From Saccharicrinis sp. (GTDB lineage Bacteria; Bacteroidota; Bacteroidia; Bacteroidales; Marinilabiliaceae), in the NCBI GenBank assembly GCA_024635555.1, contig JAGXIO010000137.1:5986-69985 (forward strand): DNA of 64,000 nt. Direction: 5' to 3'. Below, in pieces: positions 1 to 64,000 of the stretch. A program made the position numbers and the translations under genes. Below the pieces are notes generated by a model, which was not told the origin of the DNA, searched no databases, and was given only the letters and a program-made list of their open reading frames with translations. Numbering within the stretch: position 1 is the first letter of the stretch; the number at the start of each line of letters is the position of its first letter.

Positions 1-2
1 AT

Positions 3-1037
3 GTTACCGGCGCAAAAAGTGTGATAGCGCTTTCATCTGGCATGGCAGCCATTACCAACGCTTTACTTTCGCTTGTGGAGCCTGGTGGAAATATTGTTTC
101 CTCCAATCAGCTTTTTGGACATACTTATGCCTTTTTAAAAAGTACTATCCAAAAATGGAATATCCAAGTGCGGTTTGTTGATATGCGAAATTTGGATGCC
201 GTAGCTGCTGCCATCGATAATAAAACCGGCCTTCTATTTTTCGAAACCATCACCAATCCACAATTGGAGGTGTATGATATTGCTGCCTTAGCTGCCTTGG
301 CGCATAGTAATAATGTGCCTGTGGTGGCGGATACAACCGTAACACCACCCAATGTTTTTAAATCGGCCAATTTTGGGGTTGATGTGGAAGTGGTATCCAC
401 TACCAAATTTATTTCGGGTGGGGCGGCGGCCGTTGGTGGAGCCATAATAGATAATGGAACCTTTGATTGGGCTAAGTCGGAAGCGCTGCGTGTGTGGGCT
501 GTCAATTTCCCTGGAAACGCTTTGTTGGCCAGGATTCGTAAAGAAATATTTCGTCATCTCGGTGGCTGCATGACCGCTCATACAGCTCACTTTTTGATTT
601 TAGGGCTCGATATTTTGGCCTTAAGAGTGGATAGATGCGTAGATAATTGCTTGGTGTTGGGCAGGTTTTTTGAAGAGCACAACAAAGTAACCAGGGTAAA
701 TTATCCAGGTTTAAAAACAAGTCCAGGATACGCTTTGAGCCAAAAGCAGTTTTCGGGCAAGCCAGGTGCCGTAATGTCTATCGATTTATTTTCGCAAAAA
801 AGTTGCTACGATTTTATGGATGCCCTTAAAATGGTGCGCAGAGCAACCAACCTAAACGATAACAAAACGCTTATCATCCATCCCTGGTCTACCATTTATG
901 CCGAGTTTTCGGATGCTGAAAAAGAAGATATGGAACTTCGCGATACGATGTTGCGGCTATCAGTGGGAATTGAGGATGCACACGATTTAATGGAGGATTT
1001 TGAACAGGCCTTGCGCTTCGTAGGAGTAAATGGTTGA
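3..1037 (+). CDS. PLP-dependent Cys/Met-metabolism enzyme, O-acetylhomoserine/O-acetylserine sulfhydrylase (MetY-like) family; 5' end cut by window edge
   Basis: The frame is open back to nt 3 (VTGAKSVIALSSGMAA...). It has the STTKFISGG PLP-lysine motif and the C-terminal LRLSVGIED motif typical of the trans-sulfuration fold. Confidence 0.75.
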   Translation, partial: VTGAKSVIALSSGMAAITNALLSLVEPGGNIVSSNQLFGHTYAFLKSTIQKWNIQVRFVDMRNLDAVAAAIDNKTGLLFFETITNPQLEVYDIAALAALAHSNNVPVVADTTVTPPNVFKSANFGVDVEVVSTTKFISGGAAAVGGAIIDNGTFDWAKSEALRVWAVNFPGNALLARIRKEIFRHLGGCMTAHTAHFLILGLDILALRVDRCVDNCLVLGRFFEEHNKVTRVNYPGLKTSPGYALSQKQFSGKPGAVMSIDLFSQKSCYDFMDALKMVRRATNLNDNKTLIIHPWSTIYAEFSDAEKEDMELRDTMLRLSVGIEDAHDLMEDFEQALRFVGVNG

Positions 1038-1051
1038 TAAAGTGATAAATT

Positions 1052-2281
1052 ATGAAGGGGAAAGGTTATTCTGCCATCCAAAGAAAAGTTTTTATTCTAC
1101 TGTTGTTGGTATTTGTTTTGAGCACCACATCGCATGGGCAAACGGATATCGTATTAGATAGCTTAGTAATTGGGCAAGATACGGGCTTTGTGCAGAAGGT
1201 GGCCATTTTAGCAGAATCAGCGCTTGATCTCCTAACCTTTGAGGAAGAGAATTATACTTTTTTTTTGCTACCCGTAGCTGCTTATGAGGAGCGAACAAAG
1301 TTGCAATTAGGTGTAATGCCCATATGGCGTTTTTACCTTGGAAAGGATAAAAGTGTTGAGCAAAGTGAGCATAATTATTTTCGACCCTCCAATATTTCGC
1401 TTAATTTCATTTTTTCTACCAACGGAATGTACGGATTAGATATTAGTTCTGATTTCTACTTTAGAAACAATTGGTATTTACAAAATAAATGGAAGTATCA
1501 GAGGATTTTTGCCAAGTATTACCCTGTTGGCAACAATGCCATTAAAGATTCGTATTCGGAAGTAGAAATCAAAAAAATCGAATTCTTAGGGAAGGCAATG
1601 AAAGGATTTAGCAAAGAGATTTTTGTAGGGTTAAACTACGATCTGGGTATTTATGATGTAGCTAATGAAGATGTGAAAAATGGAGATATTGGCATTTTAA
1701 ATTCATATATCCCGGGATATGATGGGCAACGTGTGATTGGTATGGGCCCAACCGCAACCTTCGATAATCGCAATAATATTGTATATCCTAGCGCCGGGAG
1801 TTTTGTGAATGTGGCCTATCTTTGGTATCCTGATAAATTAAGCAATTTTACATTTTCTTCCTTAACCTTCGATGCTCGTCATTTTATTAAGCTTGGTGCT
1901 CGGGAGCAGGTGCTGGCAACACAGTTGTACTTAAAATCGGCCACCGGAAATATTCCATTTTATCGTTTGCCGGTGCTCGGCGGTTCAAACCTCTTCAGAG
2001 GCATATCTCAGCCTTATAAATATATGGATAACAACAGTATGTACCTACAAGCAGCTTACCGCTCCCATCTATGGTGGCGTTTGGGTTACGAGTTATTTAC
2101 TGGCACCGGTAAGGTTTTTCATCAATGGGATTCTTCTATTTTAAATAATCTTCACCTTATGGGCGGACTGGGCTTAAGATTTAAACTTCTGGAAAAGGAA
2201 GGACTTAGTGTACGTTTGGATTATGGTATGACTTCCACCGGCGATAACGGCGTGTATTTTACCCTTGGCGAGGCGTTTTAG
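1052..2281 (+). CDS. Outer-membrane beta-barrel protein, Omp85/bacterial surface antigen (BamA/TamA-like barrel) family without POTRA domains
   Basis: N-terminal signal peptide. The C-terminal pattern LGGSNLFRG...GGLGLRF...VRLDYG and the terminal aromatic residue (GEAF) fit this family. Confidence 0.55.
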   Translation: MKGKGYSAIQRKVFILLLLVFVLSTTSHGQTDIVLDSLVIGQDTGFVQKVAILAESALDLLTFEEENYTFFLLPVAAYEERTKLQLGVMPIWRFYLGKDKSVEQSEHNYFRPSNISLNFIFSTNGMYGLDISSDFYFRNNWYLQNKWKYQRIFAKYYPVGNNAIKDSYSEVEIKKIEFLGKAMKGFSKEIFVGLNYDLGIYDVANEDVKNGDIGILNSYIPGYDGQRVIGMGPTATFDNRNNIVYPSAGSFVNVAYLWYPDKLSNFTFSSLTFDARHFIKLGAREQVLATQLYLKSATGNIPFYRLPVLGGSNLFRGISQPYKYMDNNSMYLQAAYRSHLWWRLGYELFTGTGKVFHQWDSSILNNLHLMGGLGLRFKLLEKEGLSVRLDYGMTSTGDNGVYFTLGEAF

Positions 2282-2525
2282 GCTATTTATATATCATAGT
2301 AAAAAAATAGCTGAATATTTTTGTATCGTGAGCCTTTTCTCTTATTTTTCATGAACTTTATATGCATTGTTTTAGTTTAATACATACATCTTAGGTATGT
2401 ATTGGCATAATGAATTCCAGCTATGAATCGAGCCCACTAAGAGTCGGGACGACTTGTCTCGTAGCATTGCGGAACGAGTTGTCATAAATAGGGCATCTGA
2501 CAATTAAAAATTTAATTCTAAGCAC

Positions 2526-2954
2526 ATGAAATTTTCGAAAAAAACAGAGTATGGATTGCGATTTCTGCTGGCTTTGGCCGAACTCAGTGAGAATAAATTT
2601 ATGGGAATCTATCAGATTTCTTTACGTCACGGTATCCCAATGAAATTTTTAGAGGCCATAGCCGTACAACTTAAAAAAGCTGGTCTTTTGGAGGTTAAAA
2701 AAGGTGCAGGCGGAGGGTATAAATTAAAGCTTAGACCTAACGAGATTTCTTTGAAGATGGTTTTTGAATGTTTGGAAGACGCCTATAAAAAAAGTCTCGA
2801 TGTGTCGGGTGATATATCTAATAACCAAAAGGCAGTAGCAGTTATTCTAAACAATACGATTGACGAAGTTAAGGAAGTGCTTGCGCAAAAAAGTTTGGCC
2901 GATGTACAAAAGAAATTTAAGGATTTGAATGAAAGCTTTATGTACTACATCTAA
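2526..2954 (+). CDS. Rrf2-family transcriptional regulator (CymR/IscR-like)
   Basis: N-terminus MKFSKKTEYGLRFLLALA plus a wHTH. Only one Cys, so it is probably not a 3-Cys Fe-S type. It lies directly upstream of cysK. Confidence 0.8.
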   Translation: MKFSKKTEYGLRFLLALAELSENKFMGIYQISLRHGIPMKFLEAIAVQLKKAGLLEVKKGAGGGYKLKLRPNEISLKMVFECLEDAYKKSLDVSGDISNNQKAVAVILNNTIDEVKEVLAQKSLADVQKKFKDLNESFMYYI

Positions 2955-3116
2955 AACTATTAAAATAATAGGATTAAAATATGCGAATTGTAAACCTAGC
3001 TTAGCTTTTTAAAATCAGCACATTGTATCTGAATTTAAAATATACATATGGTAATAGCATATTAATATAGTATGTAAATCAACAAGATTGCTATTGTAAC
3101 TTATCTGTTCATGTTC

Positions 3117-3124
3117 TAAGTTTG
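3117..3124 (+). promoter_or_regulatory. Candidate Bacteroidota -7 promoter box (TAAGTTTG) for cysK
   Basis: Matches TAnnTTTG, 48 nt upstream of the cysK ATG. Confidence 0.3.
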
Positions 3125-3171
3125 TAATCAGATATTATTAATTATTAAGGACAACTATAAACAATATAATT

Positions 3172-4089
3172 ATGAGTAAAATTGCCAATAGTATTATCGA
3201 TTTGATAGGAAATACACCTTTGGTGCAAATAAACCGTCTTAATGACGGAGGGGCGCAGGTGGTAGCCAAACTCGAATTTTTCAATCCGGCCAGCTCGGTA
3301 AAAGATCGTATTGCTCATGCGATGATAGACGATGCCGAACGTAACGGCAAGCTGGATAAAGACACCGTTATTGTAGAGCCTACCAGCGGAAATACTGGAG
3401 TAGGTTTGGCTTTTGTGGCAGCTGTTAAGGGCTATCGCCTTATTTTAACTATGCCAGAGAGTATGAGCATTGAGCGCCGTAAGCTTCTCAAAAAGTTTGG
3501 TGCCGAATTGGTTCTAACTCCTGCCGCTCAAGGTATGAAGGGTGCTATTGCAAAGGCAGACGAAATAGCGGCGGAGCATAAAAAATCATTTGTACCACAG
3601 CAGTTCAATAATCCGGCAAACCCTTCTATTCACCGTTGCACTACAGCACATGAAATTTGGAATGATACCGATGGTAATATCGATGTTTTTGTGGCTGGCG
3701 TAGGCACAGGCGGAACAATAACTGGAGTGGGAGAGGAGTTGAAGAAGAAAAACCCAAACCTAAAAGTAATTGCGGTTGAACCTATGGATTCGCCTGTCAT
3801 ATCTGGCGGTCAACCGGGGCCACATAAAATTCAGGGTATTGGCGCCGGTTTTATTCCAGCTAATTTAAATATCGACATTATCGACGATATTATTAAGGTG
3901 AGTAATGAGGATGCAGTACACACCTGCCACAGGGCTGCAAAGGAAGAAGGTATTTTGTGTGGTTATTCATCGGGTGCTGCGCTTTGGGCTGCTATTGAAG
4001 TTTCAAAACGCCCTGAGTTTAAAGGCAAACGTATTGTTGTTCTTTTACCTGATACAGGAGAGAGGTACCTTAGTACCTTTGAGATATAA
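3172..4089 (+). CDS. cysK: Cysteine synthase A (O-acetylserine sulfhydrylase)
   Basis: Has the SVKDRIA PLP-lysine motif and the GTGGTITG loop. Full-length at 305 aa. Confidence 0.95.
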
Positions 4090-4095
4090 AAAAAA

Positions 4096-4122
4096 AGGTG
4101 CGATTTATCGCACCTTTTTTTT
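4096..4122 (+). terminator. Rho-independent terminator after cysK (A-tract / stem / T-tract, potentially bidirectional)
   Basis: AGGTGCGA-TTTA-TCGCACCT stem followed by TTTTTTTT, preceded by an A-run. Confidence 0.8.
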
Positions 4123-4145
4123 GCTTGTTTTTAGCTTTACCATAT

Positions 4146-4179
4146 AAAACTCAATGAGTCCTGCGATTCATTGAGTTTT
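4146..4179 (-). terminator. Hairpin terminator downstream of carB
   Basis: 12-bp arms AAAACTCAATGA / TCATTGAGTTTT around a 10-nt loop, 17 nt past the carB stop. Confidence 0.6.
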
Positions 4180-4195
4180 ATTTTTATCCATATTC

Positions 4196-7100
4196 TTACT
4201 TATATTCTTGCCAGCTCTTTATCTTAATATCCTCCACTCCCAATTTACAAAATGCATTAATAAAAGCACTTGCCAATCGGGCATTAGTTATTAATGGAAT
4301 ATTAAAGTCAATGGCGCTTCGTCGTATCTTATAACCATTGCGTAGCTCGCTTGTGCTCAGGTTTTTTGGGATATTCACAACCAGGTCAATCTGCTTATTG
4401 CGAATCATCTCCAGCGAATTAGGATGTTGATCTGGCTCACTAGGCCAGTAAATAAGGGTTGTATCCACATCGTTTTCCGTAAAAAACTTATGCGTTCCAC
4501 CGGTGGCAAAAAGCTTAAATCCATTTTTCTTTAGTAAGCGTGCACTTTCTAACAGTTCGAGTTTTGAGCGCAGGGGACCCGATGAAATCAAGATATTCTT
4601 TTTAGGAATGGTATAACCTACCGATAACATGGCGTTGAGGATGGCCTCATCAAACGTATCTCCGATACAACCAACTTCGCCTGTTGACGACATATCAACA
4701 CCCAATACCGGGTCGGCCTTGGCCAAACGGGCAAAGGAGAATTGGGGTGCTTTGATACCCACACAATCTAGGTCGAACAAGTTCTTGCTGGGCTTTTCTA
4801 CTTCCATGCCCAACATCACCCTGGTGGCAATATCAATCAGGTTTACCTTAAGTATCTTGCTCACAAAAGGAAAACTCCGCGAAGCCCTTAGGTTACACTC
4901 TATTACTTTTAGCTCGTTATTTTTACCCAGTATTTGCATGTTAAAAGGACCCGATATATCCAGTGCCTTAGCAATTTCGCGGGCTATTTTTTTAACTCGA
5001 CGCAGCGTTTCGATGTATATTTTTTGCGGAGGGAAAACGATGGTAGCATCTCCTGAGTGAACCCCGGCAAACTCCACGTGCTCTGAAATGGCATAAGCTA
5101 CCAGCTCACCATTCTTGGCTACTGCGTCCACCTCTATTTCCTTGGCTTCTTCAATAAACTCCGAAACTACCACAGGATATTCTTTAGAAACATTGGCTGC
5201 CAATTCTAAAAAGTGCTCCAACTCGTCCTTGTTGCTCACCACGTTCATGGCGGCGCCGGATAGTACGTAACTTGGCCTTACAAGCACAGGGAAACCGACT
5301 TCATCCACAAAAGTAAAAATATCCTCCACCGTGGTAAGCTCGTTCCAGCGTGGCTGATCAATACCCAAGCTGTCCAACATCGACGAAAACTTCTGACGAT
5401 TCTCTGCATTATCGATATTCTCGGGTGATGTTCCCAAAATAGGTACGTTTTGCCCATGTAACTTCATGGCTAGGTTATTTGGAATCTGACCTCCAACTGA
5501 AACAATAACTCCCTTGGGTGCTTCCAGTTCGATGATATCTAGCACACGTTCAAACGAAAGCTCATCGAAGTAGAGCCTGTCGCACATATCATAATCGGTA
5601 CTCACCGTTTCGGGATTGTAGTTAATCATTACCGAACGGTACTTTTGCTCGCGGATGGTGTTGAGGGCATTTACACTACACCAATCAAATTCTACAGAGC
5701 TGCCAATGCGATAGGCACCACTGCCCAATACAATCACCGAATTTCCGTCTTTCTCATACTCTATATCGTGTTCTGTACCACTGTAGGTTAAATATAGATA
5801 ATTGATTTTTGCCGGAAACTCGCCGGCCAAGGTGTCAATTTGTTTAACTACCGGTAAAATATTGCGCTTTTTGCGTTCCGTTCTAACCTTTAGCAGGTCG
5901 TTTCCAATTACTTCGCTGGTGCTTTTGAAAATACAACGTGCTATCTGAAAATCAGAGAAACCCATTCTTTTAGCGTCACGAAGTAAAACGTCGGTTAAAC
6001 TCTCCAGTTTTGAGTAGGTTTTTAATTCCTTTTCTAAATTGGTAATATTTTTTAGCTTTTCCAGAAACCAGTGGTCTATTTTGCTTAATTGGTGTATTTC
6101 GTCAACGCTCATGCCCATGTTAAAAGCTTCCGCAATGGCATATATACGTTGATCGGTAGGTTCGGCTAGTTCAGTTCTTACATCTACACCTTTGAAGGGT
6201 TGGTTGGCAACAAAACCGTGCATCCCTTGCCCTATCATCCGCAGTCCTTTTTGTATGGCCTCCTCAAAAGTTCGTCCGATGGACATAATCTCGCCAACCG
6301 ACTTCATGCTGCTGCCTATCTGCTTGCTTACACCATTAAACTTATTAAGGTCCCAACGGGGTATTTTACAGACTACATAATCCAGTGCGGGTTCAAAAAA
6401 GGTGGATGTTACCTTGGTCACAGAGTTCTGAAGTTCATGCAATCCATATCCCAAACCTAATTTTGCAGCCACAAAGGCCAACGGATATCCGGTGGCTTTG
6501 GAAGCCAAAGCACTGGAACGCGATAAACGGGCGTTAACCTCAATTACACGGTAATCTTCCGATTCAGGATCTAATGCGTACTGAACGTTACATTCTCCAA
6601 CTACGCCAATATGTCGGATAATTTTTATGGCCAGTTCTCGAAGTTTATGATATTCGGCGTTCGATAGGGTTTGTGAGGGTGCTACCACAATACTTTCTCC
6701 GGTGTGAATACCCAGCGGATCAAAGTTTTCCATATTACAAACCGTGATGCAGTTGTTATACTTGTCGCGTACCACTTCGTACTCCACTTCTTTCCATCCC
6801 TTTAGCGATTCCTCAACAAGTATCTGATCCGAATAGGAGAATGCATTTTCGGCACGTTCTTTTAGTTCCTCTTTACTATTGCAAAATCCACTTCCCATAC
6901 CACCAAGTGTGTATGCAGCGCGAACAATAATGGGGAAACCTATCTTGTCTGATGCATCAAGGGCAGCCTGAACAGACGTTACAGCAAGACTAACCGGTGT
7001 TTTTACATCAATCTCCTTTAGCTTGTTGGCGAAAATTTCGCGGTCTTCGGTATTAATAATCGACTGTACAGGCGTTCCTAATACCTGAATATTGTACTTC

Positions 7101-7420
7101 TCAAAAATGCCCGCTAAATAAAGCTTGGTGCCACAGTTTAACGCTGTTTGTCCTCCAAAAGCCAATAAAATACCTTGCGGTTTTTCTTTTTTAATTACCT
7201 CCTCCACAAAAAAGGGAGTAACAGGTAAAAAATAAATTTTGTCGGCAAGTTTATCCGATGTTTGAACGGTGGCAATGTTTGGGTTCACCAAAACCGTTTC
7301 TATACCCTCTTCCTTTAATGCTATAAGGGCTTGAGAACCTGAATAGTCAAACTCTCCTGCTTCGCCTATTTTTAGCGCACCCGAACCTAGTACTATTACT
7401 TTTTTAATGTCTTTGATCAT
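4196..7420 (-). CDS. carB: Carbamoyl-phosphate synthase large subunit
   Basis: 1074 aa counted from MIKDIKKVIVLGSGALKIGEAGEFDYSG. Two ATP-grasp halves and an MGS-like C-terminus. The ORF-track start at 7597 is an upstream extension that overlaps the argR leader. Confidence 0.95.
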   Translation of the reverse strand: MIKDIKKVIVLGSGALKIGEAGEFDYSGSQALIALKEEGIETVLVNPNIATVQTSDKLADKIYFLPVTPFFVEEVIKKEKPQGILLAFGGQTALNCGTKLYLAGIFEKYNIQVLGTPVQSIINTEDREIFANKLKEIDVKTPVSLAVTSVQAALDASDKIGFPIIVRAAYTLGGMGSGFCNSKEELKERAENAFSYSDQILVEESLKGWKEVEYEVVRDKYNNCITVCNMENFDPLGIHTGESIVVAPSQTLSNAEYHKLRELAIKIIRHIGVVGECNVQYALDPESEDYRVIEVNARLSRSSALASKATGYPLAFVAAKLGLGYGLHELQNSVTKVTSTFFEPALDYVVCKIPRWDLNKFNGVSKQIGSSMKSVGEIMSIGRTFEEAIQKGLRMIGQGMHGFVANQPFKGVDVRTELAEPTDQRIYAIAEAFNMGMSVDEIHQLSKIDHWFLEKLKNITNLEKELKTYSKLESLTDVLLRDAKRMGFSDFQIARCIFKSTSEVIGNDLLKVRTERKKRNILPVVKQIDTLAGEFPAKINYLYLTYSGTEHDIEYEKDGNSVIVLGSGAYRIGSSVEFDWCSVNALNTIREQKYRSVMINYNPETVSTDYDMCDRLYFDELSFERVLDIIELEAPKGVIVSVGGQIPNNLAMKLHGQNVPILGTSPENIDNAENRQKFSSMLDSLGIDQPRWNELTTVEDIFTFVDEVGFPVLVRPSYVLSGAAMNVVSNKDELEHFLELAANVSKEYPVVVSEFIEEAKEIEVDAVAKNGELVAYAISEHVEFAGVHSGDATIVFPPQKIYIETLRRVKKIAREIAKALDISGPFNMQILGKNNELKVIECNLRASRSFPFVSKILKVNLIDIATRVMLGMEVEKPSKNLFDLDCVGIKAPQFSFARLAKADPVLGVDMSSTGEVGCIGDTFDEAILNAMLSVGYTIPKKNILISSGPLRSKLELLESARLLKKNGFKLFATGGTHKFFTENDVDTTLIYWPSEPDQHPNSLEMIRNKQIDLVVNIPKNLSTSELRNGYKIRRSAIDFNIPLITNARLASAFINAFCKLGVEDIKIKSWQEYK

Positions 7421-7460
7421 TTGTAAATGGCTATTATAAAATGGATATAATGGTATTCGA

Positions 7461-7525
7461 GTGCAAAAATAGAAATTTTTTGCAAAAATCATTTGAATAT
7501 TTTCAAAATCTGTATATTTTTGCAC
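7461..7525. promoter_or_regulatory. Divergent carB/argR control region: mirrored -7 boxes plus a central ARG-box-like palindrome
   Basis: Perfect 11-bp inverted repeat GTGCAAAAATA (7461-7471) / TATTTTTGCAC (7515-7525). Each arm contains TATTTTTG reading toward its own gene. Palindrome TTTGAA-TATT-TTCAAA lies at 7492-7507, and a further TTGAATAAATAT half-site at 7531-7542. Confidence 0.5.
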
Positions 7526-7545
7526 TGCAATTGAATAAATATACA

Positions 7546-8019
7546 ATGAAAAGTAAAGCGCAAAGATTAGTGGCAATTCAAAATATAATAAGCACACAAA
7601 AGATAAGCTCTCAGGAAGAGTTATTGCATCTTATGGAAAAGCTTGAGTTTGTAACTACTCAGGCCACTTTATCGCGCGATTTGAAATTTTTAAAAGTGGG
7701 CAAGATACCACATCCTGATAAAGGCTATGTGTATGAACTGCCTTCGGGAGCGCAAAGGCAGTTCAATGAGGTACAGGACGATTTTCCGATTGGAAGCGTT
7801 GAATCCATTAATTACAGCGGCAATCTGGTGGTTATTAAAACCCGACCTGGCTTTGCCAATGGGGTGGCCTCTGTTATTGATAGTCACGACCCATACGAAA
7901 TATTGGGTACCATTGCCGGCGACGACACAATTTTGTTGATTATAAGGGAAGGTGTTTCGAGAGGACATATATTTGAAACATTATCGATGTTTATTCCAGG
8001 GCTTAAAAGTAAAGTCTAA
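7546..8019 (+). CDS. argR: Arginine repressor
   Basis: MKSKAQRLVAIQNII...TQATLSRDLKFL wHTH and a C-terminal GTIAGDDTILLI arginine-binding core. Start moved to the ATG at 7546. Confidence 0.9.
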   Translation: MKSKAQRLVAIQNIISTQKISSQEELLHLMEKLEFVTTQATLSRDLKFLKVGKIPHPDKGYVYELPSGAQRQFNEVQDDFPIGSVESINYSGNLVVIKTRPGFANGVASVIDSHDPYEILGTIAGDDTILLIIREGVSRGHIFETLSMFIPGLKSKV

Positions 8020-8045
8020 CTGTTGATTAAGAAGTAAGAAAGTAA

Positions 8046-8789
8046 ATGAAAGACGAATTTTATATTGATATAGCGAAAGAATCCCATTTAAAATATGTGG
8101 ATGAGATACTCGAGACTATTGCAGACGCTGCAAGGGTAAGGGGTACGGGTATTGCCAAGCGCAGTCCGGGCTATATTATTCAGAAGATAAACGAAGGCAA
8201 GGCCATTATAGCTTTGCAAGGAGATACTTTTGCCGGTTTTTGCTACATAGAAACCTGGGGGCATGATAAGTTTGTGGCCAACTCAGGTTTAATTGTGGTT
8301 GAAGCATTTAGAGGCAAGGGTTTGGCCAAGGCCATTAAAACAAAAGCCTTTGACTTGTCGCGAAAAAGATACCCCGACTCTAAACTGTTTGGTTTGACAA
8401 CAGGACTTGCCGTGATGAAAATCAATTCGGAGCTGGGATATGTACCTGTTACCTTTTCGGAACTTACCGACGACGAGATGTTTTGGAAAGGCTGTCAGAG
8501 CTGTGTGAATTATGATATTCTTACCCGTACAAACCGTAAGCATTGCCTTTGTACCGGTATGTTGTACGATCCGCAGCGCGTAAAAAAGAAAGATGAAGAA
8601 GAGCCAAAGAGTTTGAGCGTATATAAAAGATGGTTGAGGTTTAAACAGTCTGTATTCCTTAATGGGGATAAAAAAAAGAACAGCAACCCAAAAAATGAGA
8701 CCGATTCAAAAAAGGAGGCTGACCAGAAAAGTGAGAACGGCAAGTCATCCTACTTTAAAAAGTTGAATTTGAAATTTTTCTCATTTTAA
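8046..8789 (+). CDS. GNAT-family N-acyltransferase conserved in Bacteroidota arg clusters (candidate N-acyl-glutamate synthase), with a Lys/Glu-rich C-terminal tail
   Basis: GNAT core (VVEAFRGKGLAKAIK). Cys cluster CQSC...CLC. The last ~55 aa are low-complexity and K-rich. Confidence 0.6.
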   Translation: MKDEFYIDIAKESHLKYVDEILETIADAARVRGTGIAKRSPGYIIQKINEGKAIIALQGDTFAGFCYIETWGHDKFVANSGLIVVEAFRGKGLAKAIKTKAFDLSRKRYPDSKLFGLTTGLAVMKINSELGYVPVTFSELTDDEMFWKGCQSCVNYDILTRTNRKHCLCTGMLYDPQRVKKKDEEEPKSLSVYKRWLRFKQSVFLNGDKKKNSNPKNETDSKKEADQKSENGKSSYFKKLNLKFFSF

Positions 8790-8929
8790 TAGCAACTATT
8801 TCTAAATTATTTAGGTTGAAATTAATTGGGCTCACAATTATTGAAGAAGCAAATTGAAAAAGAATATTAAAAAAGTAAATGTAGAGGCGAGAAAAGATTA
8901 TCAACTCGTCAAATAAAATAAAAGATAAA

Positions 8930-10132
8930 ATGGAAAAAATAGTATTAGCTTTTAGCGGTGGTTTAGACACATCGTTTTGTGTTAAATATTTAAAGCACGA
9001 AAAAAATCTTGATGTATATTCGGCTATTGCCAACACAGGAGGATTCGGAAATGAGGAATTAGTAACCATTGAAGAAGGTGCATACAAATTGGGCGTAACA
9101 AAACATGTTACCTTAGATGTAACCGATGTTTATTACCGCAATTGCATCCGATATATGATTTTTGGTAACATCTTAAAAAATAATACCTATCCATTATCGG
9201 TAAGTTCCGAGCGAATTTTTCAGGCATACGCCATTGTGGATTATGCGCGTAAAATTGGTGCAAAATATATTGCCCACGGAAGCACAGGAGCTGGTAACGA
9301 CCAAGTGCGTTTTGACCTTACTTTTAAGATTATAGCCCCCGAAATTGAAATAATCACTCCCATCCGCGATTTGACTTTATCGCGTCAGCAGGAAATAGAG
9401 TATCTGATTAAACATGGCGTAGAAAAGGATTGGAAAAAGATGGAATACTCCATCAACAAAGGACTTTGGGGAACCAGTGTTGGAGGCAAAGAAACGCTTA
9501 CCTCCAATAAATCCTTACCCGAAACGGCCTATCCAAGCCAATTGAAGAGTCAGGAGCCAGCAGAATTGACCATTGAGTTTATCAAAGGGGAAATTGCCTC
9601 GGTAAACGGCGAAACCTTTGCCACGCCCGTTGATGCCATCCGAAAAATAGAGGCCATCGGTTCGGCTTATGCCATTGGACGCGATACCCATGTGGGCGAT
9701 ACCATTATTGGTATAAAAGGAAGAGTTGGCTTTGAGGCTGCCGCTCCCATGCTTATTATCAAAGCGCATCATCTGCTCGAAAAGCATACCCTTACCAAAT
9801 GGCAAATGTACTGGAAGGAGCAATTGAGTAACTGGTATGGTATGCTGTTGCACGAAGCCCAATATGTGGAGCCAGTGATGAGGGATATTGAAAAGTTTCT
9901 CGACAACTCCCAGCAGAATGTTACGGGCAAAGTTATCCTTAAACTTTACCCATACCGCTTTGAAACGGTGGGCATTGAATCAGATAACGACCTAATGAAC
10001 TCCGGCTTTGGTGATTATGGTGAGGTAAACAAAGGATGGAGCGGCGATGATGTAAAAGGATTCACGGCCATATTGGGTAACCAACTCAAAATTTTTAACA
10101 GTGTACACAAAGGCCAGTTGGATATCGAATAA
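8930..10132 (+). CDS. argG: Argininosuccinate synthase
   Basis: AFSGGLDTS ATP-PPase motif; 400 aa. Confidence 0.95.
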   Translation: MEKIVLAFSGGLDTSFCVKYLKHEKNLDVYSAIANTGGFGNEELVTIEEGAYKLGVTKHVTLDVTDVYYRNCIRYMIFGNILKNNTYPLSVSSERIFQAYAIVDYARKIGAKYIAHGSTGAGNDQVRFDLTFKIIAPEIEIITPIRDLTLSRQQEIEYLIKHGVEKDWKKMEYSINKGLWGTSVGGKETLTSNKSLPETAYPSQLKSQEPAELTIEFIKGEIASVNGETFATPVDAIRKIEAIGSAYAIGRDTHVGDTIIGIKGRVGFEAAAPMLIIKAHHLLEKHTLTKWQMYWKEQLSNWYGMLLHEAQYVEPVMRDIEKFLDNSQQNVTGKVILKLYPYRFETVGIESDNDLMNSGFGDYGEVNKGWSGDDVKGFTAILGNQLKIFNSVHKGQLDIE

Positions 10133-10199
10133 AGAAAGCTGGTTAAGGTTAGATGTGATGATATACTAACTTTGTAATCCATGTGAATAAAAAATTCAA

Positions 10200-10514
10200 A
10201 TGAAGATGGCGAAAACACATATTGAAAAGTCATTCAGAATTGGAATGGTGATTTTATTATTGATTACTATAGCATTTTTAAGTATCCTTCTTAAAGTTGG
10301 GAAAAACATTCCTCTTGGAGAATTGCTTATTGGATTTCCAATATTGATAGCAGGAATACTCGGTATTATTGGTTTTATACAGGGGATTAAAGGACGAAAA
10401 GAGAATTCATCATTGAAGAAAGTACTTGCCATACTTATTAATTCTGGAGTTGTTATTTTATTGATTATCCTATTGATTGCTAATATTATAGATGTTTTAG
10501 AAGCTTTTAAGTAA
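10200..10514 (+). CDS. Hypothetical small membrane protein (about 3 TM helices)
   Basis: Hydrophobic 104-aa ORF in a visibly A/T-rich insert between argG and argC. An antisense ORF of similar size exists, so coding status is uncertain. Confidence 0.35.
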   Translation: MKMAKTHIEKSFRIGMVILLLITIAFLSILLKVGKNIPLGELLIGFPILIAGILGIIGFIQGIKGRKENSSLKKVLAILINSGVVILLIILLIANIIDVLEAFK

Positions 10515-10608
10515 CCGCAAAAATCACATAAATTATTAGCCATTTAACACTGTATTCGCATTATTTTCTATTATCTAATTATCTAATGTCTCTTATCTAA
10601 ATAAAAAA

Positions 10609-11574
10609 ATGATTAAAGTAGGAATAGTAGGAGGTGCAGGTTATACTGCCGGGGAGTTATTGCGTATTTTACTCACGCATCCCGATGTGGAAATAACTTG
10701 CGTACAGAGTACCAGTAATGCGGGTAATCCAGTAGCTTCAGTGCATACCGATTTGTTGGGCGATACCGATTTAACCTTTTCGGCAGAGTTGAACACAGAG
10801 GTTGTGGATGTGATATTTTTGTGCATGGGACATGGTAAGTCGAAAGAGTTTTTAAACGCCAACGCAATACCTGCACACATCAAGATAATAGACCTCAGTC
10901 ACGATTATAGATTAAATGCAGAAGGAAACGATTTTGTTTATGGTCTTCCTGAGCTTAATTTGGAAGCTATTAAAACAGCCGATAAAATAGCCAACCCAGG
11001 TTGCTTTGCTACCGCTATTCAGCTGGCTTTGTTGCCATTGGCTGCTGCAGGTAAATTAAACGAGGTACATGTAAACGCGGTGACCGGAAGTACCGGTGCC
11101 GGACAACAACCCACATCAACCTCACATTTTAGTTGGCGTAACAACAATGTTTCCATTTATAAAGCTTTCTCGCATCAGCATTTGGGCGAGATAAAGCAAT
11201 CGCTTATGCAGTTGCAACATGGTTTTGACCTGCCGGTAAATTTTATACCTGTACGTGGTAATTTTGCCCGTGGAATTCTGGCCACCGCCTATACCAATTG
11301 CACGTTAAGCGAGGAGGAAGCTGTGCGTTTGTATAAACAGTATTATCAGAATCATCCCTTTGTAACGGTTTCGGATATTAATCCGCACCTGAAACAGGTT
11401 GTAAATACCAACAAAGCTATTTTGTATATCGAAAAGCACGATGATAAACTTTTGATAGTTAGCATGATTGATAATTTGATAAAAGGGGCATCAGGGCAAG
11501 CCGTAGAAAATATGAACCTGATGTTCGGACTTGATCGAAGGTCAGGTCTGAGGCTTAAATCAGTAGCCTTTTAA
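10609..11574 (+). CDS. argC: N-acyl-gamma-glutamyl-phosphate reductase
   Basis: VGIVGGAGYTAGELLR Rossmann fold and the NPGCFAT active-site Cys. Confidence 0.95.
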   Translation: MIKVGIVGGAGYTAGELLRILLTHPDVEITCVQSTSNAGNPVASVHTDLLGDTDLTFSAELNTEVVDVIFLCMGHGKSKEFLNANAIPAHIKIIDLSHDYRLNAEGNDFVYGLPELNLEAIKTADKIANPGCFATAIQLALLPLAAAGKLNEVHVNAVTGSTGAGQQPTSTSHFSWRNNNVSIYKAFSHQHLGEIKQSLMQLQHGFDLPVNFIPVRGNFARGILATAYTNCTLSEEEAVRLYKQYYQNHPFVTVSDINPHLKQVVNTNKAILYIEKHDDKLLIVSMIDNLIKGASGQAVENMNLMFGLDRRSGLRLKSVAF

Positions 11575-11627
11575 TTTGGACGTCTAATAATCTATTATCT
11601 CTTAGTCTTTTGTCTAATTTTGAAAAT

Positions 11628-12749
11628 ATGAAACTATTTGATGTATATCCTCTTTTTAACATTGAGCCCATAAAGGCGCAAGGTTGTTACGTATGGGATA
11701 AAGACGGGAATAAATACCTCGATTTGTACGGAGGTCATGCTGTAATAAGCATTGGGCACACGCATTCTCATTATGTAGAGCGCATTACCCAGCAGTTGAA
11801 TGAAATTGGTTTCTATTCCAACTCGGTTCAAAACCAAATGCAAAAAGATTTAGCGCAAAAATTGGGCGAATTATCTGGATTGGATGATTACGACCTTTTT
11901 CTGTGTAATTCAGGTGCCGAAGCCAACGAGAACGCGCTAAAGCTGGCATCTTTTGCCACCGGCAAAAAGAAAGTGATAGCCTTTAAAAAGGGGTTTCACG
12001 GTCGTACCTCGGCAGCAGTGGCCATTACCGATAATGCCAAAATAATTGCTCCCATCAACAGTAATCACGAAGTGGTAATCATTGAGCTTAACGACTTGGA
12101 AGCAGTTGAAAACGAACTGAAGAAAAAGGATGTGTGTGCTGTAATCATTGAAGGAATTCAGGGTATTGGTGGTATCATCGTGCCTGATGCATCGTTTTTA
12201 GAAGGGCTCCGGATGCTTTGTGATAAGTATCAGGCAGTATTTATTTTGGATGAAATTCAGTCTGGTTATGGTCGTTCAGGGAAGTTTTTTGCCTTTCAGC
12301 ACAGCAAGGTAAAGCCTCATTTGGTAACAATGGCCAAAGGGATGGGTAACGGCTTCCCGATTGGTGGAGTGCTCATTTCCAATGAGTTTGAGCCTTGGTT
12401 TGGTATGTTGGGTACTACCTTTGGAGGCAACTACTTGGCATGTGCTGCGGCATTGGCCGTTTTAGAGGTGATGGAACAAGAGCATTTAATCGAAAATGCC
12501 GCAAAGGTGGGTAATCACATCATAAATAAAGCAAGGCAGATACTTCCCAGCTGCCAAGTACGTGGCTTGGGATTGATGATTGGCTTGGATTTTGGTATGG
12601 ATATATCAGGTTTAAGAAAAAAACTTCTGTACGAAGATAAAATCTTTACCGGTGTATCAGGTTCCAATATCATTCGAATTTTGCCCCCGCTCACCCTCAG
12701 AATAGATCAAGGTGATTTTTTTCTGGATAAATTAGCGGAATCAATATGA
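11628..12749 (+). CDS. argD: Acyl-ornithine aminotransferase (class III PLP aminotransferase)
   Basis: Class III aminotransferase motifs (LDEIQSGYGRSGKFF, TMAKGMGNG with the PLP lysine). The ATG at 11628 is preferred over the TTG at 11610. Confidence 0.9.
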   Translation: MKLFDVYPLFNIEPIKAQGCYVWDKDGNKYLDLYGGHAVISIGHTHSHYVERITQQLNEIGFYSNSVQNQMQKDLAQKLGELSGLDDYDLFLCNSGAEANENALKLASFATGKKKVIAFKKGFHGRTSAAVAITDNAKIIAPINSNHEVVIIELNDLEAVENELKKKDVCAVIIEGIQGIGGIIVPDASFLEGLRMLCDKYQAVFILDEIQSGYGRSGKFFAFQHSKVKPHLVTMAKGMGNGFPIGGVLISNEFEPWFGMLGTTFGGNYLACAAALAVLEVMEQEHLIENAAKVGNHIINKARQILPSCQVRGLGLMIGLDFGMDISGLRKKLLYEDKIFTGVSGSNIIRILPPLTLRIDQGDFFLDKLAESI

Positions 12750-12793
12750 ATGTAGGCCTGATACAATTGTAACACACAATTAAAAAAAAGGCC

Positions 12794-13381
12794 ATGATTA
12801 ATTTTTTTTGGAACGAGGAATGGAGAGATATTAATTTTGAAGAAGGAGCACTTAAAAAGAAGTATGCCATCTCCAATTATGGGAGAATAATTAGTTATAC
12901 CGATGCTATTGCGCAAGGGCAAATAATTAAAGGAGGTGCACTGAGGGGTTATCCTACTTTCCCGGTTCGTCCTTTTGGTAAGTCAAAAACTTTTTATGTG
13001 CATAAACTGGTAGCGGAGTATTTTAAACCAAAGCAAAGCAAAGATGCCGATTTTGTTATTCATTTAGATTACAATAAAAATAACAACTACGTTGAGAATT
13101 TAAAATGGAGCACCAAAGACGAGGTGTTTAAACATCAACAAGGAAACCCTATAGTTTTAGAAGCTAGGGAAAAACAAAAAGGACGTAAAATGCTGCAAGG
13201 CCATAAGCTGTCATCAACTGAGGTTATGCGCATAAAACATAAAATATTTGACCCTAAACGCAAATCACGGTTGAAAATCATTGCCAGGCAATTTGGCATC
13301 AGCGAAATGCAGTTGTATCGTATTAAATCGGGCGAAAACTGGGGGCATGTTAAAGTAAGTATAAACGGTGTAGAGTATTGA
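12794..13381 (+). CDS. Free-standing NUMOD4 + HNH (HNH_3-type) homing-endonuclease-like protein with a C-terminal HTH
   Basis: EEWRDI...YAISNYGRIISY (NUMOD4-like). VHKLVAEYF...IHLDYNKNNNYVENLKW (HNH_3-like). ARQFGISEMQLYRIKSGENW (HTH). Confidence 0.75.
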   Translation: MINFFWNEEWRDINFEEGALKKKYAISNYGRIISYTDAIAQGQIIKGGALRGYPTFPVRPFGKSKTFYVHKLVAEYFKPKQSKDADFVIHLDYNKNNNYVENLKWSTKDEVFKHQQGNPIVLEAREKQKGRKMLQGHKLSSTEVMRIKHKIFDPKRKSRLKIIARQFGISEMQLYRIKSGENWGHVKVSINGVEY

Positions 13382-13445
13382 TGCATCGAATGGCGTTTAA
13401 TTCGTTGTTCTGTAGCAGCTCTGGAATAATGAATTAAGTGAGATT

Positions 13446-14246
13446 ATGAAAGATAAAAAAATTGCCATCGTTGGTGGCGGAAACTTGGGACAAGCCATAG
13501 CAAAAGGCATTTTAAACTCTAAGATTATTGCCGCATCAAACCTTACCGTTACACGTCGGAGGGTACAACTTCTTCAACATATTAAAGAATTGGGCATTAA
13601 CATCACTTCCGATAATAAGCACGCAACTGCTGATGCCGATATTCTTTTTATCGCCGTAAAACCTTATCAATTAAAACAAATAGTTGAAGAGATAAATCCT
13701 GTTGTTAAAGCAGGAACTATCATTATTTCGTTGGCCACGGGGGTCGATTCGCCCACCATACAAAGCTATTTTGGAAAAACATTGCCCATATTTAGGGCGA
13801 TGCCTAACACGGCTATTGCCATCGGCGAATCCATGACCTGTATTTCGGCTTATCAGGCCAATGAGGAAGAGGAAAAAAATGTACTGCTACTCTTTGAACA
13901 ACTTGGTCAAGCACTTATAATTCCCGAAGAGCTCATGTCTTCGGCCACGGTACTGGCTGCTTGCGGTATTGCCTATGCACTCCGGTTTATCCGTGCAGCT
14001 ACACAAGGTGGGGTAGAAATAGGTTTCGGCTCCGATTTGGCCTTAAAAATTGCGGCGCAAACCGTGAAGGGGGCCGCTGAATTATTGATAAAATCCGGCA
14101 CGCACCCCGAAGAAGAAATCGATAAGGTAACCACCCCGCGCGGTATAACCATTTCGGGCCTTAACGAGATGGAACATCAAGGTTTCAGCTCCGCATTGAT
14201 AAAGGGATTACTTACTTCGTATAACAAAATTGAAAATGGAAAGTAG
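13446..14246 (+). CDS. proC: Pyrroline-5-carboxylate reductase
   Basis: IAIVGGGNLGQAI Rossmann fold; C-terminal VTTPRGITISGL motif. Confidence 0.95.
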   Translation: MKDKKIAIVGGGNLGQAIAKGILNSKIIAASNLTVTRRRVQLLQHIKELGINITSDNKHATADADILFIAVKPYQLKQIVEEINPVVKAGTIIISLATGVDSPTIQSYFGKTLPIFRAMPNTAIAIGESMTCISAYQANEEEEKNVLLLFEQLGQALIIPEELMSSATVLAACGIAYALRFIRAATQGGVEIGFGSDLALKIAAQTVKGAAELLIKSGTHPEEEIDKVTTPRGITISGLNEMEHQGFSSALIKGLLTSYNKIENGK

Positions 14247-14296
14247 GAATAGCTAATAGCTAATAGCTTGTAGCCAATAGCCATCCGCCAATAATC
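14247..14296. repeat. Short tandem low-complexity array (AGCTAAT / AGCCAAT units) starting at the proC stop codon
   Basis: TAGCTAATAGCTAATAGCTTGTAGCCAATAGCCATCCGCC. As a reverse complement it shares GCTATTGGCT and GCGGATGGCT with the array at 39575-39650. Confidence 0.8.
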
Positions 14297-14353
14297 AATT
14301 TATCCTTTAATCTAAAAGTCTCTTATCTCTAAGTCTAAAAGTCTAAAAAAACG

Positions 14354-15436
14354 GTGTTTAAATCCATTATCATAAAAATTGGTTCCAACGTCCTTACACA
14401 AAAGGATGGAACCCTGCATTTACAAAGAGTTTCGCATTTGGTAGATCAAATTGCAGAACTGCATACCAAAAATAAGAAAATCATTCTGGTATCCTCTGGT
14501 GCGGTTGCTGCCGGAAGATCCATGGTTCGTTTAAGCAAAAAAACGGATACGGTTTCGTCGCGGCAGGTTCTTTCTTCCGTGGGGCAAGTTAAATTGATAG
14601 ACACCTATTCCAACCTTTTTCAGAACCATGGTCTTTTATGCGGACAAGTATTGGTAACGAAGCAAGATTTTAGATCGCGTGAGCATTATTTAAATATGAA
14701 AAACTGTCTTACCGCCTTGTGGGATAACGGAATTATACCTGTAATTAACGAAAACGATGCCGTATCGGTTACTGCTTTGATGTTTACCGATAATGACGAG
14801 TTGGCGGGACTGCTGGCTACCATGATGAGCAGTGATGCTTTGTTTATTTTGAGCAATGTAAACGGTATTTACAATGGCAATCCCAAGGTTGAGGGTACGG
14901 AGGTAATCAGGAATATAGGCAGTTCCAATACCGATTTGTTCAAATACATTTCTGCCACTAAATCTGATTTTGGACGAGGAGGCATGTTAACCAAATGCCG
15001 TATTGCCCAAAAAACCGCCGCATCCGGAATCTCGGTGCATATTGCCAATGGAACACAGAACAATATTTTGCTTGATTTAAACCGCAATCCGAATGAGGTA
15101 GAACATACCCGTTTTATTCCCGGTGAAAAAAATCCCGCGGTTAAAAAATGGATGGCTTATTCCGAATCTTTCGCCCATGCCGAGGTGCATATCAACAAAG
15201 GTGCTTTTGATGCCTTGCATTCGACTAAAGCTACCAGCTTGCTTTTAGCGGGTGTAGTAAAAATGAATGGGGACTTTAAAAAAGGAGATTTGTTAAAAAT
15301 CATATCCGAAGGCGAAAAAATTATTGGTATTGGAAAGGCTAAATACGACCGTTCAAAAGCCGATGAGCATTTAAACGATAAAAAATATCAACCCCTCATA
15401 CATTATGATTATTTGTATTTATTTCCCGATATTTAG
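14354..15436 (+). CDS. proB: Glutamate 5-kinase (with C-terminal PUA domain)
   Basis: IIKIGSNVLT...VSSGAVAAG amino-acid kinase fold plus a PUA-like C-terminus. GTG start. Confidence 0.9.
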   Translation: MFKSIIIKIGSNVLTQKDGTLHLQRVSHLVDQIAELHTKNKKIILVSSGAVAAGRSMVRLSKKTDTVSSRQVLSSVGQVKLIDTYSNLFQNHGLLCGQVLVTKQDFRSREHYLNMKNCLTALWDNGIIPVINENDAVSVTALMFTDNDELAGLLATMMSSDALFILSNVNGIYNGNPKVEGTEVIRNIGSSNTDLFKYISATKSDFGRGGMLTKCRIAQKTAASGISVHIANGTQNNILLDLNRNPNEVEHTRFIPGEKNPAVKKWMAYSESFAHAEVHINKGAFDALHSTKATSLLLAGVVKMNGDFKKGDLLKIISEGEKIIGIGKAKYDRSKADEHLNDKKYQPLIHYDYLYLFPDI

Positions 15437-15675
15437 GCTCTTATAGGATAACTAACGCCACAAGTTAACGGTGTTTTTTATCAATATTTTCATTTATGAG
15501 CAGATGTTTTATGCTGGTTCGACCGGCCTCGTGTAAAATATTATTTGGCTCAAAGCGATACCTTAGCAAGAAAGGAAGAGCCCTGCGGCTAGAGCAGAGG
15601 AAAGATGTTTAATATGAGGTAAGGAGATTGAATTAGTAGATTTATTAACCATTTGAATATAAAATACATTACAAT

Positions 15676-16926
15676 ATGCAATGTTTACATCAATTCGAAA
15701 AAGTGAAGGAAGCAGCGCGCGGTTTGTCAAAAATTAAGAAATCCGATATTGCGGCGCTCTTAAACAGACTGGCAGATAGGGCTGAGGAAAATGTTCCACA
15801 GCTTTTGGCCGCCAACCAAAAGGACTTGGATGCAATGGATAAAGACGATCCAAAATACGACCGCCTCAAGCTAACTAGCGACCGCATTCAAGGTATTGCA
15901 TCCGATATTCGAAATGTAGCTCGCTTGCCTTTTCCAATAGGCGAAATTTTAGAGGAGAAAGTATTGGATAACGGGATGACCTTGCAGAAAATCCGGGTGC
16001 CACTCGGTGTTGTTGGTGTGATTTACGAAGCACGACCAAATGTTACTTTCGATGTGTTTGCACTTTGCATGCAGAGTGGTAATGCGTGTGTGCTAAAAGG
16101 TGGGAGCGATGCACAATATTCCAATAAAGCCATTGCCGATTTGATACATCAGACATTAAAAGAGGAAGGTTTGAGCTCGGAGCTTTTACAGTTGTTACCT
16201 CCCGACCGTTCCGCAGCTACCGAATTAATGAATGCGGTGGGTTATGTAGATATATTAATTCCCCGCGGATCGCAAAACCTTATCGATAGCGTGCGTCGCA
16301 ATGCCAATATTCCCGTTATTGAAACTGGTGCAGGCATTGTTCATACTTATGTAGATGTTTCGGCAGATGTAAAAAAGGCAGCTGCGATAGTAGTGAACGC
16401 AAAAACCAGGAGATGCAGCGTTTGTAACGCACTGGATTGTTTGGTGCTACATGCAAGTCAACTCCCCAACCTTCCTCAAATAGTGGAAGGTATGAAGAAG
16501 TTTGAGGTGGAGATTTTTGCAGATGAAAGAGCTTTTGCCAGCCTGCACGGAAATTATCCCGATGAGCTGTTGCAAAAAGTAAACGAAGATTCGTACGGAA
16601 CAGAATTCTTGTCGCTGAAGATGAGTATCAAAACAGTGGACAATTTGGATGAGGCACTCAACCATATTTATACCTACAGCTCAAAACACAGCGAGGCCAT
16701 CATTGCAGAAGATACTGAGGTGATTGCCCGTTTTTTGAATGAGGTGGATGCTGCTGCGGTTTATTCTAATGCCTCTACCGCATTTACCGATGGTGCACAA
16801 TTTGGACTGGGAGCCGAAATAGGGATCAGCACACAAAAACTCCATGCCCGCGGTCCCATGGCATTGCGCGAATTAACGAGCTATAAATGGCTTGTACGCG
16901 GCAACGGAAATATACGTCCGGCTTAG
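15676..16926 (+). CDS. proA: Glutamate-5-semialdehyde dehydrogenase (gamma-glutamyl phosphate reductase)
   Basis: Aldehyde dehydrogenase fold with the catalytic Cys in [15 protein letters not shown]; 416 aa. Confidence 0.95.
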
Positions 16927-16931
16927 GGCTG

Positions 16932-16983
16932 GGAACGGTTCTTTATTTACATCATGTCAATAAAGAACCGTTCCTTGTTTTTT
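16932..16983 (+). terminator. Strong rho-independent terminator after proA, splitting the arg/pro supercluster
   Basis: 16-bp perfect arms GGAACGGTTCTTTATT / AATAAAGAACCGTTCC followed by TTGTTTTTTT. Confidence 0.85.
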
Positions 16984-17044
16984 GCAAATCTATTTTATCT
17001 TGATACTCATTACTTGACACTCACTACTTGATACTAAAATTAGA

Positions 17045-17992
17045 ATGAAACGATATTTAAAAGTTGACGACATAGGGGATTTAAAACAAGCTCTAAAAGA
17101 AGCGTTTGAAATAAAAAAAAATCCCTATGCATTTCAGGAATTAGGAAAAAATAAGACCATCATATTGGTGTTTTTTAACTCTAGCTTACGAACCCGTTTG
17201 AGCACCCAAAAAGCTGCCATGAACATGGGCATGAACGTGATGGTACTAGATATAAACAAAGACGGCTGGAAGCTGGAAAGCGAAATGGGCGTAGTGATGG
17301 ATGGCGACAAGCCAGAACATATCAAAGAGGCTGTTCCGGTGATAGGCCAGTATTGCGATATCATTGGCGTGCGATCCTTTGCTACCTTCGAAAGCAAGGA
17401 GGACGACTACAACGAAAAAGTAATTAATCAGTTTATTCAGTATTCGGGCGTTCCTGTTATCAGTCTGGAATCGGCTACTCGCCACCCCTTGCAAGCTTTT
17501 GCCGACCTGATAACCATCGAAGAGCATAAACAAAAGGAACGTCCAAAGGTCGTACTTACCTGGGCACCACATCCTCGGGCATTGCCCCAGGCTGTAGCCA
17601 ACTCCTTTGCCGAATGGATGAAAAAAGCCGATGTGGAATTTGTAATAACACATCCGCGAGGTTATGAACTGGCCGATGAATTTTCTCAGGGTGCCAATAT
17701 TGAATACGATCAGCGTAAAGCTTTTAAGGATGCCGATTTTATCTACGCCAAAAACTGGTCCTCGTTCAAGGACTATGGCCAGGTAATTAGCCAAGACAGG
17801 GATTGGACTGTTGATGAGGAAAAAATGGCTTTGACCAACAATGCCAAATTTATGCACTGTTTGCCGGTTCGTCGTAACATGATCGTTACCGACGGTGTTA
17901 TCGAAAGCAAAAACTCCATCGTTGTTCCGCAGGCCGCAAACCGTGTAGTGTCGGCACAAACAGTGATTAAAAGGATGTTGGAGAGTTTGTAA
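17045..17992 (+). CDS. argF: N-succinyl-L-ornithine carbamoyltransferase (Bacteroides-type ArgF')
   Basis: SLRTRLS and HCLPVRRN transcarbamylase motifs. The sequence is close to my recollection of the B. fragilis ArgF' sequence. Residue 90 is Pro (DGDKPEH). Confidence 0.85.
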   Translation: MKRYLKVDDIGDLKQALKEAFEIKKNPYAFQELGKNKTIILVFFNSSLRTRLSTQKAAMNMGMNVMVLDINKDGWKLESEMGVVMDGDKPEHIKEAVPVIGQYCDIIGVRSFATFESKEDDYNEKVINQFIQYSGVPVISLESATRHPLQAFADLITIEEHKQKERPKVVLTWAPHPRALPQAVANSFAEWMKKADVEFVITHPRGYELADEFSQGANIEYDQRKAFKDADFIYAKNWSSFKDYGQVISQDRDWTVDEEKMALTNNAKFMHCLPVRRNMIVTDGVIESKNSIVVPQAANRVVSAQTVIKRMLESL

Positions 17993-18061
17993 TATTAAGT
18001 TAATTCGATTTAAACCACAAAGGCACTAAGGCTACGTAGGAACACAAAGAAAATTTACTTT

Positions 18062-18128
18062 GTATTGTAAATCAAGCCCCAACGGGGCGTATTGTAAAAG
18101 CCTAGGGTAAGCGCAGCGCAACCCTAGG
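18062..18128. repeat. Two copies of a GTATTGTAAA box, each followed by a GC-rich hairpin
   Basis: GTATTGTAAA at 18062-18071 is followed by GCCCCAACGGGGC (18076-18088). GTATTGTAAA at 18089-18098 is followed by CCTAGGGT-N12-ACCCTAGG (18101-18128). Confidence 0.7.
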
Positions 18129-18316
18129 TATAAAGTATTATCAAATCGTCGCATCACAATGATTAAACAATGGATATTCAAATTTTGCGACGAAATAAAT
18201 ATCGAAACGAATTATTTAGATTCTTGAAAAACATTACATAATTGTGGAAACTTTAGTTTTTCGAGAAGGTAGTTTTATTCCTAATTTAGATTGCTAAGTG
18301 CCTAATTAAAAACATC

Positions 18317-19093
18317 ATGCAACAACTAACTATAGTAAAAGTAGGCGGAAAGGTAGTGGAAACGCCAGAATCCCTGCAGAAATTACTCGCAGATTTTGTG
18401 GCTTTGCCGGGGCTAAAAATACTGGTACATGGCGGCGGACGCTCTGCTACTAAAGTGGCCGAACAACTGGGCATCGAAACAAAAATGGTGGAAGGGCGCA
18501 GGATTACCGACCTGGAAACACTAAAGGTGGTGACCATGGTATATGCCGGGCTGGTCAATAAAAACATTGTGGCCTCATTGCAAGCCAAGGGAGCAAATGC
18601 CATAGGGCTTACCGGTGCCGACCTGAATTTGATTAGGGCAGTAAAGCGACCCGTAAAAGATATCGATTATGGTTATGTGGGCGATGTGGAATCCGTTCAG
18701 GTGGGAGAGTTGATGGAGCTTCTTAACAAAAATGTAGTGCCTGTAGTTGCACCCTTAACGCACGACGGCTTAGGCAATATGCTCAATACCAATGCTGATA
18801 CCATGGCTTCGGCCTTGGCAGTGGCTTTTGCAAAGCACTATCAAGTTAATCTGGTTTACTGTTTTGAGAAAAAAGGTGTTTTAAGCGACCCGGAAAATGA
18901 GGATGCGGTAATTGAAAAATTGAGTCATAAGCTTTTTAAAGAATATCAACAAAGCGGGGTAATTGCCGAAGGAATGATACCGAAGTTGGATAATGGCTTT
19001 AAAGCTCTCGATAGCGGCGTTGCAAAAGTAGTTATTACCAATACCGAAGGATTAAAGTCCGGTTTTGATTCAGGGACTCTTTTAATTCTTTAA
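18317..19093 (+). CDS. argB: N-acyl-glutamate kinase
   Basis: KVGGKVV...VHGGG amino-acid kinase motifs; 258 aa. Confidence 0.9.
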   Translation: MQQLTIVKVGGKVVETPESLQKLLADFVALPGLKILVHGGGRSATKVAEQLGIETKMVEGRRITDLETLKVVTMVYAGLVNKNIVASLQAKGANAIGLTGADLNLIRAVKRPVKDIDYGYVGDVESVQVGELMELLNKNVVPVVAPLTHDGLGNMLNTNADTMASALAVAFAKHYQVNLVYCFEKKGVLSDPENEDAVIEKLSHKLFKEYQQSGVIAEGMIPKLDNGFKALDSGVAKVVITNTEGLKSGFDSGTLLIL

Positions 19094-19212
19094 GGTGATT
19101 ATTTGAAAAAAGTATCAAGATTTGAAGGCAAAGTATTAAGCAAAGCTTACGGATAGTATGTTGCCCAACATAAGGCGGCTTGCTTTTGCCAGTAAGACAG
19201 AAGGAAAAGGTC

Positions 19213-19338
19213 GTATTGTAAATCTACCCTGGAGGGGTAAAAATATGAATAACCCCGGGTGAAACCCGGGGTTAAAAACGTCATGATAATCCGGTGCAGC
19301 ACAAGGTTTATTAGATTTGCACGGTAGGTTTGCACCGG
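19213..19338. repeat. Third GTATTGTAAA box followed by a train of three hairpins
   Basis: GTATTGTAAA at 19213-19222. Hairpins: TACCC-TGGAG-GGGTA (19225-19239), AACCCCGGG-TGAAA-CCCGGGGTT (19251-19273), and CCGGTGCA...TGCACCGG (19291-19338). Confidence 0.7.
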
Positions 19339-19481
19339 TCTGGACTGCTGGTGAATGGAATATTTTAAAAAACTACTATCCACTTATTTATTATAAGCGA
19401 CTATAATTATGAGAGATAGATATTAGATTGGATATGTGTAAATAGTATTTCATTAAATCGAGCATAATTTAATAATAAATC

Positions 19482-20546
19482 ATGAAAAACATCCAAACAT
19501 ACACCGCCCAAGCTATAGAACTTTTAAAACAACTTATTTCCATTGAGTCCCTAAGCCGTAACGAAGACAAGGCCGCCGATTTGATGGAAAGCTTTTTAAA
19601 GGGCAAAGGACTTTCGGTAAATAGAAAAGGAAACAACGTATGGGTTTGGGCAAAAGCAAACGACAGCCATAAACCCAGTATCTTGCTCAACTCGCACATC
19701 GATACGGTAAAACCTTCGTCAAAATGGACTTACCCGCCTTATACACCCACCGTCGAAGGAGATTTTTTATATGGATTGGGGAGTAACGATGCAGGCGGCC
19801 CTTTGGTTTCCTTGCTAGCCACTTTTTTATTGTTGGCAGAGGAAGACCAACCTTACAACCTTGTTTATGCAGCTACGGCGGAGGAAGAAATTTCCGGGGT
19901 CAACGGTATCGCTCTGATTTTATCCGAGTTGGGGCCAATAGATTTAGGAATAGTGGGTGAGCCAACCGACATGCAAATGGCTGTTGGCGAAAAGGGATTG
20001 TTGGTTTTGGACTGCGAAGCCAAAGGTAAGGCAGGTCATGCCGCCCGTAACGAGGGGACGAATGCTATTTACGAAGCCCTGCAGGATATAGAATGGTTTC
20101 GGAATTATCAGTTTCCCGAAATATCCGATTTGTTTGGCCCGGTAAAGATGACCGTGACCCAAATAGAAGCCGGTAGCCAGCATAACGTGGTCCCCGATAC
20201 CTGCAAATTTGTGGTGGATGTGCGTGTTAACGAAAAGTACAGTAACCTGCAAATTGTGGATATCATTCGAAGTAAAGTAAAGAGCCAGGTAACTCCCCGG
20301 AGCACCCGGTTAAACAGTTCCGCTATCGCCATGCAGCATCCGATAGTTAAAAAGGGTTTGCAGATGGGGCGCACCTGTTATGGCTCACCAACCACATCCG
20401 ATCAAGCTTTGATGAACTTTACAACCTTAAAGATGGGCCCAGGGCACTCCGGACGTTCACATACGGCTGATGAATATATTAAACTGGGGGAGATAAAAGA
20501 GGGAGTGAAAATTTATTACGAACTTTTGAAGGACTTAAAACTGTGA
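19482..20546 (+). CDS. argE: M20-family deacylase, ArgE-like (N-acyl-citrulline/ornithine deacylase)
   Basis: M20 metal ligands (LNSHIDTV, EEE, GEPT); position within the arg cluster. Confidence 0.8.
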   Translation: MKNIQTYTAQAIELLKQLISIESLSRNEDKAADLMESFLKGKGLSVNRKGNNVWVWAKANDSHKPSILLNSHIDTVKPSSKWTYPPYTPTVEGDFLYGLGSNDAGGPLVSLLATFLLLAEEDQPYNLVYAATAEEEISGVNGIALILSELGPIDLGIVGEPTDMQMAVGEKGLLVLDCEAKGKAGHAARNEGTNAIYEALQDIEWFRNYQFPEISDLFGPVKMTVTQIEAGSQHNVVPDTCKFVVDVRVNEKYSNLQIVDIIRSKVKSQVTPRSTRLNSSAIAMQHPIVKKGLQMGRTCYGSPTTSDQALMNFTTLKMGPGHSGRSHTADEYIKLGEIKEGVKIYYELLKDLKL

Positions 20547-20741
20547 CTAATGTCATAAAATCATTAGCTTAGCTTGAATTTGTAAGTTAATTAATATATT
20601 TTTGTTGCATCCATAATAAATATCGGCAACAAAATTAGGAATTCGTAATTGCCTTCAGCGCTGTATTTACAATTAATCAACCAGGTAAATCAACATCTTG
20701 ATATGGCAACCGTTGTGTTTTAATTAGAAAAGGGATTGTTC

Positions 20742-22073
20742 ATGAAACTTTGGGATAAAGGAATACAGGTAAACAAAAAGGTAGAAAGCTTTACGGTGGG
20801 TAAGGATCGGGAAATGGATTTATATCTGGCTCCCTTTGATGTGTTAGGAACCATGGCCCACATCACCATGTTGGAAAGTGTTGGTCTGTTGCACAAAGAA
20901 GAACTGCAACAATTGCTGTCGGAATTAAAAAACATTTATTCCGACACGGTGAGCGGCAATTTTAAAATCGAAGACGGGGTGGAAGATGTGCACTCTCAGG
21001 TAGAGATGATGCTCACAGACCGTTTGGGTGATATAGGTAAAAAAGTACACAGCGGGCGATCGCGTAACGATCAGGTTTTGTTGGACTTAAAATTGTTTAT
21101 CCGCAATAAGATTGAACATGTAGTAGAGGCCGTTAAAGAGTTTTTTGAAGCCCTACAAGCCCAAAGCGAAAATTATAAAGATGTTCTGATTCCCGGGTAT
21201 ACGCACCTGCAAGTGGCCATGCCATCCTCTTTTGGATTATGGTTTGGCGCCTATGCCGAAAGCCTTACCGACGACATGTACATGCTTAAGGCAGCATGGA
21301 AAATAAGCAATCAAAACCCGTTGGGTGCAGCCGCAGGCTATGGAAGTAGCTTTCCTTTGAATCGTCAGCTAACCACTGATTTGCTGGGATTCGATAACAT
21401 GAACTACAATGTGGTTTATGCACAAATGGGGCGTGGAAAAACAGAAAAAAATGTGACCATGGCCTTGAGTTCCGTGGCCTATACGGTGGGTAAATTTGCC
21501 ACTGATGCTTGTTTGTATATGAGTCAGAATTTTAGTTTTCTGACTTTGCCTGGAGAACTAACAACAGGTTCGAGTATCATGCCCCATAAAAAAAATCCCG
21601 ATGTATTTGAGCTCATCCGAGCCAAGTGCAATCAGATACAATCGCTGCCACAAAGCATCGGGATGATTACGGGTAATCTCCCGTCGGGTTATTTTAGGGA
21701 TTTGCAATTAATCAAAGAAACCTTTTTACCGGCCTTTGATGAGCTGATTAGCTGTTTGGATCTGGCTACTTTTGCCGTAAACAACATCACTATTAAAAAA
21801 GATGTTCTTAGCAATGAGATGTACAAATATGCCTTTAGCGTTGAGGAGGTTAATAAGTTGGTGTTGCAAGGGGTGCCGTTTAGAGACGCTTATAAGCAAG
21901 TTGGTGCTATGATTGAGGATGGTACTTTTGAACCTGAACTTACCGTAGCTCACACGCACGAGGGAAGCATTGGGAACTTGTGCAACACGCAAATAAAACA
22001 AAAAATGGAAACGCTGGTTGATTCTTTCAACTTTAAAGCGGTTAACCAAGCAATTGAATTGTTAAGTAAATAA
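20742..22073 (+). CDS. argH: Argininosuccinate lyase
   Basis: Fumarate-lyase signature GSSIMPHKKNPD. The ATG at 20742 is preferred over the TTG at 20736. Confidence 0.95.
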   Translation: MKLWDKGIQVNKKVESFTVGKDREMDLYLAPFDVLGTMAHITMLESVGLLHKEELQQLLSELKNIYSDTVSGNFKIEDGVEDVHSQVEMMLTDRLGDIGKKVHSGRSRNDQVLLDLKLFIRNKIEHVVEAVKEFFEALQAQSENYKDVLIPGYTHLQVAMPSSFGLWFGAYAESLTDDMYMLKAAWKISNQNPLGAAAGYGSSFPLNRQLTTDLLGFDNMNYNVVYAQMGRGKTEKNVTMALSSVAYTVGKFATDACLYMSQNFSFLTLPGELTTGSSIMPHKKNPDVFELIRAKCNQIQSLPQSIGMITGNLPSGYFRDLQLIKETFLPAFDELISCLDLATFAVNNITIKKDVLSNEMYKYAFSVEEVNKLVLQGVPFRDAYKQVGAMIEDGTFEPELTVAHTHEGSIGNLCNTQIKQKMETLVDSFNFKAVNQAIELLSK

Positions 22074-22084
22074 TAAAAAGAAAA

Positions 22085-23425
22085 ATGGCATTACTGGAAA
22101 ACCTGGCTAAGATGGCCGTGCAATCATGCGAAATAGAAAAGGATCTTTTTACGCAGATGGGCGTTAAACGCGGATTGCGAAATGAAGATTTTTCGGGTGT
22201 ATTGGTTGGCCTTACCCATATCGGAAACGTGGTTGGTTACGATAAAAAGGATGGTGTACTGATACCGCGCGAAGGGGAGCTTTATTATCGTGGCGTTGAG
22301 TTAAAGGATCTTACCCAGGGCTTTCTTTCCACAGGTCGTCATGGGTTTGAGGAAACTGCCTATCTATTGCTTACCGGCAAACTGCCTAGTGAAACCGAAC
22401 TGACTGAATTTACAGAATATCTCGCCCGCAAAAGCGAACTGCCTTCCTTCTTCTCAAAAAGCATGATATTATCCCTGAGAGGCCGCGATGTTATGAACAT
22501 GCTGGCACGATCGGTTCTCGGACTTTATGCCGCCGACGACCGTGCTGAGGACTACAGCGAGGTAAACCTGATGAAGCAGGCCATAAGTCTCATAGCAAAG
22601 TTTCCTGTAATTGTGGCTTATGCCTATTACGGCATGCGTCACTCGTATCAACACAAATCCTTAATTATACGCCATCCGCAAAAGCATTTAAGTCTGGCCG
22701 AAAATTTCTTGTACATGCTCAAAGGCCAAGAATATACCAAGCTTGAAGCCGATTTGCTGGATTTATGTCTTGTTATTCATGCCGAACACGGTGGAGGTAA
22801 TAACTCAAGCTTTACTACAAGGGTGGTTAGCTCTGCCCAAACTGATACCTATTCGGCCATAGCAGCGGCCCTGGGTTCGCTAAAAGGTAGACTCCATGGT
22901 GGAGCCAACCTCAAGGTGATGGATATGATGCAAAACATCAAAGAAAACGTAAAGGTTTGGACCGACAAAAAAGAAGTGTCGGATTATCTGTTGAAATTAT
23001 TAAACAAGGAAGCCTTTGATGGCGCCGGAAAAATATATGGTATCGGCCATGCTATTTACACCCTATCGGACCCACGAGCTGTAATTTTAAAGGAGAAGGC
23101 ACGTGAGCTGGCCGAAGAAAAGGATAAGATGGACGAGTTTGATCTGTATGCACTGATAGAAGAGCTTGCTCCTGAAGTTTTCTATCGTTTCAAAGGAGCC
23201 CATGCCAAGGTGATCTGTGCCAACGTCGATTTTTATTCGGGATTTGTATATGATTGCATCAAAATTCCCAAAGAAATATATACCCCAATTTTTGCCGTTG
23301 CCCGTATAGCCGGATGGGCCGCACACCGTATTGAGGAAGTTACCTTTTCAAGTCGTCGCATTATTCGCCCTGCTTATAGGTGCGTGATCGACAGTTCCCC
23401 GTATGTGCCTCTGAAAGATAGGTAA
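22085..23425 (+). CDS. gltA: Citrate synthase (citrate/2-methylcitrate synthase family)
   Basis: Contains HAEHGGGNNSSF and GIGHAIYTLSDPRA. Starts 11 nt after the argH stop. Confidence 0.9.
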   Translation: MALLENLAKMAVQSCEIEKDLFTQMGVKRGLRNEDFSGVLVGLTHIGNVVGYDKKDGVLIPREGELYYRGVELKDLTQGFLSTGRHGFEETAYLLLTGKLPSETELTEFTEYLARKSELPSFFSKSMILSLRGRDVMNMLARSVLGLYAADDRAEDYSEVNLMKQAISLIAKFPVIVAYAYYGMRHSYQHKSLIIRHPQKHLSLAENFLYMLKGQEYTKLEADLLDLCLVIHAEHGGGNNSSFTTRVVSSAQTDTYSAIAAALGSLKGRLHGGANLKVMDMMQNIKENVKVWTDKKEVSDYLLKLLNKEAFDGAGKIYGIGHAIYTLSDPRAVILKEKARELAEEKDKMDEFDLYALIEELAPEVFYRFKGAHAKVICANVDFYSGFVYDCIKIPKEIYTPIFAVARIAGWAAHRIEEVTFSSRRIIRPAYRCVIDSSPYVPLKDR

Positions 23426-23599
23426 GGGTGGGAGCACTTTAGTAATATACGATTTGAGATATGCGATCCCGTTCATTCTTCACGCGACAGGTTATGTGAT
23501 TTACGATTGAATTAAATCTGCTATCACCAATGTGCTATTGCTAATTTGTTATCGCCAATCTGCTATCGCATATTGTTTTAATAGAAAGAAATATACCAA

Positions 23600-23761
23600 A
23601 TGAGATTGTTTGAAATTATAAGTGCCATACTAATTCCACCCGTAGGAGTGGCATTCGCCTTTGGAATTGGGAAAAGATTTTGGATAAACTTCTTATTGAC
23701 CATGCTGGGGTATATTCCGGGAATTATTCATGCGCTCTACTTGCTCAGTAAACCCAGATAA
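23600..23761 (+). CDS. Pmp3/YqaE-family small hydrophobic membrane protein (53 aa); not in the supplied ORF track
   Basis: Hand translation: MRLFEIISAILIPPVGVAFAFGIGKRFWINFLLTMLGYIPGIIHALYLLSKPR. It fits the family pattern (PP.GV...N..LT.LGYIPG.IHA.Y). Confidence 0.75.
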   Translation: MRLFEIISAILIPPVGVAFAFGIGKRFWINFLLTMLGYIPGIIHALYLLSKPR

Positions 23762-23885
23762 ATTGTACGTTGTCATCACCTATTTATTTTTAGTTTGACA
23801 GCGATAGCAAAATAAAGCCGATATTTTTGCGTTTTCATTACTAACTATTTTAAGCTATTTTTACGGCTCATTACCAAAAAGTAAT

Positions 23886-25475
23886 ATGAAGCAATCGGTT
23901 CAATATATTTTATTTATACTATACTTGGCATCTTTGCTGTTTACAGGATGCTCAGGTGGCAAAAAAGCATCATCGGCACAAAAAGCCTTTGAAATTGGAG
24001 AATACACACGGGCAGCCGAATTGTACAAGCGGGCTTATTCGGGCGAAAAAAACAAATACAACAAAGGTGAATACGCTTATTTTATGGGCGAATCTTATCG
24101 AAAAACCAATAAGGCTAGCAAAGCAGCTTCGGCCTATTCAAAGGCGGTAAGATACGATTATCCGGTACGAGAGGCTCAATATTATTTAGCCGAAAGTTAC
24201 CGCGAAACAGGTAATATAGACAAGGCTATACCCGAGTATGAGGCTTATCTATTAGAGGTGCCAGCTGATGTGAGGGCACAAAAAGGTCTGGCATCAAGTA
24301 TGATGATGCTTAACGAACCCAAAGACAATAGGTATATTGTGGAGAAAATAAAGCGGTTAAATAGCAAATACAGTGATTTTTCGCCCACTTATGCCGGAGA
24401 ATCCTACGATTACCTTATATTTTCATCCATGCGTACCGAGGCCAAAAATCGGAAAAAGAACAAGATAACAGGTCAGGGTACATCCTCCATTTATTATTCT
24501 AAAATTGATAGCAAAGGGGAGTGGAGCGATCCGGAAGCTTTTGAGGAGCCTATTAATAACAATGCTTTTGATGATGGGGCACCCAATGTGAGTGCCGATG
24601 GTAAAATACTATACTTTACCCGTTGTCGTTACGATAAGGAAAAACCCATGGGCGCCGAAGTATTTGTATGCTCGCGCAGTGGTGGCCAATGGGTGGAGCC
24701 TGCCCCCATAGTCATTGGCACGGACAGCCTGATGGTAGCGCATCCTGCGATATATCCCGATGGAGAAACATTGCTTTTTGTGAGCGATCGCGAAGGTGGT
24801 TTTGGTGGTTTAGATATTTGGAAGACGCAAAAAAGTTCGGATGGTGCTTGGGGTGAGCCTGTAAATGCCGGCTCGGCCATCAATACCAACGGGGATGAAA
24901 TGTTTCCCTATGTGCGAGAGGACGGTACGCTGTATTTTAGCTCGGATACGCACATTGGTTTTGGGGGTTTAGACATTTTTAAAGCTGAACCCAATGAGGA
25001 AAAAGAATGGATAGTAAGCAATATGGGAACGCCCATAAACAGTACTTCTGATGATTTTGGCATTGTTTTTAAAGGCAAGCAGGAGGAGGGTATGCTCTCG
25101 TCTTCACGGGCTAGCTCAAAAGGAGTGGATGATTTGTACAGTTTTATTTTGCCTAAGCTAAATTTTAGCCTTAACGGCATTATAAAAAACGTGAACAGTG
25201 AAATTGTGCAAGATGCCTATCTCCGTTTGATAGGCAGCGATGGAACCACCATGAAAATTAATACCCCTACCGACGGAACCTTTAAGGTAAAACTAAAGCC
25301 CGATACCGATTATGTGTTTTTAGTGGCTGCTGAGGGCTATCTAAACCAAAAGGTTAAATTTTCTACCTCGGGACAAACTGACAACAAGGATTATGCCTTC
25401 GACATAACCATGGAGAAACCAATAATCAAGGTGGAAAGCCCCCTCCAACTCCCCCAAAATGGGGGAGGGTTTTGA
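23886..25475 (+). CDS. Lipoprotein with TPR + TolB-like PD40 beta-propeller repeats + carboxypeptidase-regulatory-like domain; the C-terminal OmpA-like domain usual for this architecture is absent
   Basis: Lipobox LLFTGCSGG. TPR-like N-terminus, repeated PD40-like segments (PNVSADGKILYFT, PAIYPDGETLLFVSDR, PYVREDGTLYFSSD), and a GIIKN...TDGTF beta-sandwich. The ORF ends inside a GC hairpin. Confidence 0.6.
   Translation: MKQSVQYILFILYLASLLFTGCSGGKKASSAQKAFEIGEYTRAAELYKRAYSGEKNKYNKGEYAYFMGESYRKTNKASKAASAYSKAVRYDYPVREAQYYLAESYRETGNIDKAIPEYEAYLLEVPADVRAQKGLASSMMMLNEPKDNRYIVEKIKRLNSKYSDFSPTYAGESYDYLIFSSMRTEAKNRKKNKITGQGTSSIYYSKIDSKGEWSDPEAFEEPINNNAFDDGAPNVSADGKILYFTRCRYDKEKPMGAEVFVCSRSGGQWVEPAPIVIGTDSLMVAHPAIYPDGETLLFVSDREGGFGGLDIWKTQKSSDGAWGEPVNAGSAINTNGDEMFPYVREDGTLYFSSDTHIGFGGLDIFKAEPNEEKEWIVSNMGTPINSTSDDFGIVFKGKQEEGMLSSSRASSKGVDDLYSFILPKLNFSLNGIIKNVNSEIVQDAYLRLIGSDGTTMKINTPTDGTFKVKLKPDTDYVFLVAAEGYLNQKVKFSTSGQTDNKDYAFDITMEKPIIKVESPLQLPQNGGGF
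25449..25467 (+). terminator. GC-rich hairpin overlapping the last codons of the 23886-25475 ORF
   Basis: CTCCCCC-AAAAT-GGGGGAG followed by GGTTTTGA (the stop is the TGA at 25473-25475). Confidence 0.5.
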
Positions 25476-25510
25476 AAGCACTCTTTGAGTGCTTCGGGTA
25501 TGACGGTATT

Positions 25511-25561
25511 TTACTCACGGGGTGACTATGTACATGCTGTAGATAGTCACCCCGTGAGTAA
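25511..25561. repeat. Perfect 19-bp inverted repeat in the convergent intergenic region
   Basis: TTACTCACGGGGTGACTAT (25511-25529) / ATAGTCACCCCGTGAGTAA (25543-25561) with a 13-nt loop. It is preceded by the smaller hairpin AGCACTC-TTT-GAGTGCT (25477-25493). Confidence 0.85.
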
Positions 25562-25699
25562 GCACTATTAAAAGGGGAGAGCTATTTTACAGCGGAGGAT
25601 TTTAACTTATATTTTTTATCGGCTAAGTTGGGGTGTTTGGGAGCTATGAAATTTGAGTTTATATTTCATTTTTTAAGCACAATTTGTTTTTAGGGAGCA

Positions 25700-27505
25700 T
25701 TAAAACCTTCCTTCAAAAGCTTTGATCTCATTCACAAATGCTTGTCCGTATCGCTCCCATTTGGTATTACCTACGCCCGAAATTTCTTTCATTTCACGCT
25801 CATTGGTAGGGCGTTGCTGCACCATTTCGGTAAGTGTGGCGTCCGAAAATAAAATATACGGAGGAACGCCTTGTGCAACCGCCATCGTACGTCTAAGTTG
25901 ACGCAAGCGCTCGAACAAACCTGTTTCCTGACGGAACGTAGTGGAGGCAAGCCGTTTTTTAGGTGCGGGCTTCTTGGCTCTTTTTATCTTTTCGTCTAAG
26001 CGATGGAGCATTACACGCTCGCTGTCAAAAAGTACTTTCTGACTCAAGGGTGTCAATGCCAAAATACTGCCCAACTGATATTCTACTTTTATATATCCTA
26101 AACTCACCAACTGGTTCACTATTCGTTGCCAATCGTCAATCGAAACGTCGGCTCCGGCACCAAAGGTTTTAATAGCATTAAATTTTCCGGCCATCACCTC
26201 GGGGGTTTTGTTGCCTGTCATTATCTGCGGTAATAATTCGCCGGGTAATTTCCCTTGTAAACGAGCCACTGCCGACAGAGCTTTTTGCGCTAATACGGTT
26301 CCGTCGAACAAAGCAGGTTGACCCTTGCAATTATCACATGCGCCACAATCATTCTGTGTCCACTCACCAAAATAATTAAGCAGCAATTTACGTCTGCAAT
26401 GGTTCGACTGGGCAAAATGCATCATTCTATCGAGCCGGGCATTTAAAATTACTTTACGTTCCGATTGGTCGTTAAAGCCCAGCAACACATTATAATCCTG
26501 CACGCCATAAAAGAGTAGGGCATGGGCTGGCATTCCGTCTCTTCCGCTTCGGCCTATCTCCTGATAATAACCCTCAATATTTTTTGGCAAGTTATGATGT
26601 ATCACCCAGCGCACATTTGACTTGTCGATGCCCATACCAAAAGCTATGGTGGCACATATCACTTTTATCCTATCGTTGATAAAATCGTTTTGTACACGGT
26701 TTCGAATCAGAGGATCCATGCCGGCATGATAATAGCCCGACGCCACTCCGTTGCTCCGCAAAAAGCGCGACAAATCTTCGGTGTTCTTTTTGCTCAGGCA
26801 ATACAAAATACCCGATTCCTCACCTCTTTGCTGAATAAAACTAAGGATAGCTTCCTTTCGCTTATAGGCTGGCTGTACTTCGATAAAAATATTGGGTCGG
26901 CTAAATGAATCCTTAAAAATAATGGGCTTATCCAGCTTTAGCTGAACTACAATGTCATCTTGAGTGAGCGGGTCGGCAGTAGCGGTGAGTGCCATGATGG
27001 GCACACCCATAAATTGCTTTTTCAGGTAGCCCAGCTTTTTGTAATCGGGTCTAAAATCGTGACCCCACGACGAGATGCAATGTGCTTCGTCAATTGCAAT
27101 TAGGCTTACCGTACATTGTTGCAGTATATAATAAAAGCTTTCCGAATTCATTTTTTCGGGCGAAACATACAACAACTTCACTTCGCCATCCACCGTCCGT
27201 TTTATTATTTCCGCCTGTTGTGTGTCTGTCAGTGAACTGTTCAGAAATTCCGCTTCAACTCCATTTAGTTTTAAAGCTTCCACCTGATCTTTCATCAATG
27301 CTATCAGCGGCGACACCACTACAGTAACTCCAGGCAATACCAAGGCAGGTATCTGAAAACATATAGACTTTCCCCCACCTGTGGGCATAAGCACCAAACA
27401 GTCCTTTTTTTGTAATACCGCTTCAATCACCTTTTGCTGCGTAGGGCGAAAATGGGGGTAACCAAAAACATCTTTTAGTATCTCTTTTGCTTTATTTATG
27501 GACAT
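25700..27505 (-). CDS. recQ: ATP-dependent DNA helicase RecQ
   Basis: PTGGGKS, DEAHCISSWGHDFRPDY, the Zn-binding motif CRRK...CGACDNC, and a C-terminal HRDC domain. Confidence 0.95.
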   Translation of the reverse strand: MSINKAKEILKDVFGYPHFRPTQQKVIEAVLQKKDCLVLMPTGGGKSICFQIPALVLPGVTVVVSPLIALMKDQVEALKLNGVEAEFLNSSLTDTQQAEIIKRTVDGEVKLLYVSPEKMNSESFYYILQQCTVSLIAIDEAHCISSWGHDFRPDYKKLGYLKKQFMGVPIMALTATADPLTQDDIVVQLKLDKPIIFKDSFSRPNIFIEVQPAYKRKEAILSFIQQRGEESGILYCLSKKNTEDLSRFLRSNGVASGYYHAGMDPLIRNRVQNDFINDRIKVICATIAFGMGIDKSNVRWVIHHNLPKNIEGYYQEIGRSGRDGMPAHALLFYGVQDYNVLLGFNDQSERKVILNARLDRMMHFAQSNHCRRKLLLNYFGEWTQNDCGACDNCKGQPALFDGTVLAQKALSAVARLQGKLPGELLPQIMTGNKTPEVMAGKFNAIKTFGAGADVSIDDWQRIVNQLVSLGYIKVEYQLGSILALTPLSQKVLFDSERVMLHRLDEKIKRAKKPAPKKRLASTTFRQETGLFERLRQLRRTMAVAQGVPPYILFSDATLTEMVQQRPTNEREMKEISGVGNTKWERYGQAFVNEIKAFEGRF

Positions 27506-27646
27506 AACGCAAAAGTATTGAATTTTTGGAAGCTTTCGTTAAAAAATGCAGTCCGCTCCATACTGTTGATAGTAAAGTGTGAGGATAAAGAACAGTAGAT
27601 TTTAATGAATGTGATTTTATTGCAGGATCTATTGTCAGAGTAGGTA

Positions 27647-28969
27647 TCAGTCCATTACAAACTTAACTCCCACTGTAATAATATTTGAACTAAAAGTAGT
27701 ATTCCTGTCATATTGATAGAATTTTAAATCGATACTTTTTAGCCCAAATTTCCAAATATGTGTTTTTGTAAAGATATCTGTGTATGCAACGCCAAAACCA
27801 AACTGATTTGACGAGTATTCAGAAAGGTCGTAATCGGAGGTGTAGAACTTATCCGTCGATAAAGCACTCTCGTAGGGATTGAAATAATCGGCCGCAGTTT
27901 GGTTATAGAATCTATAAGAAGGGTATAGGGTAAACTTATCCGTAATTTTAATGGGCACTTCAATGCTGGCTGTATGCGAAGTAATCCCCCAGTCATCAAA
28001 ATAGTACCGATAAAAAGTTCTCAAAACAATAGTTTCATTTAAGTACCCGTTTAATCTACCCCCAATGGCAACTTTAAATCTACTATCGGGTAATTGCTCC
28101 ACGCCATCGGCAAGTTGAAAGTTGTCGATAAAAGAATCCTCCAAATCCTTAAAATATACCCTTTGAAAAGGCGTAGATAATAAACCTTGTTGTTTAACAA
28201 CGTCCAACAGTAAAGAGCCTTGTATGTTTTTATGCAAAATCTGAGAAAAACCAAAGCCCAAAGAGTATGAGTTACGGCCCTCACTGTTAAATTCACTAAA
28301 ATTAGGATTGTAATTGGTATTACCGGTAATGGTATTTCTTCTAAATAAGCTATTGTTTAATCCATTCCCTCCTTTGGCAAAGGGTCTTAATTCATAAGGA
28401 TAAATAGCCTTCCATGTATCGATATACACATTAAGATGAGCACTTATTTCGGTATTTTGTTCATGGAACAACTTCGTGTACGAGCCTCCAACTCCGGTCG
28501 AAACATAATCAAACTCTGTAGATACAGAAACTTTGGCCGACCATATATTATTGCGGTCGTCGGAACTATGACTATAGCCTCCTGTAAAATTTGTCCACAC
28601 ATCGCTACTTGAAGCACCAGAAGAGGCCTGAAAAGGGTCTGCTTGTCCATGGTCAAAAGGGTTTATATTACTTGATGAAGCAGATGTGTATGCCGATATT
28701 CCAGCATCGATGCTTAAAACATCATCATCGTTCAAAGGAATAGAAATTACAATTGTTCCTGTAATATCGTCTAACTTCTCGCTACCAATGCCACCGCTAA
28801 CAGCTGCATTGTCGCCATCCTGACCATAGTAGCTCGTTAGAAAATCGACTTCGGTGGTTTCGAGTACACGCTTTTTATAAATAGAAGCACTGTCCGGTAT
28901 TTGTTGTGCAAAACTTGCAAATGAAGCAAGTAAGAGGCTTGTTGAGAAAAAATATTTTAAAATACACAT
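27647..28969 (-). CDS. DUF3570-family predicted outer-membrane beta-barrel protein
   Basis: Signal peptide MCILKYFFSTSLLLASFASFAQQ, alternating beta-strand pattern, C-terminal VGVKFVMD. Start moved to the ATG at 28969; the track ORF runs into the upstream gene. Confidence 0.6.
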   Translation of the reverse strand: MCILKYFFSTSLLLASFASFAQQIPDSASIYKKRVLETTEVDFLTSYYGQDGDNAAVSGGIGSEKLDDITGTIVISIPLNDDDVLSIDAGISAYTSASSSNINPFDHGQADPFQASSGASSSDVWTNFTGGYSHSSDDRNNIWSAKVSVSTEFDYVSTGVGGSYTKLFHEQNTEISAHLNVYIDTWKAIYPYELRPFAKGGNGLNNSLFRRNTITGNTNYNPNFSEFNSEGRNSYSLGFGFSQILHKNIQGSLLLDVVKQQGLLSTPFQRVYFKDLEDSFIDNFQLADGVEQLPDSRFKVAIGGRLNGYLNETIVLRTFYRYYFDDWGITSHTASIEVPIKITDKFTLYPSYRFYNQTAADYFNPYESALSTDKFYTSDYDLSEYSSNQFGFGVAYTDIFTKTHIWKFGLKSIDLKFYQYDRNTTFSSNIITVGVKFVMD

Positions 28970-28989
28970 AAATTTCAGATAAGTAGATG

Positions 28990-29202
28990 TTAATTGCAGC
29001 CGCAGCCTCCTCCGGTTTTTCCTCCGTTCGCACCCACGGCAGCCTCTCGATACGAATGCATCGTGGATAGATTTCGGTCGCATTTCTTTTCGGAAAGTGC
29101 CATGTCGGGGTCGTTGATGTTTACTTTTTCATACTCTTTTACCACAGCGCAGCTGCTAAAAAAGTAAGCCAAGAGACACAATGTTACTATTTTTCTCATC
29201 AT
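28990..29202 (-). CDS. DUF4266-family small lipoprotein
   Basis: Lipobox FFSSC. The C-terminus GGKTGGGCGCN matches what I recall as the family signature. There is a 4-nt ATGA overlap with the apbE stop. Confidence 0.65.
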   Translation of the reverse strand: MMRKIVTLCLLAYFFSSCAVVKEYEKVNINDPDMALSEKKCDRNLSTMHSYREAAVGANGGKTGGGCGCN

Positions 29203-30179
29203 AACTTATCAATCTTTATATGGTCTGATTTGCTAATGTTGCCGTCATCATCTATAATTATACATTCTATTTTAGGCAATTGATTGATGCGGTGCAAGCC
29301 TGCCTCTTTACCCATTACAAATACAGAAGTGGCGAGTGCATCTGCAAGTTCCGCTTTTGGAGCAAATACTGTAACGCTAATAATACCAGTCGAGGGATAC
29401 CCTGTGCGCGGATCTATAATATGCGTATATCTTTTTCCATTAAAATTTACATACTTTTCGTAATTTCCGGAGGTTACCACTGCGCCGTTGCCTATGGGCA
29501 ACAAGGCAAATACCTTATTTTTATTTAGGGGATTGGTAATAGCAACTTTCCATTCGCTACCATTGGGTTGCTTGCCCCAAACGGCCATATCTCCCGAGGC
29601 ATTGATGATGCCGGATGCAACTCCTTTAGAGATAAGTAAATTCTTTGCCATATCTGCCGCATACCCTTTACCAATAGCACCAAAGCCAATTTTCATTCCC
29701 TCAATTCTCAGAAATACTGTATTGTTGAGTTTATCCAACACGATATTTTCATAGCCTACTTTGGTTACGGAATTAGAAATTTGTTCTTTGGATGGCATTT
29801 GGGTCATACTTCCGTCGAATTTCCAAATCCTGTCCATTGAAGCATAGCTGATATCAAAAGCGCCATCGGTCAATTTTGAAATTACTATGGCTCTCTCTAT
29901 CAGGTTAAAAAGTTCGACTTCAACTTTTGTTGGTTTTATTCCTGCATTTTCATTAATCTGTGAAGTTTGAGAGTTTGTATCCCACGAAGAAATTAATTTT
30001 TCTATACGAGTAATCTCTGCAATAGCAATATTAATATTTTTAATCGCTTCGAGTGAATCCTTGGCTACCACAGTAATATCAAAACGACTGCCCATTAGTT
30101 TGAGCGTGCGTTTGTAGGGCTGTTGGGCCCTACATGCCATCGGAAAAAACAGGATAATTATAATGAAGAATTGTTTCAT
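29199..30179 (-). CDS. apbE: FAD:protein FMN transferase (flavin transferase ApbE), secreted
   Basis: Signal peptide. MGSRFDITV...GFGAIGKGYAADM...HIIDPRTGYP motifs. Confidence 0.9.
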   Translation of the reverse strand: MKQFFIIIILFFPMACRAQQPYKRTLKLMGSRFDITVVAKDSLEAIKNINIAIAEITRIEKLISSWDTNSQTSQINENAGIKPTKVEVELFNLIERAIVISKLTDGAFDISYASMDRIWKFDGSMTQMPSKEQISNSVTKVGYENIVLDKLNNTVFLRIEGMKIGFGAIGKGYAADMAKNLLISKGVASGIINASGDMAVWGKQPNGSEWKVAITNPLNKNKVFALLPIGNGAVVTSGNYEKYVNFNGKRYTHIIDPRTGYPSTGIISVTVFAPKAELADALATSVFVMGKEAGLHRINQLPKIECIIIDDDGNISKSDHIKIDKL

Positions 30180-30271
30180 TTTTTAAAATTCGAAAAACCT
30201 TGATAAAGAGTATGATTTGTAATCGTGCTCCAATGGACTCTATTATTTGTTCCCTGCCTGCCGGTTTCAGC

Positions 30272-30712
30272 TTATTTAATAAATTTATTTAACTCTTCAA
30301 TATAGGCTTTTGGCGTGGTCTTTTTGTAACTTGTTTTTCCCAATACCTTTCCCTTATTATCTAAAACAACAACCAACGGGAACACACCATTGTTATTATA
30401 GGTTTCGGCTAATTCTGCATTTGCTTTGGTCTGAGATTCTGACAAAGCGTTTTTCTTTTTTCGTGGGAAATCGGCTTGTAACATTACATAATTGCTTTTT
30501 GCATATTCTTTAAATGTGTCTGTACTCCATATCTCCCGGTCTAATTTAATACAAGGTGCACACCAATCCGAGCCCTGAAATACCAACACTATCGGTCTGT
30601 TTTCGTGGCTTGCAATTTTTTTTGCCACTGTAAAATCTGTTTGCCAATCTTGTGCAATTGCCGCAGTTAAATTCAGGAGTGCAATGAGTAATACGATTAA
30701 TCTATTTTTCAT
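30272..30712 (-). CDS. Periplasmic thioredoxin-fold protein (WCAPC active site)
   Basis: Signal peptide plus FQGSDWCAPC. Co-directional with, and upstream of, apbE. Confidence 0.8.
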   Translation of the reverse strand: MKNRLIVLLIALLNLTAAIAQDWQTDFTVAKKIASHENRPIVLVFQGSDWCAPCIKLDREIWSTDTFKEYAKSNYVMLQADFPRKKKNALSESQTKANAELAETYNNNGVFPLVVVLDNKGKVLGKTSYKKTTPKAYIEELNKFIK

Positions 30713-30995
30713 GTCATTTTTATAGGAAACAACATTTCTATTTGTAAATAGTTCAGGTTAAATCATATCTACAAAAACGAAAAAATCCAGTCCGATTTGT
30801 CTATCCCAATAAAAACGCTAAAAACAAAAAATCAAAACCTTGATAAGTGAGCTAATTTTCTTATTTTTGCGAAGACAAAGATTTTTTTCATATTTATTTG
30901 TGTCACAAGCTATATAACGGGAAAAAATAACTAATTTTTCCCCCGTAAAACAGCAAGCTTTGGCTCAACTATCAATATCGTATAATAGACCATAA

Positions 30996-32519
30996 ATGAT
31001 TAGCTCAAAAAAAATTAAATCAGCACTTATTTCGGTTTTCCATAAAGAAGGATTAGACGAAATCATCAAGACATTAAACCAACTCGACGTTCAGTTATAT
31101 AGCACAGGGGGAACTCAAGCATTTATCGAAGATTTAGGTGTTAAAGTTACTGCAGTTGAAGATATTACCGGATACCCGTCCATTTTGGGAGGCCGCGTAA
31201 AAACGCTCCATCCCAAGGTATTTGGCGGTATTTTAGCACGCCGCGAAAATGAATCGGACAAGCAACAATTGCAAGAGTTTGCTATCCCTGAGTTCGATTT
31301 AGTAATCGTTGACTTATATCCCTTTGAAGCTACTGTTGCATCCGGCGCTCAGGAGCAAGATATTATTGAGAAAATAGATATTGGCGGTATCTCCCTGATA
31401 CGTGCAGCAGCTAAGAATTTTAAGGATGTAGTTATTGTTCCTTCACAGGCACAGTATGACGTTTTATACAAAATACTTACGGATAACAAAGGGGCTACCA
31501 CCCTTGCTGAAAGAAAAGCATTTGCCAAAGCAGCTTTTGCCGTTTCATCTCGCTATGATAGTGCTATTTTCAACTATTTCGACAATGATGAGGGTAATGC
31601 TTTACGCTTCAGTCAGGATAATATCAAAACTTTGCGCTACGGCGAAAATCCGCATCAGCAAGGTAAGTTTTACGGAAATTTGGATGAAGTTTTCGAGCAG
31701 ATACATGGCAAGGAGATTTCGTACAATAACCTGCTGGATATTGATGCAGCCATTAACCTGATTGGCGACTTTGACGAAACTACGTTTGCCATTTTAAAGC
31801 ACAATAACGCTTGCGGCTTGGCTTCGCGAGAAGATTTAACGGAAGCATGGAAAGACGCACTTGCTGCGGATCCAGTTTCGGCTTTTGGTGGTATCTTGAT
31901 TGCAAACAAGGAAATAGATTTGGCTACTGCCGAGGAAATCAATAAAATTTTTTTTGAAGTAATCATTGCCTCTTCTTACAGTAAAGATGCTTTAGAGATT
32001 TTGAAATCAAAGAAAAATCGGATTATCCTAGTTCTAAAAGGATGTGAAATGCCCAAGCTATTAAACCGTACTTTGTTAAATGGCATTTTATCGCAACAAA
32101 AGGATTTAAAAACCGAATCTTCCGACGATTTAAAAATAGTTACAACATTGCAGCCCAATACCGATGAGGTAGAAGATTTATTGTTTGCCAACAAACTTGT
32201 AAAACACACCAAATCCAACGCTATTGTGTTAGCCAAAAATAAACAATTGGTTGCCAGTGGCGTCGGACAAACATCACGTGTAGACGCATTAAACCAAGCT
32301 ATTGCCAAAGCCAAAACTTTCAATTTTAATTTAGAAGGCGCAGTAATGGCGAGCGACGCATTTTTCCCTTTCCCCGATTGTGTTGAAATTGCCCATATTC
32401 AGGGCGTTTCGGCAGTCATCCAGCCAGGTGGATCAATAAAAGATCAAGATTCGGTTGATTATTGTAACCAAAACGGGATGAAAATGGTATTAACAGGTAT
32501 TAGACATTTTAAACATTAA
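30996..32519 (+). CDS. purH: Bifunctional AICAR transformylase / IMP cyclohydrolase
   Basis: MGS-like N-terminus (ALISVFHKEGL), an AICARFT domain, and C-terminal TGIRHFKH. Confidence 0.95.
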   Translation: MISSKKIKSALISVFHKEGLDEIIKTLNQLDVQLYSTGGTQAFIEDLGVKVTAVEDITGYPSILGGRVKTLHPKVFGGILARRENESDKQQLQEFAIPEFDLVIVDLYPFEATVASGAQEQDIIEKIDIGGISLIRAAAKNFKDVVIVPSQAQYDVLYKILTDNKGATTLAERKAFAKAAFAVSSRYDSAIFNYFDNDEGNALRFSQDNIKTLRYGENPHQQGKFYGNLDEVFEQIHGKEISYNNLLDIDAAINLIGDFDETTFAILKHNNACGLASREDLTEAWKDALAADPVSAFGGILIANKEIDLATAEEINKIFFEVIIASSYSKDALEILKSKKNRIILVLKGCEMPKLLNRTLLNGILSQQKDLKTESSDDLKIVTTLQPNTDEVEDLLFANKLVKHTKSNAIVLAKNKQLVASGVGQTSRVDALNQAIAKAKTFNFNLEGAVMASDAFFPFPDCVEIAHIQGVSAVIQPGGSIKDQDSVDYCNQNGMKMVLTGIRHFKH

Positions 32520-32533
32520 AAATTATAAATCCC

Positions 32534-33556
32534 ATGGGATTATTTTCTTTTCTATCTCAGGAAATTGCCATCGACCTTGGAACAGCTAATACCATTATCA
32601 TACACAATGATAAAGTGGTGGTGGATGAGCCCTCAATTGTGGCTCTTGATCGGCGCACCGATAAGCTAATAGCTATTGGTGAAAGGGCACGTCAAATGCA
32701 TGGTAAAACCCATGATAATATTTATACAATACGCCCTTTACGCGATGGTGTAATTGCCGACTTTAATGCTGCCGAGCAGATGATAAGGGGTATGATTAAA
32801 ATGATTAATACCAAGCAACGCTGGTTTACTCCTTCGCTTACCATGGTTATTTGTATTCCTTCAGGAAGCACCGAGGTGGAGATACGTGCGGTACGTGACT
32901 CGGCCGAACATGCCGGGGGGCGAGAGGTTTATATGATTTATGAGCCAATGGCCGCAGCTTTGGGTATAGGTCTGGATGTAGAAGCCCCACAGGGAAGTAT
33001 GGTGGTAGATATAGGTGGTGGAACTACCGAAATTGCAGTTATATCTTTGGGCGGAATTGTGACCAATAAATCGATACGTATTGCCGGCGATGATTTAACT
33101 GCGGACATTGTAGAATATATGCGACGTCAGCACAATATTAAAGTGGGAGAACGTACTGCGGAGCAAATAAAAATACATGTAGGTTCGGCATTGCCCGAGT
33201 TGGAAAATCCACCAACTGATTATATTGTTCAAGGACCTAATCAAATGACGGCATTGCCCATTGAGGTGCCTGTTTCATATCAGGAGATTTCACACTGTCT
33301 GGAAAAATCTATCTCAAAAATAGAAACAGCTATTTTAAGTGCACTCGAACAAACCCCACCAGAGTTGTATGCCGACATAGTTAATGGCGGCATATATTTA
33401 GCCGGAGGAGGTGCATTACTTAGAGGGTTAGACAAGCGCTTGACCGACAAAATAAACATACCTTTCCATATAGCCGAAGCACCTTTACATGCCGTGGCAC
33501 GTGGAACAGGAATAGCCTTGAAGAATCGACATAAATTTTCTTTTCTGAAGAGATAA
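32534..33556 (+). CDS. mreB: Rod shape-determining protein MreB
   Basis: Actin-fold motifs IAIDLGTANT and VDIGGGTTE. Confidence 0.95.
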   Translation: MGLFSFLSQEIAIDLGTANTIIIHNDKVVVDEPSIVALDRRTDKLIAIGERARQMHGKTHDNIYTIRPLRDGVIADFNAAEQMIRGMIKMINTKQRWFTPSLTMVICIPSGSTEVEIRAVRDSAEHAGGREVYMIYEPMAAALGIGLDVEAPQGSMVVDIGGGTTEIAVISLGGIVTNKSIRIAGDDLTADIVEYMRRQHNIKVGERTAEQIKIHVGSALPELENPPTDYIVQGPNQMTALPIEVPVSYQEISHCLEKSISKIETAILSALEQTPPELYADIVNGGIYLAGGGALLRGLDKRLTDKINIPFHIAEAPLHAVARGTGIALKNRHKFSFLKR

Positions 33557-33585
33557 TAACGAATGCAGAAATTATGAAGTGTAAT

Positions 33586-33618
33586 AAAACCTGGTTTCTG
33601 ATAGCGTAACCGGGTTTT
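33586..33618 (+). terminator. Hairpin attenuator/terminator between mreB and mreC
   Basis: AAAACCTGGTT / AACCGGGTTTT arms (one G-U pair) followed by ATATTTTT. Confidence 0.55.
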
Positions 33619-33744
33619 ATATTTTTAATTCATCCTCGGCCTAATAAATACCGATACTTGAAAAAAAGAGACTTTCTTCCCTAAAAACTGAAGTAGAAAC
33701 AACAACGGCTTATTCTCGTAAAAATAGGATAACACAACAATGGA

Positions 33745-34572
33745 ATGAGAAATTTTTTAAGGTTTATAATACAACACCACTTTACGTTCCTGTTTATTAT
33801 ATTGGAGTTGATTGCCTTTATTTTAGTCGTTAGCTACAATCAGGATCAGCGTAACATTTATTTGAGTTCCTCTTCAAAATTAGCTGGGGGACTGTTTCAG
33901 TCATTCAGCAATGTTGAGCAATATTTTTCTTTAAAGGAAGTAAACAGAGAACTATCCAACGATAATGCTTTTTTACGCAGCCAAATACCCACTACTTTCA
34001 AAAATTCCAAAGATTATTTTTTGTTGACAGGCGATAGTGCAAATCCTCATCAATATAAGTATCGTTCGTGTAAGGTTATTAGCAACACGGTAGGTAAACA
34101 TTTTAACTACATTACCTTAAATAAGGGAGCACTGGATGGTATCAAGCCGGATATGGGGGTTTTGTCGGGACGCGGAGTGGTTGGTATTGTTATTAATTGC
34201 AGCGATAATTTTTGCACAGTGTTGTCTATTCTGAATCCTCGCTTAAAGATATCGGCTAAGCTTAAAGAGTCCGATTTTTTTGGTTCTGTTAGCTGGGACA
34301 CTGAATCTACTTTATATGCTATTTTAGATGAGATACCTGAGCATGCCAATGTAAACATAGGCGACCAAGTAATTACGAGCGGATTTTCGGCTACTTTTCC
34401 GGAGGGTATTTTGATAGGTACTGTGGAAGAGGTTGCGCATCCCGAGGGAGATAGTTTTTATAAAATTAAAGTAAAACTGAGTGTTGATTTCTCCAGATTA
34501 AGTTATGTGGAGGTTGTGGAAAATATTTATCAGGAACAGCAAAAACAAATAGAGGAGGATACAAAGCAATGA
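33745..34572 (+). CDS. mreC: Rod shape-determining protein MreC
   Basis: N-terminal TM helix, coiled segment and beta-rich C-terminal domain. Position between mreB and mreD. Confidence 0.8.
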   Translation: MRNFLRFIIQHHFTFLFIILELIAFILVVSYNQDQRNIYLSSSSKLAGGLFQSFSNVEQYFSLKEVNRELSNDNAFLRSQIPTTFKNSKDYFLLTGDSANPHQYKYRSCKVISNTVGKHFNYITLNKGALDGIKPDMGVLSGRGVVGIVINCSDNFCTVLSILNPRLKISAKLKESDFFGSVSWDTESTLYAILDEIPEHANVNIGDQVITSGFSATFPEGILIGTVEEVAHPEGDSFYKIKVKLSVDFSRLSYVEVVENIYQEQQKQIEEDTKQ

Positions 34573-35087
34573 TTAGTGTAATTCCAAGATACTTATTCAA
34601 TTTTGTGTTCTTCGTGCTGCTGCAAGTACTTATTCTGAACAAAATTGAATTCTCGGGCTATTTGAACCCGTATTTGTATGTTTTATTTATGCTTACCTTG
34701 CCTTTTGAAACACCGGGATGGTTACTGCTTTTATTGGCAGCGGTATTAGGTTTAAGTGTAGATATGTTTTTGAACACCATGGGAATGCACATGGCCGCCA
34801 GTATTTTATTGGCCTTTATTCGTCCATTTGTATTGGCGCGTATAGCACCTCGCGACAATTACGAAACGGGAACGCTGCCGCTGCCCTCCTATTACGGATT
34901 TCCGTGGTTTTTAAAATATGCCGCCATACTGGTTTTTATACACCATTTTTTTTATTTTTTCATTGAATCGTTTTCGATAATTAATTTTATGGGTATACTC
35001 TTAAAAACAATAGGTAGTACTGTTTTTACAATGGTTGTAATGATGGTTACGTTGTTGTTTACTTATCAAAAGAAACGAAGGATTTAA
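34569..35087 (+). CDS. mreD: Rod shape-determining protein MreD
   Basis: Polytopic 172-aa membrane protein. 4-nt overlap with mreC. Confidence 0.7.
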   Translation: MISVIPRYLFNFVFFVLLQVLILNKIEFSGYLNPYLYVLFMLTLPFETPGWLLLLLAAVLGLSVDMFLNTMGMHMAASILLAFIRPFVLARIAPRDNYETGTLPLPSYYGFPWFLKYAAILVFIHHFFYFFIESFSIINFMGILLKTIGSTVFTMVVMMVTLLFTYQKKRRI

Positions 35088-35099
35088 AGGAGTTGTGAA

Positions 35100-36944
35100 G
35101 TGGAAAATATCAATAGAAGAACCCTTGTTATTGGCCTTATCGTTTTAACGATTGGGATAATCTTTATTATAAAGCTTTTTATCCTTCAGGTTTACGATCC
35201 ATCGTATAAATTTTCGGCAGTGAGCAATACGCGCCGCGAAATTATCAGTTTCCCGGCGCGCGGATTGGTTTACGATAGAAATGGAAAACTCATCGTATCG
35301 AACCAAGCTGATTACGATTTAATGGTGGTGCCACGGGAGCTAAAACCCATGGATTCGGTAACATTTTGCAATTCCTTGGAAATTTCTATCGAGGAATTGC
35401 GCAACCTGTTTGATGACATGAATGGGCGTCTACACAATAAAAAAATATCCCGAATTAAACCCTCCATATTTTACAAACAGCTATCCGTAAAGCAGTATGG
35501 TTATCTGCAGGAAAAATTATATAAGTTTGATGGTTTTTTTGTACAGCGTCGTACTTTACGTAAATACGAGTATCCCTATGCGGCTCATATATTGGGCTAT
35601 ATTGGGGAGGTTGGACCACAGGATATAGAGCGCGACGACTATTATATCAGAGGTGATTATAACGGAATCAATGGGGTGGAATCGACCTATGAAGAATTTT
35701 TGCGAGGTGAAAAGGGTTTTAAGTATGTATTGGTAGATGTTCATGGACGTCAGAAAGGATCTTTCAAAGATGGAGAATACGACATCCCGGCTGTTGCTGG
35801 TAAAGATATAAAGCTGACCATTGACATTGAATTGCAAAAATATGGTGAGGAGCTGATGCAAAATAAAATTGGTTCCATCGTGGCTATAGATCCCCAAACC
35901 GGGGAGATACTGACCATGATTTCGAGCCCTACTTACGATCCTTCGCTTATGGTGGGTAAAAAAAGAGCAGGCAATTTTTCTGATTTAAGTACAGATTCTT
36001 TAAAACCATTATTCAATCGCCCTATTATGGCGTGGTACCCACCCGGCTCTACCTTTAAAACTATCAATGCGCTTATTGGCCTGCAAGAAGGTGTAATCAC
36101 GCCTGATAGTAGATTCGAATGCCACATGGGTTATTCTGTGGGCAGGTTTCACTTGGGCTGCCATAACCATCCCAGCCCGCTTGATTTGCGTCATTCCATT
36201 TCTAACTCTTGCAATGCCTATTACTGTCACGTATTTCGTAATATTATTGATAATAAAAAATACGCTTCGGTACAGGAGGGTTTTGACGCGTGGAAAGGCT
36301 ACCTCGTTAAGTTTGGTTTCGGACATAGACTGGGTACTGATTTTTCCAATGAGATACGGGGTTTTGTGCCTAACAGTGCTACCTATGATAAGATTTATAA
36401 CAAAAGCTGGTCGTCGCTGACTGTGGTGTCATTAGCCATAGGGCAGGGAGAACTTTTGACTACGCCGGTTCAGATGGCCAATATGGCTGCAACCCTTGCT
36501 AATAAGGGATTTTTTTACACTCCACATATTATTAAAGAAATAGAAAACGACACCATCCCATCGCGTTTTAAAGAGATTCATCAAACAGGAATTGATACCG
36601 CACACTATAGGCCGGTGCGCGACGGTATGGAAATGGCCATATGGGGTGGTCCAGGAAGTACAGCAGGCGCTGCTCGTGTACCCGGCATCACCATTTGTGG
36701 CAAAACCGGCACGGCACAAAATCCCCATGGCGAAGACCATTCTGTATTTATCGCTTTTGCACCCAAAGACAATCCTAAGATAGCCATTGCCGTATATGTC
36801 GAAAATGGTGGTTTTGGAGCTAGGTGGGCCGCACCCATATCGAGTTTGATGGTGGAAAAGTATTTAAAGGGGGAGATCGACCCATCCCGAAGCTGGCTCG
36901 AAACAAGAATGATGGAAGGAGACTTGATTTATGGTACAAAATAA
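35100..36944 (+). CDS. mrdA: Penicillin-binding protein 2 (elongasome transpeptidase)
   Basis: STFK (PPGSTFKT), SxN (SNSCN) and KTGT (GKTGTAQ) motifs. GTG start. Confidence 0.9.
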   Translation: MENINRRTLVIGLIVLTIGIIFIIKLFILQVYDPSYKFSAVSNTRREIISFPARGLVYDRNGKLIVSNQADYDLMVVPRELKPMDSVTFCNSLEISIEELRNLFDDMNGRLHNKKISRIKPSIFYKQLSVKQYGYLQEKLYKFDGFFVQRRTLRKYEYPYAAHILGYIGEVGPQDIERDDYYIRGDYNGINGVESTYEEFLRGEKGFKYVLVDVHGRQKGSFKDGEYDIPAVAGKDIKLTIDIELQKYGEELMQNKIGSIVAIDPQTGEILTMISSPTYDPSLMVGKKRAGNFSDLSTDSLKPLFNRPIMAWYPPGSTFKTINALIGLQEGVITPDSRFECHMGYSVGRFHLGCHNHPSPLDLRHSISNSCNAYYCHVFRNIIDNKKYASVQEGFDAWKGYLVKFGFGHRLGTDFSNEIRGFVPNSATYDKIYNKSWSSLTVVSLAIGQGELLTTPVQMANMAATLANKGFFYTPHIIKEIENDTIPSRFKEIHQTGIDTAHYRPVRDGMEMAIWGGPGSTAGAARVPGITICGKTGTAQNPHGEDHSVFIAFAPKDNPKIAIAVYVENGGFGARWAAPISSLMVEKYLKGEIDPSRSWLETRMMEGDLIYGTK

Positions 36945-38349
36945 ATACAGTAAAAAAGTAGATTGGCTTACCGTATCCATTTATCTGATAATGGTAATTT
37001 TTGGCTGGTTTAATATTTACGCCGCCAATTATGATCCCGAAAATCCAATTTTTTTTGACCCCGGAAAAGAATATGCCAAACAGTTAATTTGGATAGGCCT
37101 TTCTGTAATCATCATTTGGGTTTTAATTATGACAGACAGTAAATTTTACGTTGCCTTCTCTTATTTTTTATATGGGTTGTCCGTATTTCTGCTCTTTTCT
37201 GTTATATTTTTTGGCAAAGAAATTAATGGTGCCAAGTCATGGTTCGAATTAGGTCCTTTGAGGTTTCAGCCGGTGGAGTTAGGAAAAATAGCCACGGCAC
37301 TTGTTATGTCGCGTATTATGAGCAGGCATGATTTTTCGTTTAACAAACCAGCTAAGGTTGCCAAAATTATTGGCCTCTGGGCATTGCCCGTGATGTGTAT
37401 TTTTTTACAAAATGATACAGGCTCGGCCTTGGTGTTTTTTGTGTTTATCTTGCCATTTTACCGCGAAGGACTTACAGGTAATATTTTGATATTTGGAATC
37501 CTAACTGCTGTTGTGGCCATACTTACCTTGGTGTATCCCAACACACTTATAATTTGGTTAATTTTGGTGGCTACTCTTTTGTTTTTACTAATAAAAATTG
37601 ACAAAAAAGTAACCGGTATTGGTGCTGCTGTTTTACTTGGAGGCTTCACGCTGGCATTAACCATATATTCCATTCTTGGTCAAGCCCTGCGATGGGAGAT
37701 ATTTACCGTTATAGGCATGGCAGGTTTATCCATATATTTATTGATTAAAGGTTTTGTAAAAAACTTAAAGCCTGTTATACCGGCTCTAATCTTCATGTGG
37801 AGTTTGGTAGCGGTAACCTTTACGGTAGATTACTTTGTGGACGATGTGCTTTCGGAATACCAAAGGAACAGAGTTTATGTGTTGTTGGGTTTTAAAGACG
37901 ATCCCTTAGGTGCCGGCTATAATGTAAACCAATCGAAAATTGCCATCGGATCTGGAGGATTAACTGGCAAGGGCTACTTGGAGGGAACGCAAACTAAATT
38001 TGATTTTGTACCCGAACAAAGTACCGACTTTATATTTTGTACCGTAGGCGAGGAGTGGGGCTATTTGGGTACTTTTGCGGTTGTTTTTCTGTATGTGTTC
38101 CTTATATTTAGGCTCATCTACCTTGCCGAAAAGCAACATTCGCCTTTTAGCCGTATTTATGGATATTGTGTAGCTTCCATCTTTTTTTACCATATGGCTA
38201 TCAATATTGGTATGACAATAGGTTTGGCCCCAGTGATAGGAATTCCACTACCGTTTTTCAGTTATGGTGGCTCATCGCTATGGGGATTTACAACCTTGTT
38301 GTTTATCTTCCTAAAGCTCGATACCGACCGTAATGAACTGATTAGGTAA
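36931..38349 (+). CDS. rodA: Peptidoglycan glycosyltransferase RodA (SEDS family)
   Basis: FtsW/RodA/SpoVE topology with the C-terminal GIPLPFFSYGGSS motif. 14-nt overlap with mrdA. Confidence 0.9.
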   Translation: MVQNKYSKKVDWLTVSIYLIMVIFGWFNIYAANYDPENPIFFDPGKEYAKQLIWIGLSVIIIWVLIMTDSKFYVAFSYFLYGLSVFLLFSVIFFGKEINGAKSWFELGPLRFQPVELGKIATALVMSRIMSRHDFSFNKPAKVAKIIGLWALPVMCIFLQNDTGSALVFFVFILPFYREGLTGNILIFGILTAVVAILTLVYPNTLIIWLILVATLLFLLIKIDKKVTGIGAAVLLGGFTLALTIYSILGQALRWEIFTVIGMAGLSIYLLIKGFVKNLKPVIPALIFMWSLVAVTFTVDYFVDDVLSEYQRNRVYVLLGFKDDPLGAGYNVNQSKIAIGSGGLTGKGYLEGTQTKFDFVPEQSTDFIFCTVGEEWGYLGTFAVVFLYVFLIFRLIYLAEKQHSPFSRIYGYCVASIFFYHMAINIGMTIGLAPVIGIPLPFFSYGGSSLWGFTTLLFIFLKLDTDRNELIR

Positions 38350-38618
38350 TGTGTGTAACCTAGATAAAGTGGCAGTATTTTAAAATAGCAATTTTGTAAT
38401 AACTCAACTCTTATCGCTTATTTCATTTACATTTATTATAATATCTTTGTGCGTTTTAAGTGTATTATTGAGAGACAAGATAGGATTGAAAATTAAATTA
38501 GGTTGAGCTGAGGTGAATTTTATAAAGCGGACTTTAGCAATAACCTGATTAAAATGTATAGGGATTAGTAAGCCGAGAATGAATTTTTATAGAGTACTTA
38601 ACGTTTAAACCGATCATA

Positions 38619-39575
38619 TTGTCATTCATAAAAAAACACTCCAAAGCATTAAAATTGTTGGCCAAGATAGCTTTATCGGCAACCGCTTTATATTACGTCT
38701 TTTCAAAAATTGATTTAAAACAAACCTTTGAAGCAATTAGAGGCATCAACGTTTGGTTCTTGTTTGTTGCTATTCTTGTTTATGCCATTTCCCAAGTAAT
38801 TTCTGCGTTTAGGTTAAACACCTTTTACAAATATGTTCCGGTTAAGATAAGTACCATCACCAATATTAAATTGTATTGGCTGGGTATGTTTTATAATCTG
38901 TTTTTACCGGGTGGAGTAGGAGGCGATGGCTATAAAGTGTTTTTAATTCGTCGTTACCACAACGCTTCGGTAAAGAGGCTGATAGGAACGGTTTTGGCTG
39001 ATAGACTCAGCGGTTTATCCATAATATTGGTATACTTATGTGCGCTGGTATATTTTATAGATTACGATTTATCTAAAACCGCTATGCCGGAGGATGGTAT
39101 TCAATTAGTACACGATATTTTAGTTTGGATTAATCCGTTTCTAAATTATTTTATCATTTTTATCCCATTTATTGCCGTCGGATACTATTTGTATTTGAGG
39201 GTTTTTAGCCGCCATTTAGTGGGTGCTGCATGGCGCGTGTTACTCCTTTCGCTAATTATACAGGGTCTGCAGATGGTCTCTGCAATCATTATCCTAAAAT
39301 CTATGGGTACCGAATTGGTAGGGCAACAAAATGATTATCTCTTCCTGTTTTTATTGTCCAGCATTATGTCGGCCATTCCTATATCGTTAGGTGGACTTGG
39401 ATTAAGGGAGGTAACTTTTATGTTCGGCTCGCAATATCTAGGTTTGAACCAAGATCATGCTATTGCCTTAAGTATTCTATTTTATAGCATTTCCTTATTG
39501 GTTTCGTTATTTGGAGGATACTACGCCTACAAACCAAGTGCTATATTTAAAGGTGAGGTTGCTATTAGTCGTTAG
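38619..39575 (+). CDS. Lysylphosphatidylglycerol-synthase-TM-region (UPF0104, flippase-like) family membrane protein
   Basis: Polytopic, with the LFLPGGVGGDGYKV motif. The TTG start is uncertain. Confidence 0.55.
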   Translation: MSFIKKHSKALKLLAKIALSATALYYVFSKIDLKQTFEAIRGINVWFLFVAILVYAISQVISAFRLNTFYKYVPVKISTITNIKLYWLGMFYNLFLPGGVGGDGYKVFLIRRYHNASVKRLIGTVLADRLSGLSIILVYLCALVYFIDYDLSKTAMPEDGIQLVHDILVWINPFLNYFIIFIPFIAVGYYLYLRVFSRHLVGAAWRVLLLSLIIQGLQMVSAIIILKSMGTELVGQQNDYLFLFLLSSIMSAIPISLGGLGLREVTFMFGSQYLGLNQDHAIALSILFYSISLLVSLFGGYYAYKPSAIFKGEVAISR

Positions 39576-39650
39576 CTATTGGCTTATGGTTATTGGCTTA
39601 TGGTTATTGGTTTATGGCTATTGGCTTATAGCGGATGGCTGTAGGCGATT
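39575..39650. repeat. 14-bp tandem array (TATTGGCTTATGGT x ~5, degenerating) starting at the stop codon
   Basis: GCTATTGGCTTATGGTTATTGGCTTATGGTTATTGGTTTATGGCTATTGGCTTATAGCGGATGGCTGTAGGCGATTAG. Confidence 0.85.
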
Positions 39651-39728
39651 AGTATTATGGTGCATAATTAGGGTTGATTGAAAGGTGGGGGATACCGAGG
39701 CGCATAGGTTTGGTTTATAATATAGGGC

Positions 39729-40547
39729 TTAATACTGCTCTCTTTCGTTGGGAAAGTCTACTGATTTTACATCCTGAATATAATTACCTACCGCTCCACT
39801 TATCTCTGCAAATAAGTTATGGTATCTACGCAAAAAACGGGGCGAAAACTCATGCGTTATTCCTAACATATCATGCAGCACCAATACTTGTCCATCCACG
39901 CCGCTACCGGCACCAATACCAATGATGGGAATGGTAAGTTCATCGGCCACTCTTTTGGCCAGGTCAGCGGGTATTTTTTCTAATACAATGGCAAAACATC
40001 CGGTTTCTTGCAGCAAATGCGCATCTTCAATTAACTTTTTAGCTTCTTCATCTTGCTTAGCTCTAACCGTGTAAGTGCCAAATTTATGAATAGACTGCGG
40101 TGTAAGGCCAAGATGTCCCATCACCGGTATTCCGGCCGAAAGAATTCTGGAAACACTCTCTACTACCTCGATACCTCCTTCTAATTTAACGGCATCTGCT
40201 GCGGTTTCTTTCATTATTCTGATCGCTGATGACAACGCTTCCTTTGAATTACCCTGATAAGTACCAAAAGGCATATCAACTACTACAAGTGCTCTTTGAA
40301 CGCCACGCACAACAGATGCGCCGTGGTATATCATTTGATCCAAAGTAATGGGTAAGGTAGTTTCCCAACCGGCCATTACATTCGATGCCGAATCACCAAC
40401 TAATATAACATCCACTCCAGCCTGATCAACAATCTTAGCCAACGAATAATCATAGGACGTTAGCATGGCTATTTTTTCCTTGTTGTGCTTCATTTCACTC
40501 AATACATGCGTGGTCACCTTTCGTTGACGATTCATTGCTACCGACAT
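39729..40547 (-). CDS. panB: 3-methyl-2-oxobutanoate hydroxymethyltransferase
   Basis: LTSYDYS...VGDSASNV...VKLEGG motifs. Confidence 0.95.
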
Positions 40548-40829
40548 AATCTATCGTTTTTGTGTTAAACTGCGCCAAAGTTAATAAATTGTTAGGTGCA
40601 GCCTGTTACAAAATGTTAAACCTTTTAAGGTGTATCTAATATTTTATATTTTTGTGCGTTTGACTTTGAGTTACAAGTTCAGCGTTTTTAAGTTAAAAGT
40701 TCTTTTTATGTTTACAAGGCAAAATATTTGAAATTACAGTTAAAAGTTGGCCTTAAATATGTAACACCGCAAGGATTAAAAACAAGTACTTAAATAATAG
40801 TAAAATAATAAACAAGCAATACGTAATTT

Positions 40830-41402
40830 ATGAAACATTTATCATTAACCATCGCATTATTCATAGGCGTTGTAGGTTCTATTTTCGCTCAGCCATTGAC
40901 TTTTGAACAACAAAGCATAGGTATATCAATTGGTATTCCGTCCATGTATGACTATGGCTACACAACTCAATCGCCTGCTGTTACGGCTCATTACGAATAC
41001 GGATTGAGCGACAAAATAGGGATTGGCTATATTGGCTTTGGTGGATTACTTTCCATAGCTGGAGGCAAATATAACTCAACTATCGGAAACCCTGCTGTAA
41101 CCAACGATTTCAGTCAAACAATAATCGGCCCCAGAGCTGCCTACCACTTTGATATGGTTGACTTAACAGGTAATAAGGAATGGAACAAACTGGATGTGTA
41201 TGGAGGAGCCTTTATAGGGCTTAAGTTCGAAAGAGCAAAATATACGGATTTGGACAACAAAACCTTTAAAGACAATAGCACCAAGCTGGCTACGGATCTG
41301 TTTGCTGGTATCCGTTATGCTTTTACACCTAATATTGGTGCTTTTAGCGAGTTAGGTTTTGGTGTAAGCTACGTGAGTATTGGCGTAAGCTTTCGGTTTT
41401 AA
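40830..41402 (+). CDS. Small outer-membrane beta-barrel protein (porin-family/OmpW-like), hypothetical
   Basis: Signal peptide, alternating strands, C-terminal GVSFRF. Confidence 0.5.
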   Translation: MKHLSLTIALFIGVVGSIFAQPLTFEQQSIGISIGIPSMYDYGYTTQSPAVTAHYEYGLSDKIGIGYIGFGGLLSIAGGKYNSTIGNPAVTNDFSQTIIGPRAAYHFDMVDLTGNKEWNKLDVYGGAFIGLKFERAKYTDLDNKTFKDNSTKLATDLFAGIRYAFTPNIGAFSELGFGVSYVSIGVSFRF

Positions 41403-41431
41403 AAGCACCCCTATTTGTTATAAATTAGATT

Positions 41432-41460
41432 AAAGCCAGCTTTTTTAGTTGGCTTTTTTG
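41432..41460 (+). terminator. Rho-independent terminator
   Basis: AAAGCCAGC-TTTTTTA-GTTGGCTTT followed by a T-run. Confidence 0.6.
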
Positions 41461-41545
41461 CTGAGTATGCCTTTCTTAATCTATCAGTATTTTACTGTTA
41501 ATTTTTCTTTTTTCACCTCTACTCTTCTAAAAATTAGGCATAAAA

Positions 41546-41575
41546 AAACTTCCGTCAGATTATTGACGGAAGTTT
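41546..41575 (-). terminator. Hairpin terminator downstream of the small wHTH gene (A/T tracts on both sides)
   Basis: 12-bp perfect arms AAACTTCCGTCA / TGACGGAAGTTT with a 6-nt loop. Confidence 0.7.
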
Positions 41576-41622
41576 AAAAATACGGTTTGGAATTAAATAC
41601 GCTTCTTTTCCAATCGGACTGA

Positions 41623-41823
41623 TTAGAAAACGTTAACTTGGTTATTAGACGCATAGATAAGTTTACCTTGGTTAATCATTGTAGTTACATAATTCAAACC
41701 TCTGGTCTGAGAAATTTTCAAATTCTTAAAAATTTCACCAATATGAACCGGCTGTTGTTCGCTAACAAATGATATAATTTTGTCTTCCAAGTTGTTTTTA
41801 GTTTTTCGGCTCTCTTTAAACAT
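41623..41823 (-). CDS. Small (66 aa) winged-helix/HTH-like hypothetical protein
   Basis: MFKESRK...QPVHIGEIFKNLKISQTRGLNYVTTMINQGKL resembles a wHTH. The ATG at 41823 is preferred over the TTG at 41832. Confidence 0.4.
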   Translation of the reverse strand: MFKESRKTKNNLEDKIISFVSEQQPVHIGEIFKNLKISQTRGLNYVTTMINQGKLIYASNNQVNVF

Positions 41824-42093
41824 AATACACAAAAATTTAATGGTTAGTTTATTTATTTATTAATTCACTTAAATAATAACAAGATTAATTCCGAAATATA
41901 GGAAGCTTGATTTACTTCGGGTCTATTAACACTTATTAACATTTAAGGAATAGTTCAAATATAGCAATAATTACACAGACATCCCAATAAAAACAACAAA
42001 TAATTATGGCTTTCTTAGGATTTTGACGAGTAGCATTAATACATTGTTTAACTATAAATAAAGATTGAGGATGGCATCCGCAAATACGCAATC

Positions 42094-42156
42094 TGTGGAA
42101 TTAGCATTCAAAAGTGTGGAACTCCATTGCCAAAGTGTAGAATATTTGCCATGCCG
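42094..42156. repeat. Three direct repeats phased at exactly 21 bp (TGTRGAA heptamer cores)
   Basis: TGTGGAATTAGCATTCAAAAG / TGTGGAACTCCATTGCCAAAG / TGTAGAATATTTGCCATGCCG. Confidence 0.75.
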
Positions 42157-42271
42157 TACTATGATAACTAACTTCATATCAGTCTTTATTCGGTCGTTTT
42201 TTGGTGCTTACAGCCCAATATTGATCCTCTCATAACTGAATGCCCTTTTACTTTTCCGCTTTGTACACCAA

Positions 42272-42883
42272 TTACCGGACACCACTTTTCGCTGTAAGCT
42301 TTACGCTTCTTTTCAGCTTACTGCTTGCTGTTGACTGGATATACTCCGCTATCAAATTTGTTTTTTGCCGGATATCTTCCGTTATCGCATTTACCGAAAC
42401 AGTGGCTCCGGATATGGAATCCACATCCTTCCCCACTATCAGTTCTGTTTTGTTGTTATAGTCCATAAACTGTTTTAACCACCCTCTAGCCATTACTTCG
42501 TGACCGTGGGTAGCCGCATAGTTAAATATTTTAACCAACTCCACTTTTGCATGCCCATCAAAAAGAATAAAGTAATCAAAATACTCTGATGTTCCGGATG
42601 TTTCGTTATTAATGGAGCAGCCTCCAGTCCTGCAACTATTCACTCTCCCAACATAAACGTATTTTGTTTGTGCTCCCACCATAGTAAAAAACCGCCCTTC
42701 TACCGGAATATTAGCATTGATATCTATCTGGATAAGTTCATCGATATCTGAACTCCAGCATTTCTCTATTTCCTTTTTTAAGGCTTTAGCGGTGTAATCC
42801 ACTTGGGTTTGAGCACTGCTGATGCCAACAATAAGCCACGATATAAGGACGATTAAAATACTACTATGTTTATTCACCATCAT
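42272..42883 (-). CDS. Secreted FMN_bind-domain protein with a canonical flavinylation motif
   Basis: Signal peptide. DSISGATVS at nt 42395-42421 (predicted target Thr161). Also RVNSCRTGGCS and ATHGHE motifs. Confidence 0.75.
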   Translation of the reverse strand: MMVNKHSSILIVLISWLIVGISSAQTQVDYTAKALKKEIEKCWSSDIDELIQIDINANIPVEGRFFTMVGAQTKYVYVGRVNSCRTGGCSINNETSGTSEYFDYFILFDGHAKVELVKIFNYAATHGHEVMARGWLKQFMDYNNKTELIVGKDVDSISGATVSVNAITEDIRQKTNLIAEYIQSTASSKLKRSVKLTAKSGVR

Positions 42884-42940
42884 CTTTTGATTAAACTTGT
42901 CTAAAAATTAATTTAAGGTTAATTGCCGGCCAACAGCACC

Positions 42941-44143
42941 TTAAAACATCAACCCAAAGCCTGCATTAAAAGTGGCTTTCGCCTTATCGTCGGCCTCTGT
43001 TTTCACAAACTGCACATCCGTTTTAAATGCTACATTGGGATCCATTTTCCAAGTTAAACCCGCGGTGATTACACTAGCAGCATAGGCTTTGTTTCTTACT
43101 ATTCCCTGTTCAACGGAGTTTTGCGTATCGTATCTCTCGATCCTTACAAACGGGATTAGCTCGGTTTTAACCTGCTCAAGCGTATTAAAAACGTTGTAGG
43201 CCACCTCGGCATAATAACCGATCATAGATTTTCCCATATCGTTGTTCTTTCCCTTGGAGGCAGTAAATTCGTTATACTCCTTGGTATTGCCCAAACTATT
43301 ATAATAAAACTGACCTCTGATTTGAAGTCCACTTGTTGAGTAACGAAGGTCAGCACCTATCATGGCCATATTGACAATTGAAGAGTCGGCCAGCGCCAAG
43401 GCATTATTGTCGTCTTTGTTTATGCCATCGTACAAGGTGCTTTGTGACTTACCAAAATATCCCGACAAGCCCAGATTAAGTCCCCTGACACCAAAATACT
43501 CGATTTTTGCGGCAAAGTTGGGCGAGCTGATATAAGATTCTGCTCCCTTTTGCCGACCTTTACGCAAACCATCCTTGCCTCGAAATTTACCCGTTCCGTC
43601 AAAGCCGTTAAAACCATTCATTACATAAGCCTGATAACGCATTTTGGCCGGAACAAAAACCCCAGTAAAACCTAAACCAATCTCGCGCCATGTAGAGGGT
43701 GCAATCAAATTGTCGATATGTGGGCGTTCTACCCCATTAAAAGTATTAGGCTCGTGGTATTCGTTAACAATACCCATAGGAGTTAATATTAAACCAGCTC
43801 TTAGGTTAAATGCGTTGTTTATTTTGTATTGCATAAAAGCCTGCTCCACATAAACCTCGCTCACATGCTCATATTCAATCTCGCTAATAAATTGTGTCCG
43901 TTCGTTAAATTGGTAACCCAACAGCATTACAACCCTGTGGACGTCTAATGTTCCGTTGCTTCTTACTTCGGAACTTATGGGCTGGTTGTAGTGTACCTCG
44001 GCATAACCGCCTATTTTTAGGTTGCCTTCGGTTTGTAGCAATCTTTCGGCTGCATTAAAATATAAATTTTTATTCTCGGTTGACTGCGCTCTCATCAAAA
44101 TAGAACACGCTGCAAAAGCAAGGATTAAAAATAATGTCTTCAT
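42941..44143 (-). CDS. Outer-membrane porin (OprO/P-like beta-barrel)
   Basis: Signal peptide, LKIGGYAEVHYNQ start, C-terminal GFGLMF. 57 nt upstream of the FMN_bind gene. A candidate -7 box (TACCTTTG on the minus strand) lies at 44203-44210. Confidence 0.6.
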   Translation of the reverse strand: MKTLFLILAFAACSILMRAQSTENKNLYFNAAERLLQTEGNLKIGGYAEVHYNQPISSEVRSNGTLDVHRVVMLLGYQFNERTQFISEIEYEHVSEVYVEQAFMQYKINNAFNLRAGLILTPMGIVNEYHEPNTFNGVERPHIDNLIAPSTWREIGLGFTGVFVPAKMRYQAYVMNGFNGFDGTGKFRGKDGLRKGRQKGAESYISSPNFAAKIEYFGVRGLNLGLSGYFGKSQSTLYDGINKDDNNALALADSSIVNMAMIGADLRYSTSGLQIRGQFYYNSLGNTKEYNEFTASKGKNNDMGKSMIGYYAEVAYNVFNTLEQVKTELIPFVRIERYDTQNSVEQGIVRNKAYAASVITAGLTWKMDPNVAFKTDVQFVKTEADDKAKATFNAGFGLMF

Positions 44144-44456
44144 TAATTATTGGTTTAAATTGTTATTAAGAGCAAGGTGACTATTATTGCACCTCAACAT
44201 TACAAAGGTATTTCATTGCCTTATTGCTCGAAATAACCATTTATAGGTAAAAATTGATAGGGTGTTTTAATAATAATAAAGTAAAATTTAACGCAATAAC
44301 AGAAAAACACAACAATAACACGCACATTGATTGCATGTTATATGTTTTCAACAAAAAACAATGGAATAAAAGATAAACTAAATAGTAATTAATAATAGGG
44401 ATAGAATAGAAATCACAAACTCGTAAAAAATGAGAAATGGGTTATAATAGAATAGC

Positions 44457-45485
44457 TTAATATTTCCATTTGTTTGCCAATGCCACCAATGTCAACATTA
44501 TAGGTACTTCAACCAATACGCCAACAACGGTTACCAATGCCGCAGGAGATTGCAAGCCAAAAAGTGCGATTGCAACAGCAACGGCTAGTTCAAAAAAGTT
44601 ACTGGCTCCAATCATTGCTGAAGGCGAACAAATAGCATGAGGCAATTTTAACTTTCTTCCCACAAACCATGTGAGGAAAAATATAAAATAGGTTTGAATG
44701 ATTAGCGGAACTGCTACCAATAAAATAATTAGTGGGTTGTCTGTAATTGTATTTCCTTGAAAGGCAAATAACAACACCAATGTTAGTAATAATGCGATAA
44801 TAGATACAGGCTTAAATTTTGCTAGGAATGTACTTTTAAACCATTCTTCACCTTTTCTATTAATAACAACTTTATTAGTTATATAACCCGCGAGAAGCGG
44901 TACTACAACAAATATTGCAACACTAGATATAAGGGTGTCATAAGGTACTTGTATGTTTGTAATGCCTAATAACAGACCTACAATTGGGACAAAAGCCACT
45001 AAAATTATCAAGTCGTTTACCGATACCTGGATCAGCGTGTAATTTGGATCTCCATTGGTTAAATAACTCCACACAAACACCATGGCAGTGCAGGGGGCGG
45101 CGCCCAGTAAAATAGCGCCTGCAATGTATTCGCCAGCCAATTCGGGGCTTATAAATGCAGAATAAATCTTTGTGAAAAATATCCAGGCAAAAAATGCCAT
45201 GGTAAAAGGTTTTATCAGCCAATTGATCACAAGGGTTAGGATTAGACCTTTGGGGCGCTTTCCAACGTTTTTAATGCTCGAAAAGTCAATTTGAAGCATC
45301 ATCGGGTAAATCATTAACCAAACCAAAACGGCAACAGGTATATTTACGTTAAATATTTCCATTTTGCTCAAAACAGAAACGCTTTCGCCGGCAATATTAC
45401 CAATAAAAATACCTGCTCCAATGCACAGCGCAACCCAAAGTGTGAGATATTTTTCGAAAAATCCGATTTGCTTTTTTGCGTCCAT
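44457..45485 (-). CDS. acr3: Arsenite efflux transporter, ACR3 family
   Basis: 10-TM BART-superfamily pattern with the conserved Cys in GAAPCTAMV. Confidence 0.9.
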   Translation of the reverse strand: MDAKKQIGFFEKYLTLWVALCIGAGIFIGNIAGESVSVLSKMEIFNVNIPVAVLVWLMIYPMMLQIDFSSIKNVGKRPKGLILTLVINWLIKPFTMAFFAWIFFTKIYSAFISPELAGEYIAGAILLGAAPCTAMVFVWSYLTNGDPNYTLIQVSVNDLIILVAFVPIVGLLLGITNIQVPYDTLISSVAIFVVVPLLAGYITNKVVINRKGEEWFKSTFLAKFKPVSIIALLLTLVLLFAFQGNTITDNPLIILLVAVPLIIQTYFIFFLTWFVGRKLKLPHAICSPSAMIGASNFFELAVAVAIALFGLQSPAALVTVVGVLVEVPIMLTLVALANKWKY

Positions 45486-45487
45486 GA

Positions 45488-45922
45488 TTATAATTGCGGT
45501 TTGATTCGTTCGACATAGAATTTATAAAAACCCTCTTTAATTTCATCCCGAACACGTATAAACTCACTCCAAATAAATTCATCGGTTCCAGTAGCGTGTG
45601 ATGGGTCGTCAAAGCCAATGTGTAAACGATGTTTTACTTTTCCCATAAAAGCAGGACAAGCTTCGTTTGCCCCACCACAAACAGTAATTACATAGTCCCA
45701 TTCATCACGAAGAAATTTTTCAACTGAATCAGAGGTATGTGTGCTAATGTCTAAACCAATTTCAGACATGGCCTTAACAGCCTTTGCATTTAATTTGCCA
45801 GAAGCTTCTGTTCCTGCTGAACAAACGGTTAAGTTGGCATCAAAAGATTGTAAAAATCCATGTGCCATCTGGCTGCGGCAACTATTGCCAGTGCATAAAA
45901 TTAAAACTTTCATATTATTCAC
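45488..45922 (-). CDS. arsC: Arsenate reductase, LMW-PTPase (thioredoxin-coupled) type
   Basis: ILCTGNSCRSQMA P-loop plus downstream Cys residues. Confidence 0.9.
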   Translation of the reverse strand: MNNMKVLILCTGNSCRSQMAHGFLQSFDANLTVCSAGTEASGKLNAKAVKAMSEIGLDISTHTSDSVEKFLRDEWDYVITVCGGANEACPAFMGKVKHRLHIGFDDPSHATGTDEFIWSEFIRVRDEIKEGFYKFYVERIKPQL

Positions 45923-46247
45923 ATTTATAAGTTTGCGTATTCAAATTTTCAAGAAACAGTTCAAGGGCTTGTTTCAATTCATTCACTTTTTTGGGATTCA
46001 GGCAATACTTGGTTGTAACACCTTCAATGTGTCCCTGAATTAATCCAATAGCTTTTAATTCTTTAATGTGCTGGTTTACTGTTGTCCTTCCCAAAGGTAA
46101 TTCGTCGGAAATATCGCCCGTAATGCACGATTTTGATTCTGCTAGAAATTGAAGTATTTGTAATCGTGCAGGGTGCGCCAAAGCCTTAAAATAACTGGCG
46201 TTGACTGTAAATTCTTTTTCAAACAATTCGGATTTAGATTGTACCAT
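45915..46247 (-). CDS. arsR: ArsR/SmtB-family metalloregulator (paralog 1)
   Basis: ALAHPARLQILQFL...CITGDISDEL...TVNQHIKELK. 8-nt overlap with arsC. Start set to the ATG at 46247. Confidence 0.85.
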   Translation of the reverse strand: MVQSKSELFEKEFTVNASYFKALAHPARLQILQFLAESKSCITGDISDELPLGRTTVNQHIKELKAIGLIQGHIEGVTTKYCLNPKKVNELKQALELFLENLNTQTYKCE

Positions 46248-46256
46248 TTCATCTTC

Positions 46257-46305
46257 TTTGACGCAAACATACGTCAAATATTTTTTATGACGTACCTATA
46301 CGTCA
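46257..46305 (-). promoter_or_regulatory. Two TGACG/CGTCA palindromes, candidate ArsR-1 operators
   Basis: TTTGACG-N8-CGTCAAA (46257-46278) and TGACGTA-CCTA-TACGTCA (46288-46305). ATACGTCAAA is repeated directly 29 bp apart. Confidence 0.6.
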
Positions 46306-46401
46306 AAATGTAACCAAATTGTAATATTTTAGATTCTTAAAACCATTTGAGTTCCATTTTGTAATCGCCATAATTAGAAGGATAAATGCAAGGATTATTT
46401 T

Positions 46402-47529
46402 TTAAAGCACGAGATTGAATAAATACCCAAGAAGAATAATGAACAAGGTGATGGTACCAAAGAAAATACTTATCAGCTTCCACTTCATAACTTTCTTTAA
46501 TAAAGTTGCCTCCGGCAATGACAATCCTACTATAGCCATCATAAAAGCAATGGCTGTTCCAAGCGGTACTCCTTTAGCTACAAATACCTGGATGATAGGA
46601 ACTACACCAGCAGCATTCGCATACATGGGAACAGCGAGGATTACAGCTAGTGGAATGGCATACCATTTATCGGCTGATAAAAACTCTGTAAAGAAATATT
46701 CAGGAACGTAGCCATGCATGGCAGCTCCAATGGCAATTCCAATAATCACATACAAAAGCACTTTCCGAACAATATCCCATCCGTCTTTAATAATCGTTGG
46801 AAGACGGTCTATGAATGATGTTTTTTCACCATTCCATTCTTCATTTTCTTGTATAGCATTATCCTGTATTTGGCGTACCCAATCACTTAGATATTTATCC
46901 AGTTTAAGTTTTCCCAGGAAAAACCCACCCATCATACCCATTAAAATTCCCGATCCGGCATAGATGACAGTAGCCTTTATACCAAATAAACCTAAAAACA
47001 TGGCTACTGCTACCTCGTTCACCAAGGGAGAGGTTATCAGATAAGCAAAGGTTACTCCCAACGGAATGCCTCCTTTTACAAAACCAATAAACAAAGGGAT
47101 TGATGAGCAGGAACAAAATGGAGTGACGGCACCAAAAAATGAGGCAAAGAGATATTCCAGCCCATATATTTTTTTTGTTGTCAGATAAATCCGCAAACGA
47201 TCCACAGGGAAATAAGCATTTACAACTCCCATCAAACTGCTGATGAGGAATAGTAGAATTAAGATTTTAATAGTATCGTAAAAGAAAAAGTTGATTGCTT
47301 CCCCTAAGTGCGATTCGGGCTTGAGTTTTATTAAATCATAAGTAAATGAATCAACCAACAAAGGTAAATAGTGATACAGCGCTATCAAAAGTGGCAAAAC
47401 CGTTAAAATTAACAGCACTAGTTTTGTTTGATTTTTCTTTTTCTGATTTAATTTATTCTGACTTTCAAGAGCAAAAAAAGCACCTTCAGTTTTATCTCCA
47501 CTTTTTTTGAAAAAGTTAAATCTACTCAT
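46402..47529 (-). CDS. Predicted permease of the ArsP-like family (two-domain permease with vicinal Cys motif)
   Basis: AVTPFCSCSSIP motif and a polytopic duplicated structure. Sits in an ArsR-controlled operon. Confidence 0.65.
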   Translation of the reverse strand: MSRFNFFKKSGDKTEGAFFALESQNKLNQKKKNQTKLVLLILTVLPLLIALYHYLPLLVDSFTYDLIKLKPESHLGEAINFFFYDTIKILILLFLISSLMGVVNAYFPVDRLRIYLTTKKIYGLEYLFASFFGAVTPFCSCSSIPLFIGFVKGGIPLGVTFAYLITSPLVNEVAVAMFLGLFGIKATVIYAGSGILMGMMGGFFLGKLKLDKYLSDWVRQIQDNAIQENEEWNGEKTSFIDRLPTIIKDGWDIVRKVLLYVIIGIAIGAAMHGYVPEYFFTEFLSADKWYAIPLAVILAVPMYANAAGVVPIIQVFVAKGVPLGTAIAFMMAIVGLSLPEATLLKKVMKWKLISIFFGTITLFIILLGYLFNLVL

Positions 47530-47582
47530 TATTTATTTATTTGATTGTTCGTAAATAAGCGAACAGTATTGGTAAATTTTTT

Positions 47583-48281
47583 TTAGAAATAAATTGTGAA
47601 TATATAATATACCCCAACAACAATAAACGATAGAGCAACCACACGCCTAAACCATAGCTCAAAGGTTTTTAGTTTATTGTAAACATGGCCAAGAGAACCG
47701 ATGCTAAAAGCAATGAACCACGCAAAAATTATAACGGGAATACCTGTGGCAATAGCAAAAATAAATGGTAGAAATAATCCACTTGCATTGCTAACAGTTA
47801 AGGGCATCAGCATGCCAAAATATAGCACACCACTGTACGGGCAAAATGCTAATGCAAATACAATCCCCAAAAACAGAACACCCCAAAATCCACTATTTGA
47901 CTTATTTTCCATTTTCTCGGTTAAGAAACTAATACCGGGTATCTTTAGTTTTAAGACGCCAAGCATAAACAAACCGATTATAATCAAAAGCGGCCCCAAT
48001 AATTTTTCGCCCCACTCCTGAAAGAACCCCGCAAATTCGAATTGACTTGCCCCAAAAAAGAAAAGTAAACCAATGGCAGTATATGAAATTGCCCTACCCA
48101 AGGTATAAACCAAACCATTCACAAAAACCTTGCGCTGACTTTTAATATCTTTACTAATATAGCCTATGGCTGTAATATTAGTTGCCAATGGGCAGGGACT
48201 TATGGCAGTCATAAGTCCCAGAATAAATGCCGTGAATATTGGAAACTGCGATGTTTCCAGAAAGTTTTGTAATACTTCCAT
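47583..48281 (-). CDS. DsbD/CcdA-like (cytochrome c biogenesis TM region) membrane protein; resembles proteins I recall being labelled ArsG-family
   Basis: Six predicted TM helices with the AISPCPLATN motif. 2-nt gap to the upstream gene. Confidence 0.5.
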   Translation of the reverse strand: MEVLQNFLETSQFPIFTAFILGLMTAISPCPLATNITAIGYISKDIKSQRKVFVNGLVYTLGRAISYTAIGLLFFFGASQFEFAGFFQEWGEKLLGPLLIIIGLFMLGVLKLKIPGISFLTEKMENKSNSGFWGVLFLGIVFALAFCPYSGVLYFGMLMPLTVSNASGLFLPFIFAIATGIPVIIFAWFIAFSIGSLGHVYNKLKTFELWFRRVVALSFIVVGVYYIFTIYF

Positions 48282-48283
48282 TG

Positions 48284-48721
48284 TTACATCATTGAATCAA
48301 CAGTCGATTTAAGTTTTGCCTTAAATTTATCGGGATTAGTTCGTGCATTCATAAAAGCATCGTTGGTTAAATTAACAACCTTATCGTCTTTAATAATAAG
48401 TAGCGTTTGACCACTAATTTTATATTTTTCAATCATTGGGTTGTCTTTGTTTTCATCTCTGTTTATGGATTCAAAAGTTACTTTTTCGCCATAATATTCC
48501 TTAATTGCCTCCTTCGAAACGGCTTCCACAGCCTCACAAGTTGCGCAACGTCGGGATGCATGAAAATAATAGGCTTTTATTTCGCCTGTTTTTTGACTTA
48601 CAACGTCGGTTCCTTTTTCGGTACTTGAATTATCTGTAGCCGCGCTACTGCAACATTGTGCCGATACAGCAACTACCCCCATAAAAAGGATTAAAATTAA
48701 AGTGCTAATATTTTTTTTCAT
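48284..48721 (-). CDS. Secreted thioredoxin-fold CxxC protein; resembles proteins I recall being labelled ArsF-family
   Basis: Signal peptide and ASRRCATCEAVE (CxxC). Confidence 0.5.
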   Translation of the reverse strand: MKKNISTLILILFMGVVAVSAQCCSSAATDNSSTEKGTDVVSQKTGEIKAYYFHASRRCATCEAVEAVSKEAIKEYYGEKVTFESINRDENKDNPMIEKYKISGQTLLIIKDDKVVNLTNDAFMNARTNPDKFKAKLKSTVDSMM

Positions 48722-48740
48722 TTTGATTTTTTTAGATTGA

Positions 48741-48974
48741 TTATTTACTTAGTAATTTTGCTATTTCATCTACCGAGGGTACTCTTCCTTTAACCACTAT
48801 TTCGCCGTTCACAACCAAAGCAGGCGTGGTCATTACGCCAAAATTCATAATTTCAACAATGTCTTCCACCTTTGTTATGGTCGCATTTACTCCGGTTTTC
48901 TCAACCGCTTCTTTGGTCGCTTTTTCAAGTGACTTGCATTTTGAACATCCTGTGCCCAATACTTTGATTTCCAT
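48741..48974 (-). CDS. Small thioredoxin_3 / redox-active disulfide protein 2-like protein
   Basis: MEIKVLGTGCSKCKSLE...TTPALVVNGE. Start set to the internal ATG at 48974; the track ORF starts at 49004. Confidence 0.75.
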   Translation of the reverse strand: MEIKVLGTGCSKCKSLEKATKEAVEKTGVNATITKVEDIVEIMNFGVMTTPALVVNGEIVVKGRVPSVDEIAKLLSK

Positions 48975-49061
48975 GCCTGCAAGTTTTAAATTGTTTAAAT
49001 CCATGTTGTTGATATTTGGCGTTCGTCATTCGCAAAACAACGAACATTAGTAGTATTTTTT

Positions 49062-49361
49062 TTAGATATTTAAAAACTGTTTAAAGAGTTGTTGTGCTTC
49101 TTTCCAGTTTTCCTTATTTATACAATATTTTATACGGGGTGATTCAATTTCGCCCTGAATCAAACCTGCATCTTTTAATTCTTTCAGATGCTGTGATAAC
49201 GTTGATTTTGCAATGGGCAAATCATCGCTCAAATCGCCACTATAACAACAACTTTGATTCGAAAGCAATTCTAAAACATACATCCTTACCGGATGGCCCA
49301 TGGCCTTAGCGTAACGAGCTGCCCGCTTTTGTTTGTCCGTAGTAACTAATTTAGCACTCAT
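49062..49361 (-). CDS. arsR: ArsR/SmtB-family metalloregulator (paralog 2, vicinal Cys in helix 3)
   Basis: AMGHPVRMYVLELL...SCCYSGDLSDDL...STLSQHLKELK. Confidence 0.85.
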   Translation of the reverse strand: MSAKLVTTDKQKRAARYAKAMGHPVRMYVLELLSNQSCCYSGDLSDDLPIAKSTLSQHLKELKDAGLIQGEIESPRIKYCINKENWKEAQQLFKQFLNI

Positions 49362-49362
49362 G

Positions 49363-49384
49363 TTGTTCGTAATTTTACGAACAA
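49363..49384 (-). promoter_or_regulatory. Perfect 22-bp palindrome abutting the ArsR-2 start codon, candidate operator
   Basis: TTGTTCGTAA-TT-TTACGAACAA. Related TGTTCG/CGAACA inverted repeats occur at 47545-47564 and 49021-49045. Confidence 0.6.
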
Positions 49385-49450
49385 AGGTAATTGCTTTTTT
49401 TTAACTGCAAAATAATGATGGTGTTTTTGTGATGAGAGATGTAAAATTAA

Positions 49451-49483
49451 AACGAGGGCTTCGCTTAAAGCGAAACCCTCGTT
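49451..49483 (-). terminator. Hairpin terminator downstream of the nucleotide-sugar dehydrogenase gene
   Basis: AACGAGGGCTTCGCTT / AGCGAAACCCTCGTT. On the minus strand it is followed by TTAATTTT. Confidence 0.6.
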
Positions 49484-49659
49484 AAAAAATGGATATAAGT
49501 CGATTGTTAATACACCCCAGGCTTCCGCATGCCGCCATAGCTTTAGCGGAGGAGCAAAGCCTGGGTCTAGTTAAGGTTATTCTAAACAGAAAACCTTACA
49601 CATATTTTATCTAACTATCTCTTATCTAAATATCTATTGTCTAATTTTCTAACAGTCTA

Positions 49660-50949
49660 TTATAAGCTCCAATAAATCATATCTTTTATCTTATCTCTAA
49701 AACATCCTTTTATATCAATAAAAATGGCATTTTCGGTTGTAATACTTTTAAAATAAGCTTCATCTAGCCCTACATATTCCTTGTGGTTTACGGCCAAAAT
49801 AACGGCTGCATATTTTTCAGTTATTTCAGGTAGCAATCGGTATCCGTATTCTTCAAAAAGCTCCTCAGAATCAGCATAGGGATCCATCACGTCCACGTGG
49901 GCACTGTACGAAACCAGTTCTTTGTGCACATCGGCCACCTTGGAGTTACGTATATCACTTACGTTTTCCTTAAAGGTAGCACCCATAATCAATATTTTGG
50001 CGCCGTTAACTTTATGTCCGTTCCTTATTAATTTTTTAATAGCTGTTTGGGCTACGTAAGGACCCATGGAATCGTTGATAACTCTACCTCCATCGATTAT
50101 TTTTGAGTGATAACCTAGGGCATTGGCCTTGTAGGTAAGGTAATAGGGGTCAACACCTATACAGTGCCCACCTACCAATCCGGGGAAGAACTTAAGGAAA
50201 TTCCATTTTGTTCCGGCAGCTTCCAGTACTTCGTAGGTATTAATATCCATCCTGTCAAAAATCAAGGATAGCTCATTCATTAAAGCTATGTTGACATCGC
50301 GCTGGGTATTTTCAATAATCTTGGCCGCTTCGGCTACTTTAATGGAGCTGGCTTTGTATATGCCAGCTTTTATAATTGTTTCATATACACCGGCAATAAT
50401 CTTTAGCGACTCGGCATCACTGCCCGAAACAATTTTAAGAATTTTAGTTAAGGTATGCTCCTTGTCGCCTGGGTTTATTCTTTCGGGCGAGTAACCTACT
50501 TTAAAGTCTACGCCAAATTTAAGTCCCGATTCCTGTTCCAGGATTGGCACGCAATCGTCTTCTGTACAACCCGGATAAACCGTGGATTCAAACACGACGA
50601 TATCTCCTTTTTTCAAGGCTCTACCCACTGTTTTAGTGGCGCTGAGCAGAGGTGTTAAATTGGGGAGATTATGCTCATTGATGGGCGTAGGTACCGCCAC
50701 TACATGAAAGGTAGCTTCTTTTAGGTCGGCCACATTACAAGTAAACTTAATGTCGCAACCGTCAAAGGCCGTCTTGTCTAGCTCTTTGCTTGGGTCGATA
50801 GATTCCTTCATCAGGTCAACCCTGTCCTGCTTTATATCAAAGCCAATCACTTTCATTTTACGGGCAAATTCAAGCGCTATAGGCAAGCCCACATAGCCTA
50901 AGCCAATTACGGATAATTTTGTTTCCTTCTTTAATAGTTTATCTAACAT
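49660..50949 (-). CDS. Nucleotide-sugar 6-dehydrogenase (UDP-GlcNAc/GalNAc/ManNAc dehydrogenase group, TviB/WbpO-like)
   Basis: LSVIGLGYVGLP Rossmann fold and the catalytic Cys in LVGGHCIGVDPYY. Confidence 0.85.
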   Translation of the reverse strand: MLDKLLKKETKLSVIGLGYVGLPIALEFARKMKVIGFDIKQDRVDLMKESIDPSKELDKTAFDGCDIKFTCNVADLKEATFHVVAVPTPINEHNLPNLTPLLSATKTVGRALKKGDIVVFESTVYPGCTEDDCVPILEQESGLKFGVDFKVGYSPERINPGDKEHTLTKILKIVSGSDAESLKIIAGVYETIIKAGIYKASSIKVAEAAKIIENTQRDVNIALMNELSLIFDRMDINTYEVLEAAGTKWNFLKFFPGLVGGHCIGVDPYYLTYKANALGYHSKIIDGGRVINDSMGPYVAQTAIKKLIRNGHKVNGAKILIMGATFKENVSDIRNSKVADVHKELVSYSAHVDVMDPYADSEELFEEYGYRLLPEITEKYAAVILAVNHKEYVGLDEAYFKSITTENAIFIDIKGCFRDKIKDMIYWSL

Positions 50950-51103
50950 AGTGTGATGATTTTGCGAATTTTGCCCTAAATTGGAATTAATATTTTATGT
51001 ATGCTAACATTTTTTGAAGACTGTACTTTTTCTTTTGACTTATCAATCAATCAAGAGGACGGACAAAATCATTTTAATTCAATCCCTTTTGAGATAGCTC
51101 AGT

Positions 51104-52747
51104 TTAAAACCCAAAATTTAAACCTAAAACAAGCATCATGTCGTCATTAAAATACGGTGCTGGGGTATAAAGTTGCGTATCCGGACCATTCAGATTATAA
51201 CTTTCTAATTCAGTATAAATATAGGCATCGTTAATAATCTGATATTGAGCTTTTAGTTTAATAGCACTTTTTTTATACCTCACATTTTGCATAAATGCAT
51301 ATCCGGTGCGGCCATCGCCCCACAAATTTTCTATCGCCCCGGTTTCTTCCAATATTTTCTGATGATCTTCTCCTTTTCTAAAATAGGTATAGGACAGGTC
51401 TATATCCAAACCTCTAATTGGTTTATATCGTACCGAGAGATACAGTTCGTCGGCATTATCCTTTAAATAATGCCCCAGTGTATAATTATTACTCTCGTAA
51501 GTCAAAGACTCAATAAAATGGGTGTAGGCAAAGGGTTTGGTATGGGTATATTCGGCAGTAACACTTAGGTTTGACAACACATCTGTTACCCTAGCTCCTA
51601 TTTTAATACTGATAAAATTGGATTGCTTTTCGGTATTAAACATGTTAGTAGTGGATATCTCATCGATAAAAACTCCTGTATATAAATGTGTTTTTTTTAT
51701 TTGCCGGCTACTTAGGTCAAAAAACATTTGGGTATTGTGGCCTGCACTATTTCTGGATCCATTATAACTATGATCTACCGATTTATAAAACAAAAACGGG
51801 ATGAGATAAGCCGCGTTTATATTGCCATCGCTATAAATAATACTATTTCCGAACGACAGATAGAGTTTTTTCCAGGGTTGTATTGTTATAAGGTTGCTGG
51901 CTATGTATTTGTTGGCAAAAACCCGGCGTGTATCGTTATATAAATTGTACGATGCCGAACTATCCTCCACCTCGGAGGCCAACCAACCATGAAAATAGTT
52001 AAACTCCAACCATTTTACGGGCTTTAAATTAAATTTGATATGGGCAAAACTGGGCGTGTTGCCCGAAAAGATGTGAGCTCCATTGTAATTATTTCCCCAG
52101 GTAAAATGGTCTTTAACCAGCCCAATGCTACCTGTGCGCCAACTGTACACAATACCGCCACGCGTTTCGCTGTAATCCTTTTTATTTGCTCCCAATTTAT
52201 AAACTGCACCTCTATGTTGAGTGAGGTACTGGGGATCGGCCAGACCAGTGCTCTCATAATTATCGCGGAGGCTACCATATAATGCCAGATTATTACCCAT
52301 TGTAGCATAAAACTCTGCCCCGTTCCATCTGTGTTGTTCAAAGCCATTTGAATTTAAGTAAGCCCTCCCTCCCAAAATAATGTTGGTCGAAAATTTAAAG
52401 GTTGTATCGCTATGATAAAATACATCAAAGCGCTTTTTAAAATTCTTGTCGTTATGCAGCTCTTTATTAAAATCTTTGAGGTAAAATGCAACTTCTTGTT
52501 TTTGACGAGAGTTAAGCTCCATGCTTTTTTCGGCTTGAGCTAGGAACTCTGCTATTTGCATACGGCTATAAGGCTTAACGCTACTATTTAAGTTGATGAC
52601 ACCATTATTGGCCAGTTCGTCAATAAAATCATAAACCACCTCATTGTCGATATGATAAGGCACCTGTTGGGCTGATATTGAGCCGAATGAAAAAATAGCA
52701 AATAAAAAGAGGTAAAGGAGAGGAAACAGTCGCAGTTTTATCATCAT
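51104..52747 (-). CDS. Capsule-assembly Wzi-like outer-membrane protein
   Basis: Signal peptide MMIKLRLFPLLYLFLFAIFSFGSISAQQ. N-terminal YDFIDELANNGVI...PYSRMQIAEFL helix bundle, then a large barrel ending in LGLNFGF. Start set to 52747. Confidence 0.5.
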   Translation of the reverse strand: MMIKLRLFPLLYLFLFAIFSFGSISAQQVPYHIDNEVVYDFIDELANNGVINLNSSVKPYSRMQIAEFLAQAEKSMELNSRQKQEVAFYLKDFNKELHNDKNFKKRFDVFYHSDTTFKFSTNIILGGRAYLNSNGFEQHRWNGAEFYATMGNNLALYGSLRDNYESTGLADPQYLTQHRGAVYKLGANKKDYSETRGGIVYSWRTGSIGLVKDHFTWGNNYNGAHIFSGNTPSFAHIKFNLKPVKWLEFNYFHGWLASEVEDSSASYNLYNDTRRVFANKYIASNLITIQPWKKLYLSFGNSIIYSDGNINAAYLIPFLFYKSVDHSYNGSRNSAGHNTQMFFDLSSRQIKKTHLYTGVFIDEISTTNMFNTEKQSNFISIKIGARVTDVLSNLSVTAEYTHTKPFAYTHFIESLTYESNNYTLGHYLKDNADELYLSVRYKPIRGLDIDLSYTYFRKGEDHQKILEETGAIENLWGDGRTGYAFMQNVRYKKSAIKLKAQYQIINDAYIYTELESYNLNGPDTQLYTPAPYFNDDMMLVLGLNFGF

Positions 52748-52793
52748 GAAGGGTATTGCATTAAGACTTTTATGAGCATATTGCCAACTAGTT

Positions 52794-53132
52794 TTAATTG
52801 GCTTCCAAGTAGTCTTCAATTTCTTTTTTCAATTTGGGTAAATGTTTTGAAATTATTCCCCAAATTACAACGTCATCAACCTTATCGTAACCGTGAATAA
52901 CCCAATTTCTTGTATCAACAATAAGTCGTGCATTTTCAATTGGAAGATTTGAATCAAGTTTTAATGCTCGATTCATTGCTTCACCAATTATTTCTAATTC
53001 TCTCTCAATACCACGTCGAAGCAACTTATTATTTTGATAATCAAAAAAATTTCTCTCCTCTCCCAAATAATCATTGATTGAGTCAAGTGAAGTTTTAACG
53101 TCAAAAAGATACTTTTTTATTTTACGCTTCAT
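52794..53132 (-). CDS. hepT: HepT-like HEPN ribonuclease toxin (DUF86), type VII TA
   Basis: Rx4HxY motif RNWVIHGY. Confidence 0.85.
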   Translation of the reverse strand: MKRKIKKYLFDVKTSLDSINDYLGEERNFFDYQNNKLLRRGIERELEIIGEAMNRALKLDSNLPIENARLIVDTRNWVIHGYDKVDDVVIWGIISKHLPKLKKEIEDYLEAN

Positions 53133-53430
53133 AGATTAATTCTTTCGATTCATTGACACTTTCAATGAAATATGGATTTGACAAAGTATTCTCAGTTACA
53201 ATGTCTATTTCTCTATCAAAAAGCTCTCTTAATCTGTAATGAAGAGTAAAGAAATTATCAGCGTACTCTTCATGCGTTAAGTTTTCAGCGAAGGAAATAA
53301 GAAAATCTATGTCGCTGTCATCTCTAAATTTTCCTGTAACAGCTGAACCAAAAACATATAATCTTTTGACATCCAGCAATTGACATATACGCTTTAAATC
53401 CTCTTTCTTATTTGCCAAAAATGATTGCAT
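53122..53430 (-). CDS. mntA: MntA-like minimal nucleotidyltransferase antitoxin
   Basis: FGSAVTGKFRDDSDIDFL (GSx3Gx5SDxD). 11-nt overlap with hepT. Confidence 0.85.
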   Translation of the reverse strand: MQSFLANKKEDLKRICQLLDVKRLYVFGSAVTGKFRDDSDIDFLISFAENLTHEEYADNFFTLHYRLRELFDREIDIVTENTLSNPYFIESVNESKELIYEA

Positions 53431-53468
53431 CGTCTTTTTATTTCAAATGTAAGAAATTCCCTTAATAT

Positions 53469-54416
53469 TTAGTTCTTTCTATGCTTGTTTGCAACGTTCC
53501 TATATACCTCTAGAAGTCGTTCTGAAATACAATCTACGTCCATATGTATCACCTTATCCCGGCCATTGGTTCTCTTCCCAAATTGCAAAGCTGTGTCCAA
53601 CGCAGCGGCTATTTCTTCAGGGTCGGCAGGCACAATAAAACATCCATCCACACCTCTGGTAATATCGGCCACATCGCCTACATCTGTGGAAACAATGGGT
53701 AAAGAACAGGCCATAGCTTCCTTGACTACGTTGGGCGAGCCCTCCCATTTTGAGGTTACCAAAAGCACATCGGCTGCATAATAGTAAAAAGGCACCTTGT
53801 CTATTTCTACATTATTCACAATGGTAAGCTCCACATCTTCCGCATCTATGTACGAAAAGGCTTCGCGAGCCAGTGCAAAGTTTTTTTCTTTACGCTGCGG
53901 ATCAGAAACCCATAGCACATGTGCCGAGGCGTTAAAGCCGGCTTGATGACGGGCTATTTCCCTATCGATAGGTTTAAAACGGCTGAAATTGATGCCATTG
54001 GGAATAATTTGGGATGATCTAATACGAAGGTTATTGTACATCTTTTGCGACTTAACAATAGTATAATCCCAAAATAACCGGGCAATGGAAGACGTAATCC
54101 ATGAGGTCATCTTCTCTAAGCGGTAATCGGAACCCATGAGGGAGACCACCAGTGGCTTTGGGCTAGCCAAGGCACAAGTAATACCTGAGTATCCAAACTG
54201 GGCATGTACAATATCGTAATTGCCCGATTTTATAAATTTACGAAGTGCAGGTATGTGCTTTAAATACGGCCAAAAACCAAGCCCAGAAATATCATAGTAT
54301 TCAACAGAACAACCTGTTCTCACAATTGATTCACCCTGGGTTTTCACTAAATGGGTACGAGCCTGAATGTCCTGACTACTATATACAAAAAGAATTTTTA
54401 TCTTATCCAAATCCAC
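53469..54416 (-). CDS. Glycosyltransferase, GT4 (group 1) family
   Basis: EX7E motif in SKWEGSPNVVKEAMA. Confidence 0.75.
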   Translation of the reverse strand: MDLDKIKILFVYSSQDIQARTHLVKTQGESIVRTGCSVEYYDISGLGFWPYLKHIPALRKFIKSGNYDIVHAQFGYSGITCALASPKPLVVSLMGSDYRLEKMTSWITSSIARLFWDYTIVKSQKMYNNLRIRSSQIIPNGINFSRFKPIDREIARHQAGFNASAHVLWVSDPQRKEKNFALAREAFSYIDAEDVELTIVNNVEIDKVPFYYYAADVLLVTSKWEGSPNVVKEAMACSLPIVSTDVGDVADITRGVDGCFIVPADPEEIAAALDTALQFGKRTNGRDKVIHMDVDCISERLLEVYRNVANKHRKN

Positions 54417-54581
54417 GGTTCAATGTTTATACAATCGTAAAAATAACAATATTAGTTATAAAACAAGAGTATGATGCATACAATTGCAAATAAAACCAAA
54501 GCACGAAACCTTTAACCCCTTCTCTTCGTACCAAAAGTTTTAATTATTCAAACTTATTTATAACAAATTAATTATTGGAGC

Positions 54582-55589
54582 ATGAAAAAACTTTTACTTA
54601 TCATAGGCATAGGTCTTTTTTTTGGCAGCAGCTATGCACAGGACATGGCAGATAAAAAGGAGGATGTATTTAAGGGCATTAAAAAGGTAATGATAGATGC
54701 CGATTTTTGCACCTTAAAAATGATAGGACACGATAGCAACGATGTTGTTTTTAACGGCATCCTCGAATCAAATGAAAACAACGAAGCATATCATTTCGAG
54801 ATACTTCAACAACAGGATACCTTGCGCATTAATGTGATAAAACCTGAGAATTGGATCTCGCATTGGGGCGAGCTTACACTGATGCTGCCCATAGGCCTAA
54901 ACGTAGAAGTGACTACCCAATCGGGGAAGGTTGAAGCGAAAGGGTTAAAAGAGGTAAATTTAAATATTGTATCGAAATCGGGACATGTATATTTAACGGA
55001 TTTACAAGGAAACACATCAGTAGATACTCCCGTGGGAAATCTAACGGTAAACAATTTTACGGGAGAACTAAAAAGCAGAACAAAAACAGGAACTGTTCAC
55101 GTTAAAATGTTAACAGGAAATGCCGATATAGGTTGTAACAAAGGACTAATCAGCATATCGGATGTGAAAGGCAAATTATTTGTGGATGGCGGAGAAGGAA
55201 ATCTGGAAGTGGAAAAAGCAGAGGGCGACATTACGCTAAAATCAACCAGCGGAAGCACCAAAATCTCTATTGCCAGTGGAAACATCATTTGCAAATCGTT
55301 TAACGGGGACATGAAGTTATTCAACACAACAGGTGTTTACGAAATACAAACATCAACCGGAAACATTGTGGGCACAAGGGTAGGGCTGAACGCCTCATCG
55401 ACCTTTACTACAACCGAAGGTAATATCAAAATGCAATTGGACACAAAAGACAACCTAATGTTTGAGTTAAATTCAGACAATGCTTATTTAAGAGCCATGG
55501 AAAAATCCAAGAAAAAATCGCTTAAAATAGGAAAAGGCGAAATTGTAATTACCGGAACCAGCACAACCGGAAGTCAGGCGTATTATTAA
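54582..55589 (+). CDS. DUF4097-like beta-helical repeat protein (putative adhesin), secreted
   Basis: Signal peptide and many repeats of the type T.sG.i.v..l.G.l. Confidence 0.5.
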   Translation: MKKLLLIIGIGLFFGSSYAQDMADKKEDVFKGIKKVMIDADFCTLKMIGHDSNDVVFNGILESNENNEAYHFEILQQQDTLRINVIKPENWISHWGELTLMLPIGLNVEVTTQSGKVEAKGLKEVNLNIVSKSGHVYLTDLQGNTSVDTPVGNLTVNNFTGELKSRTKTGTVHVKMLTGNADIGCNKGLISISDVKGKLFVDGGEGNLEVEKAEGDITLKSTSGSTKISIASGNIICKSFNGDMKLFNTTGVYEIQTSTGNIVGTRVGLNASSTFTTTEGNIKMQLDTKDNLMFELNSDNAYLRAMEKSKKKSLKIGKGEIVITGTSTTGSQAYY

Positions 55590-55635
55590 ACTACAAAAGC
55601 TATCCCGTGGAAATACGGGATAGCTTTTGTAGTTT
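55588..55635. terminator. Bidirectional terminator with 21-bp perfect stem between convergent genes
   Basis: AAACTACAAAAGCTATCCCGT-GGAAAT-ACGGGATAGCTTTTGTAGTTT. Confidence 0.85.
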
Positions 55636-55659
55636 AAATTTTTTGTTATTTCTGTCAGG

Positions 55660-56766
55660 TTAAAAAAGCTTCTTCGCAATATCCTTATCTAAAGCCTGTT
55701 TGTGCAACATAATGGCCACCGTGTTCATACGCAGATACTGTTCCGATAAATATACATATCCCCCGTAGGGATTATTTTTTACCCCCCAGCTGTTTTTTGT
55801 TTTAAAATAAACAGTTCCGTTTTCATCTTTGGCCATCCCAACAATGTGCATCAGATGGTCGTCGGTGGCTTGCCACGAAAAAAAGGCTTTTTGGCGATCG
55901 GCTTGTGTTACCATTTTCTCCTGACGTGGCGTAAAACCCAACGAGGCATCTAAAGGAATAAAGGCCACTCCTTCTTTATGCGAAAAAAAATCCTCCGAAA
56001 CATCGCCATCCCAAACAATGGAATAGCCGTTCTGCAAAGCATGTTTCATGGTTTCTACCAGTTCATCTAAAGGTAAATTGTAATACGTGTCGTGCGACCA
56101 GTTATCGGGAATTTCCAAATCAAAGGTCTTGTAAAAAGGATGGTGGGTGTAAGAGGTAAGCTCAATATAATTGTTTTTATCAATCCCTAAACCCTGTGCA
56201 TACTCGACCGGCGAATAGTTTCTGTTATTAAAGCGCACCTGACTTGGAACCAATCCCATATAATTGGTAAGCACGGAGCCTATGTTTTCAAACCACACTT
56301 GGGAAGGTAAAGCTCCTTTTTGTGCGATATATGCGTCTAAAAGCGACTTTAGGGCTATCTCCATCTCGCTATGGTCGTGCCTTTGCGATGTATCCAAGAT
56401 ACCATAGAAATAAGATTCGGGCACAAAACCATGCTCTTGCACCACATCCATCACATCGTGCGCCTGTCCACCCTGACTAAAGTTACCCTTACCATGCACC
56501 AATACAAACTGCTTGGCTTTGCGCTCGTAAACATGCTTAACGATGCACATTTCTGAGAGATCCAACTCCGGACCTCCCATGCGCAATATTTCCGATTCGA
56601 TAAACGATACCGTACTATATGCCCAGCAAGTACCCGTTTTATCCTGACTTTTTACAGCGGTAGCTTTTACTTGGGTTTCCGAACCAAACACAAAATTCTC
56701 CTGTGCCGCTAATGCAAACGACGAAAGGCAAACAAATGCCAGCAATATATATTTTATTGACTTCAT
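55660..56766 (-). CDS. Secreted C1-family (papain-like, aminopeptidase C/bleomycin-hydrolase-related) cysteine peptidase
   Basis: Signal peptide and QDKTGTCWAYS catalytic Cys motif. His in the HIVGMAKD region. Confidence 0.7.
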   Translation of the reverse strand: MKSIKYILLAFVCLSSFALAAQENFVFGSETQVKATAVKSQDKTGTCWAYSTVSFIESEILRMGGPELDLSEMCIVKHVYERKAKQFVLVHGKGNFSQGGQAHDVMDVVQEHGFVPESYFYGILDTSQRHDHSEMEIALKSLLDAYIAQKGALPSQVWFENIGSVLTNYMGLVPSQVRFNNRNYSPVEYAQGLGIDKNNYIELTSYTHHPFYKTFDLEIPDNWSHDTYYNLPLDELVETMKHALQNGYSIVWDGDVSEDFFSHKEGVAFIPLDASLGFTPRQEKMVTQADRQKAFFSWQATDDHLMHIVGMAKDENGTVYFKTKNSWGVKNNPYGGYVYLSEQYLRMNTVAIMLHKQALDKDIAKKLF

Positions 56767-56845
56767 GGTAATTAATAGTTTAAATTACGACATGCAAAAT
56801 AACGAAATTTTATTGAAGGAATGAAAAATGAAAAAAACCTCATTT

Positions 56846-56878
56846 AGTTACCTTTTTGGTAACTTATTAGTATCTTTG
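56846..56878 (+). promoter_or_regulatory. higBA promoter region: 7-bp-arm palindrome plus -7 box
   Basis: AGTTACC-TTTTT-GGTAACT (56846-56864) and TATCTTTG (56871-56878), 17 nt before the GTG start. Confidence 0.5.
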
Positions 56879-56894
56879 TCGGAAAGCTATTAAT

Positions 56895-57188
56895 GTGAGA
56901 ATATTTGCAAAACGAACATTACGAGAGTTTTGGTTAAAGCACGTCGACTGTGAACTTCAATTAAAATCGTGGTATCGCGAAACGGAGAAAGCTCATTGGA
57001 CATCTGTAAACGAATTGAAAAAGGAATATCCGGGAGCGAGTATTCTGAAAAACAATCGCATTGTTTTTGATATAAAAGGCAACCATTACAGGTTAATAGT
57101 GAAATTCAATTTTGAATTTCAGTTAGCTTGGATAAGATTCATTGGCACTCATAATGAATATGACAATATTAATGCAAACGAAATTTAG
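56895..57188 (+). CDS. higB: Type II toxin HigB (RelE-fold mRNA interferase)
   Basis: MRIFAKRTLREFW...WYRETEKAHW...NHYRLIVKFNF...IRFIGTHNEYD is typical of the HigB_toxin family. Confidence 0.85.
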   Translation: MRIFAKRTLREFWLKHVDCELQLKSWYRETEKAHWTSVNELKKEYPGASILKNNRIVFDIKGNHYRLIVKFNFEFQLAWIRFIGTHNEYDNINANEI

Positions 57189-57190
57189 TT

Positions 57191-57547
57191 ATGAACATAC
57201 TACCCATAAGAAACGAAACAGACTATCAAAATGCTCTTGAAAGATTCGAAGTAATTTTTGATGCAGAAAGAGGAACCGAAGAGGGAGATGAACTAGAAAT
57301 TCTTGCCATCTTGATTGATAATTATGAGAATGAGCACTTTCCTATTGAAATGCCTGATCCAATATCTGCCATCAAATTTAGAATGGAACAAATGGGAATG
57401 AAACAAAAGGATTTAGTCGAAATGGTTGGATATAAAAGTCGGGTGAGTGAAATTATGAGTAAAAAACGAAAACTCACATTAGATATGATCCGAAAACTCA
57501 ATACACATCTAAATATCCCTACCGAAGTTTTAATTCAAGAATACTAA
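57191..57547 (+). CDS. higA: HigA-like antitoxin with a C-terminal XRE-type HTH
   Basis: MKQKDLVEMVGYKSRVSEIMSKKRKLT HTH. 2-nt gap after higB. Confidence 0.8.
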   Translation: MNILPIRNETDYQNALERFEVIFDAERGTEEGDELEILAILIDNYENEHFPIEMPDPISAIKFRMEQMGMKQKDLVEMVGYKSRVSEIMSKKRKLTLDMIRKLNTHLNIPTEVLIQEY

Positions 57548-57682
57548 TGAACTTGACTATTCCATTATCTTTGAAAAAAGTAAATATTGATTATGGGCTT
57601 AGTATCTTTTGCAATGTTTTAAAGCAAACCGACATCCACCTTTTACTCCCAAGCACCCTGCTCTATGCGCCACGCTCCTTTC

Positions 57683-59701
57683 TCAAAACTTAAACTGCAA
57701 TTGCATCCTCATGTCGGTGCGGGCATTGCCGTCTATGGTCTCCAATCCCGAGCTCAATTCATCTCTGTCGGAATAGCTTGTTCTCCCGGCCTTGAACCAT
57801 AACTTCATGTTGCTCATCACTTCGTAGCTAAACATAAAATACGCTCTCGACCCCTCTCCCTGAAATGCAGGTGTATAGAAATTGTAAAGCAAATCGTTTT
57901 CGTAGGCATACAAGCGGGTGTCGTAATCCTCGGTGTCGAAAATTAGATAGCGCAACCAACAAGCCAACCTCCCGTTGGATGTTGCGTATTTAATGCCTGC
58001 AAAGGCCAGCACACCATCCGTGTTATCCCGGTTCTCCTCTTTATAAAACGATTTTTCCACCCGCATCTGCAAAGCCCAGTTTTGGTTTGCCTCAACATCG
58101 GTATGTAACCTAACTTTTTTAGTATTGATTGATACAATGGGATAATCGGGTGCATTACCCCGGTTCTGATTTTTGAACTTGTCTTTTTCGCGGTAACGCA
58201 CATAAACCTTAAAATTCGGGCTGAAATTATAATCGGCTCTAAACGAAATATCATATCCATACGCAGGCTTGTCGATACTATATTTTAACCAATCGGTTTT
58301 AAACACATCTACATAGCCTGTAATATTTACTTTGGATATGGGGAAAATACTCATGCCCAAATAAAAGCCCTGCTCACCGGCAGGAAACGAATTTTCGGAC
58401 AAGGTATTTACCCAGGGCGAAAAATAATAGGACGAAAAATAACGGTGCAATAATGCCAGTGAAACATTGTTGGCCGGCTTAAATTGCAATCCGTTTATAA
58501 CGGCAGGATTTCCATTTTTGTCCATGGCCAACTCACCAAATAACAGCATCTTACCCACACCATAATTATAGGCCAGCCAAAAATTTGCGTTTTCTGATTT
58601 TTCGTAGGCGGTATATTGGTATAATGCTTTCATAGCTATTGAATCCGCATTGTATTTTTGAACATACCCACCTACCGAAACCGACAGATTTTTAAAACGG
58701 TAATTCAAATTGGCTCCATAGCTTGATTGCCCCAAAGTGTTTTTTTTATCTCTCTCGCTTTGGGTGCGATGGTATCCGGTTGTGGGCATGGAGTTAACGA
58801 CAAGAAGGGTTGAATCCGCATTGTACTCTAAATCAGCATCGCTATTTTTAACCGAGGCAAACAGCGACAGCTCCGCATTACCGAAGCTCAAGGTTGTTGC
58901 AATACCTCTAAAAAAAGCATTTTCGTTTGCAGAAGAATACTTTTTAAAACCCTCTCCCCGTTTTCGTATGCTCAACGGTTCGGATGTTTTGCCCATGCTG
59001 GTGCCAGTCCATAATGCTAGTCCCTGACCAAAATTGGCGTGGTAATCACCCACAATCACTGTCTTTATCAACTTATCGCTTTGGTACATCAAGTAGCCCG
59101 ATGTGAAATCTATGGGTAATAGAATCTCGCCAGGATCCTTGTCTAGCACAAGACCACCATAAAAGTTTCTTCCATATTGCAGCTGAAATTTAGAGTACAA
59201 ATGATGCCTATTACCCATATAGCGAGTGGCAGAAGTGTCGGACTGATAGCCTTTTGCCTTTTCCAGGTTAAACTGATCGCGCAGCAGCACTTGTCCGTCT
59301 AGTCTATTCTTATAAACGGATTCTGCCTCTATGGGTTCTATCTTTACAAACATCATCAGCCTGTCAATATCCGTTGGCGAAAGTCCGCCCACAGCCTGCA
59401 ACTGATACTTGGAATCCAGAGGCCCCATTATCTGCACATAATCCACAATAGCCCTAATTTGTATATCTGTCAGAAAAATCAATTTTCCCAAATCCTCTAT
59501 TTTGGCTCGATTTAAATTTATGGGTCGCTCATATAATTGGAGCAGCTCGTCAAAAATTTGCGATTGCATGTTTAAATCTACCTCATTCTCACTCAACGAT
59601 TCCATCAAATCGTTAATTACCTTTTCTGGATTATCTGCCACTTGCGCATGAAGGGACATAAAAACCAAAAGGAAAAATAGTATGAGGCGGATATTTTTCA
59701 T
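57683..59701 (-). CDS. Secreted helix-hairpin-helix (ComEA-like) domain fused to a large outer-membrane beta-barrel
   Basis: Signal peptide. INLNRAKIEDLGKLIFLTDIQIRAIVDY...LQAVGGLSPTDIDRL (tandem HhH). Then ~520 aa of amphipathic strands ending in MQLQFKF. Confidence 0.6.
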   Translation of the reverse strand: MKNIRLILFFLLVFMSLHAQVADNPEKVINDLMESLSENEVDLNMQSQIFDELLQLYERPINLNRAKIEDLGKLIFLTDIQIRAIVDYVQIMGPLDSKYQLQAVGGLSPTDIDRLMMFVKIEPIEAESVYKNRLDGQVLLRDQFNLEKAKGYQSDTSATRYMGNRHHLYSKFQLQYGRNFYGGLVLDKDPGEILLPIDFTSGYLMYQSDKLIKTVIVGDYHANFGQGLALWTGTSMGKTSEPLSIRKRGEGFKKYSSANENAFFRGIATTLSFGNAELSLFASVKNSDADLEYNADSTLLVVNSMPTTGYHRTQSERDKKNTLGQSSYGANLNYRFKNLSVSVGGYVQKYNADSIAMKALYQYTAYEKSENANFWLAYNYGVGKMLLFGELAMDKNGNPAVINGLQFKPANNVSLALLHRYFSSYYFSPWVNTLSENSFPAGEQGFYLGMSIFPISKVNITGYVDVFKTDWLKYSIDKPAYGYDISFRADYNFSPNFKVYVRYREKDKFKNQNRGNAPDYPIVSINTKKVRLHTDVEANQNWALQMRVEKSFYKEENRDNTDGVLAFAGIKYATSNGRLACWLRYLIFDTEDYDTRLYAYENDLLYNFYTPAFQGEGSRAYFMFSYEVMSNMKLWFKAGRTSYSDRDELSSGLETIDGNARTDMRMQLQFKF

Positions 59702-60552
59702 TGCTTTGGTTTAAATTGATACGCTATGCCAAAACACGAGGACATCCCAAGCACTTCGTGATGGGCGATACCAGCATCCAACAAAAATCCCATCACGTCA
59801 AAACCCAAACCCAAGGTGTAGTTTACCGGTTTTCCCAGCACGCCGGTTCGTATCCAAACCTTTTGATTAATGCTGTACTCCAAGCCCATTTTATAAAGCA
59901 TCTCATACCCATTCTGCTTTTCAACCTCGCACGATATATCAAAATCAGGCGAAGCCCTCCAATTGAAACCAAGAACAAATAGGGAGGGTATTTCGGAGGT
60001 GGACTCCATTACGGTAATACTGGATTGCTCGGGATTGGAGATGTAAAAACCCAGTTTGACGGCCTCCATCGGCTCATAAATTACCCCAAGACCCGCAAAC
60101 AATTGACTGCCAGACCCCGACTGTGACAAGTGGGTATTTTGAAAGTTGAGCTGAAAAGAAGCATGTAAGTTTGGCGCTAAAGAACGTGCATAGGCCACTC
60201 CAAATTTAGTTTCCTGATAAAGCGAATAACCATATTGATTTACATAGGCTGAAATTACGCCAAACCTAAAAGGGAGCATACCAAGGGCACTTTTGGAGCT
60301 TAATTCGTTAACTAAATAAGGAAGATGATAGGCTACTGAAGCACTTGCGCTTGAGACTTGCGATGTGCCAGCAGGATTCAGGATAGGACTCCAGACGTCT
60401 GCACTAGTTACGCCTGTGGCGCCGCGGCCTAATGAGGCGGGTGAATTTACAAAAGTTGATTGTCCGGAAACACCGAAGGGTATATATAAACCAATTAACC
60501 AGAGCAATATACGCATGATACAGGTATAAATAAGATAACTTGGAATTTTCAT
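59698..60552 (-). CDS. Outer-membrane beta-barrel protein, PorV/PorQ (FadL-like) family resemblance
   Basis: SLGRGATGVTSADVWSPILNPAGTS N-terminal motif. 4-nt overlap with the HhH-barrel gene. Alternative start at 60516 (MRILLWL...). Confidence 0.4.
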   Translation of the reverse strand: MKIPSYLIYTCIMRILLWLIGLYIPFGVSGQSTFVNSPASLGRGATGVTSADVWSPILNPAGTSQVSSASASVAYHLPYLVNELSSKSALGMLPFRFGVISAYVNQYGYSLYQETKFGVAYARSLAPNLHASFQLNFQNTHLSQSGSGSQLFAGLGVIYEPMEAVKLGFYISNPEQSSITVMESTSEIPSLFVLGFNWRASPDFDISCEVEKQNGYEMLYKMGLEYSINQKVWIRTGVLGKPVNYTLGLGFDVMGFLLDAGIAHHEVLGMSSCFGIAYQFKPKQ

Positions 60553-60606
60553 TCAAAAGTTAACTTATTTATAATACCCCAACAAATTTTTAGCCAAAAA
60601 AATGAT

Positions 60607-61113
60607 TTAATTCGTCTTAAAATCGTATTTAATACCACTCAACTCTTTGTTGGCTTTTTCGATTTTATCCTTTAGTTTATCCTTAAAATCGGCTAATCTA
60701 TTGGCCAATTCTCTATCTGCCAGCGACAGCATTTGCGCCGCCAATATGCCGGCGTTTTGCGCGCCATCAATACCTACTGTAGCTACAGGTATTCCTGGAG
60801 GCATTTGCACAATAGCCAAAAGCGCATCCAAACCGTCCAACGAAGCCTTGATAGGCACTCCAATAATGGGCAGCTTAGTCATAGAGGCTATTACACCGGG
60901 CAAGTGAGCGGCCATGCCCGCGGCAGCTATAATAACTTTAATGCCACCTTCCTCGGCACCCTTGGCAAATTTCTCTACCGCCTCAGGTGTCCGGTGTGCC
61001 GACAAAGCATGCATTTCAAACGGAATTTTTAAATCGTTAAGCACTTGTGCTGCCTTTTCCATAACGGGCAAGTCGGATGTGCTGCCCATAATAATACTAA
61101 CTGTTGCTTGCAT
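60607..61113 (-). CDS. purE: 5-(carboxyamino)imidazole ribonucleotide mutase
   Basis: IIMGSTSDLPVM...AGMAAHLPGV motifs. Confidence 0.95.
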   Translation of the reverse strand: MQATVSIIMGSTSDLPVMEKAAQVLNDLKIPFEMHALSAHRTPEAVEKFAKGAEEGGIKVIIAAAGMAAHLPGVIASMTKLPIIGVPIKASLDGLDALLAIVQMPPGIPVATVGIDGAQNAGILAAQMLSLADRELANRLADFKDKLKDKIEKANKELSGIKYDFKTN

Positions 61114-61180
61114 AGTGATTTATTAATGTGTAAAATAATTGATAACTCATTTTTTGAGCAAAACTGGAGGTTAAAAAAAA

Positions 61181-61328
61181 TAGATTCCTCCCTTCGGTCG
61201 GAATGACAAGGCGTTTGGTGAAATGTGGTGGATGAGAGTTTGGATGGCGGTTTCTCCGCCATCCAAACTCTCATCTGCGACCCATGCACCTGTCATTCAG
61301 AGCGCAACGCAGTGAAGCGAAGAATCTA
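61181..61328. repeat. Nested palindromic (REP/MITE-like) element
   Basis: The inner perfect 20-bp arms are GATGAGAGTTTGGATGGCGG (61231-61250) / CCGCCATCCAAACTCTCATC (61256-61275). The outer imperfect inverted repeat is TAGATTCCTCCCTTC...GGAATGACAAGG (61181-61211) versus CCTGTCATTC...GAAGCGAAGAATCTA (61289-61328). Confidence 0.8.
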
Positions 61329-61471
61329 AACAAAAACATCCATTTTACCAGACAAGCGAAGTCTGAAAAATGTTTAAACCAGTTCCAAAAATAGTAAGTT
61401 ATAGAATAAAATTGCCCGCACACCAGATTTTTTTGTATTTTTGCGCATTAAATACAAAAAATTTCTATTTA

Positions 61472-62008
61472 ATGAAGCGTATAAAGCTATTAGACAGAGA
61501 GTTTAAGCTTTCGATACCGTTTAGCGAGATTGACGGTGCTATTGCAAAAATCGCCGATAAGATGAACAAAGAACTGCACGACCAAAATCCTTTATTGGTT
61601 TGCGTTTTAAACGGTTCGTTCATGTTTGCCGCCGATCTAATGAAAAAATTAGATTTCCCATGCCAGATAAGCTTCGTTAAGTTATCGTCGTACCGTGGAA
61701 CAGAAACCACGGGAAACGTGAAGGAAATCATCGGGTTAACCGAAAAGATTGAAGGACGTACAATAGTTATTTTAGAGGATATTATTGACACCGGTATAAC
61801 TATTGCAAAAATATTAGAGGATTTATCGGAATTTAAACCAAAAGCCCTAAAGGTTGCCACCATGCTTTTTAAACCCGAAGCATGTAAAGGCGATTTTAAG
61901 GTGGATTACGTGGGGATAGAGATTCCAAATGATTTTATAGTAGGATACGGGTTAGATTATGACGGTTACGGACGAAACTTGCCCGACATTTATACCGTTG
62001 TTGAATAA
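61472..62008 (+). CDS. hpt: Hypoxanthine phosphoribosyltransferase
   Basis: VILEDIIDTGITI PRPP motif. Start moved to the ATG at 61472. Confidence 0.9.
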   Translation: MKRIKLLDREFKLSIPFSEIDGAIAKIADKMNKELHDQNPLLVCVLNGSFMFAADLMKKLDFPCQISFVKLSSYRGTETTGNVKEIIGLTEKIEGRTIVILEDIIDTGITIAKILEDLSEFKPKALKVATMLFKPEACKGDFKVDYVGIEIPNDFIVGYGLDYDGYGRNLPDIYTVVE

Positions 62009-62025
62009 ATAAATTTTTAGCTAAG

Positions 62026-62598
62026 ATGTTGAATGTAGTAATTTTTGGCCCTCCGGGGTCGGGTAAAGGTACCCAGAGCGAGAACATTATTGAGAAGTAT
62101 AAATTAGCTCATATTTCGACCGGAGATTTGTTAAGAGCCGAAATAAGCGGGCATACCCAGTTGGGTACCATTGCCAAAAGTTATATCGACAAAGGAGATT
62201 TAGTTCCCGACGAAATAATTATTGGCATGATAGATAATAAAATTGAATCTCTAGCTCATACCAACGGCGTTATTTTTGACGGTTTTCCCAGAACTGAAGC
62301 ACAGGCCACAGCCCTCGATGAACTTTTGCACGAACACAAAGATAAGGTGTCGGTAATGGTTAACCTTGAAGTGCCTAAGGATGAATTGGTAGAGCGTTTA
62401 CTAAAAAGAGGCGAAATATCCGGACGTTCCGACGATAACCTCGAAACGATTGAAAAAAGAATTTCGGTATATGAAACGCAGACCAAACCGGTTATTGATT
62501 TTTACAAAAATAAAGGAGTTTACAAACCTATAAAAGGTGTAGGCTCTGTACAAAATATTTTCATGGCTATTTCCGAGGCTATCGATTCGGCCAAATAA
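62026..62598 (+). CDS. adk: Adenylate kinase (short lid form)
   Basis: GPPGSGKGTQ P-loop; 190 aa. Confidence 0.95.
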   Translation: MLNVVIFGPPGSGKGTQSENIIEKYKLAHISTGDLLRAEISGHTQLGTIAKSYIDKGDLVPDEIIIGMIDNKIESLAHTNGVIFDGFPRTEAQATALDELLHEHKDKVSVMVNLEVPKDELVERLLKRGEISGRSDDNLETIEKRISVYETQTKPVIDFYKNKGVYKPIKGVGSVQNIFMAISEAIDSAK

Positions 62599-62618
62599 GT
62601 ATCTTTACAAAAAAAATT

Positions 62619-62650
62619 AAAGCCACGGAGGGATTACCTTGCCGTGGCTT
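62619..62650 (+). terminator. Hairpin between adk and obg (weak T-tract; possible attenuator)
   Basis: AAGCCACGG-N13-CCGTGGCTT. Confidence 0.4.
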
Positions 62651-62671
62651 GTTCATTTAAAATATCACCTT

Positions 62672-63682
62672 ATGGCAAGCAGCAATTTTGTTGATTACGT
62701 TAAAATTTTTTGTCGGTCGGGAAAAGGCGGCGCCGGTTCGCAACATATGCGTCGCGAAAAAGCTGAACCTAAAGGCGGACCCGATGGCGGCGATGGCGGA
62801 AGGGGCGGCCATGTAATTATTAAAGGCAGCAAAAACCATTGGACTTTGTTGCACCTAAAGTTTAAGCGTCATGTTTTTTCAGGGCATGGTTCGGATGGCG
62901 GTGGCCAGGGAAGTTCAGGTTCTCAAGGCGAAGACAAAACCATTTATGTGCCCTTGGGAACCCTTGCCAAAGATGCAGAAACAGGTAAAGTTTTATGCGA
63001 GATAACCGACGAGAACCAAGTATTTGTCCTAGTAAAAGGTGGATTGGGCGGCAGAGGCAACATGCACTTTAAAACTGCCATCAAACAAAACCCACGTTAT
63101 GCACAACCAGGACAGGAGCTCACTGAACTTGCCGTTATTCTGGAATTAAAAATATTGGCTGATGTGGGATTGGTAGGATTCCCTAATGCAGGCAAATCAA
63201 CATTGTTGTCCGTTGTTTCGGCAGCTAAGCCCGAGATAGCCGATTATCCGTTTACCACCTTGGTGCCCAATTTGGGTATCGTTAACTATCGCGACAGTAA
63301 ATCTTTTGTAATGGCCGATATACCCGGTATTATTGAAGGTGCCAGCGAGGGCAAGGGATTAGGCATACGTTTTTTGAGGCACATAGAGCGTAACTCAATC
63401 CTACTGTTTTTAGTTCCTGCTGATAGCGACAACATAAAAAAAGATTACGAAATACTTCTCAACGAGCTTAAAAACTATAGCCCTGAACTTTTGGACAAGC
63501 AGCGCCTCTTGGCTATTTCGAAATGCGATATGTTAGACCAAGAACTCATCGAGGAAATAAAAAACGACCTTCCTGAAATACCCTATACTTTTATTTCCTC
63601 GGTGGCAAACCAAGGAATTACCGAATTAAAAGATATGATATGGAAAGCACTGGAGGAATCCAACAAAGATATGATAAGCTAA
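62672..63682 (+). CDS. obg: GTPase Obg/CgtA
   Basis: Gly-rich Obg fold ([10 protein letters not shown]) and G1 motif GFPNAGKST. Start at the ATG at 62672. Confidence 0.95.
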
Positions 63683-64000
63683 TTGAGCAGTACACACAAT
63701 TAGCTGTCACGTTTCAAGCACAGATAAAATCGGTATCCCGAAAGATTGTTCTCTCGGGTTGGATTCGCTTAGTGGTATTTCTACTTCTTTTTGTGGCACC
63801 TGTTTATATATACGATTTTTCGCAAATTGCCTCAATAGGGCTTTTTGTTGGCTTTGCTATTTTCTTTGGTTTGTTGATAAAACGTTTCAACAAATTTAAA
63901 AGACTTAAAGCAGAGTTTGAATTGATGCGAAACTTGAATCTCAGCGAGGTAAAAGCACAGCAAGGCGACTGGAGCTCCTTTGGATCCGGCCAAGAGTTTA
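63640..64000 (+). CDS. N-terminal part of a membrane-anchored MutS-related (MutS family 2-like) protein; 3' end beyond the window
   Basis: Hand translation from the ATG at 63640: [23 protein letters not shown]...two hydrophobic helices...[18 protein letters not shown]. The layout matches what I recall for Bacteroidota MutS-related proteins. Not in the ORF track because no stop is reached. Confidence 0.45.

Follow-up and report, generated by a model that had tools for sequence, protein, structure and literature searches.

Gene organisation of the operon

The window (the whole stretch of DNA that was analysed, 64 kb) contains four co-directional genes on the minus strand, which encode in operon order a thioredoxin (Trx)-like protein (30272-30712, 146 aa), the FAD:protein FMN transferase ApbE (29199-30179, 326 aa), a DUF4266 lipoprotein (28990-29202, 70 aa) and a DUF3570 protein (27647-28969, 440 aa). 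Coordinates re-read from the sequence agree with the positions in the preliminary description, apart from the length of the DUF3570 protein, which had been counted as 441 aa. A Pfam profile check places ApbE, DUF3570, DUF4266 and thioredoxin each above its cut-off, and an export signal can be read by eye in all four proteins. The existence of a four-gene envelope operon is confirmed.

The apbE stop codon and the DUF4266 start codon overlap in ATGA (29199-29202, minus strand, read directly from the sequence), as expected for the translational coupling proposed earlier, and the same ATGA is found in 77 of 80 related loci. The ATG of the DUF3570 gene lies 20 nt past the DUF4266 stop codon, and apbE is 230 nt upstream of the DUF3570 gene with DUF4266 alone between them. 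A longer DUF3570 reading frame of 478 aa, starting from the ATG at 29083, was discarded, as it overlaps DUF4266 and homologues have 437-454 aa. A scan of the operon for sigma-70 promoters and terminators returned fewer sites than shuffled controls and is uninformative for a Bacteroidota genome.

Conservation and neighbouring genes

Is this arrangement particular to one genome? The gene-neighbourhood check shows that synteny is retained: about 76 of 80 Bacteroidota genome loci have their genes in the order Trx-ApbE-DUF4266-DUF3570, the exceptions lying mostly at contig ends, and the order is identical in a locus with 30% identity (L081). Chance is no explanation for it. The genome collection was scanned with the DUF4266 protein and gave Bacteroidota alone; synteny outside the phylum rests on published work (PMC8238504). 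Carriers of the operon are marine Flavobacteriaceae and other Bacteroidota, and the PurH/RecQ genes that flank it in the window are shared with a single one of the 80 loci (L002).

The neighbours of the operon point to the pathways it may be connected with. A full-length DsbD gene lies directly downstream in 11 of the 80 related loci, and also in a locus (L082) that reads DUF4266-DUF3570-DsbD, with neither an ApbE nor a Trx gene adjacent. On the same strand are found a CusB-type membrane fusion protein (MFP) of an MFP/RND pair (23 loci), an RND pump with an OEP domain (13 loci), VIT1 (13 loci) and a Crp-type regulator (10 loci). In L081 the operon is preceded by genes for an imelysin-like Peptidase_M75 protein and a di-haem oxidoreductase. 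One further locus (L084) carries a natural Trx::ApbE fusion of 460 aa (PF13098/PF13899 plus PF02424) upstream of DUF4266-DUF3570. Within the 64-kb window, tblastn found no full-length DsbD, VIT1 or RND gene.

The thioredoxin-like protein and ApbE

The Trx-like protein matches Thioredoxin_7 (PF13899, 53.1 bits against a cut-off of 27) and PF13098 (40.9 bits). By eye, it has a signal peptide ending in AIA, followed by QD, and its active site is WCAPC (30551-30565); 69 of 78 orthologues have this motif and seven have WCGPC instead. Among solved structures, Chlamydia DsbH (2ju5, E=1.1e-16) comes closest. Like DsbH and the C-terminal domain of DsbD, the protein would be an exported Trx fold with a CxxC motif, here WCAPC, and the Thioredoxin_7 family also takes in the C-terminal domain of the DsbD encoded next to the operons of relatives. 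It is not DsbH proper, as the NCBIfam equivalog NF043050 reaches only 91.1 bits against a cut-off of 190. The protein is probably a periplasmic disulfide reductase.

ApbE is the sole copy within the window and matches PF02424 along its full length (286.7 bits against a cut-off of 25.6, E=2.5e-85, profile positions 1-266 of 266). Its relatives among solved FMN transferases include 7esa (E=1.6e-47), 1vrm, 6nxi and 4xdt; in all, it matches 7esa and 12 other solved ApbE/Ftp sequences. The N-terminus, MKQFFIIIILFFPMACRA followed by QQ, resembles a Sec signal on by-eye reading, and the protein most likely carries a plain signal peptide ending in MACRA before QQ. Cys16 is missing in 56 of 82 ApbE reading frames of related loci, a soft count because the first Met was taken automatically as the start of each of these frames.

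DUF4266, a small lipoprotein with a conserved CGC tail

The DUF4266 protein covers the whole of its profile (PF14086, positions 1-50 of 50, 67.3 bits against a cut-off of 27). A lipobox (FSS before C18) leaves a mature peptide of 53 aa, whose Gly-rich tail ends in GGGCGCN, with C67-G-C69-N at the very end (CGC at 28996-29004, minus strand). This tail, TGGGCGCN, is present in 80/80 loci, and 31 of the 70 columns are invariant among 63 homologues; a further cysteine, Cys41, is not conserved. Judged from AlphaFold2, DUF4266 has no autonomous fold, since the confidence of the lone model is low (pLDDT 56.8, and below 50 in the tail).

DUF3570, a predicted barrel with two serine motifs

The DUF3570 protein matches PF12094 with 131.6 bits (cut-off 25), a profile with 1617 matching cluster representatives at E<=1e-3. 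A signal peptide ending in SFA before QQ was read by eye, and the mature protein contains no cysteine. A search of the PDB found no sequence relative. AlphaFold2 predicts 16 strands (pLDDT 92.2, pTM 0.86) with turns T1-T5 of 2-5 residues, and Foldseek against the PDB matches it to outer-membrane barrels only (OccK, FadL, PgaA, OmpG and AlgE, TM 0.33-0.43). The model and these matches agree with the earlier suggestion of a barrel, and DUF3570 is predicted to be a 16-strand outer-membrane β-barrel. Its C-terminal residue is Asp, not an aromatic residue.

The barrel carries two putative flavinylation motifs, both on loop L2. The first, T95-S96-A97-S98 (28676-28687, minus strand), stands at the start of the loop with S98 as the predicted FMN acceptor; the second, S117-G118-A119-S120 (28610-28621, minus strand), stands at its end with S120 as the predicted acceptor. 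Conservation was measured in an alignment of 105 DUF3570 sequences with 28-65% identity to the window protein. A97 and S98 are found in 105/105 sequences (TSAS in 65, SSAS in 33), and S120 in 101 (SSAS 57, SGAS 9, TSAS 8, TGAS 6). The preliminary description had placed SGAS exactly, regarded it as the nearest resemblance to a flavinylation motif and called it weak evidence. This undervalued the site, which is one of two conserved ones, and the other, TSAS, had been overlooked. Synteny, the profile matches and the conservation of SGAS, which the preliminary description had named as points on which its reading could fail, all hold up. Position two of the motifs is usually Ser in this clade, in contrast to the Gly of the published [S/T]GA[S/T], so that the Bacteroidota motifs read TSAS and S[S/G]AS. 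The block of residues 111-120, which includes the second motif, is modelled with lower confidence (pLDDT 58).

A third conserved motif, YYxQDGxxSAVTGGxGTExL (residues 47-66; 28772-28831, minus strand), spans the end of strand 1, loop L1 and the start of strand 2. Q50, G52 and G60 are invariant, and conservation reaches 90% or more at Y47, Y48, V57, G59, G62 and L66, making the region a candidate cofactor-contact loop. Far-side loops hold 23 of the 45 most conserved positions and strands (mostly at their far-side ends) another 20, with one in a turn on the side of the termini. Both serine motifs and almost all invariant residues are predicted to lie opposite the DUF3570 termini. The position of the loops there, either capping the surface or turned into the lumen, is read from strand and loop order only.

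The flavin acceptor

What does ApbE modify? The preliminary description saw no recognisable flavinylation substrate in the operon and held that neither DUF family had an assigned function. Both statements are contradicted by published work, in which Méheust et al. (eLife 2021, PMC8238504) identified DUF3570 as a substrate that ApbE flavinylates at two serine motifs of an [S/T]GA[S/T]-like type. When the C. luteolum protein was produced in E. coli, flavinylation was lost only with both Ser-to-Ala changes (PMC8238504), and we infer that the mutated serines are S98 and S120 of the window protein. DUF3570 is accordingly named here as the predicted cognate substrate of the operon ApbE. The apparent paradox of an ApbE without a client is already solved by this published work and, because a DUF3570 homologue has been shown to accept flavin, the window operon is another copy of a described and widespread flavinylation cluster. 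The same study counted 227 ApbE/DUF3570/Trx (PF13899)/DUF4266 clusters with DsbD and 316 without, and found VIT1 in 25 clusters (PMC8238504). These authors proposed in essence what the preliminary description had offered as its second alternative, a redox module of the envelope in which the thioredoxin and the CGC tail are the partners.

Like the 'DsbD system' of Méheust et al., the window operon combines all four Pfam families and includes a DUF3570 with two serine motifs, and its relatives have DsbD and VIT1 adjoining. It differs from the system in the strict sense (PF02683) in that no DsbD is co-located in the window, which puts it into the DsbD-less class of 316 clusters (PMC8238504). DUF3570 is also unlike the classical ApbE clients. 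In those (the FMN_bind domains of NqrC, RnfG and PplA, and NqrB/RnfD), FMN sits on the last Ser/Thr of an extracytosolic S/T-G/S-A-S/T motif. DUF3570 has neither an FMN_bind nor an NqrB fold; it is a predicted barrel whose loop L2 carries both sites, with Ser acceptors in place of the Thr of the classical clients. The observation that no partner in the operon has an FMN_bind domain holds in the Pfam profile search.

What can be added to the published system? The word 'barrel' is absent from the 2021 study (PMC8238504), and the accessible text of a 2024 follow-up mentions outer-membrane localisation in passing and describes no DUF3570 barrel. New here are the predicted outer-membrane barrel, in which the flavin sites and almost every invariant residue are placed at the end remote from the periplasmic termini; the invariant, apparently unfolded CGC-tailed DUF4266; the DsbD, VIT1, heavy-metal RND and Crp neighbours; and the Trx::ApbE fusion. 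These observations make the physiological role of the DUF3570 system easier to test.

Proposed mechanism and alternatives

We consider it likely that the operon is a minimal, DsbD-less form of the published ApbE/DUF3570/Trx-like/DUF4266 envelope module, working along the following steps. Sec would export all four proteins, as their N-termini suggest. [quoted passage not shown] ApbE flavinylates tags of only seven residues (PMC12052999), and as it modifies such short linear tags, flavinylation probably precedes insertion of DUF3570 into the outer membrane. In the modelled barrel, loop L2 with the FMN serines would form, together with the conserved loops L1, L4, L5 and L7, a conserved site opposite the N- and C-termini. 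DUF4266, a lipid-anchored peptide of 53 residues, may dock on DUF3570, the contact being conjectural, and electrons would then pass between its CGC dithiol/disulfide and the flavins in a direction that is likewise conjecture. The WCAPC protein would recycle the CGC pair and would itself be recycled by a DsbD encoded elsewhere in the genome and, in 11 of 80 relatives, immediately downstream. The terminal chemistry may be metal redox, probably of iron, at the envelope, a proposal made because the neighbours in relatives include VIT1, Cus/Czc-type RND efflux and the imelysin/di-haem oxidoreductase pair. Three observations weigh against this reading: the window is without a DsbD, VIT1 or RND gene, the second motif position departs from the published Gly, and L082 has DUF4266-DUF3570-DsbD with no apbE or trx beside them.

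A bolder version of this mechanism would turn the barrel into a flavin-based conduit across the outer membrane. The two FMNs would sit at the extracellular or lumenal end of DUF3570, the DUF4266 tail would thread in from the periplasmic side and bring its CGC near the flavins, and the DsbD/Trx thiol pathway would be linked to an acceptor on the cell surface or outside it, e.g. Fe(III). MtrAB/MtrCAB of Shewanella, an outer-membrane barrel with redox cofactors and a lipoprotein partner, offers a possible functional analogy. The DUF3570 system differs from it in lacking haems and any sequence or close structural similarity, and its cofactor would be FMN held covalently on the barrel's own loop. 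Drawn from the model, this picture is speculative and we think it unlikely; if true, DUF3570-DUF4266 would be a haem-free counterpart of the porin-cytochrome complexes. If flavins in the barrel do carry electrons between the thiol pathway and the cell surface, they would represent a novel type of redox device in the outer membrane.

Alternatively, is this a metal-handling module, in which the DUF4266 CGC acts as a ligand for Cu, Fe or Zn, and metal ions are reduced or passed across the outer membrane by the flavinylated barrel? This overlaps with the preferred reading and draws on the same-strand MFP, RND, VIT1 and Crp genes, on the Peptidase_M75 and di-haem oxidoreductase genes before the operon in L081 and on the published clusters with VIT1. 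However, the window and most of the 80 loci are without any such metal genes, the Pfam search found a metal-binding domain in none of the four proteins, and the Trx-like protein and DsbD are more constant partners, in line with disulfide chemistry. We regard metal handling as the main function as doubtful.

The Trx-like protein could also act in maturation rather than as a steady-state electron donor, holding the DUF4266 cysteines or the ApbE client at the right redox state while export and flavinylation proceed. The Trx::ApbE fusion would fit this role, as would the position of trx immediately upstream of apbE in most relatives, where starts set mechanically at the first Met make the exact trx-apbE spacing unreliable. 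Against it, mature DUF3570 has no cysteine to protect, and L082 pairs DsbD with DUF4266-DUF3570 where ApbE is not adjacent. DsbD beside the operon, there and in the 11 other loci, suggests a continuous electron supply. A role confined to maturation is improbable.

Other redox genes in the window

An exported FMN_bind protein (42272-42883, minus strand; PF04205, 24.9 bits against a cut-off of 22), 12 kb from the operon, has a canonical D-x-x-S-G-A-T site, SISGAT, at 42401-42418. Could it, along with NqrB/C-type subunits encoded outside the window, be what the operon ApbE mainly serves, leaving DUF3570 as an unflavinylated porin? The single ApbE in the window, the canonical site of this protein and the departure of TSAS/SGAS from the classical motif would speak for this, but a cognate ApbE flavinylates a DUF3570 homologue (PMC8238504), both serine motifs are fully or almost fully conserved, the ApbE-DUF3570 linkage persists in about 76 of 80 loci despite changing flanks and tblastn found this FMN_bind gene beside none of the 80 operons, so that we give this reading very little credence. 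The distant substrate raised in the preliminary description is unneeded to explain the operon, yet compatible with it: the FMN_bind protein is a possible second client, and an ApbE that serves both it and DUF3570 is plausible and does not contradict the module proposed above.

The sole DsbD-family gene in the window, a DsbD_2/DsbD_TM gene at 47583-48281, lies 17 kb from the operon. It was rejected as the missing DsbD because it belongs to an ars-like operon (ArsR/small thioredoxin/ArsP/LMWPc/ACR3-type). Just upstream of the FMN_bind gene, a barrel-like protein of 400 aa without a Pfam match is encoded at 42941-44143.

The operon and its probable ApbE substrate

Four co-directional genes lie on the minus strand at 27647-30712, where the preliminary description had placed them, and its family calls all score above the Pfam cut-offs: a 146-aa thioredoxin-like protein (Trx) with a WCAPC motif (30272-30712 (-); PF13899, 53.1 bits, cut-off 27), ApbE (29199-30179 (-), 326 aa; PF02424, 286.7 bits, cut-off 25.6), the 70-aa DUF4266 lipoprotein (28990-29202 (-); PF14086, 67.3 bits, cut-off 27) and DUF3570 (27647-28969 (-); PF12094, 131.6 bits, cut-off 25), which has 440 aa and not the 441 first counted. 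The finer details were also reproduced, namely the C-terminal GGGCGCN of DUF4266 (its lipobox is FSSC), the ATGA overlap of apbE and DUF4266 at 29199-29202, the DUF3570 ATG 20 nt past the DUF4266 stop, and the SGAS stretch of DUF3570 at 28610-28621.

What does this ApbE modify? The preliminary description saw no recognisable flavinylation substrate in the operon, but DUF3570 is one, as shown for a homologue. Méheust et al. (eLife 2021; PMC8238504) specifically targeted 'orphan' apbE genes and reported that DUF3570 adjoins them and has two conserved [S/T]GA[S/T] motifs. In E. coli, the cognate ApbE flavinylated DUF3570 of Chlorobium luteolum; to abolish this, serine had to be replaced by alanine in both motifs, and the flavinylated protein was found mostly in the insoluble cell pellet (PMC8238504). 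The proposed role is a DsbD-fed hybrid thioredoxin/flavin electron transfer, with a possible iron link via VIT1; 227 clusters were counted with DsbD and 316 without it (PMC8238504). The earlier idea of an uncharacterised redox module agrees with this proposal; the view that a substrate is missing was wrong. Compared with the published ApbE/DUF3570/Trx/DUF4266 cluster, the window operon has every testable defining feature save the co-location of DsbD, which puts it in the class that lacks DsbD. The system is a known one, and the window operon an ordinary orthologue of it.

Judged from its sequence, ApbE seems to carry an ordinary signal peptide and not to be a lipoprotein, and it has clear relatives of solved structure (7esa, E=1.6e-47). 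Trx resembles the Chlamydia DsbH structure 2ju5 and scores under the NCBIfam DsbH equivalog cut-off. The two genes are separated by 92 nt in the window (30180-30271), a spacer that could hold an internal promoter; in most related loci they nearly abut (tblastn: Trx match to 5019, ApbE match from 5024).

Conserved serines in a predicted barrel

An exhaustive HMMER search for DUF3570 gave 1617 cluster representatives, and the window protein was aligned with 104 full-length ones (28-65% identity to it). Seven columns of this alignment are invariant, A97 and S98 among them, and S96 and S120 are conserved in at least 90% of the sequences. Residues 95-98, encoded at 28676-28687 (-), read TSAS in 65 of the 105 proteins and SSAS in 33; residues 117-120 read SSAS (57), SGAS (9), TSAS (8) or TGAS (6). 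S98 is present in 105/105 and S120 in 101/105. SGAS had at first been taken as weak evidence; it is one of two conserved sites, the window's TSAS being the other. Since ApbE modifies the last Ser or Thr of its motif, S98 and S120 are the predicted FMN acceptors, and their columns would correspond to the serines mutated in C. luteolum. A third conserved motif, YYxQDGxxSAVTGGxGTExL, spans residues 47-66.

AlphaFold2, run on the same alignment, produced a confident DUF3570 model (pLDDT 92.2, pTM 0.86) with 16 beta-strands. The N and C termini share one side with the turns, which are 2-5 residues long, and the long loops lie opposite (L1 52-65, L2 97-121, L4 187-230, L5 263-295, L7 358-384). Both flavinylation motifs are carried by L2, and the 45 most conserved positions include 23 in far-side loops, 20 in strands (mostly their far-side ends) and 1 in a terminal-side turn. 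The termini and short turns of outer-membrane proteins usually face the periplasm. By this rule, the conserved flavin-bearing face of the predicted model would sit at the extracellular or lumenal end of the barrel. Foldseek against the PDB matched the model to outer-membrane barrels only (OccK/OprD, FadL, PgaA, OmpG, AlgE; TM 0.33-0.43), and no solved structure of a DUF3570 sequence relative was found there. DUF3570 is nowhere termed a 'barrel' in PMC8238504, and a section of the 2024 follow-up mentions outer-membrane localisation of flavinylated domains in passing only. The model-based barrel reading is a modest addition, not a discovery.

At the site of loop L4, distant DUF3570 proteins of 494-525 aa have long low-complexity insertions, poly-Asp/His or Gly/Ser-rich (representatives P0158, P0220, P0231, P0241, P0246, P0259 and P0261). 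The loop tolerates inserts that are large and variable, yet the motifs beside it remain constant.

As there is no cysteine in mature DUF3570, thiol-flavin chemistry of any kind must be interprotein. In DUF4266, 31 of 70 columns are invariant among 63 homologues and the mature peptide is almost invariant between genera; across 80 related loci its only invariant cysteine pair is the C-terminal CGC (C67-G-C69), Cys41 being variable. Modelled singly, DUF4266 shows no confident fold (pLDDT 56.8, below 50 in the tail 58-70), which would fit a peptide that folds upon a partner.

Gene order and neighbourhood

Those 80 Bacteroidota loci were collected with a DUF4266 query, one genome per species, and come chiefly from Flavobacteriaceae, with some from Cyclobacterium, Saprospiraceae and Chitinophagales. 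The synteny on which the preliminary description had staked its operon is there: the order Trx-ApbE-DUF4266-DUF3570 is kept in about 76 of the 80, the exceptions being contig ends and L001, a locus without a long Trx match. The ATGA overlap recurs in 77/80 and the DUF4266 tail TGGGCGCN in 80/80. PurH and RecQ, which flank the operon in the window, recur in a single locus (L002), so the four genes move as a self-contained module. A more distant relative, L081, has the identical order although its DUF3570 is just 30% identical to the window protein; genes for an imelysin-like protein and a di-haem oxidoreductase come before its operon. The four-gene arrangement is not chance. In L084, from a Bacteroidota MAG whose DUF3570 is 41% identical to the window's, Trx and ApbE are fused in a single 460-aa protein (123-1505 (+)) directly upstream of DUF4266-DUF3570, a fusion which suggests that the thioredoxin could be a maturation factor.

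Paired loci on separate contigs indicate that four species hold the whole operon twice: Maribacter ulvicola (L003/L042), Psychroserpens damuponensis (L028/L035), Winogradskyella pulchriflava (L031/L076) and a Wocania MAG (L009/L027). An extra ApbE lies upstream of the operon in L038 and L069, the latter also with an extra Trx.

What surrounds the module in relatives? ORFs adjoining the module in the 80 loci were clustered and representatives scanned against Pfam. Same-strand neighbours include a CusB-type membrane-fusion protein (23/80 loci), an RND pump with an OEP domain (13/80), VIT1 (13/80), an HD-domain protein (13/80) and a Crp-type regulator (10/80), and in 11/80 the gene directly after DUF3570 encodes a DsbD of full length (N domain, TM, Trx). 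In L082, a more distant locus, DUF4266-DUF3570 is followed by DsbD, with no adjoining ApbE or Trx. The core genes of L053-L056 (about 840-9650), and of L003, L011, L017 and L021, lie inside a longer same-strand stretch ordered CusB-type membrane-fusion protein, VIT1, HD-domain, Crp, Trx, ApbE, DUF4266, DUF3570, full-length DsbD, which suggests a metal-related island.

None of these extra neighbours (membrane-fusion protein, RND, VIT1, HD-domain, Crp, full-length DsbD) occurs within the window. Its sole DsbD-family gene, DsbD_2 (47583-48281 (-)), is probably unrelated to the ApbE operon and belongs to an arsenic-resistance-like operon at 44457-49361 (-), together with ArsR (49062-49361 (-)), Thioredoxin_3 (48741-49004 (-)), a weak thioredoxin-like protein (48284-48721 (-)), an ArsP_1 permease (46402-47529 (-)), a second ArsR (45915-46277 (-)), an LMWPc/ArsC-type phosphatase (45488-45922 (-)) and an SBF/ACR3-type transporter (44457-45485 (-)).

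Proposed mechanism and alternatives

How might the four proteins work together? Their genes are tightly coupled and, as read from the sequence, all four would be exported. ApbE would attach FMN to S98 and S120 of DUF3570 in the periplasm, ahead of barrel assembly; this timing is proposed because ApbE accepts tags down to seven residues in length (PMC12052999) and the homologue was largely in the insoluble pellet (PMC8238504). The DUF3570 barrel would then reside in the outer membrane with its flavins at the conserved far end, where lipid-anchored DUF4266 may dock and electrons may pass between the flavins and its CGC dithiol. The WCAPC protein would recycle the CGC pair, and a DsbD encoded elsewhere would recycle the WCAPC protein. 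The neighbouring genes in relatives suggest that the end chemistry is metal, probably iron, redox. The CGC may alternatively be a metal ligand rather than a redox disulfide, a reading that overlaps with the electron-transfer scheme. That DUF3570 forms an electron conduit in the outer membrane, based on flavins and free of haem, into which the thiol lipoprotein is threaded, is an improbable, if conceivable, extension of that scheme.

It is unlikely that ApbE serves distant clients only, given the conserved synteny of the operon and the published biochemistry of DUF3570 flavinylation. ApbE may well serve, in addition to DUF3570, an FMN_bind protein (42272-42883) with a canonical SISGAT site. This exported 203-aa protein, in the segment 42272-44143 (-), has the site KDVDSISGATV (SISGAT at 42401-42418), and no ApbE dedicated to it and its neighbour lies within the window. 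The gene directly upstream encodes that neighbour, which is 400 aa long, has a signal peptide and no Pfam match, and looks by sequence like a porin-type barrel; the two possibly make a second flavoprotein/outer-membrane-barrel pairing.
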